Assembly (NCBI GenBank): GCA_044892525.1 | Contig: CM097885.1 | Coordinates: 23,934,001-23,998,000, forward strand | Length of the DNA stretch: 64,000 nt | Source of the DNA: Schmidtea polychroa | Taxonomy: Eukaryota | Direction: 5' to 3' | Shown here: piece after piece, positions 1 through 64,000 of the stretch | How positions within the stretch are numbered: position 1 is the first letter of the stretch | Layout: every line of letters begins with the position of its first letter | The notes under the pieces: generated by a model | The model's database searches: none | What the model was told of the DNA's origin: nothing | The model's input: the letters and a program-made list of their open reading frames with translations, nothing else | Position numbers and translations under genes: made by a program

Positions 1-113
1 GGAATAATATCGCAATATTAGACAATTAACCGAAAGTTATGTATAAAAACATCCACATTTGGATATTATACTAATATATTATTTTTATATTATATTATTT
101 TTTTATAAAGCCT

Positions 114-168
114 TAGAACAATGTAGGTAAGGGAAGTCGGCAAATTAGATCCGTACCTTCGGTAAAAG
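114..168 (+). rRNA. ~55-bp fragment of eukaryotic 28S (LSU) rRNA, non-functional
   Basis: GAACAATGTAGGTAAGGGAAGTCGGCAAATTAGATCCGTACCTTCGG closely matches a conserved LSU rRNA segment; flanks are not rRNA-like. Confidence 0.8.
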
Positions 169-329
169 AAGTAATATTGCGGAATAATATCGCAATATTA
201 GACAATTAACCGAAAATTATGTATAAAAACATTCACATTTGGATATTATACTAATATATTATATTTATATTATATTATATTTTTATAAAGTTTCTATAAT
301 TAGCTTAGCAAATATTTAGCTAGAATCAA

Positions 330-1400
330 CGAAATCAAGAAACCTTATTTGAATAACCACCCAAAAGAATTGATTTAATAGGTACAAAGACAATCTTTCA
401 TGACAGCAGAAGCACATTATTCCCTGTGATTAGACAAAAGGATCAAACAATGAAACACTGGATAGAAACAACAGCATTACATTGAACAAATAATCGGTAA
501 CCGACCTCACAAATTGTCTATCTGAAGGTACAAAAGGATTACTTTCACTAGGACCAAAGTTCAGTATAAACAGAAAAATAGATGAAGCAGCCATCCTCAA
601 TTTCAAAACAGCTCTTTGTCGCATTGCGTACCAGATCAAATGGAACAATACAATATCTCATGAAAATGAAAATAGCGAAGAAAAGCTCCCAGTATACATA
701 AACGCAGATAAACTCTATCAACTAAATCCTGATGCAGAATTAGATTCAACACTCTCAAAGGTCTGTCACAAAATTATGGAGATAGTTGAGAAGGAAAAAA
801 GAAAACCATAACTCTCAAACCTATCGAAAGATGAACAAGCAATATTAAAATCCCTCGAAAAGAAACCATACGTTTACTTACCAAGTGACAAGGGGGAGAA
901 TTTTGCATTATAGAGAAGAATCGGTACTTTGAAGCTGGTTACGAACACCTCGGCAATATCGAAACATACAAGAAAGTCAGCCGCATGTCACCAAACAATA
1001 TCGAAATGAAGATCAACAAAGTATGGAAAGCCATAGCTTTGGAAATGAAGCTCAACAACAGAATAACCAACAGCTTCGTCACAAAAAATTCTGATCTTCC
1101 CAACTTCTACCACCTAATTAAAACTCACAAAGAGGATTCTGTTATCAAAAATAGGCCTATAGTGTTCAACAAAAATGGACCAACAACTAAAACAAGTTGG
1201 CTCCTTGCAAAGATCTTGAAACCTTTATTGGACCACACCATCTTTAAAGCAGCGACTGTCTCATGACAAGATTAAATAATAACAAAACTTCTCATAGAGA
1301 ATTCAAATACCCATTCAGTTTTGATGTCTTATCACTATACACATCTATCGAACCAAAAGAGGCTATTCAATGTTTAAAAAAGAAATTAAGAGAAAGAGCA
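330..1400 (+). pseudogene. Penelope-like retroelement, N-terminal/RT fragment, frameshifted
   Basis: Across frames: LLSLGPKF, YLPSDKG, LPNFYHLIKTHK..RPIV..GPT..SWLLAKILKPLL (ORF 985-1266), then FSFDVLSLYTSI (RT motif A). Confidence 0.8.
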
Positions 1401-1430
1401 ATTTCGATTGATTTAGTTTGAATTTTAATT

Positions 1431-1471
1431 CTACCTGAAGACCACAGTGATTTTGTCGAAATATATTGTAG
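1431..1471 (+). ncRNA. Minimal type I hammerhead ribozyme-like motif (Penelope pLTR type), degenerate
   Basis: CTAC-CTGAAGA-stem II-GAAA-TATATT-GTAG; stem I CTAC/GTAG, palindromic helix III ATATAT; stem II has mismatches. Confidence 0.65.
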
Positions 1472-1737
1472 TAAAATATATATATTAGATTTAGTGCTTT
1501 TCGTTATATCTAAATCAATGCCATTAAATAGTGATTGTTATAATAAATTTGAAAGTGACACTTTGTTTTTTTTGTATTACTCAATAGAAGCTCTTTGGAA
1601 TTGATGAAGAGATGTAGAATGTTAATGAAAGAATAACTATCAATGATTAAATTGGATATATGTGATAAAAATTATGAATTTAGTCTATTTCTGTTCTTGC
1701 TTAGAAGATGTTCAGATGTTGATTTTGAATTTCAATT

Positions 1738-1778
1738 CTTCCTGAAGATCACAGTGATTCTGTCGAAATATATTGTAG
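1738..1778 (+). ncRNA. Second hammerhead ribozyme-like motif, degenerate
   Basis: CTGAAGA-TC-ACAG tgatt CTGT-C-GAAA-TATATT-GTAG; near-copy of 1431-1471. Confidence 0.6.
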
Positions 1779-2244
1779 TAAAAAATACATAAATACAAGG
1801 AGCCCAAAAATTATTTCACGATTATAGAAGAGTTAGTTGATAAAATATTGGGACATGAATTAAACAAGGAAATATTAATAAATACTTGGAATTGTGACCT
1901 TATCTTTTAAATCTGATTAAAAACGATAATTTACAAGATGTTCTAGGAAATTCGAAAATGGTGACCAAATATATGATTTCTTTATAAAGAAGCTATTTCA
2001 GAACGATTACCATAAAGGATATGGTGTAGAGATATTCATTATAGAATGTGTTAATTATGAGGAAGAGAAAAGATTCTCAATGTTTTATCCAAAAATATTT
2101 TAAAAAAAAATTGAAATTAGTTTAAATAAAAAACTAAAGAAAAGATAAGTTTTTAGTGCTTAATTTATAAAATGAAATTTATGGAGTTATCTAATAATTT
2201 GCAAACCAATATTAATGTTTTAACGAATGAGAATCCTTATATAG

Positions 2245-4207
2245 CAACGGTGGGCAAATGCGGCTCTTAGAGCCGCATGCGGCTCATTGATAATTGAATT
2301 CTTGATAATCGAATTCGATTTTTTATTTTGAAATTTTTCACTAAATGTTTTGAGAAAAAATTTTTTGTTGCAATTGTATTTTCATAAATGTCAAAAAATA
2401 ACGAAACATTGTTTTTCACATTTTACTGCTTTTTAAAATTATTTTGTAGTAGGCGGCGCTTTGTTATAACAACGAGAGAGAAGCATCAAAAATAAATTTA
2501 GTGAATTTTGATTGGTTATTATTTTGTTTGTACAAGATTGCGGTCGTTTGTATATTTTAGTATAGTTTTCTATTCGTGTTTTTTGAAAAATTTGGTAAGA
2601 AGATTTTTTTATGAAGCATTTTAAAATTTTAAACTAACTAAATTAAATTAATGTCTTTTTATTATTTTGTTTAAATTTCAGCCATATAGTTATTTAAATT
2701 TATTATTATAATGACATCAGAAAACATCAAAAAACGAAAATACAGACAAGAAAATAGAACTTCTCAAGAAGAATGGACAGAAAAGTTTTTTTTATTGACA
2801 ATAATGGTAAATCGTTGTGTCTTATTTGTAAAGGTACAATTTCCAACTACAAAGTAACCAATTTACGTCGACACTATGAAGTAAGTCATCCACACTTATC
2901 AATTCAATATCCACTCAATTCAAACTTGCGGACAGAAAAACTTAAGTCATTGCAATCAGGGCTTCAAGCCCAACAAGGACTATTATCTACTTTTAGTCGA
3001 GAAGATGACAGTGCCAACGAAGCTAGTTTTTTGATAGCTTGGAATATAGCTCGTGCTAAACGTCCATATGGAGAAGGTGAATTTATTCAGAGAAACTTGG
3101 AAGAAGTGATTAAAGTTTTGGATCCGGACAACTCAAAACTACATAAATTGATCTCACGTATTCCTATTTCACGTCGTACAACTGAGCGTCGAATTGGCCA
3201 AATTAGCGAAAATGTTGAAAATAATTTGATGTGTGATTTAAAAAATTGTACAGCATTCAGTTTAGCTCTCGACGAGTCTACTGACATTCAGGATGTTCCA
3301 CAATTAGCCGTTTTTGTCCGCTTTGTATCTTCTGACGTAAAAGTGAAGGAAGAAATGTTAGACCTAGTAGCTCTTCTCGAAACAACTCGCGGTATCGATG
3401 TCAAAATTTAGTTTTGAAGCTAAACTTCGGCTTTTTGTGAACGATCTTAGGTCGAAAATATTTAATCATTTTCCACGAATAAAAGCTAATATAATTGATA
3501 TTACAGAAGAAAAAGTAAACGAATACAGTGAAAAATTGGAAGAATTGCAAGAATTGCAAGCGGATTTCAAATGTAGGTTTGAAGATTTGAAAAGTTATAA
3601 ATCTAAATTTGCATTTTTTGTGAACCCATTTATTTGTGATATTATTGAAGATGGATTTCCAATTTCTGAAGTAATACTTGTTAAAAAAGCGGTTGGGGAA
3701 TTGGAGTTATTAGATATGAAAGAGGACCAGGCTTTGCAAATGCACCATAAATCTACTTCTATAGTTGAATTTTGGAAACTCGTACCAGAGGCAAAATATC
3801 CACACTTAAAACAAGCTGTTTGCCGTCTAATTTCAATTTTTGGTACAACATATTGTTGTGAATCTTTGTACTCCACAATGAAGTTCGTAAAGTCGAAATA
3901 TCGTTCACAGTTGACCTATCAGCATCTTACAGAATTGCTGCGAACAGCTTTAACAAAGTATACACCAAATTTCAAAGATTTGACCAAAAGTCTTCGTTAA
4001 TTCAAGAAATTTTATTACTTTTTATTAATGGATTTTTATGTTTGTTACTTAATGTTTGAAATAATTATTTTGTTTTTTTTAATAGCGTTTAAGTCTCTTT
4101 AATCAAATTAATGAAATAAAAAAAAATATGTACTTTACTATGGTGGCTCTGTAAAAAATAAATTTTCGGAAAATGGCTCTTATTGAACCCATGCGTGCCC
4201 ACCCTTG
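2245..4207 (+). mobile_element. hAT DNA transposon (Buster/SPIN, GTF2IRD2-like), internally deleted
   Basis: 12-bp TIRs CAACGGTGGGCA / TGCCCACCCTTG (1 mismatch); 8-bp TSD TTATATAG at 2237-2244 and 4208-4215. Confidence 0.92.
2711..4000 (+). pseudogene. hAT transposase pseudogene
   Basis: ATG 2711 (MTSENIKKRK..EEW), frameshift in a T-run, CLIC..NLRRHY Zn finger, FSLALDESTD, then a jump to C-terminal FGTTYCCESLYSTMK..KSKYRSQL; the middle of the catalytic domain is missing. Confidence 0.88.
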
Positions 4208-4400
4208 TTATATAGTGTCAGCAGTTTACACCGATAAGATCACCAAAAGATTGTTGCCAAAGGTCGTTTGTTAAATTGATGACTCGGAGAAGTTCATTAG
4301 AAGATGCGAGATTTATTTCGATGATAAAGGTATAAAAAAGAAATAAAATGAACAGAAAAGATTCTCTGCATGCATGATTGACGAGGATCAATTGGAGAAG

Positions 4401-4848
4401 AAAAAGAAGAAGCAATATTTCTATCTTAATATCCCATTCATCAGTGACTTACTGGATTTCGAGATCTTTAAAGAACTTAAACGCATCGGTCGTTCGATTC
4501 AGATAGCACATAAATCTTGGACATTGAGTAAAACTCTGGCAAACAACACAAATAAAGAAAACAATTGCACAATGGAAAACTGCCAGACACCGAAAGATGT
4601 GTGCTTTAGAAAAAAACTATGTTTATTGCATCAAGTGCAATTTATGCAAGGAAATATACATTGTAAGTACACTCAGGAACTTGCACCAAAGAGTTAAAGA
4701 ACATCTAGATCCTGGTGGGAAATCTTCGGTGAACATACATCTCCAACATTGTCAACCAAAAAAAGAAAGAAAAAATATTTCAATCAAAATCGTAGCCAAT
4801 GGAAACAATCAAAAAAAGTGCTGGAACCTGACATTGTCGTCTGAATGA
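4401..4848 (+). pseudogene. Penelope-like GIY-YIG endonuclease fragment
   Basis: YLNIPFISD..; NYVYCIKCNLCKEIYIVSTLRNLHQRVKEH resembles the Penelope VY..C..C..YIG.T.R.L..R..EH pattern; frameshifted. Confidence 0.8.
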
Positions 4849-5047
4849 AAGACGAAATAATCATAAGAGATATTATGAGGAAGTTTTATGATGAAGAAAT
4901 TTTTAAATATAAAATTTTAAAAATAAAATTTTAGATTAATTTTTAAAAAAATAATAAAAAGATATTTTAATTAAAAATATCTTCGTAGAAAATTTTTTTA
5001 AATAAGAAAGTTTAAAGAAGATACTGATATTTACTGAAATAAAATTT

Positions 5048-5398
5048 ATGGAAACAAACACTGATTTTAATGTTTTACAGGATGAACATCCTAATATGGT
5101 GGCAGCGGTAAACACTGACGCAATCACCGAAAGATTGCTACCAAAGGTATTCTGCCAAGGTGACGACTTGGAAAAGTTCATTAAAAGATGCGAAATTTAT
5201 TTCGACGCCAAGGGAATCACGCAGAAGAAAGATCATGAAAGATTAACATCTTGCATGATTGATGAGGATCTCCTGGAAGTGTACGCCAAAACACTGAAAA
5301 AAGCCGAAGGATTCCAGGCTAGGTTGCGATTGGCATTCGATCGCGAAACAGATGTTTTAAAGGATCTACTTTGTTTTTGCACATTTTTCTTTAATTAA
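5048..5398 (+). pseudogene. gag-like N-terminal ORF, 3'-truncated (probable LTR retrotransposon origin)
   Basis: LLPKVFCQGDDLEKFIKRCEIYFDAKGI; ~9 related copies in the window; loses homology to the longer copy after DVLKD. Confidence 0.5.
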
Positions 5399-6646
5399 TA
5401 TCTCAATTACTCCACAATGACCTTCCTGATAAATATTCGTTATTTCAAACATCAATGGTTATTTTACATCATAACCCGAATAGAATTTCATTAAACTCTG
5501 TTACAAAAATATTTTCCTTCCATTTCTGGTATTTTCTGTTATATTCTCTTTGTCATTCAATGTAAAACATTCAGAACTGAACTCGAAATCTTTTCTGAAT
5601 CAAAACATTTATTTGGTTTTTGGATTAGTTTATATATTATATAATTTAGATAAATTTAAACAAATTAATTATTAACTTAAATGATATTCAAATTTATAAT
5701 ATTTTCCAAAAAAATATATAAAATTTATAAAGTTTAAAAATAAATTGTAAAAAAATTTTATTCTTTTGAAATATTTGGTCGCAAATATCAGAATATGACA
5801 AATTTTGTTTTTTTAAAATATATTTTTATACTAAATTCACTTTTTCTTATTTATAATACAACACCAATTATATCTAAATTACTAATAAATTATTTTTTAA
5901 ACGCTTTATTAAACTTAATATTAAATATGTATTTAATAATTTATAGCATAAGCAAAATAAATAATTTTAAATGACTATTAAAATAAAAATAATAATATTT
6001 TACAATTTAAAAATTATTATTTATTTTAAATAATATTTAATTTTATTGATATATATTTTAAATAAATTATCATTTTAAAATTCTTTGACTTAAACGACGA
6101 GTGTTCATTAAAAATATTTTTTTACAAAGTTTATTTCAATACAAATTTAATAAATTATTTTAAAATCTTTATATATTTCAAATTTTAAAAATATTGAAAA
6201 ATATATTGTTCGATTTTAAAAATTTATATATAATTTTTTTCTGATTTCAGGTGTCTTTAAAAAAATTAACAATTACAACTTTCAACATGTTATATGAAAA
6301 ATTGTATTTTAAAATACGGAAATGTTTAAACATGCTTTACACAAACTTTAATTTAAAGCTTCACAAACTCGTTAAATATTAAATTGTATTCTCAAGTTAT
6401 AAAAATTTATCTAATTCCCCAAAATATTAATTTCAAATTTTCATTACAATAACCTATAAACGGCATTCATTGGCTTTCCTAATTTATATTTTAAAATATT
6501 TATATTAAATAAAAAAGAAAATAAGTCAATTAAATACACATGATTAATCATTTAAAATTTCTGTTAATATTAAAATTAATAAAAAGCGCAATTGACTGGA
6601 TTTTATTTAATGTCCATTTAGTCATTATCAATTGCGCTTTGGTTTA

Positions 6647-7540
6647 CACCAAACACCACTGAGAACCGTTTCCTATAATATAACAAAAAAATCAATAATC
6701 TTACATTATAGAAACATACATACTTACTTTGATTTCACGCTGATGTTCTAATTTATAGCTCAGTGAGATACATCTTATATTATAGAAAACTGTAAAGTGG
6801 AAGGAAAATTAAAAACTGCACACAAACGCAACACATACTAAAAAGCACATACAAATTTTTGATTCGTATAAATGTAACGATGAGATACGTTTCTATAATA
6901 AACTTTATTTTTGACAATTTTTAGAAAAAAAAGATCGTTGAAAATTTTTAAAATTATATTTTTAATGAAAATATTAAGAGCAGATGAATTTGGTTCAATA
7001 TCATTTCAATCCAGATTTGATTTCCTGAAAGAAGCTCCTCATATTGAGCTCAGAAAAAAAATTACAAAAATTATTTTAATCATCGATTTTCCCCAAAATG
7101 TTTTAAAAAAATAAATATTTTAGGTGATTGATTTATTTATTTCATTAACTATAATTAAAAATATATCGGACTCACATTTTTTTGAAATAATTCTAAAATA
7201 AATAGAGCTAAATATCATAAAATTCCTAGAAACCCTGAAAATTAATTAAAATAATATATAATTATACTGTTGATTAAAAGTAATATTTAAGAACTTGAAT
7301 AATGATCTCATATCTCATATGGATCAGAATTCAAGTCTTAAAATTTACTTTAAATAGAAAAAATTACTTGAAAGCCATTTGTAAAATGGCTAAAATAAAT
7401 TTCCAAAATATATAAATGAGACATGATAAATTGATAAAGATGATTTACAATTACAACCAATTACAATTGGTAAATAAATTGGTGAGTGAATTTACACGCC
7501 AACCACCACTATAGAGAACGTATCTCTGTGGTGTTTGGTG
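6647..7540. mobile_element. MITE / non-autonomous TIR element with TA flanks
   Basis: TA-CACCAAACACCACTGAGA...TCTCTGTGGTGTTTGGTG-TA; imperfect TIR of ~30 bp; no convincing ORF. Confidence 0.7.
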
Positions 7541-8317
7541 TATATGTGCTGTATTTGTGTGTTAATTTTATTTTTCTACCACTTTCTCACCTTCTATATA
7601 AATGATTTTATTCATTAAAACATTAAAATTTAAAGCGCAGGTAAGTTTGTGTGTTTCCATAATACAGTCAGTCTATTGAATTTCTTTGTATAATATAACT
7701 TCTTATATATTGAAAGTAAATAAAAGAAAGAATTTTAAATTTATTATGACAAAGTTTGAATAATTGCAAGCTGTTGAGAAATGAAATTTTTTATGAAATA
7801 ATTTTGTAAGATAATTTTAAATAGAAAGTTTTATGAAATAATTTTCAAAGGCAAAATTTAATACAAATTTTTATTAAATTAATTTCAAAGATCGATTTCA
7901 ATTAATTTCTTCTACTAAAAATATTAGTAAACAAGGGTTATATTTGGTAAATAAGTAAATGAAGGGCTAAATTTTAAAAACTAGTAATAAACTTTAAAAG
8001 ATAATGAGAATAATTTAATTTTAAGTAAATTAAGAGTCTAAAAATTGATCAAATTAAATTATGGGCTTTTATTTTTAAAAAAAAGTAATTATTGTTCAAA
8101 GATTTTAAAAATTTAAGTAATATTTTTAAATTAAGTAAAATAAATAAAAATTTTAAATTAAAGTAAATTTTTAAATAAGTTAATTAAAGTAATAATTTTA
8201 ATTTTATAATCAAAAAGTTTGAATGATAGGCAGCTTTTGAGAAATGAAAATCTTTAATGAAAGTTTTTATGAAATAATTTTTAAAGAAAATTTAGATGCA
8301 AATTTCGCAAGTAATAA

Positions 8318-8318
8318 T

Positions 8319-8383
<65 letters not shown>
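8318..8383. repeat. (AAT)n microsatellite; shorter in the copies near 28780, 49170 and 63500
   Basis: Directly visible. Confidence 0.95.
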
Positions 8384-8384
<1 letters not shown>

Positions 8385-8569
8385 TCAATCAAATACTTAA
8401 CAACTAAAGACTTTATTAACAACACATAAAAAATAACTATAATAATAAATAAAAATTAACAAGACAGTGATAAAGATACGAAATTTATTCATCACCAAAT
8501 ATTTGCTTATAAGAAGCTTTTCCTAATTCAGGAAGAAGAATATTTCTTAAATTCTTGTCAAAATCTAAA

Positions 8570-8905
8570 ATTCAACCAGATACCTACAACCAAAATACTA
8601 ACAAATATGTACTATCTAGGTATTATTTACATTCAGATAATAAATACCAACTATCAGCTGCTAAGGATTTTTAACTAGGTACTAACAAATAAGTACCAAA
8701 TACTTACAACTAAGAACTTACAACCAGATAGCTGCTACCATGTATTAACAACCAACAAACAACTAGCTACTAACAGATTAGTTTCAAAGATTATTTACTA
8801 ACAATCAACAACAACCAACTAACTAGGTACCAGATACCAAATACTAAGTAACTCTCAAAAAACCAGATACTAAAGACTTACAACCAGGTATTTACAATCA
8901 ACTAA
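8570..8905. repeat. Degenerate CA-rich minisatellite, ~14-bp period (ACAACCAGATACCT-like)
   Basis: Recurring caaccagatac/caactaag/aactaggtac words; also near 29000, 49400 and 63730. Confidence 0.6.
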
Positions 8906-10124
8906 ATATTCTTCATTGTATTTTATCAAATGCTTTTTAAATAAATTAACCTTTTATATGTATTAAATTCAAAAATATATTTAATTACAATCAGTAGAAA
9001 AACATTTTCTGTCTAAGTCTAAATTTAACAAAAATATTGATTTTCGTCAAAAATGAATAATTATCAACTCAAACACTTTAAAACACTACGTGAAATTGAA
9101 AATAATTCAAATATTTTAAAATAACAACGAAAGACTATAGAATTTTAATTTTTATTCACAAAAGATCTGCTCAACTTTTAATTGATTACTAATATTCGTA
9201 CTGCCTTAAAACATTTATTAATGAAATGTAATAAGATTATATTAATTAAAAATAGTCAATAATTTGCAATTTGTCATTAATCAGTTGTTGAAATCTAATT
9301 TTATGTTAACATGAAGAAAAAATCTTTGCCTATTTCACAAAGTAATTATAGCCTCTTGACATGAGTAAACTTTCTAATTAGGAATTCATTAGCAAGTCAT
9401 CTATATAGAGAAGAAGGCTTTCTACATTCATTCAATAACAGACAAATGTGAAATATAAACAGTAATATTAAATATAATAATGAATATTGGAACTCCATGT
9501 CGATGCCAATGCTGACACTTTACCTAAAAGACAATGACTTATCGATGACTCATCGTTTAAATGTGGGTACTGTTTTATTTTTTTGCACATCCCCCTTTCT
9601 GTATGACTCATCGATGACTTATTCTTTTTAGAACAAAGACAATGCATCATTTATTTTTAGAACAAAGACTCGTCAAACGATTCATCATCTATTTTTTAGA
9701 ACAGACTCATAAAACAGGACTCCACTAGAACAAAGATCTTATTACTATTATTATTATTATTATTATTAATATTATTGTTATTATTACTATTATTATTATT
9801 ATTTTCAAAATATTATTTAAAACAATAAAGTGATAATTTAAACCTTTAGCTGTAAATAATGTATTTAATGAAAAAACATTTTCGACTATAAGATAGTCTT
9901 TGTCAATCTCCTGGAACTTTGCAATCTTCTTCCCGAAAATACATTTCTTTCTTTCTTTTATTTCCTTTTTCTTAATTCTCATTGAGAATTAATTCTTATT
10001 GAGACCAATTACTGAGTTATTCTAAAATATATTTAAAATTATCTAGAAATATATTTAAAAATTATCTAACAATATATTTAAAATTATCTAACAATATAAA
10101 TTTTTTCAATGACATTTTTACATG

Positions 10125-10560
10125 AAAATTAAGGTCTAAAATTTTCAATTTGTAAATTAATGGTTTAATTTTAAATTAAAGTAAATTTAAAAAAGTCTAT
10201 ATTTTTAAACTTAAATAAATTAAGGATAAATAAGCAAATTAAGGTCTAATATTTTCAATTAAATTAAATTAAGGGTCTAAATTTTTATATTGAATTAATC
10301 AAGGATCAAAAATTAAACTAAAGTAAATTAATGATAAATAGGTTAATTATGGTCGAAAATTTTAAATTAAGTTCTAAATTTTTAAACTTAAGTAAATTAA
10401 GGGTTCAAATTAGTAATTTAAGGACCAAATTTTAAAATTAAGTAAATTAAAATAAATAGGTGAATTAAGGTTAAGTTTTAAATTAAAGTAATTTAGTTCA
10501 AAATTTTAAATTAAAGTAAATTAATGTAAAATTTTAAATTAAATTAATAATTTATTGTCA
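10125..10560. repeat. Degenerate AT-rich tandem repeat (TAAGTAAATTAAGGTCTAAAATTTTAAAT-like)
   Basis: Repeated aagtaaattaagg / aaattttaaatt words; also in B' and B''. Confidence 0.6.
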
Positions 10561-11772
10561 GATATTTTGAATAACTATCATCTGATGAGAAATAAAAATT
10601 TAAAATGAAAACTTTTATAAAATATTTTTCTATGACAATTTTATATAAATATTTTTATGAATAAATTTTAGATGGAAATAATGTAAATTAAGGGATACAT
10701 TTTTAAAGAAGAGATATATATAAAAAAAGTAATTAAATGCTAAAATTTAAAATTAAGAAAATTAAAGGATTTAATTTTAAATTAAGTAATAAATTTTGAA
10801 AAATGATGAGAATTAGTAGTAATAATTAAAGAAAATTATGACTAAGTTAATTAGATTTAAAGAACACTACAGTGTTAATTCTAACCATTTTACAATAATA
10901 TTTTATATCAAAGTTCATATCTTGATTTAGTTAATTTTAATTGAATGTAATGACAAATTCCAGCGTGTTGTCTTCAATTTTAATGAATTATTTTGAAAGA
11001 TTATTTAGATAAATTTTGGTGTCTATTCATTAGTAATTTTTTTAGAGTTGATGGTTTTTGAGGATTTTTATCCTTTTCGTGAATTTCATGTGGATTGAAT
11101 GAATATTTAAAAATTTAAAGTTAGTTCTAAGATAAATTTAATTAATTTCTTGATAATTGGATGCATTTTTATTGATTGATTTTTAATTTTAAATAAAAAT
11201 TATTTTTAATGACAGTTAGGTTAATTATCAAGTGATAGGATATGACTTTGTAATGTAATTGAATTTGACTAAGTAGTTTTTTGTATATTTTCTAAGAATT
11301 TCATGTTGATTGATTAAATATTTAAAGTTTTAATGGTGATTTTAATTGAATTTCTTGATAATTTGCTAAATTTTAAAAAAAAATTAATTTTTTTAATGAC
11401 TGTTAGGTTAATAATCAAGTAATAGGTTTAATTTTAGATGACTTTGTATTGCACTTGACTCAATAATCTTTTCTATACTTTTCTATGAATATTTTCATTT
11501 ACACATTGATGAACTTTTAAAAATACATAAGCTAAGAAACCAGTTAACTTTATCAAGGACTTCAAATTTACTTGAAAATTATTGTAAGATATACTGAAAT
11601 TTGTGATTTAGTTTGCTATTATGATCAATCAATATATATCATCTCTAGGTAGGTATTTGATGGGTGAAATATTTGTCGGAAATAATGAGTATATTATGTC
11701 TTTGTTATATAAATCGACTTTAGCGTCAAAATGGATTTTTAAAATAAATTTAAATTTTAAAATACCGCAACG

Positions 11773-11775
<3 letters not shown>

Positions 11776-11842
<67 letters not shown>
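11776..11842. repeat. (AT)n microsatellite, variable length between copies
   Basis: Directly visible; shorter at ~32213 and ~54255. Confidence 0.95.
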
Positions 11843-11848
<6 letters not shown>

Positions 11849-12486
11849 TTTTCCTACCTTTCCTTGATTTTGATTGGTTAGAATTTGTTACTGTTTATTA
11901 TCTTCAGTCTATAAACAATAATCTATCATTAGTCACATTTTACAATAATTTAACTTTAAAAATGAATTCTTTAATAGAAAACGTTATGAATGTCCGAGAA
12001 AAAAATTCAGAAATTTGGTAAATTTTAATTTATTGATTAATTAAATAATTTATTTAGTTACATAATATTAATGAAGACAATTTGAAATCGAAGATTAAAG
12101 GAAATTTGAAAAGAAAAAGTAAACATAATTTTTAATTTATTGATTTAATTAATTGATAATTTAGGTAATACGAATGAAGAGAAAAATTATGTCAATAAAT
12201 CGAAATAAAAATTTACAATGTAAGTATTGATTCCTTTTTATAATTTAAAGGAAATTTAATATAATTTTTTATTTAAGTAAATGTTAATATTTTTAATTTA
12301 GTAAATTTTTATTTTTTAGTAAATAAAATTTTGAAAATATTCATTGTAATAAATAATAATGATTTGCAAATTTTTGCGTAAACATTTATTAAAATATATC
12401 ATTTAAATTATAATATTTTTTTATTAAATTTTTATTTTATAGGTATACTTTACCCGAATTGAGATATCTTTTATTAAATAAAATTT

Positions 12487-12948
12487 ATGGAATTATTTAG
12501 TGATTTAAAAACGGATGAAAATCCTGATATGGTGGCAGCGGTAAACACCGACGCGATTAACGAAAGATTATTGCCAAAAGTGTTCTGTCAAGGTGATGAC
12601 TTGGAAAAATTCATCAGAAGATCCAAGATCTAATTCGATGCTAAAGGCATCAATAAAAAAGAACAAGAAAGATTCACCGCATGCATGATCGACGAGGATC
12701 TATTGGAGAAATATGCGAAAACAGTTAAAAATGCAGAAGGATTTCAAGCCAGGTTACGAATGGCATTTGATTACGAAAGGGACGTAATAAAGGATATGGA
12801 AAGTTTATTGAATTATAAAAGAAGAGGCGAAGAGATTGAAACATATTTTAAAAAAGTGTAGGACCTTGTTGACAGGTTGTTTGAGAATAAAGAATTCACC
12901 AAAGAGAAAATAACAGCAAAGATGTTGATAGTATGTGCTGAGAATTTT
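12487..12948 (+). pseudogene. gag-like ORF, longer variant with in-frame stops
   Basis: MELFSDLKTDENPDMVAAVNTDAINERLLPKVFCQGDDLEKFIRRSKI*FDAKG..IETYFKKV*DLVDRLF. Confidence 0.55.
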
Positions 12949-14135
12949 CCTCGAGTAAGATTAATTAAAGAATTTTAAAATAATAAATAAAAAAATAAAA
13001 CAAACTAAAGAAAATTTAATTACATAAATTTATGTAAAATTATAATAATTTATCATTTAATTACTTTCAAAATCTTTTTTTGTCAATACATTACATAGAT
13101 TCCTATGATAATCAACACTATAAACGAAATTATAAGGAAAATACATTTCCATGAGGTCAGTACAGCTATTCCAGCCCTATTTTTCACAAATATGAAACTG
13201 TCCAAATTCAAATAAAATTTAAATCAGAAGAAAATAGTTTAACATATTTGAAAAAACAGCGAAATAATTTCGAATTTATTATTACAATTATTACAAGTAG
13301 TGTGGTTATATACCCAACCAAAACAGCCCCCCAACAAAAACATGCCTCCAAATCACTTAAGCTATTAGAAAAACAACCTAAAACTTATACTTTTATAGTA
13401 TTTTAACCCTATATTTTGAAAACAACCACCCTTAATGACTCTAACTGTTTTAATCTTTAAAGCCTCAAACTCAAAAGCTTTAAACTAAAAAGAGAATAGA
13501 AAAGAAAATGGCATTATGAAAAAGTTAGAGGGCTATTTGATCTTTATCAGATTATTGATTTTAAATTATATAAATTAAAAAATAAATGAAAAATAGTAAA
13601 ACTGCTCTGAGGGGACAGTGGTATTTTTTTTTTTTTTTTTCACTGTCCCCTCAACAGTTTTTTTTGATCCGGATCATTTTTTTTATTTATCAACCTCTTT
13701 CGTTTATCAAATCTCTTCTAATATACAAGCTGGCTAGACTCATACATCAGAATCAATCCGATAATAGCAGCACGCCTTATTATTCGCTTCTCGCTCACGA
13801 AGTCGATTTCAACGGCGTTTTAAGCGTGCTGCTCGAAAGTAAAAATGAATTCGAAAAGAATCCGAAAGAGGTCCGAAAACAACTGAGAAATAAATGTGCA
13901 CATTACCGGGATCGATCCGGGGGTGTTCGAAAGACAGGTGGCGATAATTACCGGTTCGCCACCATCACCCGTTTCAATATTTTTTTTTTCATATTTATGT
14001 TTAAAAAATAAAATAATAAATAAAATAAATAAAATAAAATAAAATAAAATAAAAATAAATAAAATAAAATATAAATATCAGATACCCACACTATTTTCAA
14101 TATTATTTTCAAATTTTTAATATTATTTTATGTTG

Positions 14136-14218
14136 AAAAAAAAACTAACCTCAGATGTGATTTGAACCGCTATCCATTTGAACCACGGTGCCGGTCTAGC
14201 CCACTGCGCTATCTAGGA
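14136..14218 (-). ncRNA. tRNA-like Pol III unit 1
   Basis: Minus strand: A-box TAGCGCAGTGG, B-box GGTTCAAATC, downstream T9. Confidence 0.5.
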
Positions 14219-14465
14219 TTGGATTTTTGTCATTTTTTAGACTATAAATAATCGATTCAAGTTCTTTAACTCTTTCCTGTAATTGTTTCATTTTCTTCAA
14301 TCTTATATCAGCAACATCTACAGCCTTCATATAAAAATGTCGATACTTTTCATTATCTACCCTCAACTCTTTGATGTATTCTAATGGTTCTTCTTCTCTT
14401 CTTTTCATTCTCTTATGTTTAACTTCATTCAATTCATTTCTCATTCTTTCTTTTAACTCATCCAT
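14196..14465 (-). CDS. Polinton small charged coiled-coil protein (89 aa)
   Basis: Intact ORF, identical in both copies, E/K/R-rich. Confidence 0.55.
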   Translation of the reverse strand: MDELKERMRNELNEVKHKRMKRREEEPLEYIKELRVDNEKYRHFYMKAVDVADIRLKKMKQLQERVKELESIIYSLKNDKNPILDSAVG

Positions 14466-14626
14466 TTTTATAAATATTTTTTTATTGGATATATTAATTT
14501 TTGGTAGCTTAAGTTAAAACGTTTTTGATCTTAAATTTCCAGGAGTTGCCGTTGACCAATCTCCTTAAAAATTTGTACAAGTACTAAATCGAGTATGCTG
14601 ATCAATATTTCGTTAAAAAGAATTTG

Positions 14627-14707
14627 AAAAAAAATGACCGAAATGGGATTTGAACCCATTGGTATTGGCAATGCAGTCGAGTGCTATTACCACTAAGCTA
14701 TACTCAA
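14627..14707 (-). ncRNA. tRNA-like (tRNA-Cys-like 5' half) Pol III unit 2
   Basis: Minus strand GTATAGCTTAGTGGTAATAGCACTCGACTGCA..AATGGG TTCAAAT CCCATT..T8; D-arm and T-arm pair, acceptor and anticodon stems do not. Confidence 0.6.
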
Positions 14708-14860
14708 TATAAAATAAGTTGTTAATGTGTGACTATTTATTGATGAAATTAATAATTAATTATTCATTTTCTCGACAACTACCACTCAGATCCATCTGAA
14801 AATTTAAATATATACTAAAATCAGTACGCTGAATCAGATTCCGTTGAAAAAAAAATATCG

Positions 14861-14942
14861 AAAAAAATTGACCAAAATCGAAAATTAAACCCGGTACTCC
14901 CGGTGATAAAATTGAAGCCTATTCCCAATCCGCTATAATGGC
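14861..14942 (-). ncRNA. tRNA-like Pol III unit 3, degenerate
   Basis: A-box-like TAGCGGATTGG, weak B-box GGTTTAATT, T7; flank similar to unit 2. Confidence 0.35.
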
Positions 14943-14998
14943 TTACATAATATATTTAATTAATCCTATTGTGTGTGTGTAAATTTTAATATATAAAA

Positions 14999-16285
14999 AT
15001 GAATAATATAAAAATTCAAGAAATAAATTAATTAAATCTTGATTATAATAAAGAATTTACTCATGAAATCAAGAAAAACGATGTACTTAAAATCTCCCCA
15101 ACTTCAGGATCTATTGCAAACTTAAATCGTAGGGGTGATATAGTTTTTCAATCTCTTCAAACATCAAACCCTATAGATATTTGTAATGCCAAATTATATT
15201 ATAAAATCGAATTAGAAATTGAAGCAAACAAAGATATAACCCTAGAAAATAATTTCTTTCCAAATTTATTCTCCAACATGAGATTAAAACTAGGATCATC
15301 AGAAATTGAAACTGTTTTGCATCCGGGAGTATATTCTACAATGTTAAATTTTATTTTGACTGGTTGTGATTATAAAAATGAATATGGTGAATTAACAGGT
15401 TGGATTCCTGATGTTAATAAAGGGGATTTAGATAAAGATGGTTTAGATGTAAACCATGGTTACTATAAAAGAGCTGAACTTTATAAATCTAAAAAATTTG
15501 AAGGTTATTTTGAATTAAAACACTTGTTTGGATTCATTCAAAACTATAATCGTATACTTCATAATGTTTTTATAGAATTAGTTTGTAATAGAGTAGAAGG
15601 TGATAAAAAATTGTTCTATGGAGATAAGGATACAACAGCTAAATTAAAAATATCAACACTTGAATTGCATATACCTGAATGGACATTAAATCCACATTCT
15701 GAGATTAAACTCCTTGAAAGATTAAATTCCAACAAGTCTATAAATGTAAATTATTTAAATAGAATCTGTAGTGAATTTAGTATGACAGAGGGTTCAACAT
15801 ATTCTATAAAGGTAGCAAATTTAGCATACCGACCAAGATATATCTTGATTGGATTCAAAGAAGTAGATTCATCTTTCCAAAAAAATAACAACTTGTTTAT
15901 TCAAAAGATTGGAGTTGATAATTTAAAAACAATCCAAATTCAATTAAATAGTTCTTATTATCCAATAAATAGAATGGAATTTAATATTGAAAATAATGAA
16001 AACATATTCCCATATCTAAATTATATTGAAACATGTTATGATTTCAAAGTTGAACCGCAATTAAGTTTAGAAGATTTCAAAAATTTATATTCTATATTTT
16101 GAATAAATGTTTCAGACCAAGATGATCGCCTAGCCATAAATAATGTTGATGTTACACTTCATGTAACAAAGGATTCTAATTTTAAAGCTAAAGTATATAC
16201 ATTAATATTAGAAGAAAAGAAAATAGAAATGAAATTATATGGTGGAAAGATTTCAATAATCGAAAATGTTAGGGGAGATTCTTGA
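14999..16285 (+). pseudogene. Polinton major capsid protein (double jelly-roll type), ~428 codons with two in-frame stops
   Basis: One frame from ATG 14999; TAA at codon 11 and TGA at 16100; motifs ENNFFPNLF, LKHLFGF, RPRYILIGF, IQLNSSYYP, YSIF*INVSDQ. Confidence 0.8.
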
Positions 16286-16315
16286 TATAATCCCTGATAT
16301 TTTTAACATTTTAAA

Positions 16316-17659
16316 ATGTCTCTCTATTGGAGATGTGAAAGTTGTAATTGTCAAGTTACAAGACATCATAAAGCAAGTCATCTAAAAACTAAAAAACATA
16401 TAGGAGGCGATCTACAATCTTCAAAAGTGACATCTTCAATATTAAAACCTTTTACTACAGAAAAATATCCAGGTGAAAGACATTTATTTAAACACAACTA
16501 TACCGGACCAGGAACAAGATTAGATTTTAGATTAGATGAAAATAATAATCCCAAACAAGGAGAAGAACCAATAAATAGAATTGATCAAGCAGCTTTAAAA
16601 CATGATATTGCATACAATTCAGAAGATCTTAGAGATAGACATGTTGCAGATGTTAATTTAATACATGATTTAAATAGTATCCAAAATCCATCAACCCAAA
16701 AAAAGATTCAAAGAGCTCTAGTTAAATTAGCAATGAAAGGTAAGATTTTCATAGGTGCTAGTTTACCAAGGATGGCAAAAGATGTTGCTAATAAAAAGAT
16801 TATTGAACAAGCAGATGCTGAAAGATCCCTCGAGAATATATCCAAGACTAGTTTATTAACCCCAACAGAATCACAAATAAAATATGCCAACGAATTACAC
16901 CATGAATTTAGAAAAAATAAAAAATATTTAAAAGTTCAAGTACATGAAAAAGATCAAACATGGTCTGCAGATTTAGTCTTTATGCCAACCAAATCATCAG
17001 ACCCTGAAAAATATAAAATAATTTTAACAGTAATAGATTTATATACAAGATTTGCCTTTGCAAGGTGTTTAGAAAATAAAACAGGATATTCTATTACAGA
17101 AGCATTTGAAAATATATTTGAACAACATCAAAGAATTCCAAAATATTTATGGTGTGATAAAGGAACAGAATTTTATAACAAAGTTTTACAAAGTTTTTAA
17201 ATGAAAATGATATTAAATTATATTCAACAGAAAACAGTCGTAGTTGAAAGATTAAATAGAACATTAAAAAATAAAATGTGGAAATATTTTACGGCTATTG
17301 GAAAACAAAAATGGAACAATGAATTGTTACAAAAGATTGTAAATGAATATAATAATGATGTACATAGTTCTATAAAATCAACACCTTTAAATGCTACCAT
17401 AAATCCTGAAACCATTAAAGTAGTAAATATTGAAAATGATGTTATTGAAAAACCAAAGTTTAAAATTGGTGACCGAGTAAGAATATTTAAATATAAAAAT
17501 AAATTTGAAAAAGGATTCACAGCAAAATGGACAAATGAAATTTTTATTATAAATAAAATAAATTATACAACTCCAATAACATATAGCATCATTGATTTAA
17601 ATAATGAAAAAATATTAGGTAGATTTTATAATAATGAGTTACAGAAAACAGATTTCTAA
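16316..17659 (+). pseudogene. Zn-finger + parvovirus-type PLA2 + retroviral-like integrase fusion, disrupted near 17195-17235
   Basis: CESC..HLKTKKH; HNYTGPGT..IDQAALKHDIAY; WSADL, VIDLYTRF, WCDKGTEF, VVERLNRTLK, KFKIGDRVRI..FEKGF..W. Confidence 0.9.
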
Positions 17660-18444
17660 AATAATTTTTTCCATATTTCAGCTTCTTCTCTATCCAAATA
17701 AATATAATTATATTTTTCTCTCCAATGATTATCAACAAACATATCAAACATATTCTTATCAGGTTCAACATTTGAAAATAAATCATTATAAATCATATTC
17801 TTATCACGGCGATCTAATTTAAAAAATATAAAACAATTAGAATTATTTCTTATAGAGTTTTTATCTAAAGCATAATAAGTTTGAGATATATAAATAACAT
17901 TACAATTATTATGTCTTCCTCTTGTAAAGTAACTCTTTTGAATCTCTTGATTTTTCATATTAACAACATCATCAAATATAACTAGATTCTTTTTATCTTT
18001 AGGAAGTAAATCACAATGTAAAACATCTTCAGGTTTATTAGAGAATAAAACTTGAATCCCCTGCCCCTCTTCACAAATATAATCATTTTTATTACTAATA
18101 TCTGATTCTAAAATCTTTTCCTTATACCAATCAACCATATCACAAGGTTGAAAAACTTCTTCAGGACATCTATGTTGATTTTTAAAAATATCAATTATTG
18201 CTTTTTTAGTTAATTTATTTTCAAAGCCACATTTCAAAAGTTGTAATTCTGGTTGATTTATAGTTGTAGAATAAAAGATTAAATTATTATAATCTAAAAA
18301 ACCATCTTCAAGCAACATTTTCAAAACAAGTACATTCTTTCCACATCCAGAAGAACCAACAATTAATAATCTAAAATTATCAGGAAATACTTTATTATTA
18401 AATTTAGATTTATGTCTATTTAAAATTGGTTTCCAAATATCCAT
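17656..18444 (-). CDS. Polinton packaging ATPase (A32/FtsK-like)
   Basis: Walker A GSSGCGKN, Walker B LVIFDD, FTRGRHNN, YISQ. Confidence 0.9.
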   Translation of the reverse strand: MDIWKPILNRHKSKFNNKVFPDNFRLLIVGSSGCGKNVLVLKMLLEDGFLDYNNLIFYSTTINQPELQLLKCGFENKLTKKAIIDIFKNQHRCPEEVFQPCDMVDWYKEKILESDISNKNDYICEEGQGIQVLFSNKPEDVLHCDLLPKDKKNLVIFDDVVNMKNQEIQKSYFTRGRHNNCNVIYISQTYYALDKNSIRNNSNCFIFFKLDRRDKNMIYNDLFSNVEPDKNMFDMFVDNHWREKYNYIYLDREEAEIWKKLF

Positions 18445-18459
18445 TTTATTTATTTAAAA

Positions 18460-19062
18460 ATGACAACTGAAGAATCTTTGCAAGAATTAATAAATTCAAA
18501 TAAAAATAAATCAGTAGTAATTGATGGTAAAAAATATTTTATTGGAAAACATGTAAAAGAACAAGTTAAAGAACGTATGTCTTCGACTAAAGAGGGTGGT
18601 ATTCTTCCATTAGCTGCTTTAATACCTGCAATCATTGCCGGACTATCAGGTGCTGCTGGAATAGCTGGAGGAATTGCAACTACAGTTCAAAAAGCTAAAG
18701 AATCTCAAGAGACAGACCTAGAAAAAGAAAAATTACAAACTGAAATCGATTCAATAAAAAAGAAGGGAGTGTCCCAAGGTCAAAAGTCCGTTGGAAAAGG
18801 TCTCTATCTTAATCCATATCAGAAAGTGTCCGAAGGTCAAAAGTCTCAGGGGAGTTCCTCCGTTGGAAAGGGTCTCTATCTTGATCCTTAAAAAGGCCGC
18901 GGTTTAAATGATTTTTTAAAAAATCAAATTTCATCATCTGAATCTTTATCTTCAAAAGATAAAGATGATTTTAAAAAAATGTGTAAATCTTTAAAGAATG
19001 GATGCCTTTGTAAAACTAAAAATGGTAAAGGATTATATTTAAAACCTTGGAAGGAACCATGA
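18460..19062 (+). pseudogene. Adenovirus pX-like virion core precursor, one in-frame stop at 18889
   Basis: GGILPLAALIPAIIAGLSGAAGIAGGIA; three GKGLYLxP repeats, the third lying past the TAA in the same frame. Confidence 0.65.
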
Positions 19063-19084
19063 TACCATTTTTGATACCATTAAA

Positions 19085-19963
19085 ATGGTATATGAAGAAA
19101 GATTAGCACTTTTAAAAAAATTACAATAAGAACAAAACAAGTATAATAAAAAAGATACAACTCAACATGCTGAATCTATAATATTAAATGAGGTAATCCA
19201 ACAACAACAAAAACCAACAATTAAATCTATAAAAGGATTAAATGAGCAAGCAAAATTTAAAGAGTTGGAAGATAAAAAACAAAAAATAAAAGAATTGGAG
19301 TGGGAGAAAGAATCCACTGAAAATCATCCTGAAAGTCATTCTGAAAGCCATTCTGAAAGAAATCAAAGAAAACGTAGAAGAACCTCTAATGTGGAAGAAG
19401 AAGAAATGTTTTTAAAAACAAAACCTCTTAAAGTTAATCCTAAAATTAGAGAAGGTTTAAGTGATTCAGTTAAACCCACATTTCATATTAATTCTGAAGG
19501 ATATTCAATAATAACAATCAATAAACAAAACTTTACTTTATATACAACTCCAGAAAATAAATCACATATTCATTCACAAAATGTTTATAATAATGAATAT
19601 TTAGACTTTGAATTTACAGATGATTTTTATAGATTACTTTGTGGATATCCTTCAGATGATGTTGAAGAAATTAAAAAATATTTAAATTTTATAAGATCAA
19701 TAAAAGCTAGTTCAAAAGCAAAACACATTCAAGATTTAAAGAAATATTTAGATAGAAATGAAAAGGGTTATGTTGTTAAAGAAGGTGATGGTATAAGGGT
19801 TAAACCAAACCCAATCAACCTTTTTATTGAATTAAGAAAACTATTAGCAGCTAAAAAAGCAAGTCATAATAATTTAGATTCTGATATTTTAAAGATTTCT
19901 AAAGATTTGTTAAAACAAGGAATAATTTCAAAAGATAAATTTAATAAATATACGAAGTTATAA
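19085..19963 (+). pseudogene. Polinton hypothetical protein with a premature stop at codon 15
   Basis: ATG 19085 is in frame with ORF 19265; C-terminal NPINLFIELRKLLAAKKA(S/G)HNN resembles a motif common in Maverick ORFs. Confidence 0.55.
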
Positions 19964-19985
19964 ATACAAAGTTATAAAATATAAA

Positions 19986-20450
19986 ATGACTAATCCTTCA
20001 ATATTAGATTTTTTAAAAACATTTGGAATAAATGCAAAAACAAATTTTGATTTAAAAGATTATGCAAATTATTTAAATTTAAAAATAAAAATATTAATGA
20101 ATGATGAATTATCAAGTCTGAAAGATATTCTGAAAGAAGACACTCAAAAGAAACGAAGTCCCCTGAATATTATTATAAATTATAAAAATTCAAATGAGAA
20201 AGGATCTCATTGGGTTTGTATATATAATAAATCTATATACTTTGATTCTTTTGGGATTAAACCTACTAAAGAAGTTGAAGACTATCTGTCGAGGGGCTAT
20301 ACTTTTAACTCTTTACAAGTTCAACCCAATAATACTAAAATATGTGGTATTATAAGTTTATATGTTTTGTATAGATTGAATAAATCCAAAGGAGAAGGTT
20401 TCACTTCCTTAATCCAAGAAATTTATAATGATTTAAAATCTCTATTATGA
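19986..20450 (+). CDS. Adenain-like cysteine maturation protease
   Basis: GSHWVC, YFDSFG, QVQ..TKICG (His/Asp/Gln/Cys). Confidence 0.9.
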   Translation: MTNPSILDFLKTFGINAKTNFDLKDYANYLNLKIKILMNDELSSLKDILKEDTQKKRSPLNIIINYKNSNEKGSHWVCIYNKSIYFDSFGIKPTKEVEDYLSRGYTFNSLQVQPNNTKICGIISLYVLYRLNKSKGEGFTSLIQEIYNDLKSLL

Positions 20451-21217
20451 AAATGGAGCTTCGCAACCTTCCGGAAGATAATTTTAAAAAAATGGTAAAC
20501 ATAATGTCAGATAAATATTCAAGAACTTTATCTATAAATTCAAAAGAATCAGACTTTACTATAAACTTTCAAGATTCAATAAAATTAGATCAAGATTTAA
20601 ATTATGAATTAGGTCTATTATGGTTTTGTGCTTATAATACTATTTTTAATATAACTAAAGATAATAACATATTTTATTATATAAGCCCAAAATCTACAGA
20701 TAAGATTATAATAACAATCGAACCTGGGGCTTATGAGATAAAAGATTTAAATAATATACTTTCTAAAAGAACAAATGGAGCCATTACAATTAAAATGGAT
20801 TTACCAACTTCAAAATGTATAATGACTTTAGAGAATATAGGAATTCATTTTCAAAATAATAGTTTCTTTAGAACAATTTTAGGATTTACACGAAACCATT
20901 ATATCACACCTATAGTTGAGAATATAACATCAGAAAATATTATAAAAATAATAAATACAAACACAATAAATATTCATTGTGATTGTATAACAGGTTCTTA
21001 TAATAATGGTAAACAAACAAATGTTTTATATTCCTTTCCCTCAAACACAGTTCCTATGGGATATAAAATAGTTGAAAGAATGAATCCTCCAAATTATTTG
21101 CCTTTATGTAGAAAATATATAATGGATATTAATTTTAAAATTCTTAACCAAGAAGGAGAATTGATTGATTTTAATGGAGAAGAGATTTCAATGTATTTAC
21201 ATCTGAAACAGGTTTGA
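20447..21217 (+). CDS. Polinton minor capsid (penton-like) protein
   Basis: INIHCDCITGSYNNG..VLYSF..GYKIVE..YLPL..NQEGELIDFNGE..LHLK. Confidence 0.8.
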   Translation: MKMELRNLPEDNFKKMVNIMSDKYSRTLSINSKESDFTINFQDSIKLDQDLNYELGLLWFCAYNTIFNITKDNNIFYYISPKSTDKIIITIEPGAYEIKDLNNILSKRTNGAITIKMDLPTSKCIMTLENIGIHFQNNSFFRTILGFTRNHYITPIVENITSENIIKIINTNTINIHCDCITGSYNNGKQTNVLYSFPSNTVPMGYKIVERMNPPNYLPLCRKYIMDINFKILNQEGELIDFNGEEISMYLHLKQV

Positions 21218-21241
21218 AGATTCATTTTAAATTATTAATAA

Positions 21242-22249
21242 ATGAGTTCTTATATTCCTTGTAATAGAGGTGGTGGAACAATAAAAACAGGGTTTAATAC
21301 AGAAGAAATATTAACTTTAACAGAAAATAAATATATTAATGAAAGAGGTGATTCAATGAAAGGAGATTTAAATTTAAATGGACACAAGATAAAAGATTTA
21401 TCTTTACCAACTGATGAAGGTGATGCTGCTAATAAAAAATATGTAGATGGTGTTAAAAATTATACTGATTTAACAACAACAAGAATTGAAAGTTCATTAA
21501 CAACAAAAATTGATTCAATGGAATCAAAGCTTAATAATATCGAACAACGATTTAATGATAAATTTGACAAGTTACAAAGTCTGTTAACTGAACAAGTTGT
21601 AAAGTTAAATACTAGTATATTAAATTCTAAAGATAAACAAATTATGAATACTAAATTTAATACAATATATAATATAATAAAGATGATTACATCATTTAAT
21701 AAAAGACTTTCAAATTTAGAGTCTCATACAACACACATTAACACCACACACAGTATTAGAAAAAGAGCTGCTGAATTAGAACAGAATAAAACATTATTAC
21801 CCCATACATATAAACATTTTATAGAACCAACTTTAATAACAACAAATAGTAAAGAATGGAGTGTTTTTATGGTTGTAAGGATTATTGATCCTTATTTCCT
21901 TTTATTTGATGATGATGGTGAAATAATGAAATGGTTTGTAAAATGTGATTATAATAGTAAGCTTGAAAAGGGTGATGTTATAATGACTAGTTATGATTTG
22001 TCACATGGAGATTGGTATGTTAATACTCATTCACATAAAACACATAAAGTTAAAAGTAAGAATATTATTTTTAAAAGCACATTTGTGCATTATATAGATT
22101 TAATATTTTATGAAAAAAAGGTTGATGCTGATGAAGTTCGTAAAGCATTGATGGAATTGTATAAAGATATTCTCTCAACAAGAGTTTCTTTTGATATCCG
22201 ATTATTGGTGCCAGATGGTGCTCAGAAGAATAAAGTCTTATTTTTTTAA
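21242..22249 (+). CDS. Putative fibre/spike-like protein
   Basis: GDSMKGDLNLNGHKIKDL..PT..DAANKKYVD neck-like motif, a coiled coil, then a beta-rich C-terminal domain; directly follows the penton gene. Confidence 0.55.
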   Translation: MSSYIPCNRGGGTIKTGFNTEEILTLTENKYINERGDSMKGDLNLNGHKIKDLSLPTDEGDAANKKYVDGVKNYTDLTTTRIESSLTTKIDSMESKLNNIEQRFNDKFDKLQSLLTEQVVKLNTSILNSKDKQIMNTKFNTIYNIIKMITSFNKRLSNLESHTTHINTTHSIRKRAAELEQNKTLLPHTYKHFIEPTLITTNSKEWSVFMVVRIIDPYFLLFDDDGEIMKWFVKCDYNSKLEKGDVIMTSYDLSHGDWYVNTHSHKTHKVKSKNIIFKSTFVHYIDLIFYEKKVDADEVRKALMELYKDILSTRVSFDIRLLVPDGAQKNKVLFF

Positions 22250-22257
22250 TTATTAAA

Positions 22258-22851
22258 ATGGAAGAAGTAAGAGAAGAAAGAATTTACCAAGAATTGTCAT
22301 CAAGATATTATTCCGAAGGTCACAAAGGTTCCAAGGCTCCCTCAGCTCCCACAGAACTTGAAATTATGAGAGTAAAAGAATTTAAGTCAGAAACCTTACA
22401 TTTACAAGATTTATTAAAGCATTATAAAAAAATTAAAAATAGATGGAATAAAGGGAATACAGTTTTAAAAGTTATAGGTTATTCTTTAGGATTTGCATCT
22501 GCAATATTAACAGTTATTTTACCTATAACTTTACCAGTTTTAACAATTGCACCTGTAATACTTGGAAGTATTTCAGTAGCTGAGGGTTTCCTAACTGAAA
22601 TAGTTTCACTATCTTATACTTCTAAAAAGAAAAGTTTATATCGTGAAGTTTGCTTATCAATAGAATTAGGAATCTCTAAATTATTTTTATTTCAATTAAA
22701 AGCTTTGGAAGATGGAATCTTAACTGATGATGAAATAATGAAATCAAATCAAATAATACAAGATATTAAAAATGAGGTTATAAGATTAAAAAATGCTAAT
22801 GTTATAACTAATAAAAAAATTAAACGAGAGAAATGGTTAAAGAATTCTTAA
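22258..22851 (+). CDS. Polinton membrane protein with a hydrophobic hairpin and PSAP motif
   Basis: VIGYSLGFASAILTVILPITLPVLTIAPVILGSISV; APSAP near the N-terminus. Confidence 0.65.
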   Translation: MEEVREERIYQELSSRYYSEGHKGSKAPSAPTELEIMRVKEFKSETLHLQDLLKHYKKIKNRWNKGNTVLKVIGYSLGFASAILTVILPITLPVLTIAPVILGSISVAEGFLTEIVSLSYTSKKKSLYREVCLSIELGISKLFLFQLKALEDGILTDDEIMKSNQIIQDIKNEVIRLKNANVITNKKIKREKWLKNS

Positions 22852-22962
22852 AATTATAAATATATAAAATGGATGCATTTTTAAAAAAAGTAGATCAGGT
22901 TGCTATAGTTGCTTAAATTAATTGTCGACATTTTATTATTAAAAAATTAAATATCGTTGGTT

Positions 22963-24340
22963 TCAGTTATGGTTGAAAGCCAACCTATGAATCATTAATT
23001 TATGATCTTTAAATTCTTTATCACTTAGACCTTTTATATATTCAGAATCAGTATTAAAATATTTAAGTTCTAAACATATAGGATTAAAAACTTGAGAATA
23101 TAAAGGCTTCTCGATTTCTCTCTCGGGATAAATAATTTCAACATTATAAATATCAAGATCGGTAATATTTGTATCATATAACTTATTCAACTTTTCTAGA
23201 TTTTTTATTATCGGTATTAAATTATTTCCAATAGGTAGAGTTGTCTTTAAATCACTTAGGATGAATCTTTTATCATCATAATTTGATAATGATACTTTTT
23301 GAGATTCTATCAAGTGAATATCATGGTTTTCACTTTTAAGTTGATGTATTTCATCAATTTTATCTTTATGATTTGGATTCAATGTATCTATATAATCTTG
23401 ATGAGAAAGATTCTTTGCAACGGATTTCTGTATTCCTTTACATCTGTTATCCTTTACAGGTTTTTCTTCTTGTCCCTCTGGTCCTTTAGGAAATATAGGA
23501 TATCTATGTGTAATGGTTTCTTCTGTTTCTGGAGTTTTAAATATAAATGATCTAGTTATAAATTTAGGATTTGTAAATGTTTTGTATGAATATTGTTTAG
23601 CACGAAAAAATATTCCATTTTCTATAGGAGTAAAAGGTTTTCCATCTTTAAACGAAAATAATTCTCCAGATGAATTTATTAAATTTGAAAGTATAGGATT
23701 TTCGGCTATATCTCTTTGTAAATCATGCATTCTTATTGTTAAAAACATTGAATCTGTATCCATTGCATGCATTGATATATTAGAACCATATATAGGTTGT
23801 AAGATGTTATAATATGTTTCATACATTTGTAATTTTGAAAGTTCTAAAATTGAAAACCCTATAAATATTGGTTTGTTGTATGTTTTCTCAAAATTCTTTA
23901 GTTCTATTGCAGTAAGATTTTCAGAAAATACTTGTGCGTTTTTAAATGTAGGCTTTCCTAGCATACGATTATAACGCTTAATATCTTTGGTAGTATTTGT
24001 TAGGAGTTCAATATGAGTATATTTATCAACATTCTCCATTGTCTTCCCAAAGACTGAATTGTTTAAAAGTTTATAATTATTATTTTTAAAAAGGTTACCT
24101 TCTCTTTTTGCAATGTTTCGACATCTAATGTTCTCCTCGATAAAAGCTTTCATGAATGGCCTCTGTTTAAATCTTATGACACTATGAACTTTTTTTAATA
24201 TCATACCTCGTGAAAGATAAAATTGGAGGAGTCTATAGTGACAAAGATAAAACCTTCGATCTGTTTGATCACAAAGAAGTTTCATTGTTGGGGGTTTATC
24301 TTGTGAGATTTGCCATTCAGAAAGTTCGTTGATATCAATC
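22963..24340 (-). pseudogene. Protein-primed family B DNA polymerase, C-terminal part only
   Basis: KLLNNSVFGKTMEN (motif B), KPIFIGFSILELSK, MDTDS (motif C), RAKQYSY, CKGI, DDKR; motif A and exonuclease absent. Confidence 0.92.
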
Positions 24341-24658
24341 AAACTCTGGCAAACAACACAAATAAAGAAAACAATTGCACAATGGAAAACTGCCAGACAC
24401 CGAAAGATATGTGCTTTAGAAAAAAACTATGTTTATTGCATAACGTGCAATTTATGCAAGGAAATATACATTGTAAGTACACTCAGGACCTTGCACCAAA
24501 GAGTTAAAGAACATCTAGATCCTGGTGGGAAATCTTCGGTGAACATATATCTCCAACATTGTCAACCAAAAAAAGAAAGAAAAAATATTTCAATCAAAAT
24601 CGTAGCCAATGGAAACAATCAAAAAAAGTGCTGGAACCTGACATTGTCGTCTGAATGA
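24341..24658 (+). pseudogene. Penelope GIY-YIG fragment joined to the Polinton breakpoint
   Basis: Near-identical to 4531-4848. Confidence 0.8.
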
Positions 24659-24867
24659 AAGACTTAATAATCGTAAGAGATATTATGAGGAAGTTTTATG
24701 ATGAAGAAATTTTTAAATATAAAATTTTAAAAATAAAACTTTAGATTAATTTTTAAAAAAATAATAAAAAGATATCTTAATTAAAAATATCTTCGTAGAA
24801 AATTTGTTTAAATAAGAAAGTTTAAAGAAGATATAATTTGATACTGATATTTACTGAAATAAAATTT

Positions 24868-25218
24868 ATGGAAACAAACACTGATTTTAATGTTTTACAG
24901 GATGAACATCCTAATATGGTGGCAGCGGTAAACACTGACGCAATCACCGAAAGATTGCTACCAAAGGTATTCTGCCAAGGTGACGACTTGGAAAAGTTCA
25001 TTAAAAGATGCGAAATTTATTTCGACGCCAAGGGAATCACGCAGAAGAAAGATCATGAAAGATTAACATCTTGCATGATTGATGAGGATCTCCTGGAAGT
25101 GTACGCCAAAACACTGAAAAAAGCCGAAGGATTCCAGGCTAGGTTGCGATTGGCATTCGATCGCGAAACAGATGTTTTAAAGGATCTACTATGTTTTTGC
25201 ACATTTTTCTTTAATTAA
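24868..25218 (+). pseudogene. gag-like truncated ORF copy
   Basis: Copy of 5048-5398. Confidence 0.5.
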
Positions 25219-27204
25219 TATCTCAATTACTCCACAATGACCTTCCTGATAAATATTCGTTATTTCAAACATCAATGGTTATTTTACATCATAACCCGAA
25301 TAGAATTTCATTAAACTCTGTTACAAAAATATTTTCCTTCCATTTCTGGTATTTTCTGTTATATTCTATTTGTCATTCAATGTAAAACATTCAGAACTGA
25401 ACTCGAAATCTTTTCTGAATCAAAACATTTATTTGGTTTTTGGATTAGTTTATATATTATTTAATTTAGATAAATTTAAACAAATTAATTATTAACTTAA
25501 ATGATATTCAAATTTATAATATTTTCCAAAAAAATATATAAAATTTATAAAGTTTAAAAATAAATTGTAAAAAATATTTTATTCTTTTGAAATATTTGGT
25601 CGCAAATATCAGAATATGACAAATTTTGTTTTTTTAAAATATATTTTTATACTAAATTCACTTTTTCTTATTTATAATACAACACAAATTATATCTAAAT
25701 TACTAATAAATTATTTTTTAAACGCTTTATTAAACTTAATATTTAATATGTATTTAATAATATATATACATATTTTTCCTACCTTTCCTTGATTTTGATT
25801 GGTTAGAATTTGTTCCTGTTTATTATCTTCAGTCTATAAACAATAATCTATCATTAGTTACATTTTACAAATATTTAACTTTAAAAATGAATTCTCTAAT
25901 AGAAAACGTTATGAATGTCCGAGAAAAAAATTCAGAAATTTGGTAAATTTTAATTTATTGATTAATTAAATAATTTATTTAGTTACATAATATTAATGAA
26001 GACAATTTGAAATCGAAGATTAAAGGAAATTTGAAAAGAAAAAGTAAACATAATTTTTAATTTATTGATTTAATTAATTGATAATTTAGGTAATACGAAT
26101 AAAGAGAAAAATTATGTCAATAAATCGAAATAAAAATTTACAATGTAAGTATTGATTCCTTTTTATAATTTAAAGGAAATTTAATATAATTTTTTATTTT
26201 AGTAAATGTTAATATTTTTAATTTAGTAAATTTTTATTTTTTAGTAAATAAAATTTGTAAAATAAATTTTGTAAATATTCATTGTAATAAATAATAATGA
26301 TTTGCAAATTTTTGCGTAAACATTTATTAAAATATATCATTTAAATTATAATATTTTTTTATTAAATTTTTATTTTGAAAAACTATCAACGATGAGAATT
26401 GACAATTTGAGATGCAAATCTTTTTGAAATAATTTTAAATGATAAATTTAAATAGATTTTTTATGAAATAATAATAAGAGATATATTTAAAAAAAAGTAA
26501 TTAAATGCTATTTTTGGTAAATTAAATGCTAAAATTTAAAATAAGGAAAATTAAAGGATGCAATTTTAAATTAAGTAATAAATTTTGAAAGATGATAAGA
26601 ATTCGCAGTAATAATTAAAGAAAATTATGACTAAGTTGATTAGATTTAAAGAACACTAGTGTTAATTCTAATCATTTTACAAAAATATTTTTTTATCAAA
26701 GTTCATATCTTGATTTAGTTAATTTTAATTGAATGTAATGATCAATTCCAGCGTGTTGTCTTCAATTTTAATGAAATAATTTGAAAGATTATTTAGATAA
26801 ATTTTGGTGTCTATTCATTAGTAATTTTTTTAAGAGTTGATGGTTTTTGAGGATTTTTATCCTTTTCGTGAATTTCATGTGGATTGAATGAATATTTAAA
26901 AACTTAAAGTTAGTTCTAAGATAAATTTAATTAATTTCTTGATAATTGGATGCATTTTTATTGATTGGTTTTTTTATTTTAAATAAAAATTATTGTATCA
27001 AACCTCTTTAATATAATGTTTTGAGCCTTATTTTGAAAATTGATGAAGAGCACGAGGATTCAATACCAACACTAATAATATTCCAACACATTCAAATAAC
27101 TAATAATGAATACTGACTATTTCCCTTAAGTTTTTGCAATTTATATATATATATATAATAACATAAATTTATGTAAAAATATAATATAATAATTACTAAC
27201 ATGG

Positions 27205-28001
27205 TGTTCTAATTTATAGCTCAGTGAGATACATCTTATATTATAGAAAACTGAAAAGTGGAAGGAAAATTAAAAGCTGCACACAAACGCAATACATACT
27301 AAAAAGCACATACAAATTTTTGATTCGTATAAATATAACGATGAGATACGTTTCTATAATAAACTTTATTTTTGGCAATTTTTAGAAAAAAAAGATCGTT
27401 GAAAATTTTTAAAATTATATTTTTAATGAAAATATTAAGAGCAGATGAATTTGGTTCAATATCATTTCAATCCAGATTTGATTTCCTGAAAGAAGCTCCT
27501 CATATTGAGCTCAGAAAAAAAATTACAAAAATTATTTTAATCATCGATTTTCCCCAAAATGTTTTAAAAAAATAAATATTTTAGGTGATTGATTTATTTA
27601 TTTCATGAACTATAATTAAAAATATATCGGACTCACATTTTTTCGAAATAATTCTAAAATAAATAGAGCTAAATATCATAAAATTCCTAGAAACCCTGAA
27701 AATTAATTAAAATAATATATAATTATACTGTTGATTAAAAGTAATATTTAAGAACTTGAATAATGATCTCATATCTCATATGGATCAGAATTCAAGTCTT
27801 AAAATTTACTTTAAATAAAAAAAATTACTTGAAAGCCATTTGTAAAATGGCTAAAATAAATTTCCAAAATATATAAATGAGACATGATAAATTGACAAAG
27901 ATGATTTACAATTACAACCAATTACAATTGGTAAATAAATTGGTGAGTGAATTTACACGCCAACCATCACTATAGAGAACGTATCTCAGTGGTGTTTGGT
28001 G
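27205..28001. mobile_element. MITE copy lacking its left TIR
   Basis: Matches ~6743-7540; right TIR present. Confidence 0.6.
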
Positions 28002-28778
28002 TATATGTGCTGTATTTGTGTGTTAATTTTATTTTTCTACCACTTTCTCACCTTCTATATAAAAGATTTTATTCATTAAAACATTAAAATTTAAAGCGCA
28101 GGTAAGTTTGTGTGTTTCCATAATACAGCCAGTCTATTGATTTTCTTTGTATAATATAACTTCTTATATATTGAAAGTAAATAAAACAAAGAATTTTAAA
28201 TTTATTATGACAAAGTTTGAATAATTGCAAGCTGTTGAGAAATGAAATTTTTTATGAAATAATTTTGTAAGATAATTTTAAATAGAAAGTTTTATGAAAT
28301 AAATTTCAAAGGCAAAATTTAATACAAATTTTTATTAAATTAATTTCAAAGATCGATTTCAATTAATTTCTTCTACTAAAAATATTAGTAAACAAGGGTT
28401 ATATTTGGTAAATAAGTAAATGAAGGGCTAAATTTTAAAAACTAGTAATAAACTTTGAAAGATAATGAGAATAATTTAATTTTAAGTAAATTAAGAGTCT
28501 AAAAATTGATCAAATTAAATTATGGGCTTTTATTTTTAAAAAAAAGTAATCATTGTTCAAAGATTTTAAAAATTTAAGTAATATTTTTAAATTAAGTAAA
28601 ATAAATAAAAATTTTAAATTAAAGTAAATTTTAAATAAGTTAATTAAAGTAATAATTTTAATTTTATAATCAAAAAGTTTGAATGATAGGCAGCTTTTGA
28701 GAAATGAAAATCTTTAATGAAAGTTTTTATGAAATAATTTTTAAAGAAAATTTAGATGCAAATTTCGCAAATAATAAT

Positions 28779-28811
<33 letters not shown>

Positions 28812-31800
28812 TCAATCAAATACTTAACAACTAAAGACTTTATTAACAACACATAAAAAATAACTATAATAATAAATAAAAATTAACAAGACAGTGATAA
28901 AGATACAAAATTTATTCATCATTATATATTTGCTTATAATAAGCTTTTCTTAATTCAGGAAGAAGAATATTTCTTAAATTCTTGTCAAAATCTAAAATTC
29001 AACCAGATACCTACAACCAAAATACTAACAAATATGTACTATCTAGGTATTATTTACATTCAGATAATAAATACCAACTATCAGCTGCTAAGGATTTTTA
29101 ACTAGGTACTAACAAATAAGTACCAAATACTTACAACCAGATAGCTGCTACCATGTATTAACAACCAACAAACAACTAGCTACTAAAAGATTAGTTTCAA
29201 AGATTATTTACTAACAATCAACAACAACCAACTAACTAGGTACCAGATACCAAATACTAAGTAACTCTCAAACAACCAGATACTAAAGACTTACAACCAG
29301 GTATTTACAATCAACTAAATATTCTTCATTGTATTTTATCAAATGCTTTTTAAATAAATTAACCTTTTATATGTATTAAATTCAAAAATATATTTAATTA
29401 CAATCAGTAGAAAAACATTTTCTGTCTAAGTCTAAATTTAACAAAAATATTGATTTTCGTCAAAAATGAATAATTATCAACTCAAACACTTTAAAACACC
29501 ACGTGAAATTGAAAATAATTCAAATATTTTAAAATAACAACGAAAGACTATAGAATTTTAATTTTTATTCACAAAAGATCTGCTCAACTTTTAATTGATT
29601 ACTAATATTCGTACTGCCTTAAAACATTTATTAATGAAATGTAATAAGATTATATTAATTGAAAATAGTCAATAATTTGCAATTTGTCATTAATCAGTTG
29701 TTGAAATCTAATTTTATGTTAACATGAAGAAAAAATCTTTGCCTATTTCACAAAGTAATTATAGCCTCTTGACATGAGTAAACTTTCTAATTAGGAATTC
29801 ATTAACAAGTCATCTATATAGGGAAGAAGGCTTTCTACATTCATTCAATAACAGACAAATGTGAAATATAAACAGTAATATTAAATATAATAATGAATAT
29901 TGGAACTCCATGTCGATTCCAATGCTGACACTTTACCAAAGACAATGACTTATCGATGACTCATCGTTTAAATGTGGGTACTGTTTTATTTTTTTGCACA
30001 TCCCCTTTCTGTATGACTCATCGATGACTTATCCTTTTTAGAACAAAGACAATGCATCATTTATTTTTAGAACAAAGACTCGTCAAACGATTCATCATCT
30101 ATTTTTTAGAACAGACTCATAAAACAGGACTCCACTAGAACAAAGATCTTATTACTATTATTATTATTATTATTATTAATATTATTGTTATTATTACTAT
30201 TATTATTATTATTTTCAAAATATTATTTAAAACAATAAAGTTTTATTTAAACCTTTAGCTGTAAATAATGTATTTAATGAAAAAACATTTTCGACTATAA
30301 GATAGTCTTTGTCAATCTCCTGGAACTTTGCAATCTTCTTCCCGAAAATACATTTCTTTCTTTCTTTTATTTCCTTTTTCTTAATTCTCATTGAGAATTA
30401 ATTCTTATTGAGACCAATTACTGAGTTATTCTAAAATATATTTAAAATTATCTAGAAATATATTTAAAAATTATCTAACAATATATTTAAAATTATCTAA
30501 CAATATAAATTTTTTCAATGACATTTTTACATGAAAATTATGGTCTAAAATTTTCAATTAAGTAAATTAAGGTCTAAAATTTTCAATTTGGAAATTAATG
30601 GCTAAATTTTAAATTAAAGTAAATTTAAAAAAGTCTATATTTTTTAACTTAAATAAAGTAAGGATAGATAAGCAAATTAAGGTCTTATATTTTCAATTAA
30701 ATTAAATTAAGGGTCTAAATTTTTATATTGAATTAATCAAGGATCAAAAATTAAACTAAAGTAAATTAATGATAAATAGGTAAATTGTGGTCGAAAATTT
30801 TAAATTAAGTTCCAAATTTTTAAACTTAAGTAAATTAAGGGTTCAAATTAGTAATTTAAGGACCAAATTTTAAAATTAAGTAAATTAAAATAAATAGGTG
30901 AATTAAGGTTAAGTTTTAAATTAAAGTAATTTAGTTCAAAATTTTAAATTAAAGTAAATTAATGTAAAATTTTAAATTAAATTAATAATTTATTGTCAGA
31001 TATTTTGAATAACTATCATCTGATAAGAAATGAAAATTTAAAATGAAAACTTTTATAAAATATTTTTCTATGACAATTTTATATAAATATTTTTATGAAT
31101 AAATTTTAGATGGAAATTATGTAAATTAAGGGATACATTTTTAAAGAAGAGATATATATAAAAAAAGTAATTAAATGCTAAAATTTAAAATTAAGAAAAT
31201 TAAAGGATTTAATTTTAAATTAAGTAATAAATTTTGAAAAATGATGAGAATTAGTAGTAATAATTAAAGAAAATTATGACTAAGTTAATTAGATTTAAAG
31301 AACACTACAGTGTTAATTCTAACCATTTTACAATAATATTTTTTATCAAAGTTCATATCTTGATTTAGTTAATTTTAATTGAATGTAATGACAAATTCCA
31401 GCGTGTTGTCTTCAATTTTAATGAATTATTTTGAAAGATTATTTAGATAAATTTTGGTGTCTATTCATTAGTAATTTTTTTAGAGTTGATGGTTTTTGAG
31501 GATTTTTATCCTTTTCGTGAATTTCATGTGGATTGAATGAATATTTAAAAATTTAAAGTTAGTTCTAAGATAAATTTAATTAATTTCTTGATAATTGGAT
31601 GCATTTTTATTGATTGATTTTTAATTTTAAATAAAAATTATTTTTAATGACAGTTAGGTTAATTATCAAGTGATAGGATATGACTTTGTAATGTAATTGA
31701 ATTTGACTAAGTAGTTTTTTGTATATTTTCTAAGAATTTCATGTTGATTGATTAAATATTTAAAGTTTTAATGGTGATTTTAATTGAATTTCTTGATAAT

Positions 31801-32210
31801 TTGCTAAATTTTAAAAAAAAATTAATTTTTTTAATGACTGTTAGGTTAATAATCAAGTAATAGGTTTAATTTTAGATGACTTTGTATTGCACTTGACTCA
31901 ATAATCTTTTCTATACTTTTCTATGAATATTTTCATTTACACATTGATGAACTTTTAAAAATACATAAGCTAAGAAACCAGTTAACTTTATCAAGGACTT
32001 CAAATTTACTTGAAAATTATTGTAAGATATACTGAAATTTGTGATTTAGTTTGCTATTATGATCAATCAATATATATCATCTCTAGGTAGGTATTTGATG
32101 GGTGAAATATTTGTCGGAAATAATGAGTATATTATGTCTTTGTTATATAAATCGACTTTAGCGTCAAAATGGATTTTTAAAATAAATTTAAATTTTAAAA
32201 TACCGCAACG

Positions 32211-32262
<52 letters not shown>

Positions 32263-32900
32263 TTTTCCTACCTTTCCTTGATTTTGATTGGTTAGAATTT
32301 GTTACTGTTTATTATCTTCAGTCTATAAACAATAATCTATCATTAGTCACATTTTACAATAATTTAACTTTAAAAATGAATTCTTTAATAGAAAACGTTA
32401 TGAATGTCCGAGAAAAAAATTCAGAAATTTGGTAAATTTTAATTTATTGATTAATTAAATAATTTATTTAGTTACATAATATTAATGAAGACAATTTGAA
32501 ATCGAAGATTAAAGGAAATTTGAAAAGAAAAAGTAAACATAATTTTTAATTTATTGATTTAATTAATTGATAATTTAGGTAATACGAATGAAGAGAAAAA
32601 TTATGTCAATAAATCGAAATAAAAATTTACAATGTAAGTATTGATTCCTTTTTATAATTTAAAGGAAATTTAATATACTTTTTTATTTAAGTAAATGTTA
32701 ATATTTTTAATTTAGTAAATTTTTATTTTTTAGTAAATAAAATTTTGAAAATATTCATTGTAATAAATAATAATGATTTGCAAATTTTTGCGTAAACATT
32801 TATTAAAATATATCATTTAAATTATAATATTTTTTTATTAAATTTTTATTTTATAGGTATACTTTACCCGAATTGAGATATCTTTTATTAAATAAAATTT

Positions 32901-33360
32901 ATGGAATTATTTAGTGATTTAAAAACGGATGAAAATCCTGATATGGTGGCAGCGGTAAACACCGACGCGATTAACGAAAGATTATTGCCAAAAGTGTTCT
33001 GTCAAGGTGATGACTTGGAAAAATTCATCAGAAGATCCAAGATCTAATTCGATGCTAAAGGCATCAATAAAAAAGAACAAGAAAGATTCACCGCATGCAT
33101 GATCGACGAGGATCTATTGGAGAAATATGCGAAAACAGTTAAAAAAGCAGAAGGATTTCAAGCCAGGTTACGAATGGCATTTGATTACGAAAGGGACGTA
33201 ATAAAGGATATGGAAAGTTTATTGAATTATAAAAGAAGAGGCGAAGAGATTGAAACATATTTTAAAAAAGTGTAGGACCTTGTTGACAGGTTGTTTGAGA
33301 ATAAAGAATTCACCAAAGAGAAAATAACAGCAAAGATGTTGATAGTATGTGCTGAGAATT
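32901..33360 (+). pseudogene. gag-like longer variant with stops
   Basis: Copy of 12487-12948. Confidence 0.55.
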
Positions 33361-34547
33361 TTCCTCGAGTAAGATTAATTAAAGAATTTTAAAATAATAA
33401 ATAAAAAAATAAAACAAACTAAAGAAAATTTAATTACATAAATTTATGTAAAATTATAATAATTTATCATTTAATTACTTTCAAAATCTTTTTTTGTCAA
33501 TACATTACATAGATTCCTATGATAATCAACACTATAAACGAAATTATAAGGAAAATACATTTCCATGAGGTCAGTACAGCTATTCCAGCCCTATTTTTCA
33601 CAAATATGAAACTGTCCAAATTCAAATAAAATTTAAATCAGAAGAAAATAGTTTAACATATTTGAAAAAACAGCGAAATAATTTCGAATTTATTATTACA
33701 ATTATTACAAGTAGTGTGGTTATATACCCAACCAAAACAGCCCCCCAACAAAAACATGCCTCCAAATCACTTAAGCTATTAGAAAAACAACGTAAAACTT
33801 ATACTTTTATAGTATTTTAACCCTATATTTTGAAAACAACCACCCTTAATGACTCTAACTGTTTTAATCTTTAAAGCCTCAAACTCAAAAGCTTTAAACT
33901 AAAAAGAGAATAGAAAAGAAAATGGCATTATGAAAAAGTTAGAGGGCTATTTGATCTTTATCAGATTATTGATTTTAAATTATATAAATTAAAAAATAAA
34001 TGAAAAATAGTAAAACTGCTCTGAGGGGACAGTGGTATTTTTTTTTTTTTTTTTTTCACTGTCCCCTCAACAGTTTTTTTTGATCCGGATCATTTTTTTT
34101 ATTTATCAACCTCTTTCGTTTATCAAATCTCTTCTAATATACAAGCTGGCCAGACTCATACATCAGAATCAATCCGATAATAGCAGCACGCCTTATTATT
34201 CGCTTCTCGCTCACGAAGTCGATTTCAACGGCGTTTTAAGCGTGCTGCTCGAAAGTACAAATGAATTCGAAAGCGAATCCGAAAGAGGTCCGAAAACAAC
34301 TGAGAAATAAATGTGCACATTACCGGGATCGATCCGGGGGTGTTCGAAAGACAGGTGGCGATAATTACCGGTTCGCCACCATCACCCGTTTCAATATTTT
34401 TTTTTTCATATTTATGTTTAAAAAATAAAATAATAAATAAAATAAATAAAATAAAATAAAATAAAAATAAATAAAATAAAATATAAATATCAGATACCCA
34501 CACTATTTTCAATATTATTTTCAAATTTATAATATTATTTTATGTTG

Positions 34548-34630
34548 AAAAAAAAACTTACCTCAGATGTGATTTGAACCGCTATCCATTTGAACCACGG
34601 TGCCGGTCTAGCCCACTGCGCTATCTAGGA
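34548..34630 (-). ncRNA. tRNA-like Pol III unit 1 (copy 2)
   Basis: Same A-box, B-box and T-run as copy 1. Confidence 0.5.
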
Positions 34631-34877
34631 TTGGATTTTTGTCATTTTTTAGACTATAAATAATCGATTCAAGTTCTTTAACTCTTTCCTGTAATTGTTT
34701 CATTTTCTTCAATCTTATATCAGCAACATCTACAGCCTTCATATAAAAATGTCGATACTTTTCATTATCTACCCTCAACTCTTTGATGTATTCTAATGGT
34801 TCTTCTTCTCTTCTTTTCATTCTCTTATGTTTAACTTCATTCAATTCATTTCTCATTCTTTCTTTTAACTCATCCAT
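34608..34877 (-). CDS. Small coiled-coil protein (copy 2)
   Basis: Identical to 14196-14465. Confidence 0.55.
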   Translation of the reverse strand: MDELKERMRNELNEVKHKRMKRREEEPLEYIKELRVDNEKYRHFYMKAVDVADIRLKKMKQLQERVKELESIIYSLKNDKNPILDSAVG

Positions 34878-35038
34878 TTTTATAAATATTTTTTTATTGG
34901 ATATATTAATTTTTGGTAGCTTAAGTTAAAACGTTTTTGATCTTAAATTTCCAGGAGTTGCCGTTGACCAATCTCCTTAAAAATTTGTACAAGTACTAAA
35001 TCGAGTATGCTGATCAATATTTCGTTAAAAAGAATTTG

Positions 35039-35119
35039 AAAAAAAATGACCGAAATGGGATTTGAACCCATTGGTATTGGCAATGCAGTCGAGTGCTATT
35101 ACCACTAAGCTATACTCAA
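35039..35119 (-). ncRNA. tRNA-like Pol III unit 2 (copy 2)
   Basis: Identical to 14627-14707. Confidence 0.6.
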
Positions 35120-35395
35120 TATAAAATAAGTTGTTAATGTGTGACTATTTATTGATGAAATTAATAATTAATTATTCATTTTCTCGACAACTACCACTCA
35201 GATCCATCTGAAAATTTAAATATATACTAAAATCAGTACGCTGAATCAGATTCCGTTGAAAAAAAATATCGAAAAAAATTGACCAAAATCGAAAATTAAA
35301 AAAAATTAATTGAAGCCTATTCTAATCCGCTATAATGGCTTACATAATATATTTAATTAATCCTATTGTGTGTGTGTAAATTTTAATATATAAAA

Positions 35396-36682
35396 ATGAA
35401 TAATATAAAAATTCAAGAAATAAATTAATTAAATCTTGATTATAATAAAGAATTTACTCATGAAATCAAGAAAAACGATGTACTTAAAATCTCCCCAACT
35501 TCAGGATCTATTGCAAACTTAAATCGTAGGGGTGATATAGTTTTTCAATCTCTTCAAACATCAAACCCTATAGATATTTGTAATGCCAAATTATATTATA
35601 AAATCGAATTAGAAATTGAAGCAAACAAAGATATAACCCTAGAAAATAATTTCTTTCCAAATTTATTCTCCAACATGAGATTAAAACTAGGATCATCAGA
35701 AATTGAAACTGTTTTGCATCCGGGAGTATATTCTACAATGTTAAATTTTATTTTGACTGGTTGTGATTATAAAAAGGAATATGGTGAATTAACAGGTTGG
35801 ATTCCTGATGTTAATAAAGGGGATTTAGATAAAGATGGTTTAGATGTAAACCATGGTTACTATAAAAGAGCTGAACTTTATAAATCTAAAAAATTTGAAG
35901 GTTATTTTGAATTAAAACACTTGTTTGGATTCATTCAAAACTATAATCGTATACTTCATAATGTTTTTATAGAATTAGTTTGTAATAGAGTAGAAGGTGA
36001 TAAAAGATTGTTCTATGGAGATAAGGATACAACAGCTAAATTAAAAATATCAACACTTGAATTGCATATACCTGAATGGACATTAAATCCACATTCTGAA
36101 ATCAAACTCCTTGAAAGATTAAATTCCAACAAGTCTATAAATGTAAATTATTTAAATAGAATCTGTAGTGAATTTAGTATGACAGAGGGTTCAACATATT
36201 CTATAAAGGTAGCAAATTTAGCATACCGACCAAGATATATCTTGATTGGATTCAAAGAAGTAGATTCATCTTTCCAAAAAAATAACAACTTGTTTATTCA
36301 AAAGATTGGAGTTGATAATTTAAAAACAATCCAAATTCAATTAAATAGTTCTTATTATCCAATAAATAGAATGGAATTTAATATTGAAAATAATGAAAAC
36401 ATATTCCCATATCTAAATTATATTGAAACATGTTATGATTTCAAAGTTGAACCGCAATTAAGTTTAGAAGATTTCAAAAATTTATATTCTATATTTTGAA
36501 TAAATGTTTCAGACCAAGATGATCGCCTAGCCATAAATAATGTTGATGTTACACTTCATGTAACAAAGGATTCTAATTTTAAAGCTAAAGTATATACATT
36601 AATATTAGAAGAAAAGAAAATAGAAATGAAATTATATGGTGGAAAGATTTCAATAATCGAAAATGTTAGGGGAGATTCTTGA
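35396..36682 (+). pseudogene. Major capsid protein (copy 2), same two stops
   Basis: As copy 1. Confidence 0.8.
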
Positions 36683-36712
36683 TATAATCCCTGATATTTT
36701 TAACATTTTAAA

Positions 36713-38056
36713 ATGTCTCTCTATTGGAGATGTGAAAGTTGTAATTGTCAAGTTACAAGACATCATAAAGCAAGTCATCTAAAAACTAAAAAACATATAG
36801 GAGGCGATCTACAATCTTCAAAAGTGACATCTTCAATATTAAAACCTTTTACTACAGAAAAATATCCAGGTGAAAGACATTTATTTAAACACAACTATAC
36901 CGGACCAGGAACAAGATTAGATTTTAGATTAGATGAAAATAATAATCCCAAACAAGGAGAAGAACCAATAAATAGAATTGATCAAGCAGCTTTAAAACAT
37001 GATATTGCATACAATTCAGAAGATCTTAGAGATAGACATGTTGCAGATGTTAATTTAATACATGATTTAAATAGTATCCAAAATCCATCAACCCAAAAAA
37101 AGATTCAAAGAGCTCTAGTTAAATTAGCAATGAAAGGTAAGATTTTCATAGGTGCTAGTTTACCAAGGATGGCAAAAGATGTTGCTAATAAAAAGATTAT
37201 TGAACAAGCAGATGCTGAAAGATCCCTCGAGAATATATCCAAGACTAGTTTATTAACCCCAACAGAATCACAAATAAAATATGCCAACGAATTACACCAT
37301 GAATTTAGAAAAAATAAAAAATATTTAAAAGTTCAAGTACATGAAAAAGATCAAACATGGTCTGCAGATTTAGTCTTTATGCCAACCAAATCATCAGACC
37401 CTGAAAAATATAAAATAATTTTAACTGTAATAGATTTATATACAAGATTTGCCTTTGCAAGGTGTTTAGAAAATAAAACAGGATATTCTATTACAGAAGC
37501 ATTTGAAAATATATTTGAAGAACATCAAAGAATTCCAAAATATTTATGGTGTGATAAAGGAACAGAATTTTATAACAAAGTTTTACAAAGTTTTTAAATG
37601 AAAATGATATTAAATTATATTCAACAGAAAACAGTCGTAGTTGAAAGATTAAATAGAACATTAAAAAATAAAATGTGGAAATATTTTACGGCTATTGGAA
37701 AACAAAAATGGAACAATGAATTGTTACAAAAGATTGTAAATGAATATAATAATGATGTACATAGTTCTATAAAATCAACACCTTTAAATGCTACCATAAA
37801 TCCTGAAACCATTAAAGTAGTAAATATTGAAAATGATGTTATTGAAAAACCAAAGTTTAAAATTGGTGACCGAGTAAGAATATTTAAATATAAAAATAAA
37901 TTTGAAAAAGGATTCACAGCAAAATGGACAAATGAAATTTTTATTATAAATAAAATAAATTATACAACTCCAATAACATATAGCATCATTGATTTAAATA
38001 ATGAAAAAATATTAGGTAGATTTTATAATAATGAGTTACAGAAAACAGATTTCTAA
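36713..38056 (+). pseudogene. ZnF-PLA2-integrase fusion (copy 2), same lesion
   Basis: As copy 1. Confidence 0.9.
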
Positions 38057-38841
38057 AATAAACTTTTCCATATTTCAGCTTCTTCTCTATCCAAATAAAT
38101 ATAATTATATTTTTCTCTCCAATGATTATCAACAAACATATCAAACATATTCTTATCAGGTTCAACATTTGAAAATAAATCATTATAAATCATATTCTTA
38201 TCACGGCGATCTAATTTAAAAAATATAAAACAATTAGAATTATTTCTTATAGAGTTTTTATCTAAAGCATAATAAGTTTGAGATATATAAATAACATTAC
38301 AATTATTATGTCTTCCTCTTGTAAAGTAACTCTTTTGAATCTCTTGATTTTTCATATTAACAACATCATCAAATATAACTAGATTCTTTTTATCTTTAGG
38401 AAGTAAATCACAATGTAAAACATCTTCAGGTTTATTAGAGAATAAAACTTGAATCCCCTGCCCCTCTTCACAAATATAATCATTTTTATTACTAATATCT
38501 GATTCTAAAATCTTTTCCTTATACCAATCAACCATATCACAAGGTTGAAAAACTTCTTCAGGACATCTATGTTGATTTTTAAAAATATCAATTATTGCTT
38601 TTTTAGTTAATTTATTTTCAAAGCCACATTTCAAAAGTTGTAATTCTGGTTGATTTATAGTTGTAGAATAAAAGATTAAATTATTATAATCTAAAAAACC
38701 ATCTTCAAGCAACATTTTCAAAACAAGTACATTCTTTCCACATCCAGAAGAACCAACAATTAATAATCTAAAATTATCAGGAAATACTTTATTATTAAAT
38801 TTAGATTTATGTCTATTTAAAATTGGTTTCCAAATATCCAT
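38053..38841 (-). CDS. Packaging ATPase (copy 2)
   Basis: As copy 1. Confidence 0.9.
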   Translation of the reverse strand: MDIWKPILNRHKSKFNNKVFPDNFRLLIVGSSGCGKNVLVLKMLLEDGFLDYNNLIFYSTTINQPELQLLKCGFENKLTKKAIIDIFKNQHRCPEEVFQPCDMVDWYKEKILESDISNKNDYICEEGQGIQVLFSNKPEDVLHCDLLPKDKKNLVIFDDVVNMKNQEIQKSYFTRGRHNNCNVIYISQTYYALDKNSIRNNSNCFIFFKLDRRDKNMIYNDLFSNVEPDKNMFDMFVDNHWREKYNYIYLDREEAEIWKSLF

Positions 38842-38856
38842 TTTATTTATTTAAAA

Positions 38857-39459
38857 ATGACAACTGAAGAATCTTTGCAAGAATTAATAAATTCAAATAA
38901 AAATAAATCAGTAGTAATTGATGGTAAAAAATATTTTATTGGAAAACATGTAAAAGAACAAGTTAAAGAACGTATGTCTTCGACTAAAGAGGGTGGTATT
39001 CTTCCATTAGCTGCTTTAATACCTGCAATCATTGCCGGACTATCAGGTGCTGCTGGAATAGCTGGAGGAATTGCAACTACAGTTCAAAAAGCTAAAGAAT
39101 CTCAAGAGACAGACCTAGAAAAAGAAAAATTACAAACTGAAATCGATTCAATAAAAAAGAAGGGAGTGTCCCAAGGTCAAAAGTCCGTTGGAAAAGGTCT
39201 CTATCTTAATCCATATCAGAAAGTGTCCGAAGGTCAAAAGTCTCAGGGGAGTTCCTCCGTTGGAAAGGGTCTCTATCTTGATCCTTAAAAAGGCCGCGGT
39301 TTAAATGATTTTTTAAAAAATCAAATTTCATCATCTGAATCTTTATCTTCAAAAGATAAAGATGATTTTAAAAAAATGTGTAAATCTTTAAAGAATGGAT
39401 GCCTTTGTAAAACTAAAAATGGTAAAGGATTATATTTAAAACCTTGGAAGGAACCATGA
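38857..39459 (+). pseudogene. pX-like core precursor (copy 2)
   Basis: As copy 1, same TAA. Confidence 0.65.
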
Positions 39460-39481
39460 TACCATTTTTGATACCATTAAA

Positions 39482-40360
39482 ATGGTATATGAAGAAAGAT
39501 TAGCACTTTTAAAAAAATTACAATAAGAACAAAACAAGTATAATAAAAAAGATACAACTCAACATGCTGAATCTATAATATTAAATGAGGTAATCCAACA
39601 ACAACAAAAACCAACAATTAAATCTATAAAAGGATTAAATGAGCAAGCAAAATTTAAAGAGTTGGAAGATAAAAAACAAAAAATAAAAGAATTGGAGTGG
39701 GAGAAAGAATCCACTGAAAATCATCCTGAAAGTCATTCTGAAAGCCATTCTGAAAGAAATCAAAGAAAACGTAGAAGAACCTCTAATGTGGAAGAAGAAG
39801 AAATGTTTTTAAAAACAAAACCTCTTAAAGTTAATCCTAAAATTAGAGAAGGTTTAAGTGATTCAGTTAAACCCACATTTCATATTAATTCTGAAGGATA
39901 TTCAATAATAACAATCAATAAACAAAACTTTACTTTATATACAACTCCAGAAAATAAATCACATATTCATTTACAAAATGTTTATAATAATGAATATTTA
40001 GACTTTGAATTTACAGATGATTTTTATAGATTACTTTGTGGATATCCTTCAGATGATGTTGAAGAAATTAAAAAATATTTAAATTTTATAAGATCAATAA
40101 AAGCTAGTTCAAAAGCAAAACACATTCAAGATTTAAAGAAATATTTAGATAGAAATGAAAAGGGTTATGTTGTTAAAGAAGGTGATGGTATAAGGGTTAA
40201 ACCAAACCCAATCAACCTTTTTATTGAATTAAGAAAACTATTAGCAGCTAAAAAAGCAGGTCATAATAATTTAGATTCAGATATTTTAAAGATTTCTAAA
40301 GATTTGTTAAAACAAGGAATAATTTCAAAAGATAAATTTAATAAATATACGAAGTTATAA
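39482..40360 (+). pseudogene. Polinton hypothetical protein (copy 2)
   Basis: As copy 1, same stop. Confidence 0.55.
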
Positions 40361-40382
40361 ATACAAAGTTATAAAATATAAA

Positions 40383-40847
40383 ATGACTAATCCTTCAATA
40401 TTAGATTTTTTAAAAACATTTGGAATAAATGCAAAAACAAATTTTGATTTAAAAGATTATGCAAATTATTTAAATTTAAAAATAAAAATATTAATGAATG
40501 ATGAATTATCAAGTCTGAAAGATATTCTGAAAGAAGACACTCAAAAGAAACGAAGTCCCCTGAATATTATTATAAATTATAAAAATTCAAATGAGAAAGG
40601 ATCTCATTGGGTTTGTATATATAATAAATCTATATACTTTGATTCTTTTGGGATTAAACCTACTAAAGAAGTTGAAGACTATCTGTCGAGGGGCTATACT
40701 TTTAACTCTTTACAAGTTCAACCCAATAATACTAAAATATGTGGTATTATAAGTTTATATGTTTTGTATAGATTGAATAAATCCAAAGGAGAAGGTTTCA
40801 CTTCCTTAATCCAAGAAATTTATAATGATTTAAAATCTCTATTATGA
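40383..40847 (+). CDS. Adenain-like protease (copy 2)
   Basis: As copy 1. Confidence 0.9.
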   Translation: MTNPSILDFLKTFGINAKTNFDLKDYANYLNLKIKILMNDELSSLKDILKEDTQKKRSPLNIIINYKNSNEKGSHWVCIYNKSIYFDSFGIKPTKEVEDYLSRGYTFNSLQVQPNNTKICGIISLYVLYRLNKSKGEGFTSLIQEIYNDLKSLL

Positions 40848-41614
40848 AAATGGAGCTTCGCAACCTTCCGGAAGATAATTTAAAAAAAATGGTAAACATA
40901 ATGTCAGATAAATATTCAAGAACTTTATCTATAAATTCAAAAGAATCAGACTTTACTATAAACTTTCAAGATTCAATAAAATTAGATCAAGATTTAAATT
41001 ATGAATTAGGTCTATTATGGTTTTGTGCTTATAATACTATTTTTAATATAACTAAAGATAATAACATATTTTATTATATAAGCCCAAAATCTACAGATAA
41101 GATTATAATAACAATCGAACCTGGGGCTTATGAGATAAAAGATTTAAATAATATACTTTCTAAAAGAACAAATGGAGCCATTACAATTAAAATGGATTTA
41201 CCAACTTCAAAATGTATAATGACTTTAGAGAATATAGGAATTCATTTTCAAAATAATAGTTTCTTTAGAACAATTTTAGGATTTACACGAAACCATTATA
41301 TCACACCTATAGTTGAGAATATAACATCAGAAAATATTATAAAAATAATAAATACAAACACAATAAATATTCATTGTGATTGTATAACAGGTTCTTATAA
41401 TAATGGTAAACAAACAAATGTTTTATATTCCTTTCCCTCAAACACAGTTCCTATGGGATATAAAATAGTTGAAAGAATGAATCCTCCAAATTATTTGCCT
41501 TTATGTAGAAAATATATAATGGATATTAATTTTAAAATTCTTAACCAAGAAGGAGAATTGATTGATTTTAATGGAGAAGAGATTTCAATGTATTTACATC
41601 TGAAACAGGTTTGA
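40844..41614 (+). CDS. Penton-like minor capsid (copy 2)
   Basis: As copy 1. Confidence 0.8.
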   Translation: MKMELRNLPEDNLKKMVNIMSDKYSRTLSINSKESDFTINFQDSIKLDQDLNYELGLLWFCAYNTIFNITKDNNIFYYISPKSTDKIIITIEPGAYEIKDLNNILSKRTNGAITIKMDLPTSKCIMTLENIGIHFQNNSFFRTILGFTRNHYITPIVENITSENIIKIINTNTINIHCDCITGSYNNGKQTNVLYSFPSNTVPMGYKIVERMNPPNYLPLCRKYIMDINFKILNQEGELIDFNGEEISMYLHLKQV

Positions 41615-41638
41615 AGATTCATTTTAAATTATTAATAA

Positions 41639-42646
41639 ATGAGTTCTTATATTCCTTGTAATAGAGGTGGTGGAACAATAAAAACAGGGTTTAATACAGA
41701 AGAAATATTAACTTTAACAGAAAATAAATATATTAATGAAAGAGGTGATTCAATGAAAGGAGATTTAAATTTAAATGGACACAAGATAAAAGATTTATCT
41801 TTACCAACTGATGAAGGTGATGCTGCTAATAAAAAATATGTAGATGGTGTTAAAAATTATACTGATTTAACAACAACAAGAATTGAAAGTTCATTAACAA
41901 CAAAAATTGATTCAATGGAATCAAAGCTTAATAATATCGAACAACGATTTAATGATAAATTTGACAAGTTACAAAGTCTGTTAACTGAACAAGTTGTAAA
42001 GTTAAATACTAGTATATTAAATTCTAAAGATAAACAAATTATGAATACTAAATTTAATACAATATATAATATAATAAAGATGATTACATCATTTAATAAA
42101 AGACTTTCAAATTTAGAGTCTCATACAACACACATTAACACCACACACAGTATTAGAAAAAGAGCTGCTGAATTAGAACAGAATAAAACATTATTACCCC
42201 ATACATATAAACATTTTATAGAACCAACTTTAATAACAACAAATAGTAAAGAATGGAGTGTTTTTATGGTTGTAAGGATTATTGATCCTTATTTCCTTTT
42301 ATTTGATGATGATGGTGAAATAATGAAATGGTTTGTAAAATGTGATTATAATAGTAAGCTTGAAAAGGGTGATGTTATAATGACTAGTTATGATTTGTCA
42401 CATGGAGATTGGTATGTTAATACTCATTCACATAAAACACATAAAGTTAAAAGTAAGAATATTATTTTTAAAAGCACATTTGTGCATTATATAGATTTAA
42501 TATTTTATGAAAAAAAGGTTGATGCTGATGAAGTTCGTAAAGCATTGATGGAATTGTATAAAGATATTCTCTCAACAAGAGTTTCTTTTGATATCCGATT
42601 ATTGGTGCCAGATGGTGCTCAGAAGAATAAAGTCTTATTTTTTTAA
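41639..42646 (+). CDS. Fibre-like protein (copy 2)
   Basis: As copy 1. Confidence 0.55.
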   Translation: MSSYIPCNRGGGTIKTGFNTEEILTLTENKYINERGDSMKGDLNLNGHKIKDLSLPTDEGDAANKKYVDGVKNYTDLTTTRIESSLTTKIDSMESKLNNIEQRFNDKFDKLQSLLTEQVVKLNTSILNSKDKQIMNTKFNTIYNIIKMITSFNKRLSNLESHTTHINTTHSIRKRAAELEQNKTLLPHTYKHFIEPTLITTNSKEWSVFMVVRIIDPYFLLFDDDGEIMKWFVKCDYNSKLEKGDVIMTSYDLSHGDWYVNTHSHKTHKVKSKNIIFKSTFVHYIDLIFYEKKVDADEVRKALMELYKDILSTRVSFDIRLLVPDGAQKNKVLFF

Positions 42647-42654
42647 TTATTAAA

Positions 42655-43248
42655 ATGGAAGAAGTAAGAGAAGAAAGAATTTACCCAGAATTGTCATCAA
42701 GATATTATTCCGAAGGTCACAAAGATTCCAAGGCTCCCTCAGCTCCCACAGAACTTGAAATTATGAGAGTAAAAGAATTTAAGTCAGAAACCTTACATTT
42801 ACAAGATTTATTAAAGCATTATAAAAAAATTAAAAATAGATGGAATAAAGGGAATACAGTTTTAAAAGTTATAGGTTATTCTTTAGGATTTGCATCTGCA
42901 ATATTAACAGTTATTTTACCTATAACTTTACCAGTTTTAACAATTGCACCTGTAATACTTGGAAGTATTTCAGTAGCTGAGGGTTTCCTAACTGAAATAG
43001 TTTCACTATCTTATACTTCTAAAAAGAAAAGTTTATATCGTGAAGTTTGCTTATCAATAGAATTAGGAATCTCTAAATTATTTTTATTTCAATTAAAAGC
43101 TTTGGAAGATGGAATCTTAACTGATGATGAAATAATGAAATCAAATCAAATAATACAAGATATTAAAAATGAGGTTATAAGATTAAAAAATGCTAATGTT
43201 ATAACTAATAAAAAAATTAAACGAGAGAAATGGTTAAAGAATTCTTAA
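42655..43248 (+). CDS. Membrane protein (copy 2)
   Basis: As copy 1. Confidence 0.65.
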   Translation: MEEVREERIYPELSSRYYSEGHKDSKAPSAPTELEIMRVKEFKSETLHLQDLLKHYKKIKNRWNKGNTVLKVIGYSLGFASAILTVILPITLPVLTIAPVILGSISVAEGFLTEIVSLSYTSKKKSLYREVCLSIELGISKLFLFQLKALEDGILTDDEIMKSNQIIQDIKNEVIRLKNANVITNKKIKREKWLKNS

Positions 43249-43359
43249 AATTATAAATATATAAAATGGATGCATTTTTAAAAAAAGTAGATCAGGTTGC
43301 TATAGTTGCTTAAATTAATTGTCGACATTTTATTATTAAAAAATTAAATATCGTTGGTT

Positions 43360-44737
43360 TCAGTTATGGTTGAAAGCCAACCTATGAATCATTAATTTAT
43401 GATCTTTAAATTCTTTATCACTTAGACCTTTTATATATTCAGAATCAGTATTAAAATATTTAAGTTCTAAACATATAGGATTAAAAACTTGAGAATATAA
43501 AGGCTTCTCGATTTCTCTCTCGGGATAAATAATTTCAACATTATAAATATCAAGATCGGTAATATTTGTATCATATAACTTATTCAACTTTTCTAGATTT
43601 TTTATTATCGGTATTAAATTATTTCCAATAGGTAGAGTTGTCTTTAAATCACTTAGGATGAATCTTTTATCATCATAATTTGATAATGATACTTTTTGAG
43701 ATTCTATCAAGTGAATATCATGGTTTTCACTTTTAAGTTGATGTATTTCATCAATTTTATCTTTATGATTTGGATTCAATGTATCTATATAATCTTGATG
43801 AGAAAGATTCTTTGCAACGGATTTCTGTATTCCTTTACATCTGTTATCCTTTACAGGTTTTTCTTCTTGTCCCTCTGGTCCTTTAGGAAATATAGGATAT
43901 CTATGTGTAATGGTTTCTTCTGTTTCTGGAGTTTTAAATATAAATGATCTAGTTATAAATTTAGGATTTGTAAATGTTTTGTATGAATATTGTTTAGCAC
44001 GAAAAAATATTCCATTTTCTATAGGAGTAAAAGGTTTTCCATCTTTAAACGAAAATAATTCTCCAGATGAATTTATTAAATTTGAAAGTATAGGATTTTC
44101 GGCTATATCTCTTTGTAAATCATGCATTCTTATTGTTAAAAACATTGAATCTGTATCCATTGCATGCATTGATATATTAGAACCATATATAGGTTGTAAG
44201 ATGTTATAATATGTTTCATACATTTGTAATTTTGAAAGTTCTAAAATTGAAAACCCTATAAATATTGGTTTGTTGTATGTTTTCTCAAAATTCTTTAGTT
44301 CTATTGCAGTAAGATTTTCAGAAAATACTTGTGCGTTTTTAAATGTAGGCTTTCCTAGCATACGATTATAACGCTTAATATCTTTGGTAGTATTTGTTAG
44401 GAGTTCAATATGAGTATATTTATCAACATTCTCCATTGTCTTCCCAAAGACTGAATTGTTTAAAAGTTTATAATTATTATTTTTAAAAAGGTTACCTTCT
44501 CTTTTTGCAATGTTTCGACATCTAATGTTCTCCTCGATAAAAGCTTTCATGAATGGCCTCTGTTTAAATCTTATGACACTATGAACTTTTTTTAATATCA
44601 TACCTCGTGAAAGATAAAATTGGAGGAGTCTATAGTGACAAAGATAAAACCTTCGATCTGTTTGATCACAAAGAAGTTTCATTGTTGGGGGTTTATCTTG
44701 TGAGATTTGCCATTCAGAAAGTTCGTTGATATCAATC
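43360..44737 (-). pseudogene. Truncated pPolB (copy 2)
   Basis: As copy 1, identical breakpoint. Confidence 0.92.
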
Positions 44738-45055
44738 AAACTCTGGCAAACAACACAAATAAAGAAAACAATTGCACAATGGAAAACTGCCAGACACCGA
44801 AAGATATGTGCTTTAGAAAAAAACTATGTTTATTGCATAACGTGCAATTTATGCAAGGAAATATACATTGTAAGTACACTCAGGACCTTGCACCAAAGAG
44901 TTAAAGAACATCTAGATCCTGGTGGGAAATCTTCGGTGAACATATATCTCCAACATTGTCAACCAAAAAAAGAAAGAAAAAATATTTCAATCAAAATCGT
45001 AGCCAATGGAAACAATCAAAAAAAGTGCTGGAACCTGACATTGTCGTCTGAATGA
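44738..45055 (+). pseudogene. Penelope GIY-YIG fragment
   Basis: Copy of 24341-24658. Confidence 0.8.
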
Positions 45056-45264
45056 AAGACTTAATAATCATAAGAGATATTATGAGGAAGTTTTATGATG
45101 AAGAAATTTTTAAATATAAAATTTTAAAAATAAAATTTTAGATTAATTTTTAAAAAAATAATAAAAAGATATTTTAATTAAAAATATCTTCGTAGAAAAT
45201 TTGTTTAAATAAGAAAGTTTAAAGAAGATATAATTTGATACTGATATTTACTGAAATAAAATTT

Positions 45265-45615
45265 ATGGAAACAAACACTGATTTTAATGTTTTACAGGAT
45301 GAACATGCTAATATGGTGGCAGCGGTAAACACTGACGCAATCACCGAAAGATTGCTACCAAAGGTATTCTGCCAAGGTGACGACTTGGAAAAGTTCATTA
45401 AAAGATGCGAAATTTATTTCGACGCCAAGGGAATAACGCAGAAGAAAGATCATGAAAGATTAACATCTTGCATGATTGATGAGGATCTCCTGGAAGTGTA
45501 CGCCAAAACACTGAAAAAAGCCGAAGGATTCCAGGCTAGGTTGCGATTGGCATTCGATCGCGAAACAGATGTTTTAAAGGATCTACTATGTTTTTGCACA
45601 TTTTTCTTTAATTAA
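45265..45615 (+). pseudogene. gag-like truncated ORF copy
   Basis: Copy of 5048-5398. Confidence 0.5.
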
Positions 45616-47596
45616 TATCTCAATTACTCCACAATGACCTTCCTGATAAATATTCGTTATTTCAAACATCAATGGTTATTTTACATCATAACCCGAATAG
45701 AATTTCATTAAACTCTGTTACAAAAATATTTTCCTTCCATTTCTGGTATTTTCTGTTATATTCTATTTGTCATTCAATGTAAAACATTCAGAACTGAACT
45801 CGAAATCTTTTCTGAATCAAAACATTTATTTGGTTTTTGGATTAGTTTATATATTATTTAATTTAGATAAATTTAAACAAATTAATTATTAACTTAAATG
45901 ATATTCAAATTTATAATATTTTCCAAAAAAATATATAAAATTTATAAAGTTTAAAAATAAATTGTAAAAAATATTTTATTCTTTTGAAATATTTGGTCGC
46001 AAATATCAGAATATGACAAATTTTGTTTTTTTAAAATATATTTTTATACTAAATTCACTTTTTCTTATTTATAATACAACACAAATTATATCTAAATTAC
46101 TAATAAATTATTTTTTAAACGCTTTATTAAACTTAATATTTAATATGTATTTAATAATATATATACATATTTTTCCTACCTTTCCTTGATTTTGATTGGT
46201 TAGAATTTGTTCCTGTTTATTATCTTCAGTCTATAAACAATAATCTATCATTAGTTACATTTTACAAATATTTAACTTTAAAAATGAATTCTCTAATAGA
46301 AAACGTTATGAATGTCCGAGAAAAAAATTCAGAAATTTGGTAAATTTTAATTTATTGATTAATTAAATAATTTATTTAGTTACATAATATTAATGAAGAC
46401 AATTTGAAATCGAAGATTAAAGGAAATTTGAAAAGAAAAAGTAAACATAATTTTTAATTTATTGATTTAATTAATTGATAATTTAGGTAATACGAATAAA
46501 GAGAAAAATTATGTCAATAAATCGAAATAAAAATTTACAATGTAAGTATTGATTCCTTTTTATAATTTAAAGGAAATTTAATATAATTTTTTATTTTAGT
46601 AAATGTTAATATTTTTAATTTAGTAAATTTTTATTTTTTAGTAAATAAAATTTGTAAAATAAATTTTGTAAATATTCATTGTAATAAATAATAATGATTT
46701 GCAAATTTTTGCGTAAACATTTATTAAAATATATCATTTAAATTATAATATTTTTTTATTAAATTTTTATTTTGAAAAACTATCAACGATGAGAATTGAC
46801 AATTTGAGATGCAAATCTTTTTGAAATAATTTTAAATGATAAATTTAAATAGATTTTTTATGAAATAATAATAAGAGATATATTTAAAAAAAAGTAATTA
46901 AATGCTATTTTTGGTAAATTAAATGCTAAAATTTAAAATAAGGAAAATTAAAGGATGCAATTTTAAATTAAGTAATAAATTTTGAAAGATGATAAGAATT
47001 CGCAGTAATAATTAAAGAAAATTATGACTAAGTTGATTAGATTTAAAGAACACTAGTGTTAATTCTAATCATTTTACAAAAATATTTTTTTATCAAAGTT
47101 CATATCTTGATTTAGTTAATTTTAATTGAATGTAATGATCAATTCCAGCGTGTTGTCTTCAATTTTAATGAAATAATTTGAAAGATTATTTAGATAAATT
47201 TTGGTGTCTATTCATTAGTAATTTTTTTAAGAGTTGATGGTTTTTGAGGATTTTTATCCTTTTCGTGAATTTCATGTGGATTGAATGAATATTTAAAAAC
47301 TTAAAGTTAGTTCTAAGATAAATTTAATTAATTTCTTGATAATTGGATGCATTTTTATTGATTGGTTTTTTTATTTTAAATAAAAATTATTGTATCAAAC
47401 CTCTTTAATATAATGTTTTGAGCCTTATTTTGAAAATTGATGAAGAGCACGAGGATTCAATACTAACACCAATAATATTCCAACACATTCAATCAACTAA
47501 TAATGAATACTGACTATTTCCCCTAAGTTTTTGCAATTTATATATATATATAATATAAATTTATGTAAAAATATAATATAATAATTACTAACATGG

Positions 47597-48393
47597 TGTT
47601 CTAATTTATAGCTCAGTGAGATACATCTTATATTATAGAAAACTGAAAAGTGGAAGGAAAATTAAAAGCTGCACACAAACGCAATACATACTAAAAAGCA
47701 CATACAAATTTTTGATTCGTATAAATATAACGATGAGATACGTTTCTATAATAAACTTTATTTTTGGCAATTTTTAGAAAAAAAAGATCGTTGAAAATTT
47801 TTAAAATTATATTTTTAATGAAAATATTAAGAGCAGATGAATTTGGTTCAATATCATTTCAATCCAGATTTGATTTCCTGAAAGAAGCTCCTCATATTGA
47901 GCTCAGAAAAAAAATTACAAAAATTATTTTAATCATCGATTTTCCCCAAAATGTTTTAAAAAAATAAATATTTTAGGTGATTGATTTATTTATTTCATGA
48001 ACTATAATTAAAAATATATCGGACTCACATTTTTTCGAAATAATTCTAAAATAAATAGAGCTAAATATCATAAAATTCCTAGAAACCCTGAAAATTAATT
48101 AAAATAATATATAATTATACTGTTGATTAAAAGTAATATTTAGGAACTTGAATAATGATCTCATATCTCATATGGATCAGAATTCAAGTCTTAAAATTTA
48201 CTTTAAATAAAAAAAATTACTTGAAAGCCATTTGTAAAATGGCTAAAATAAATTTCCAAAATATATAAATGAGACATGATAAATTGACAAAGATGATTTA
48301 CAATTACAACCAATTACAATTGGTAAATAAATTGGTGAGTGAATTTACACGCCAACCATCACTATAGAGAACGTATCTCAGTGGTGTTTGGTG
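47597..48393. mobile_element. MITE copy lacking its left TIR
   Basis: As 27205-28001. Confidence 0.6.
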
Positions 48394-51300
48394 TATATGT
48401 GCTGTATTTGTGTGTTAATTTTATTTTTCTACCACTTTCTCACCTTCTATATAAAAGATTTTATTCATTAAAACATTAAAATTTAAAGCGCAGGTAAGTT
48501 TGTGTGTTTCCATAATACAGCCAGTCTATTGATTTTCTTTGTATAATATAACTTCTTATATATTGCAAGTAAATAAAAGAAAGAATTTTAAATTTATTAT
48601 GACAAAGTTTGAATAATTGCAAGCTGTTGAGAAATGAAATTTTTTATGAAATAATTTTGTAAGATAATTTTAAATAGAAAGTTTTATGAAATAATTTTCA
48701 AAGGCAAAATTTAATACAAATTTTTATTAAATTAATTTCAAAGATCGATTTCAATTAATTTCTTCTACTAAAAATATTAGTAAACAAGGGTTATATTTGG
48801 TAAATAAGTAAATGAAGGGCTAAATTTTGAAAACTAGTAATAAACTTTGAAATATGATGAGAATAATTTAATTTTAAGTAAATTAAGAGTCTAAAAATTG
48901 ATCAAATTAAATTATGGGCTTTTATTTTTAAAAAAAAGTAATCATTGTTCAAAGATTTTAAAAATTTAAGTAATATTTTTAAATTAAGTAAAATAAATAA
49001 AAATTTTAAATTAAAGTAAATTTTTAAATAAGTTAATTAAAGTAATAATTTTAATTTTATAATCAAAAAGTTTGAATGATAGGCAGCTTTTGAGAAATGA
49101 AAATCTTTAATGAAAGCTTTTATGAAATAATTTTAAAAGAAAATTTAGATGCAAATTTCGCAAGTAATAATTATAATAATAATAATAATAATAATAGTAA
49201 TAATAACTCAACCAAATACTTAACAACAAAAGACTTTATTAACAACACATAAAAAATAACTATAATAATAAATAAAAATTAACAAGACTGTGATAAAGAT
49301 ACAAAATTTATTCATCATCATATATTTCATTATAATAAGCTTTTCTTAATTCAGGAAGAAGAATATTTCTTAAATTCTTGTCAAAATCTAAAATTCAACC
49401 AGATACCTACAACCAAAATACTAACAAATATGTACTATCTAGGTATTATTTACATTCAGATAATAAATACCAACTATCAGCTGCTAAGGATTTTTAATAG
49501 GTACTAACAAATAAGTACCAAATACTTACAACTAAGAACTTACAACCAGATAGCTGCTACCATGTATTAACAACCAACAAACAACTAGCTACTAACAGAT
49601 TAGTTTCAAAGATTATTTACTAACAATCAACAACAACCAACTAACTAGGTACCAGATAACAAATACTAAGTAACTCTCAAACAACCAGATACTAAAGACT
49701 TACAACCAGGTATTTACAATCAACTAAATATTCTTCATTGTATTTTATCAAATGCTTTTTAAATAAATCAACCTTTTATATGTATTAAATTCAAAAATAT
49801 ATTTAATTACAATCAGTAGAAAAACATTTTCTGTCTAAGTCTAAATTTAACAAAAATATTGATTTTCGTCAAAAATGAATAATTATCAACTCAAACACTT
49901 TAAAACACTACGTGAAATTGAAAATAATTCAAATATTTTAAAATAACAACGAAAGACTATAGAATTTTAATTTTTATTCACAAAAGATCTGCTCAACTTT
50001 TAATTGATTACTAATATTCGTACTGCCTTAAAACATTTATTAATGAAATGTAATAAGATTATATTAATTGAAAATAGTCAATAATTTGCAATTTGTCATT
50101 AATCAGTTGTTGAAATCTAATTTTATGTTAACATGAAGAAAAAATCTTTGCCTATTTCACAAAGTAATTATAGCCTCTTGACATGAGTAAACTTTCTAAT
50201 TAGGAATTCATTAACAAGTCATCTATATAGGGAAGAAGGCTTTCTACATTCATTCAATAACAGACAAATGTGAAATATAAACAGTAATATTAAATATAAT
50301 AATGAATATTGGAACTCCATGTCGATGCCAATGCTGACACTTTACCAAAGATAATGACTTATCGATGACTCATCGTTTAAATGTGGGTACTGTTTTATTT
50401 TTTTGCACATCCCCTTTCTGTATGACTCATCGAAGACTTATTTTTTTTAGAACAAAGACAATGCATCATTTATTTTTAGAACAAAGACTCGTCAAACGAT
50501 TCATCATCTATTTTTTAGAACAGACTCATAAAACAGGACTCCACTAGAACAAAGATCTTATTACTATTATTATTATTATTATTATTATTAATATTATTGT
50601 TATTATTACTATTATTATTATTATTTTCAAAATATTATTTAAAACAATAAAGTGATAATTTAAACCTTTAGCTGTAAATAATTTATTTAATGAAAAAACA
50701 TTTTCGACTATAAGATAGTCTTTGTCAATCTCCTGGAACTTTGCAATCTTCTTCCCGAAAATACATTTCTTTCTTTCTTTTATTTCCTTTTTCTTAATTC
50801 TCATTGAGAATTAATTCTTATTGAGACCAATTACTGAGTTATTCTAAAATATATTTATAATTATCTAGAAATATATTTAAAAATTATCTAACAATATATT
50901 TAAAATTATCTAACAATATAAATTTTTTCAATGACATTTTTACATGAAAATTAAGGTCTAAAATTTTCAATTTGTAAATTAATGGTTTAATTTTAAATTA
51001 AAGTAAATTTAAAAAAGTCTATATTTTTAAACTTAAATAAATTAAGGATAAATAAGCAAATTAAGGTCTAATATTTTCAATTAAATTAAATTAAGGGTCT
51101 AAATTTTTATATTGAATTAATCAAGGATCAAAAATTAAACTAAAGTAAATGAATGATAAATAGGTTAATTATGGTCGAAAATTTTAAATTAAGTTCTAAA
51201 TTTTTAAACTTAAGTAAATTAAGGGTTCAAATTAGTAATTTAAGGACCAAATTTTAAAATTAAGTAAATTAAAATAAATAGGTGAATTAAGGTTAAGTTT

Positions 51301-52432
51301 TAAATTAAAGTAATTTAGTTCAAAATTTTAAATTAAAGTAAATTAATGTAAAATTTTAAATTAAATTAATAATTTATTGTCAGATATTTTGAATAACTAT
51401 CATCTGATGAGAAATAAAAATTTAAAATGAAAACTTTTATAAAATATTTTTCTATGACAATTTTATATAAATATTTTTATGAATAAATTTTAGATGGAAA
51501 TAATGTAAATTAAGGGATACATTTTTAAATTAAAGTAATCAATGGTCTATATTTTAAACTTCTATATTTGGTAAACAAGGGTTAAATTAAAGTAAATTAA
51601 TGATAAATAGGTAAATTAAGGTTTAAAATTTTATACTTGAGTAATCAATGGTCTAGAATTAAATTAAAATTAAAATTTTTAAATTATAGTAATACTTTTA
51701 AATTAAGTAAATTAAAGAAAAATTTTAAAATTACAGTAATAATTTATTGTCAGATATTTTAAAAAACTATCAACGATGAGAATTGACAATTTCAGATGCA
51801 AATCTTTTTGAAATAATTTTCAATGATAAATTTAAATAGAATTTTTATGAAATAATAATAAGAGATATATATAAAAAAAGTAATTAAATGCTAAAATTTA
51901 AAATTAAGAAAATTAAAGGATTTAATTTTAAATTAAGTAATAAATTTTGAAAAATGATGAGAATTAGTAGTATGAATTAAAGAAAATTATGACTAAGTTA
52001 ATTAGATTTAAAGAACACTACAGTGTTAATTCTAACCATTTTACAATAATATTTTTTATCAAAGTTCATATCTTGATTTAGTTAATTTTAATTGAATGTA
52101 ATGACAAATTCCAGCGTGTTGTCTTCAATTTTAATGAATTATTTTGAAAGATTATTTAGATAAATTTTGGTGTCTATTCATTAGTAATTTTTTTAGAGTT
52201 GATGGTTTTTGAGAATTTTTATCATTTTCGTGAATTTCATGTGGATTGAATGAATATTTAAAAATTTAAAGTTAGTTCTAAGATAAATTTAATTAATTTC
52301 TTGATAATTGGATGCATTTTTATTGATTGATTTTTAATTTTAAATAAAAATTATTTTTAATGACAGTTAGGTTAATTATCAAGTGATAGGATATGACTTT
52401 GTAATGTAATTGAATTTGACTTAGTAGTTTTA

Positions 52433-53759
52433 CAGGGTTTCCAAAAAGGTTTCATCCTTTTCCAGAAAAGTTTCATATTTTTCCACAAAATTTCAACCTC
52501 AAATGTAGAAATATTAATATTAATGAAAAATCAAAGATAAAATCAATGTTATTTTATGAATTCTTTAAATTTCCCGCCATTTTTGAGGATATAATAAAGC
52601 ATATTTAAGCCCCAATGGCACCAAGAACAAGACTCACTGACCATCTCAGAGAACTTATATGCGGCAAATACAATGCCTTAAAACCGATTGTTAAAATTGC
52701 CGAAGAGTTGGAATTGAATGTTAAAACGGTTACAGCAGTCATTAAAATATATAAAGAAACTGGAAGAATAAAATCCGCAATCAAAAAATGCGGGAGAAAG
52801 AAGAAAATAACGCCGGAGCAGGTTGATTTTATAAAAAACGAAATCAACGAGGAAGTTTCAATAACTTTAAACACCTTGAAATCCAAAATACTAGAAAAAT
52901 TCAACGTTTCGTTATCAAAAAGTACAATATCCAACGCAATTGAAGCTTTCCATTATAGCTTTAAGAGAGTTACATTGGTTCCTATGGCACGAAACACGAC
53001 TGAGAATAAAGCAAAACGTTTTCAATACGCGTATGATTTTACCCAAATATCGCATGAGAGTTTCATATTTTTGGATGAATGTGGAATTAGCTGCAGCTTA
53101 CGCCGATCTTATGGCAGATGTTTGAGGGGAACTTCCCCAAGAAAACTGTCAGAGCTATCAGAAGCCAAAATATTTCAATATCCGCCGCAATCACTCAGAA
53201 TGGTATTTATTTTTTCGAATACAGTTTTTCAGCTTACAACGGTGAAAAATATGGACTATTTATTGCTAATTTGTGAGAAGTTGAGATTTGAAGGAATTAC
53301 GAACCGGTGTTTTGTGATGGATAATGTTCCTTTCCACAAAATGATAGCCATAAGAGAATTGATCAATAGCGAAGGGCATAGTGTATTATTCTTGCCGCCT
53401 TATAGCCCGCAACTAAATCTAATTGAGAATTTATTCTCGAAGTGGAAAGGTCTGATCAAAGATGCAAACTGTGATACCAAAGAACAACTTTTGGATGCGA
53501 TTCGATCAGCCAGCAGTTTAATTACGGAAGAGGATTGCGAAGGCTACTTTTCTAACATGCTTTCGTTTATTGGGAAAGCTTTTGCTGATGAAGATTTTTA
53601 AATAATTACCTTAATCGTGTACTTCCTTTTTAATTTATTTTAATATTTGTCGATGAAACGTTTTTAAAAAAGGATGAAACTTTTTTGGAAAAGGATGAAA
53701 CTTTTTTGGAAAAGGATGAAACTTTTCTGGAAAAGGATGAAACTTTTTTGGAAACCCTG
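52433..53759 (+). mobile_element. Tc1/mariner-IS630 DNA transposon, full length
   Basis: TA-CAGGGTTTCCAAAAAGGTTTCATCC...GGATGAAACTTTTTTGGAAACCCTG-TA; absent from the homologous sites at ~11280 and ~31720. Confidence 0.95.
52615..53601 (+). CDS. DD34E transposase, probably carrying an internal out-of-frame segment
   Basis: HTH-like N-terminus, FLDECG, VMDN, LPPYSPQLNLIE; 34 residues between the second D and the E. Confidence 0.88.
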   Translation: MAPRTRLTDHLRELICGKYNALKPIVKIAEELELNVKTVTAVIKIYKETGRIKSAIKKCGRKKKITPEQVDFIKNEINEEVSITLNTLKSKILEKFNVSLSKSTISNAIEAFHYSFKRVTLVPMARNTTENKAKRFQYAYDFTQISHESFIFLDECGISCSLRRSYGRCLRGTSPRKLSELSEAKIFQYPPQSLRMVFIFSNTVFQLTTVKNMDYLLLICEKLRFEGITNRCFVMDNVPFHKMIAIRELINSEGHSVLFLPPYSPQLNLIENLFSKWKGLIKDANCDTKEQLLDAIRSASSLITEEDCEGYFSNMLSFIGKAFADEDF

Positions 53760-54927
53760 TATGTATATTTTCTAAGAATTTCATGTTGATTGATTAAATA
53801 TTTAAAGTTTTAATGGTGATTTTAATTGAATTTCTTGATAATTTGCTAAATTTTAAAAAAAAATTAATTTTTTTAATGACTGTTAGGTTAATAATCAAGT
53901 AATAGGTTTAATTTTAGATGACTTTGTATTGCACTTGACTCAATAATCTTTTCTATACTTTTCTATGAATATTTTCATATACACATTGATGAACTTTTAA
54001 AAATACATAAGCTAAGAAACCAGTTAACTTTATCAAGGACTTCAAATTTACTTGAAAATTATTGTAAGATATACTGAAATTTGTGATTTAGTTTGCTATT
54101 ATGATCAATCAATATATATCATCTCTAGGTAGGTATTTGATGGGTGAAATATTTGTCGGAAATAATGAGTATATTATGTCTTTGTTATATAAATCGACTT
54201 TAGCGTCAAAATGGATTTTTAAAATAAATTTAAATTTTAAAATACCGCAACGTAATATATATATATATATACATATTTTTCCTACCTTTCCTTGATTTTG
54301 ATTGGTTAGAATTTGTTCCTGTTTATTATCTTCAGTCTATAAACAATAATCTATCATTAGTCACATTTTACAAATATTTAACTTTAAAAATGAATTCTCT
54401 AATAGAAAACGTTATGAATGTCCGAGAAAAAAATTCAGAAATTTGGTAAATTTTAATTTATTGATTAATTAAATAATTTATTTAGTTACATAATATTAAT
54501 GAAGACAATTTGAAATCGAAGATTAAAGGAAATTTGAAAAGAAAAAGTAAACATAATTTTTAATTTATTGATTTAATTAATTGATAATTTAGGTAATACG
54601 AATGAAGAGAAAAATTATGTCAATAAATCGAAATAAAAATTTACAATGTAAGTATTGATTCCTTTTTATAATTTAAAGGAAATTTAATAAAATTTTTTAT
54701 TTAAGTAAATGTTAATATTTTTAATTTAGTAAATTTTTATTTTTTAGTAAATAAAATTTGTAAAATAAATTTTGTAAATATTCATTGTAATAAATAATAA
54801 TGATTTGCAAATTTTTGCGTAAACATTTATTAAAATATATCATTTAAATTATAATATTTTTTTATTAAATTTTTATTTTATAGGTATACTTTACCCGAAT
54901 TGAGACATCTTTTATTGAATAAAATTT

Positions 54928-55350
54928 ATGGAATTATTTAGTGATTTAAAATCGGATGAGAATCCTAATATGGTGGCAGCGCTAAACACTGACGCAATCA
55001 CCGAAAGATTGCTACCAAAGGTATTCTGCCAAGGTGAGGACTTGGAAAAGTTCATTAAGAGATGCGAAATTTATTTCGACGCCAAGGGAATCACGCAGAA
55101 GAAAGATCAGGAAAGACTAACATCTTGCATGATTGATGAGGATCTCCTGGAAGTGTATGCCAAAACACATAAAAAAGCAGAAGGATTTCAGGCTAGGTTG
55201 CGATTGGCATTCGATCGCGAAAGAGATGTTTTAAAGGATATACAATATATTTTTAAAAAGTGGAGGACCTTGTTGACAGGTTGTTTGAGAATAAAGAATT
55301 CACCAAAGAGAAAATAACAGCAAAGATGTTGATAGTATGTGCTGAGAATA
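54928..55350 (+). pseudogene. gag-like ORF copy with an internal deletion/frameshift
   Basis: 5' end like the 12487 type, core like the 5048 type. Confidence 0.5.
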
Positions 55351-55529
55351 AATAAGTTGAGAAAGAAGTAATATTGCGGAATAATATCGCAATATTAGAC
55401 AATTAACCGAAAATTATGTATAAAAACATCCACATTTGGATATTATACTAATATATTATTTTTATATTATATTATTTTTTTATAAAGTTTCTATAATTAG
55501 CTTAGCAAATATTTAGCTAGAATCAACGA

Positions 55530-56570
55530 AATCAAGAAACCTTCTTTGAAAAACCACCCAAAAGAATTGATTTAATAGGTACAAAGACAATCTTTCATGA
55601 CAGCAGAAGCACATTATTCCCTGTGATTAGACAAAAGAATCAAACAAAGAAACACTGGATGGAAACGACAGCATTACATTGAACAAAAAATCGGTAACCG
55701 ACCTCACAAATTGTCTATCCGAAAAATTGTCTATTATAAACAGCAAAATAGATGAAGCAGCCATCCTCAATTTCAAAACAGCTCTTTGTCGCATTGCGTA
55801 CCAGATCAAATGGATCAATACAATACCTCATGAAAATGAAAATAGCGAACAAAAGCTCCCAGTATACATAAATGCAGATAAACTCTATCAACTAAATCCT
55901 GATGCAGAATTAGATTCAACACTCTCAAAGGTCTGTCACAAAATTATGGAGATAGTTGAGAAGGAAAAAAGAAAACCATAACTCTCAAACCTATCAAAGA
56001 TGAACAAGCAATATTAAAATTCCTCGAAAAGAAACCATACGTTTACTTACCAAGTGACAAGGGGGAGAATTTTGCATTATAGAGTAGAATCGGTACTGTG
56101 AAGCTAGTTACGAACACCTCGGCAATATCGAAACATACAAGAAAGTCAGCCGCATGTCACCAAACAATATCGAAATGAAGATCAACAAAGTATGGAAAGC
56201 CATAGCTTTGGAAATGAAGCTCAACAACAGAATAACCAACAGCTTCGTCACAAAAAATTCTGATCTTCCCAACTTCTACCACCTAATTAAAACTCACAAA
56301 GAGGATTCCGTTATCAAAAATAGGCCTATAGTGTTCAACAAAAATGGACCAACAACTAAAACAAGTTGGCTCCTTGCAAAGATCTTGAAACCTTTATTGG
56401 ACCACACCATCTTTAAAGCAGCGACTGCCTCATGACAAGATTAAATAATAACAAAACTTCTCATAGAGAATTCAAATACCCATTCAGTCTTGATGTCTTA
56501 TCACTATACACATCTATCGAACCAAAAGAGGCTATTCAATGTTTAAAAAAGAAATTAAGAGAAAGAGCAA
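55530..56570 (+). pseudogene. Penelope-like RT fragment (copy)
   Basis: Copy of 330-1400. Confidence 0.8.
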
Positions 56571-56599
56571 TTTCGATTGATTTAGTTTGAATTTTAATT

Positions 56600-56640
56600 C
56601 TACCTGAAGACCACAGTGATTTTGTCGAAATATATTGTAG
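56600..56640 (+). ncRNA. Hammerhead-like motif (copy)
   Basis: Identical to 1431-1471. Confidence 0.65.
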
Positions 56641-56906
56641 TAAAATATATATATTAGATTTAGTGCTTTTCGTTATATCTAAATCAATGCCATTAAATAG
56701 TGATTGTTATAATAAATTTGAAAGTGACACTTTGTTTTATTTCTATTACTCAATAGAAGCTCTTTGGAATTGATGAAGAGATGTAGAATGTTAATGAAAG
56801 AATAACTATCAATGATTAAATTGGATATATGTGATTAAAATTATGAATTTAGTCTATTTCTGTTCTTGCTTAGAAGATGTTCAGATGTTGATTTTGAATT
56901 TCAATT

Positions 56907-56947
56907 CTTCCTGAAGATCACAGTGATTCTGTCGAAATATATTGTAG
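56907..56947 (+). ncRNA. Hammerhead-like motif (copy)
   Basis: Identical to 1738-1778. Confidence 0.6.
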
Positions 56948-57413
56948 TAAAAAATACATAAATACAAGGAGCCCAAAAATTATTTGACGATTATAGAAGA
57001 GTTAGTTGATAAAATATTGGGACATGAATTAAACAAGGAAATATTAATAAATACTTGGAATTGTGACCTTATCTTTTGAATCTGATTAAAAACGATAATT
57101 TACAAGATGTTCTAGGAAATTCGAAAATGGTGACCAAATATATGATTTCTTTATAAAGAAGCTATTTCAGAACGATTACCATAAAGGATATGGTGTAGAG
57201 ATATTCATTATAGAATGTGTTAATTATGAGGAAGAGAAAAGATTCTCAATGTTTTATCCAAAAATATTTTAAAAAAAGATTGAAATTAGTTTAAATAAAA
57301 AACTAAAGAAAAGATAAGTTTTTAGTGCTTAATTTATAAAATGAAATTTATGGAGTTATCTAATAATTTGCAAACCAATATTAATGTTTTAACGAATGAG
57401 AATCCTTATATAG

Positions 57414-59381
57414 CAACGGTGGGCAAATGCGGCTCTTCGTTGAGTAAACTGCGACTCATTGATAATTGAATTCTTGATAATCGAATTCGATTTTTTATTT
57501 TGAAATTTTTTACTAAATGTTTTGAGAAAAAATTTTTTATTGCAATTGTATTTTCATAAATGTCAAAAAATAACGAAACATTGTTTTTCACATTTTACTG
57601 CTTTTTAAAATTATTTTGTAGTAGGCGGCGCTTTGTTATAACAACGAGAGAGAAGCATCAAAAATAAATTTAGTGAATTTTGATTGGTTATTATTTTGTT
57701 TGTACAAGATTGCGGTCGTTTGTATATTTTAGTATAGTTTTCTATTCGTGTTTTTTGAAAAATTTGGTAAGAAGATTTTTTTATGAAGCATTTTAAAATT
57801 TTAAACTAATTAAAATTAAATTAATGTTTTTTATTATTTTGTTTAAATTTCAGCCATATAGTTATTTAAATTTATTATTATAATGACATCAGAAAACATC
57901 AAAAAACGAAAATACAGACAAGAAAATAGAACTTCTCAAGAAGAATGGACAGAAAAGTTTTTTTTATTGACAATAATGGTAAATCGTTGTGTCTTATTTG
58001 TAAAGGTACAATTTCCAACTACAAAGTAACCAATTTACGTCGACACTATGAAGTAAGTCATCCACACTTATCAATTCAATATCCACTCAATTCAAACTTG
58101 CGGACAGAAAAACTTAAGTCATTGCAATCAGGGCTTCAAGCCCAACAAGGACTATTATCTACTTTTAGTCGAGAAGATGACAGTGCCAACGAAGCTAGTT
58201 TTTTGATAGCTTGGAATATAGCTCGTGCTAAACGTCCATATGGAGAAGGTGAATTTATTCAGAGAAACTTGGAAGAAGTGATTAAAGTTTTGGATCCGGA
58301 CAACTCAAAACTACATAAATCGATCTCACGTATTCCTATTTCACGTCGTACAACTGAGCGTCGAATTGGCCAAATTAGCGAAAATGTTGAAAATAATTTG
58401 ATGTGTGATTTAAAAAATTGTACAGCATTCAGTTTAGCTCTCGACGAGTCTACTGACATTCAGGATGTTCCACAATTAGCCGTTTTTGTCCGCTTTGTAT
58501 CTTCTGACGTAAAAGTGAAGGAAGAAATGTTAGACCTAGTAGCTCTTCTCGAAACAACTCGCGGTATCGATGTCAAAATTTAGTTTTGAAGCTAAACTTC
58601 GGCTTTTTGTGAACGATCTTAGGTCGAAAATATTTAATCATTTTCCACGAATAAAAGCTAATATAATTGATATTACAGAAGAAAAAGTAAACGAATACAG
58701 TGAAAAATTGGAAGAATTGCAAGAATTGCAAGCGGATTTCAAATGTAGGTTTGAAGATTTGAAAAGTTATAAATCTACATTTGCATTTTTTGTGAACCCA
58801 TTTATTTGTGATATTATTGAAGATGGATTTCCAATTTCTGAAGTAATACTTGTTAAAAAAGCGGTTGGGGAATTGGAGTTATTAGATATGAAAGAGGACC
58901 AGGCTTTGCAAATGCACCATAAATCTACTTCTATAGTTGAATTTTGGAAACTCGTACCAGAGGCAAAATATCCACACTTAAAACAAGCTGCTTGCCGTCT
59001 AATTTCAATTTTTGGTACAACATATTGTTGTGAATCTTTGTACTCCACAATGAAGTTCGTAAAGTCGAAATATCGTTCACAGTTGACCAATCAGCATCTT
59101 ACAGATTTGCTGCGAACAGCTTTAACAAAGTATACACCAAATTTCAAAGATTTGACCAAAAGTCTTCGTTAATTCAAGAAATTTTATTACTTTTTATTAA
59201 TGGATTTTTATGTTTGTTACTTAATGTTTGAAATAATTATTTTGTTTTTTTTAATAGCGTTTAAGTCTCTTTAATCAATTTAATGAAATAAAAAAAATAT
59301 GTACTTTACTATGGTGGCTCTATGGTAAAAAATAAATTTTCGGAAAATGGCTCTTATTGAACCCATGCGTGCCCACCCTTG
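57414..59381 (+). mobile_element. hAT element (copy) with the same TSD and internal deletion
   Basis: TIRs plus TTATATAG at 57406-57413 and 59382-59389; ORFs 57945-58583 and 58570-59172. Confidence 0.92.
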
Positions 59382-59574
59382 TTATATAGTGTCAGCAGTT
59401 TACACCGATAAGATCACCAAAAGATTGTTGCCAAAGGTCGTTTGTTAAATTGATGACTCGGAGAAGTTCATTAGAAGATGCGAGATTTATTTCGATGATA
59501 AAGGTATAAAAAAGAAATAAAATGAACAGAAAAGATTCTCTGCATGCATGATTGACGAGGATCAATTGGAGAAG

Positions 59575-60022
59575 AAAAAGAAGAAGCAATATTTCTATCT
59601 TAATATCCCATTCATCAGTGACTTACTGGATTTCGAGATCTTTAAAGAACTTAAACGCATCGGTCGTTCGATTCAGATAGCACATAAATCTTGGACATTG
59701 AGTAAAACTCTGGCAAACAACACAAATAAAGAAAACAATTGCACAATGGAAAACTGCCAGACACCGAAAGATATGTGCTTTAGAAAAAAACTATGTTTAT
59801 TGCATCACGTGCAATTTATGCAAGGAAATATACATTGTAAGTACACTCAGGACCTTGCACCAAAGAGTTAAAGAACATCTAGATCCTGGTGGGAAATCTT
59901 CGGTGAACATACATCTCCAACATTGTCAACCAAAAAAAGAAAGAAAAAATATTTCAATCAAAATCGTAGCCAATGGAAACAATCAAAAAAAGTGCTGGAA
60001 CCTGACATTGTCGTCTGAATGA
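59575..60022 (+). pseudogene. Penelope GIY-YIG fragment (copy)
   Basis: Copy of 4401-4848. Confidence 0.8.
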
Positions 60023-60231
60023 AAGACTTAATAATCATAAGAGATATTATGAGGAAGTTTTATGATGAAGAAATTTTTAAATATAAAATTTTAAAAATAA
60101 AATTTTAGATTAATTTTTAAAAAAATAATAAAAAGATATTTTAATTAAAAATATCTTCGTAGAAAATTTGTTTAAATAAGAAAGTTTAAAGAAGATATAA
60201 TTTGATACTGATATTTACTGAAATAAAATTT

Positions 60232-60582
60232 ATGGAAACAAACACTGATTTTAATGTTTTACAGGATGAACATCCTAATATGGTGGCAGCGGTAAACACT
60301 GACGCAATCACCGAAAGATTGCTACCAAAGGTATTCTGCCAAGGTGACGACTTGGAAAAGTTCATTAAAAGATGCGAAATTTATTTCGACGCCAAGGGAA
60401 TCACGCAGAAGAAAGATCATGAAAGATTAACATCTTGCATGATTGATGAGGATCTCCTGGAAGTGTACGCCAAAACACTGAAAAAAGCCGAAGGATTCCA
60501 GGCTAGGTTGCGATTGGCATTCGATCGCGAAACAGATGTTTTAAAGGATCTACTTTGTTTTTGCACATTTTTCTTTAATTAA
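60232..60582 (+). pseudogene. gag-like truncated ORF copy
   Basis: Copy of 5048-5398. Confidence 0.5.
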
Positions 60583-61831
60583 TATCTCAATTACTCCACA
60601 ATGACCTTCCTGATAAATATTCGTTATTTCAAACATCAATGGTTATTTTACATCATAACCCGAATAGAATTTCATTAAACTCTGTTACAAAAATATTTTC
60701 CTTCCATTTCTGGTATTTTCTGTTATATTCTCTTTGTCATTCAATGTAAAACATTCAGAACTGAACTCGAAATCTTTTCTGAATCAAAACATTTATTTGG
60801 TTTTTGGATTAGTTTATATATTATATAATTTAGATAAATTTAAACAAATTAATTATTAACTTAAATGATATTCAAATTTATAATATTTTCCAAAAAAATA
60901 TATAAAATTTATAAAGTTTAAAAATAAATTGTAAAAAAAATTTTATTCTTTTGAAATATTTGGTCGCAAATATCAGAATATGACAAATTTTGTTTTTTTA
61001 AAATATATTTTTATACTAAATTCACTTTTTCTTATTTATAATACAACACCAATTATATCTAAATTACTAATAAATTATTTTTTAAACGCTTTATTAAACT
61101 TAATATTAAATATGTATTTAATAATTTATAGCATAAGCAAAATAAATAATTTTAAATGACTATTAAAATAAAAATAATAATATTTTACAATTTAAAAATT
61201 ATTATTTATTTTAAATAATATTTAATTTTATTGATATATATTTTAAATAAATTATCATTTTAAAATTCTTTGACTTAAACGAAGAGTGTTCATTAAAAAT
61301 ATTTTTTTACAAAGTTTATTTCAATACAAATTTAATAAATTATTTTAAAATCTTTATATATTTCAAATTTTAAAAATATTGAAAAATATATTGTTCGATT
61401 TTAAAAATTTATATATAATTTTTTTCTGATTTCAGGTGTCTTTAAAAAAATTAACAATTACAACTTTCAACATGTTATATGAAAAATTGTATTTTAAAAT
61501 ACGGAAATGTTTAAACATGCTTTACACAAACTTTAATTTAAAGCTTCACAAACTCGTTAAATATTAAATTGTATTCTCAAGTTATAAAAATTTATCTAAT
61601 TCCCCAAAATATTAATTTCAAATTTTCATTACAATAACCTATAAACGGCATTCATTGGCTTTCCTAATTTATATTTTAAAATATTTATATTAAATAAAAA
61701 AGAAAATAAGTCAATTAAATACACATGATTAATCGTTTAAAATTTCTGTTAATATTAAAATTAATAAAAAGCGCAATTGACTGGATTTTATTTAATGTCC
61801 ATTTAGTCATTATCAATTGCGCTTTGGTTTA

Positions 61832-62724
61832 CACCAAACACCACTGAGAACCGTTTCCTATAATATAACAAAAAAATCAATAATCTTACATTATAGAAAC
61901 ATACATACTTACTTTGATTTCACGCTGATGTTCTAATTTATAGCTCAGTGAGATACATCTTATATTTTAGAAAACTGAAAAGTGGAAGGAAAATTAAAAA
62001 CTGCACACAAACGCAACACATACTAAAAAGCACATACAAATTTTTGATTCGTATAAATGTAACGATGAGATACGTTTCTATAATAAACTTTATTTTTGAC
62101 AATTTTTAGAAAAAAAGATCGTTGAAAATTTTTAAAATTATATTTTTAATGAAAATATTAAGAGCAGATGAATTTGGTTCAATATCATTTCAATCCAGAT
62201 TTGATTTCCTGAAAGAAGCTCCTCATATTGAGCTCAGAAAAAAAATTACAAAAATTATTTTAATCATCGATTTTCCCCAAAATGTTTTAAAAAAATAAAT
62301 ATTTTAGGTGATTGATTTATTTATTTCATTAACTATAATTAAAAATATATCGGACTCACATTTTTTTGAAATAATTCTAAAATAAATAGAGCTAAATATC
62401 ATAAAATTCCTAGAAACCCTGAAAATTAATTAAAATAATATATAATTATACTGTTGATTAAAAGTAATATTTAAGAACTTGAATAATGATCTCATATCTC
62501 ATATGGATCAGAATTCAAGTCTTAAAATTTACTTTAAATAAAAAAAATTACTTGAAAGCCATTTGTAAAATGGCTAAAATAAATTTCCAAAATATATAAA
62601 TGAGACATGATAAATTGACAAAGATGATTTACAATTACAACCAATTACAATTGGTAAATAAATTGGTGAGTGAATTTACACGCCAACCACCACTATAGAG
62701 AACGTATCTCAGTGGTGTTTGGTG
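61832..62724. mobile_element. MITE, complete copy
   Basis: Perfect 18-bp terminal IR CACCAAACACCACTGAGA, TA on both sides. Confidence 0.72.
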
Positions 62725-64000
62725 TATATGTGCTGTATTTGTGTGTTAATTTTATTTTTCTACCACTTTCTCACCTTCTATATAAATGATTTTATTCATT
62801 AAAACATTAAAATTTAAAGCGCAGGTAAGTTTGTGTGTTTCCATAATACAGTCAGTCTATTGAATTTCTTTGTATAATATAACTTCTTATATATTGAAAG
62901 TAAATAAAAGAAAGAATTTTAAATTTATTATGACAAAGTTTGAATAATTGCAAGCTGTTGAGAAATGAAATTTTTTATGAAATAATTTTGTAAGATAATT
63001 TTAAATAGAAAGTTTTATGAAATAATTTTCAAAGGCAAAATTTAATACAAATTTTTATTAAATTAATTTCAAAGATCGATTTCAATTAATTTCTTCTACT
63101 AAAAATATTAGTAAACAAGGGTTATATTTGGTAAATAAGTAAATGAAGGGCTAAATTTTAAAAACTAGTAATAAACTTTGAAAGATAATGAGAATAATTT
63201 AATTTTAAGTAAATTAAGAGTCTAAAAATTGATCAAATTAAATTATGGGCTTTTATTTTTAAAAAAAAGTAATCATTGTTCAAAGATTTTAAAAATTTAA
63301 GTAATATTTTTAAATTAAGTAAAATAAATAAAAATTTTAAATTAAAGTAAATTTTTAAATAAGTTAATTAAAGTAATAATTTTAATTTTATAATCAAAAA
63401 GTTTGAATGATAGGCAGCTTTTGAGAAATGAAAATCTTTAATGAAAGCTTTTATGAAATAATTTTAAAAGAAAATTTAGATGCAAATTTCGCAAGTAATA
63501 ATTATAATAATAATAATAATAATAATAGTAATAATAACTCAACCAAATACTTAACAACAAAAGACTTTATTAACAACACATAAAAAATAACTATAATAAT
63601 AAATAAAAATTAACAAGACAGTGATAAAGATACAAAATTTATTCATCATTATATATTTGCTTATAATAAGCTTTTCTTAATTCAGGAAGAAGAATATTTC
63701 TTAAATTCTTGTCAAAATCTAAAATTCAACCAGATACCTACAACCAAAATACTAACAAATATGTACTATCTAGGTATTATTTACATTCAGATAATAAATA
63801 CCAACTATCAGCTGCTAAGGATTTTTAACTAGGTACTAACAAATAAGTACCAAATACTTACAACTAAGAACTTACAACCAGATAGCTGCTACCATGTATT
63901 AACAACCAACAAACAACTAGCTACTAACAGATTAGTTTCAAAGATTATTTACTAACAATCAACAACAACCAACTAACTAGGTACCAGATACCAAATACTA

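Follow-up and report, generated by a model that had tools for sequence, protein, structure and literature searches.

The window (the whole stretch of 64,000 nucleotides analysed here) belongs to a 781-Mb, AT-rich host genome assembled in four large contigs, and carries a truncated element of the Polinton/Maverick (adintovirus) type. Its genes include a double jelly-roll major capsid gene (14999..16102, plus strand; PF21738), an rve integrase whose reading frame also holds a PLA2-like domain, a gene for the A32 ATPase and a partial PolB gene; the Pfam matches of these core genes further comprise PF04665, PF00665 and PF03175. The element begins at 13296, beyond which the flanking DNA of other copies diverges, with a left terminal inverted repeat (TIR; 13296..14239) of ~940 bp that starts with AGTAG and is matched by the far-side ends of other copies. 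Among 15 opposed pairs of ends, 12 show an identical 6-bp target-site duplication (one sequence being common to two of these pairs), one shows agreement at 5/6 positions, and in two the terminus was not found. In the long TIRs opening with AG and the 6-bp target-site duplication, as well as in the capsid, A32 ATPase, rve integrase, PolB and PLA2-like domain, the element agrees with the alpha-class adintovirus/Polinton (PLA2X type), from which it differs in the in-frame placement of the PLA2-like domain. The window copy is dead: the capsid gene is broken by in-frame stops at 15029 and 16100, and the far end has been lost. Together with its surroundings it forms a 20.4-kb unit whose tandem duplicate is 98.7% identical and is accompanied by an incomplete third unit (window 6741-51529); a second copy of the entire end region occupies 33710..35390. 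Capsid searches of the genome gave about 3,200 candidates at first look. At L247:1880-7800 there is another, distant Polinton-like gene set, which has no translated match to the window element; the window itself also contains, at 2773-4000 and 52615-53601, a hAT-type transposase that is split and a transposase of Tc1/mariner type.

The initial annotation described three minus-strand units, each with an A-box, a B-box and an oligo-T run, and read them as possible analogues of adenoviral VA RNAs. All three are present where they had been placed, in divergent orientation to the capsid gene: unit 1 (14136..14222; A-box 14211-14201, B-box 14168-14159, T9 14144-14136), unit 2 (14627..14710; A-box 14700-14690, B-box 14656-14647, T8 14634-14627) and unit 3 (14861..14945; A-box 14935-14925, B-box-like element 14891-14882, T7 14867-14861). 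A scan of 13296-15000 tolerating at most one mismatch per box recovered three units, and the same criterion applied to 1,000 dinucleotide shuffles of this region gave a mean of 0.015 units and a maximum of one. The units recovered are unit 1, unit 2 and a fourth, overlooked unit, u0, a candidate Pol III RNA gene of ~375 nt (13589..13972, minus strand) that lies 170 bases outside the flagged span; unit 3 is missed in the window copy owing to two private changes. Also overlooked were the location of u0 and unit 1 within the TIR and the derivation of units 2 and 3 from the ribosomal DNA (rDNA) spacer. The flagged units are hence not one set, with units 2 and 3 being captured spacer and unit 1 a promoter-only unit. 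That they are not tRNAs is borne out: ARAGORN finds no tRNA gene in the window, unit 2, which does resemble tRNA-Cys with unpaired acceptor and anticodon stems, reaches only 26.7 bits in Rfam (cut-off 29), and no Rfam tRNA match is listed for u0 or unit 1. No dispersed SINE was encountered either, as 30/30 loci for each of three motifs lie in a Polinton context, these loci being the first places on contig 1 rather than a random or genome-wide sample.

Units 2 and 3 lie within a piece of host rDNA intergenic spacer (14501..14987). The rDNA was located by means of 5.8S, and three repeats were compared, in two of which 28S and 18S were placed by Rfam. The piece matches 3/3 spacers as sub-repeats between 28S and 18S at 91-94% including indels, and the unit-3 block, which is carried by 27 of 30 loci, is about 98-100% identical to the spacer in these (144/146 positions in the window copy). 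Polinton copies devoid of the piece show a clean empty site, with the two boundaries joined at a six-base AATTTT overlap, and the spacer sequence runs on beyond both sides of the 14501-14987 match. The empty site and the continuation of the spacer on both sides together point to the rDNA spacer as the likely donor, and we regard the origin of units 2 and 3 from it as nearly certain; the capture by the Polinton is recent. Unit 2, with its D-arm remnant, 6-bp T-arm and T8, aligns with host tRNA-Cys at a score of 53 (shuffle maximum 29-30) and descends from tRNA-Cys via the spacer. As a counter-point, the window unit 2 is nearer to tRNA-Cys than most spacer copies, and one of the three spacers has the same 27-mer. 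The weak B-box reported for unit 3 is real in the window copy, where both boxes are damaged, but it is partly a lesion of that copy, because 29/29 other best-matching loci carry TAGCGGAGTGG and GGTTCAATTT as unit 3 boxes. Unit 3 is also partly deleted in the duplicated copy, as had been noted.

The host spacer itself (L253:7400-8460; also L255 and L257) contains 4-5 tRNA-like units with A-box and B-box, arrayed in tandem at ~243-bp spacing, antisense to the rRNA and variable in copy number. This array consists of 2-3 unit-2-like sub-repeats of 243 bp, one unit-3-like unit and one further unit; a literature search for tRNA-like Pol III sub-repeats in rDNA spacers found no description of such an arrangement. 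Long tandem arrays are likewise formed by host tRNA genes (L114-L151), with periods of 281 bp for Cys, 424 bp for Lys and multiples of 278 bp for Arg, and the host tRNA-Cys motif has 1,001 matches.

The distribution of the captured piece is patchy. The exact unit 2 motif has 1,333 genome matches, and in one set of loci (L152-L181) unit 2 was found at 7/13 capsid-side ends, 0/11 far ends and 4/6 unassigned ends. Among 30 loci picked by their capsid, 24 have u0 without units 2 and 3, two have all units and four have none. For the boxes of units 2 and 3, selection was considered and rejected, since their conservation in Polinton copies is not clearly above that of the surrounding flanks, and unit 3 folds no better than shuffled sequences. 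Units 2 and 3 are probably passengers, or extra Pol III sites beside the capsid promoter. A more general version of this view holds that all the units are passengers that were captured from host Pol III genes, some long ago and others recently, and then spread by nothing but hitch-hiking with one successful lineage. It is correct as to the origin of units 2 and 3, it agrees with their absence from 24/26 capsid-picked loci with u0 and with the undistinguished conservation of their boxes, and it would also accommodate the sister lineages devoid of the cassette described below. However, no host source was found for u0 or unit 1, for each of which 30/30 loci lie in TIRs; their derivation from the rDNA spacer was dismissed, as the resemblance to the three spacers is limited to the boxes.

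Unit 1, the inner of the two TIR units, comprises an A-box, a duplicated B-box-like core, a B-box and T9. Its motif has 3,219 genome matches, with 30/30 first loci inside a TIR, and in some copies it is tandemly doubled at ~233 bp. Across 90 TIRs the B-box has a variability of 0.002, compared to 0.132 in the leader, 0.077 in the middle, 0.123 in the tail and 0.013 in the adjacent spacer; the value of 0.052 for the A-box mostly reflects TAGC versus TGGC, both of which are consensus. For the leader, middle and tail (14144-14222) there are several alleles differing at multiple bases, which are combined in a mosaic fashion, the variability being about ten times that of the adjacent spacer. Unit 1 folds no better than shuffled sequences, and a terminal stem was rejected because its leader-tail pairing is no better than that of shuffled pairings (86/500, in a set that included unit-2 rows). 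In some copies an 89-codon ORF (14196..14465, minus strand) overlaps the unit 1 leader and A-box with its last codons; it has no match in Pfam, and one contig of run X1 (see below) spans 14184-14495 and thereby covers it.

These patterns suggest that unit 1 is probably kept for the binding of its boxes rather than for an RNA, and a TFIIIC-bound site, the second idea of the initial annotation, would fit it better than an RNA role. tRNA genes can have barrier activity, and the whole cassette might be kept for occupancy of the DNA by Pol III or TFIIIC, with outward-pointing units at the two ends forming chromatin barriers or holding open the promoters on the capsid side and the polymerase side, and with any RNAs being by-products. 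Besides the kept boxes and the variable, fold-less remainder of unit 1, this proposal draws on the variable number of units among copies, their recurrence at ~233-250 bp and the insertion of a second source of boxes, the rDNA spacer, which sits immediately upstream of the capsid start with its units oriented alike. Such a chromatin-barrier role is the best reading for unit 1 and the main rival for the cassette, for which we nevertheless rate it as rather unlikely, since it accounts neither for the conserved and strand-specific RNA structure that extends for some 300 nt past the u0 B-box nor for the contig depth over u0.

The start of u0 is placed ~10 nt upstream of its A-box (~13970), and its end at T4 (13601-13598) or T5 (13593-13589). 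The head (13909..13961, minus strand) contains an A-box (13961-13951), an 8-bp hairpin and a B-box (13918-13909), and is tRNA-Asp-like: of the five host tRNA types compared with the units (Asp, Gly, Cys, Lys and Arg), tRNA-Asp aligns with it at a score of 38, a value exceeded in 0/1,000 shuffles (maximum 33). The B-box has an A at the T54 position, and the T-stem is broken in many copies. Downstream on the same strand lie a long G·U-rich hairpin (13704..13764) of pre-miRNA size (61 nt), with 25 pairs, a 7-nt loop and a tandem G·A, a second hairpin (13765..13836) with a G-C, G·U and A-U series at one pair, and a 3' terminal hairpin (13598..13665; folding z -10.4), the loop of which is oligo(A) of about 9-27 A and which precedes the T-runs. 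A 19-mer motif of u0 occurs in 2,804 exact copies in the genome, often as opposed pairs 13-16 kb apart. These opposed pairs, the match of the far ends and the target-site duplications indicate that u0 and unit 1 are present in both TIRs and point outwards. Parts of the u0 structure are missing from 5/90 TIRs, and u0 as a whole from 1/30 loci.

From its A-box u0 extends over about 350-370 nt, with one T4 inside the body in 82/89 copies (13879-13876 in the window copy) and no T5 in 86/89. The internal T5 of the window copy (13845-13841) is private to it (0/90 other TIRs) and is lacking in the duplicated copy; expression only from copies free of such a T5 is thereby ruled out as an explanation. 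The scarcity of T5 in the body was also discarded as a sign of selection, as 67% of shuffles are equally free of it. Given the internal T4 in 82/89 copies, and a host tRNA-Cys gene followed by only T3 and T4 runs, a product of ~100 nt may dominate over the full-length RNA. Judged by the features of viral Pol III RNAs with type-2 promoters, u0 combines an A-box and a B-box with a terminal oligo-T run, the B-box showing one deviation and the body one internal T4, and it has a conserved secondary structure, a feature that is not found in units 1 and 3. The idea of a VA-like RNA encoded by the element therefore survives in a changed form: the Polinton carries a good candidate in u0, whereas the flagged three do not qualify, because units 2 and 3 are captured spacer missing from many copies and units 1 and 3 are devoid of a fold.

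The tRNA-derived SINEs and the rodent BC1 RNA also combine a tRNA-derived head bearing A and B boxes with an unrelated body and an A-rich stretch. In contrast to these, no dispersed copies of u0 were found outside Polinton ends, and its A-tracts are internal and followed by a hairpin and T-run. By analogy to BC1 and the EBERs, u0 might be a Pol III RNA that acts on translation or as a scaffold, not via Dicer, using its oligo(A) loop and A-tracts or a zinc-finger protein of the element. The tRNA-derived head, the internal A-tracts and the presence of an oligo(A) loop, variable in length, in 58/58 aligned copies speak for this proposal, as does an ORF beside the far-end TIR (L160:1834-3018, L170:3-1187) that begins with a matrin/JAZ-type C2H2 finger scoring above the Pfam cut-off, this finger class including dsRNA binders. 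However, the first A-tract has just 3 A in 19/90 TIRs, such fingers are common, and RNA binding by this one is putative, so that we consider a scaffold function improbable. The integrase ORF at window 16316 begins with a motif that looks similar to this type of finger.

The u0 span folds at -138 kcal/mol, with a z-score of -9.58. For comparative analysis we used an alignment of 58/85 distinct copies, chosen by hand; some copies that have large deletions, and many of the partner ends, did not enter it. In the RNAalifold structure of 81 pairs obtained from it, 99.4% of 4,680 cells are paired, versus 43-48% when the partners are slid, and over all 90 TIRs the corresponding value is 99.35% of 7,179 cells. 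Compensatory pairs were seen at 2/81 positions, a count not above that of shuffles (426/500); the cells with double changes are more numerous than in all 500 shuffles. One compensatory pair, 338-385 in the 3' hairpin, is GC in 30, AU in 21, GU in 3 and unpaired in 4 of the 58 copies, and pair 155-206 of alignment A2, in the second hairpin, is AU in 28, GU in 21, GC in 6 and unpaired in 3 (n=58). In the 90 TIRs, pairing is kept by 10/12 variants common to at least four copies and by 10/41 rare variants (Fisher p 0.0004), a test that is partly circular, as the structure was derived from the same copies. A cleaner test is offered by the 27 opposed positions of the main hairpin, where G·U occurs at 9 sites and A·C at none. 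This hairpin is predicted to fold at -25.1 kcal/mol (z -5.05) as minus-strand RNA, compared to -3.0 as plus-strand RNA and -4.5 and -0.1 as DNA; by these calculations it folds only as minus-strand RNA, which is the strand of the boxes.

The body of u0 has a variability of 0.017-0.023, about four times less than the 0.091 of the outer TIR, and the outer TIR has been swapped between sub-lineages while u0 was retained; the conservation of the head is partly by construction, as loci were chosen by a motif in the head. The retention of u0 while the outer TIR was replaced, and the pairing kept by common variants, are at odds with a mere passenger status, which together with the missing host source for u0 and unit 1 makes that explanation quite improbable for the cassette as a whole. 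Taken together, these observations suggest that u0 is likely a Pol III RNA whose fold is under selection.

Additional evidence comes from assembled contigs of sequencing runs over the TIR. Those compared were X1, X2, X7, X8 and X10, which we guess to be RNA, and X3, which is genome-sized and appears DNA-like; in all of these, contig depth cannot rank parts of the region or give a start, end or strand. Contigs of four of the probable RNA runs cover the u0 span, with the depth being far above that of the flanks in three. At 13658-13963 the depth is 4,157-6,183 in X1 and 1,140-17,699 in X2, against 45-165 and 16-127, respectively, in the outer TIR, which amounts to a roughly 10- to 1,000-fold difference. 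X7 has a depth of 61-65 at 13658-13861 and 0-30 elsewhere, X8 contributes one 294-nt contig (13624-13905), and X10 has no contig over the region. Depth in the DNA-like X3 varies by no more than about 5-fold, apart from a skipped repeat (13978-14077), which for this reason cannot reveal a gap in coverage. In X1 the predicted terminator marks a fall in depth from 797 to 22, and over the head the depth goes from 9,319 to 0 (0 at 13930-13981). The contigs of X2 extend to 13957-13964, slightly short of the predicted start of u0. In two studies, X1 and X8, the contigs stop near 13915, within the B-box, whereas those of X2 do not, which is no more than a weak hint. The X2 depth peaks just upstream of the minus-strand A-run, where four contigs carry a loose T10, the shape expected of oligo-dT priming on a minus-strand RNA; a preferential origin of the RNA from alleles with long A-runs was dropped as inseparable from such primer effects. 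Over unit 1 the depth is 300-2,000 in X1 and X2, with contigs extending past its T9, and over units 2 and 3 it is 2-12, a low value that is uninformative because short RNAs are lost in such libraries. The contigs thus lend indirect support to a discrete minus-strand RNA from the u0 span.

It might alternatively be supposed that the hairpins are structures of the TIR DNA used in replication, or that a longer Pol II transcript is polyadenylated near 13670 and the contigs reflect its 3' end. The location of the hairpins in the TIR agrees with the former, although the main hairpin does not fold as DNA. The latter could point to an AATAAA preceding the minus-strand A-run in the window copy (13689-13684) and to the contigs that run past the T9 of unit 1, but the X1 depth is already 0 at 13930-13981, ahead of the skipped repeat, and over unit 1 it is about 20-fold lower than over u0. 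Both options consequently appear very improbable.

The initial annotation proposed to look for syntenic boxes in related full-length Polintons. They are seen in TIRs of the same family, but not in the sister lineages: four capsid-picked loci with about 92% capsid identity have no units, and their ends instead consist of short self-inverted cassettes of 230-330 bp with no convincing boxes. Such terminal units (L243, L244, L245, L264-L266) have an AGTAGT terminus at each of their own two ends, the two termini facing each other. The sister lineages appear to be rare, as a pattern for three sister termini has at least 23 genome matches (with one sister type outside the pattern), compared to the 2,804 u0 motifs. 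Given that sisters with about 92% capsid identity do without it, the cassette is not needed by Polintons in general. On this single comparison, which does not speak to cause, the lineage that underwent expansion either gained the cassette or kept it. Capsid relatives at 72% identity were also recovered from other species (P0002 and P0003). A search of viral contigs yielded neither a capsid relative nor a match to the u0 motif, and 23 metagenome loci with 25-53% capsid identity have no units, the five longer ones being without a terminus and hence uninformative on TIRs.

Several viral systems offer parallels to the layout of u0. Adenoviruses, which are kin of Polintons, and Epstein-Barr virus produce the VA RNAI/II and EBER1/2, respectively; as Pol III transcripts of dsDNA viruses, these RNAs are both abundant and highly structured. 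The best-known target of the VA RNAs, PKR, is a vertebrate protein. These RNAs measure ~160 nt in the case of VA, whereas u0 is ~375 nt long and has a tRNA-Asp-like head. The VA RNAs are described as Dicer substrates able to compromise miRNA biogenesis (PMC4378190). In the TMERs (tRNA-miRNA-encoded RNAs) of murine gammaherpesvirus 68, a type-2 Pol III promoter within a tRNA-like 5' part is followed by hairpins and oligo-U (PMC8223928, PMC4378190). With these u0 shares a tRNA-like head with type-2 boxes, hairpins and oligo-U, and one of its own hairpins is of pre-miRNA size; it differs in being longer, in its A-tracts, in having no predicted acceptor stem for tRNase Z and in its location in the TIR with two copies per element, and any miRNA from it is hypothetical. 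Bovine leukaemia virus and the foamy-virus LTRs provide Pol III pre-miRNA units of integrated elements, which in simian foamy virus are located in the terminal repeats (PMC4378190). Those retroviral units are single hairpins, whereas units 1 and 3 form none and u0 has several helices. The layout of u0 would thus work like that of the TMERs and the VA and EBER RNAs, with homology to none of them, and a search of Rfam with u0 found no family reaching its cut-off, including VA RNA and EBER.

Sequences of tRNA type have been reported on other midsize linear dsDNA elements, in that the tRNA genes of Polinton-like viruses and MELD viruses, called by Rfam or ARAGORN, were read as codon compensation (PMC12220804, PMC8502044). 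None of the four units described here passes either of these programs. The main text of PMC8502044 has no mention of VA RNA or polymerase III. A literature search confined to the texts of papers brought up no account of a Pol III RNA in an animal Polinton, and one using six u0 hairpin motifs gave only an unrelated match.

On the basis of these lines of evidence, we assign a probability of about 0.5 to the reading that u0, present in both TIRs, is a Pol III RNA that serves as a dsRNA decoy or small-RNA precursor, alongside promoter-only units. In the proposed mechanism, TFIIIC would bind the A and B boxes of the units, and host Pol III would start near 13970, pass the T4 at 13879-13876 and stop at 13601-13589. 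The 61-nt G·U-rich hairpin might then be handled by Dicer, either as a competitor or as a source of miRNA, and this engagement of Dicer could ease the silencing of the element. Unit 1 would be the element's own promoter-only unit, with units 2 and 3 representing rDNA spacer inserted on the capsid side. The part of this proposal that concerns the small-RNA pathway, taken by itself, is possible but leans towards the doubtful. It is further conceivable, though unlikely, that the Polinton evolved a TIR-borne VA/TMER-like Pol III RNA against small-RNA silencing, that this led to its roughly hundred-fold expansion, and that it is still gathering Pol III promoters, the latest of them from the rDNA spacer.

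In the planarian studied in PMC8532177, Polintons are reported among the main piRNA targets; if the present host is a planarian, such targeting would supply a motive for a counter-measure against silencing. With regard to the initial annotation, the present results amount to a correction, in that host rDNA spacer makes up two of its three units, and this spacer carries an array of tRNA-like Pol III units of its own. The about 2,800 copies of u0 and the signal in existing, probable RNA data make it directly testable. Adenoviruses, herpesviruses and some retroviruses are known to make non-coding Pol III RNAs. If u0 is such an RNA, Polintons would possess a counter-defence at the RNA level like true viruses, which would bear both on the extent to which Polintons behave as viruses and on the origin of VA-type RNAs.

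Follow-up and report, generated by a model that had tools for sequence, protein, structure and literature searches.

The window analysed here, a stretch of 64,000 nucleotides, holds at 16316-17659 a gene in which a parvoviral-type PLA2 domain is joined in frame to the integrase of a Polinton. The locus raises the question of whether this join is native to the element or an accident of its decay and, if native, why an integrase should be made behind a lipase.

The PLA2-integrase gene of this copy

The gene and its duplicate comprise the following features.

16316-17200, plus strand: ORF 1 (294 aa), containing the finger, the PLA2 domain, a linker and the beginning of the integrase core, up to a premature stop
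16334-16399, plus strand: C2H2-type finger, C-x2-C-x11-H-x5-H, read from the translation
16403-16411, plus strand: GG↓D candidate protease site 5' of the PLA2 (arrow, predicted cut), from the alignment
16409-16756, plus strand: parvoviral-type PLA2 domain (PF08398 at residues 56-137, E 3e-9)
16499-16513, 16601-16606 and 16649-16651, plus strand: PLA2 motifs, namely the Ca loop YTGPG, His-Asp and the second Asp
16742-16762, plus strand: junction motif K-x-x-x-G-x-G, a candidate protease site separating the PLA2 from the integrase; degenerate here, with one glycine
16886-17659, plus strand: retroviral-type integrase without C-terminal chromodomain (PF00665 at residues 210-294, E 1e-8)
16970-16972, 17156-17158 and 17246-17248, plus strand: integrase residues Asp, Asp and Glu, the last in ORF 17201-17659
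36713-38056, plus strand: second copy of the broken gene, within a 20.4-kb tandem duplication

The original prediction described a single ORF running from a CxxC..HxxxxxH finger through an apparently intact PLA2 into the integrase core. The finger is indeed present in the translation, as C7-x2-C10-x11-H22-x5-H28; it has no Pfam match at 16334-16399, and the corresponding region is a hairpin plus helix in the predicted structure of P0001, a database homologue. The PLA2 likewise bears out its description, with YTGPG, D90, H96-D97-x-x-Y100 and the downstream D112 all in place. PLA2 and integrase share one frame with no stop between the domains, as had been read, but the gene is not one ORF. A TAA at 17198-17200 in the integrase core falls after the second catalytic Asp (D281) and before the catalytic Glu, leaving the remainder as ORF 17201-17659; this stop had been overlooked, as had the -1 arrangement of sister lineages.

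P0001 (463 aa) is open and aligns with the window over its full length at 87.9% identity, with 16 gap positions. The family is highly abundant, with 17,873 and 2,030 contigs in two sequencing runs, and its copies were judged from the contigs of such runs: in four of four runs, an indel sets family contigs (41, 8, 1 and 1) apart from the window where the out-of-frame stretch begins. Since P0001 is open from end to end and the contigs differ in this way, the integrase break belongs, as judged from these alignments, to this copy and to its duplicate at 36713-38056, where 2 of 1344 bases are changed and the stop is identical.

The PLA2 profile matches AAV VP1 at E 5e-6, and the modelled PLA2 domain (pLDDT 88) finds its best structural match in rice PLA2 (2wg7; Z 8.0, rmsd 3.5, 86 residues aligned), with the next unrelated fold at Z 6.4 and bee-venom PLA2 at 5.5, middling Z values being common among helical bundles. 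For the integrase model, the best Foldseek match is foamy virus integrase (E 5e-14). The PF00385 chromodomain found in P0068 and L036 is missing from the ends of both P0001 and the window ORF; the window integrase thus falls outside the definition of adintovirus integrase in the accessible text of PMC11071296, of which a C-terminal chromodomain is part.

We rejected the finger as the zinc domain of the integrase itself: the finger precedes the PLA2, and elsewhere DUF5679 or nothing stands in its place. Its pattern occurs in 7 of 100 fused proteins, the others having DUF5679 or nothing, and by this distribution the finger is an accessory confined to the sub-branch of the window. No other PLA2 was found in the window's element.

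Some side observations concern the copies of this gene. The junction linker (16742-16765) differs among family copies, a longer in-frame version agreeing with P0373; a group I intron was rejected as the source of the extra junction letters in some copies, as these fit the longer in-frame linker of P0373. In runs X17 and X20 (organism B), contigs switch to unrelated sequence at 16508, inside the Ca-loop codons. Some presumed RNA runs have contigs over parts of the gene; these were not counted as evidence.

The surrounding element

Around 16316-17659 lies a Polinton element, in AT-rich surroundings within a repeat-rich genome, as seen in the 64-kb window. Its further genes are as follows.

15032-16285, plus strand: double jelly-roll major capsid gene, broken (PF21738, E 6e-19)
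17656-18444, minus strand: A32-type packaging ATPase (PF04665, E 6e-8)
18460-18891, plus strand: pX-like core protein as its own gene, with four GG/GxG sites (PF05829, E 0.009, below the curated cut-off)
19986-20450, plus strand: adenain-type cysteine protease, from ESM Atlas features (0.95-0.97) and motif only
20447-21217, plus strand: likely minor capsid (penton) gene, its homologues adjoining capsid and protease genes in related loci
22963-24285, minus strand: protein-primed DNA polymerase, C-terminal part (PF03175, E 1e-7)

Capsid, ATPase, pX-like protein, protease, likely penton and polymerase thus make up a Polinton gene set. The hallmarks of such elements are represented by the protein-primed DNA polymerase B (its C-terminal part only), the retroviral-type DDE integrase (broken here), the jelly-roll major capsid (PF21738), the packaging ATPase (PF04665) and the cysteine protease. 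The protease at 19986-20450 has no match in Pfam, NCBIfam or, by sequence, the PDB, and the ESM Atlas clusters that it matched have PF00770 on 19-62% of their members. The 20447-21217 product is without a family match, and the penton label is one that we presume for it.

The element is a decayed Polinton provirus, tandemly duplicated. We call it decayed because the capsid gene has a premature stop at 16100-16102, the integrase is broken, the polymerase is cut near 24340 and no ends were found. The 5' part of the capsid gene is, moreover, not in one frame with a start codon; the right end of the element is interrupted at about 24340 by another repeat, and no terminal inverted repeats flank it among the 25 longest inverted repeats in the window. 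The tandem segmental duplication of 20.4 kb (6741-31145 versus 27202-51529, 98.7% identical) holds both truncated Polinton copies, which are 99.6% identical over the element, and could be either real or a feature of the assembly. A third, partial repeat pairs 165-8846 with 55362-64000. Elsewhere in the window, minus-strand stretches at 14140-14200 and 14630-14700 bear some resemblance to tRNAs, ARAGORN finding no tRNA in the 64 kb, and the ORFs at 52615-53601, 57945-59172, 2758-4000 and 430-1266 carry what we take to be resemblances to a Tc1/mariner-type transposase, pieces of a hAT-type transposase and LINE reverse-transcriptase fragments.

Recurrence of the fusion among relatives

A profile scan had been proposed as the check on whether the fusion recurs, and it does: both Pfam domains are present in 51 of 98 homologues and, with custom profiles, PLA2 and integrase are found together in 100 of 245 retrieved proteins, some of them truncated so that only the last PLA2 helix is left. 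The PLA2 start and the integrase core are both covered in 73 fused proteins, which group into 59 clusters at 70% identity, 37 at 60% and 23 at 50% (median identity 39.9%). By pattern, every one of the 73 has His-Asp-x-x-aromatic, 65 have the Ca loop and 61 the complete set of three DDE motifs; across 43 selected alignment rows, the PLA2 and DDE residues are invariant. Homologues with names come from a limpet and a coral and, with the repeats of the window, suggest an animal host. Seven fetched loci contain the fusion: in L001, L027, L030, L037, L041 and L051 it lies beside capsid, ATPase or protease genes, and in L031 no other Polinton gene was found. Open relatives keep both domains in one frame, rather than as the separate genes that had been named beforehand as the observation that would tell against the original prediction; the fusion is therefore not a post-insertion stop-loss.

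In an integrase tree of 339 rows, built without two duplicate loci, most of the near-copies in L134-L170 and rows that cover <200 profile positions, P0001 sits within a 54-row branch (support 97) that contains 48 fused proteins. A larger branch of 162 rows (support 94) takes in 78 of the 81 fused rows and 5 of the 6 frameshift rows described below, and the elements with a separate PLA2X are its sister (support 99). On this FastTree tree, the fused label needs six changes. Many integrases inside the 162-row clade begin at their own Met, without a PLA2, and L018 has a fused-type PLA2 with no integrase found in the locus; the link between the two domains is therefore not obligatory. No PLA2 is present in 159 of 196 loci, a count that is not a frequency, as the loci were chosen by integrase motifs and many are short. 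PLA2 genes that end near the glycine motif, integrase not found, were noted at L018:9872-10471, L107:7947-8531, L025:1009-1602 and L112:6241-6819.

Viral contigs scanned by single protein with the window ORF and the L036 integrase gave no matches, and a search for longer fused forms of P0001 returned only four partial matches, which is weak evidence. As a lead only, one automatically generated ESM Atlas cluster (88 members, score 0.78) already bears the name of the PLA2-integrase pair. Polinton-type integrases also turn up on contigs filed as bacterial or archaeal MAGs (L118-L196), many from one assembly; these are probably eukaryotic-virus contamination.

Overall, the distribution of the fused sequences indicates that the fusion is native to the family across a large Polinton clade, and we regard it as genuine and conserved, an architecture that seems not to have been described before, although the kind of element is known.

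The junction and its glycine motif

The PLA2 ends in GG or GxG in 81 of the 89 fused proteins with a full junction, compared with 6 of 445 windows of equal length taken from the integrase body, and in 77 of these 81 a Lys stands four residues before the glycine motif. The remaining 8 of the 89 lack it, and the window copy is degenerate, reading KIFIGAS with one glycine only; G-x-G is kept in P0001 and P0373. A GG↓D pattern marks the PLA2 start in 41 of 100 fused proteins. Elsewhere in the window's element, GG/GxG sites occur in pX, two unassigned proteins and the protease tail, and none were found in the remaining capsid, penton or polymerase frames. The mavirus protease cleaves GG↓X and GY↓G (GX↓G), the integrase is present in mavirus virions and adenain-type proteases act in particle maturation, according to the accessible text of PMC6048507; our literature search found no Polinton virion proteome.

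The same motif also terminates stand-alone PLA2s, and because of this it may be a structural cap, and the fusion is not what gave rise to it. The linker from PLA2 to integrase ranges from 3 to 245 residues, and the two-domain model of P0001 (mean pLDDT 81.6, pTM 0.51) is confident inside the domains and not globally.

A predicted frameshift form in sister loci

Six distinct loci encode PLA2 and integrase in two overlapping ORFs, with the integrase always in the -1 frame; two further contigs start within the PLA2 end. In all six, the heptamer A_AAA_AAC lies in register directly after the glycine motif, and the integrase is without its own Met. Counted over 152 distinct integrase ORFs with a full N-terminus (Met-less meaning no Met before the first Asp), the heptamer is in register in 6 of 10 Met-less ORFs and in 1 of 142 with a Met (Fisher p 9e-8, the loci not being independent); L104, L133 and L167, Met-less without the heptamer, were counted as misses. 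Five of the six loci form one clade, 61-73% identical, and L049 is 43-46% identical to them.

A strong hairpin lies 5-7 nt 3' of the heptamer in L034, L035, L036 and L049 (best z -2.7 to -5.6), albeit in the 70-nt window only for L034; L032 and L033 have the heptamer, a stop directly after it and a hairpin that is not significant (z -0.3 to -1.3). A 12-bp stem common to three loci keeps its pairing through one two-sided and four one-sided changes. Rfam gave no match on 13 loci, and a DNA-pattern scan for more frameshift sites in 120 loci found none with a PLA2 or integrase match.

A footprint of the heptamer is visible in proteins. A PLA2 profile built mostly from the frameshift loci has 3875 protein matches, and the glycine motif is present in 118 of the best 120. 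Among these 118 stand-alone PLA2s, in a count of proteins only from a set biased towards the query, 113 carry in their short tail Lys-Asn, the zero-frame product of A_AAA_AAC; shuffled tails give a mean of 52 and a maximum of 68, and fused proteins 3 of 59. The residue before Lys-Asn is always S, T, P, A or L, each of which has codons ending in A, and 85 of 119 stand-alone tails resemble the zero frame of an integrase start. We infer that the sister loci would produce mostly free PLA2 and a minority of PLA2-integrase through programmed -1 ribosomal frameshifting.

The in-frame fusion of L031 retains the heptamer, with one hairpin arm lost, suggesting that a frameshift form gave way to a fusion at least once. 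At L031:99-1652, the PLA2 end is duplicated, and L031 may be a recombinant, as its PLA2 and integrase fall in different parts of two trees.

Several other overlaps were set aside. L020 and L108 were rejected as frameshift examples, the overlap being -1 but the heptamer not in register, and may be errors or decay. P0390 was rejected as a natural in-frame form of the frameshift type: the middle of its integrase core is missing, and it may be an assembly product. At the end of PLA2X (minus strand) in L002-L008, the reading frame continues into the protease in L003 and L005, and the two genes overlap at long A runs in others, by -1 in L002, L004 and L008 and by +1 in L007; these joins reflect either frameshifting or homopolymer error. 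At L028:4458-4520, seven consecutive A mark a -1 overlap between a pX-like ORF and a protease-integrase ORF, the hairpin not being significant.

The protease as a possible second carrier

The integrase is fused in frame behind the protease in six further cases (L009, L028, L039, P0113, P0128 and P0155, the last representing 49 member sequences), with glycine motifs in the linker. The three found in DNA loci are as follows.

L009:2740-4248: protease-integrase fusion
L028:4458-5957: protease-integrase fusion
L039:274-1803: protease-integrase fusion

These fusions occur in at least two parts of the integrase tree. The common theme would thus be an integrase placed behind an expected virion protein, rather than a special partnership with a lipase, and the fusion to a protease in other relatives points to packaging as the reason for fusion.

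Relation to known systems

Stand-alone PLA2s in Polintons are already published (PMC8502044, PMC5803895 and PMC3671162, each in its accessible part). The PLA2X of Alpha (Mayetiola-class) adintoviruses (PMC8502044) and the 'CAP' of Spodoptera Mavericks (PMC5803895), for both of which a membrane role at entry is proposed, share with the window PLA2 the catalytic motifs and the closing K-x-x-x-G-x-G, as far as the accessible parts of these papers show. There, however, PLA2 and integrase are encoded apart and the pX-like domain forms the tail of the PLA2, whereas the window has pX as a gene of its own and a PLA2 that continues into the integrase; the window gene, not being a stand-alone PLA2 with a C-terminal pX-like domain, lies outside the PLA2X class. 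The PLA2 of the parvovirus VP1 unique region (PF08398) shares the Ca loop and His-Asp motifs, but is joined to a capsid protein rather than to an integrase.

Retroviruses and LTR retrotransposons make their integrase as the tail of a particle protein (Gag-Pol), from which a protease releases it, and A_AAA_AAC followed by a hairpin is the signal class of MMTV and HTLV. The likeness extends to the integrase fold, the heptamer and hairpin of the sister elements, and the predicted release by protease. In contrast to the Gag-Pol systems, a Polinton is a DNA virus that lacks reverse transcriptase and has a jelly-roll capsid, its carrier is a lipase or a protease rather than the capsid, and its protease is a cysteine protease. 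Mavirus parallels what is predicted for the fused Polintons in its virion integrase and its GG↓X and GX↓G cutting, and its predicted hydrolase MV13 is processed in the particle; its integrase (MV02) and hydrolase, however, are separate gene products (PMC6048507, accessible text).

Software has predicted -1 frameshifts for adintovirus Penton and Hexon-Adenain (PMC11071296): the virus group is the same and the genes are others, and the accessible text does not mention frameshifting between PLA2 and integrase. Neither the fusion nor its frameshift was found in the openly accessible literature searched. The accessible parts of PMC8502044, PMC3671162, PMC5803895, 10.64898/2026.06.19.733378, PMC11071296 and PMC6048507, and likewise of 10.1101/2023.08.22.554363, PMC11161782, PMC11296320, PMC11131425, PMC12220804 and PMC7805220, contain no mention of either. 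We therefore take the -1 overlap of PLA2 and integrase at A_AAA_AAC in sister elements to be new here.

Proposed mechanism and alternatives

The reading that we favour, and consider probable, is a Gag-Pol-like packaging of the integrase on a virion protein, followed by its proteolytic release. The PLA2-integrase chain would enter the virion via its virion partner, and the element's protease would cut it during maturation at the glycine motif that closes the PLA2; the free PLA2 would then breach the membrane for escape, and the freed integrase would insert the DNA in the next cell. In the frameshift lineages, PLA2 alone and the minority PLA2-integrase product would correspond to retroviral Gag and Gag-Pol, and the window's lineage would be a fixed in-frame version of this strategy. 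Whether the Polinton clade as such independently reached the Gag-Pol solution (a tail integrase, rationed by frameshifting in more than a hundred relatives or held in frame as in the window, carried by the particle and released by protease) seems to us evenly balanced.

The original prediction saw a polyprotein that would be split by the protease and would link membrane breach to integration. Of this, the split is supported by the protease-type motif at the join, a candidate site; the functional link finds no backing. Were the protein to stay whole, PLA2 and DNA-bound integrase would act as one chain and couple membrane breach to genome delivery. Such an account would fit the 8 of 89 fused proteins and the window copy that are without GG/GxG at the join, and a motif that may be structural, given that stand-alone PLA2s also end in it. 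It is hard to reconcile with a linker of anywhere from 3 to 245 residues, with glycine motifs that bracket the PLA2 on both ends and with an integrase joined to the protease in other lineages; moreover, the structure prediction that had been proposed as a check gave for P0001 a two-domain model of low global confidence (pTM 0.51 against a mean pLDDT of 81.6). We hold a functional whole chain to be distinctly unlikely. Fusion and frameshift may, alternatively, only couple and ration expression, the chain being cut in the producing cell and the integrase left unpackaged. Related integrases work from their own Met, so that fusion is unnecessary for function, and IS3-family transposases use -1 frameshifting without a particle. 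Nevertheless, PLA2 and protease, the two partners seen, would both be expected in the virion, the mavirus integrase is packaged and adenain-type proteases act at particle maturation (PMC6048507, accessible text), and an effect on expression alone appears unlikely.

The remaining alternatives concern whether the sequences are what they seem. The sister overlap could stem from a polymerase slipping along the A run, from initiation at a non-AUG codon or from an error of assembly, so that only the in-frame fusion is real: the metagenomic contigs are short and A-rich, L020 and L108 resemble single-base errors, the PLA2X-protease joins of L002-L008 vary in frame at long A runs, and two of the heptamer loci are without a strong hairpin. 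An origin of this kind is nonetheless very unlikely in view of an overlap that is always -1, with the same heptamer in register in six loci down to 43% identity, a covarying hairpin 5-7 nt downstream and the Lys-Asn footprint in 113 of 118 relatives (among the best 120 of 3875 matches). That the fusion itself is a decay accident of this copy, by stop-loss or deletion after insertion, is scarcely credible: the integrase, capsid and polymerase genes are all broken here, but the same join occurs in at least 23 groups below 50% identity, 48 fused proteins share the window's 54-row branch (support 97), and recurrence in open relatives refutes such an origin.

For annotation, the frameshift form means split or truncated integrases in the output of gene callers, and Met-less ORFs of this kind are not pseudogenes. 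For the biology of the elements, the proposed packaging of the integrase on a virion protein bears on the long-open question of whether animal Polintons make infectious particles and by what route their integrase reaches a new nucleus; no virions have been observed, according to the accessible text of 10.64898/2026.06.19.733378. The lipase-integrase chain, the protease-type join, the two carriers and the frameshift form together offer genetic evidence for an integrase destined to be carried by the particle, and the frameshift and protease-fused forms turn a curious fusion into a testable model of Polinton integrase delivery. If the model is true, these elements would integrate straight from the infecting particle.
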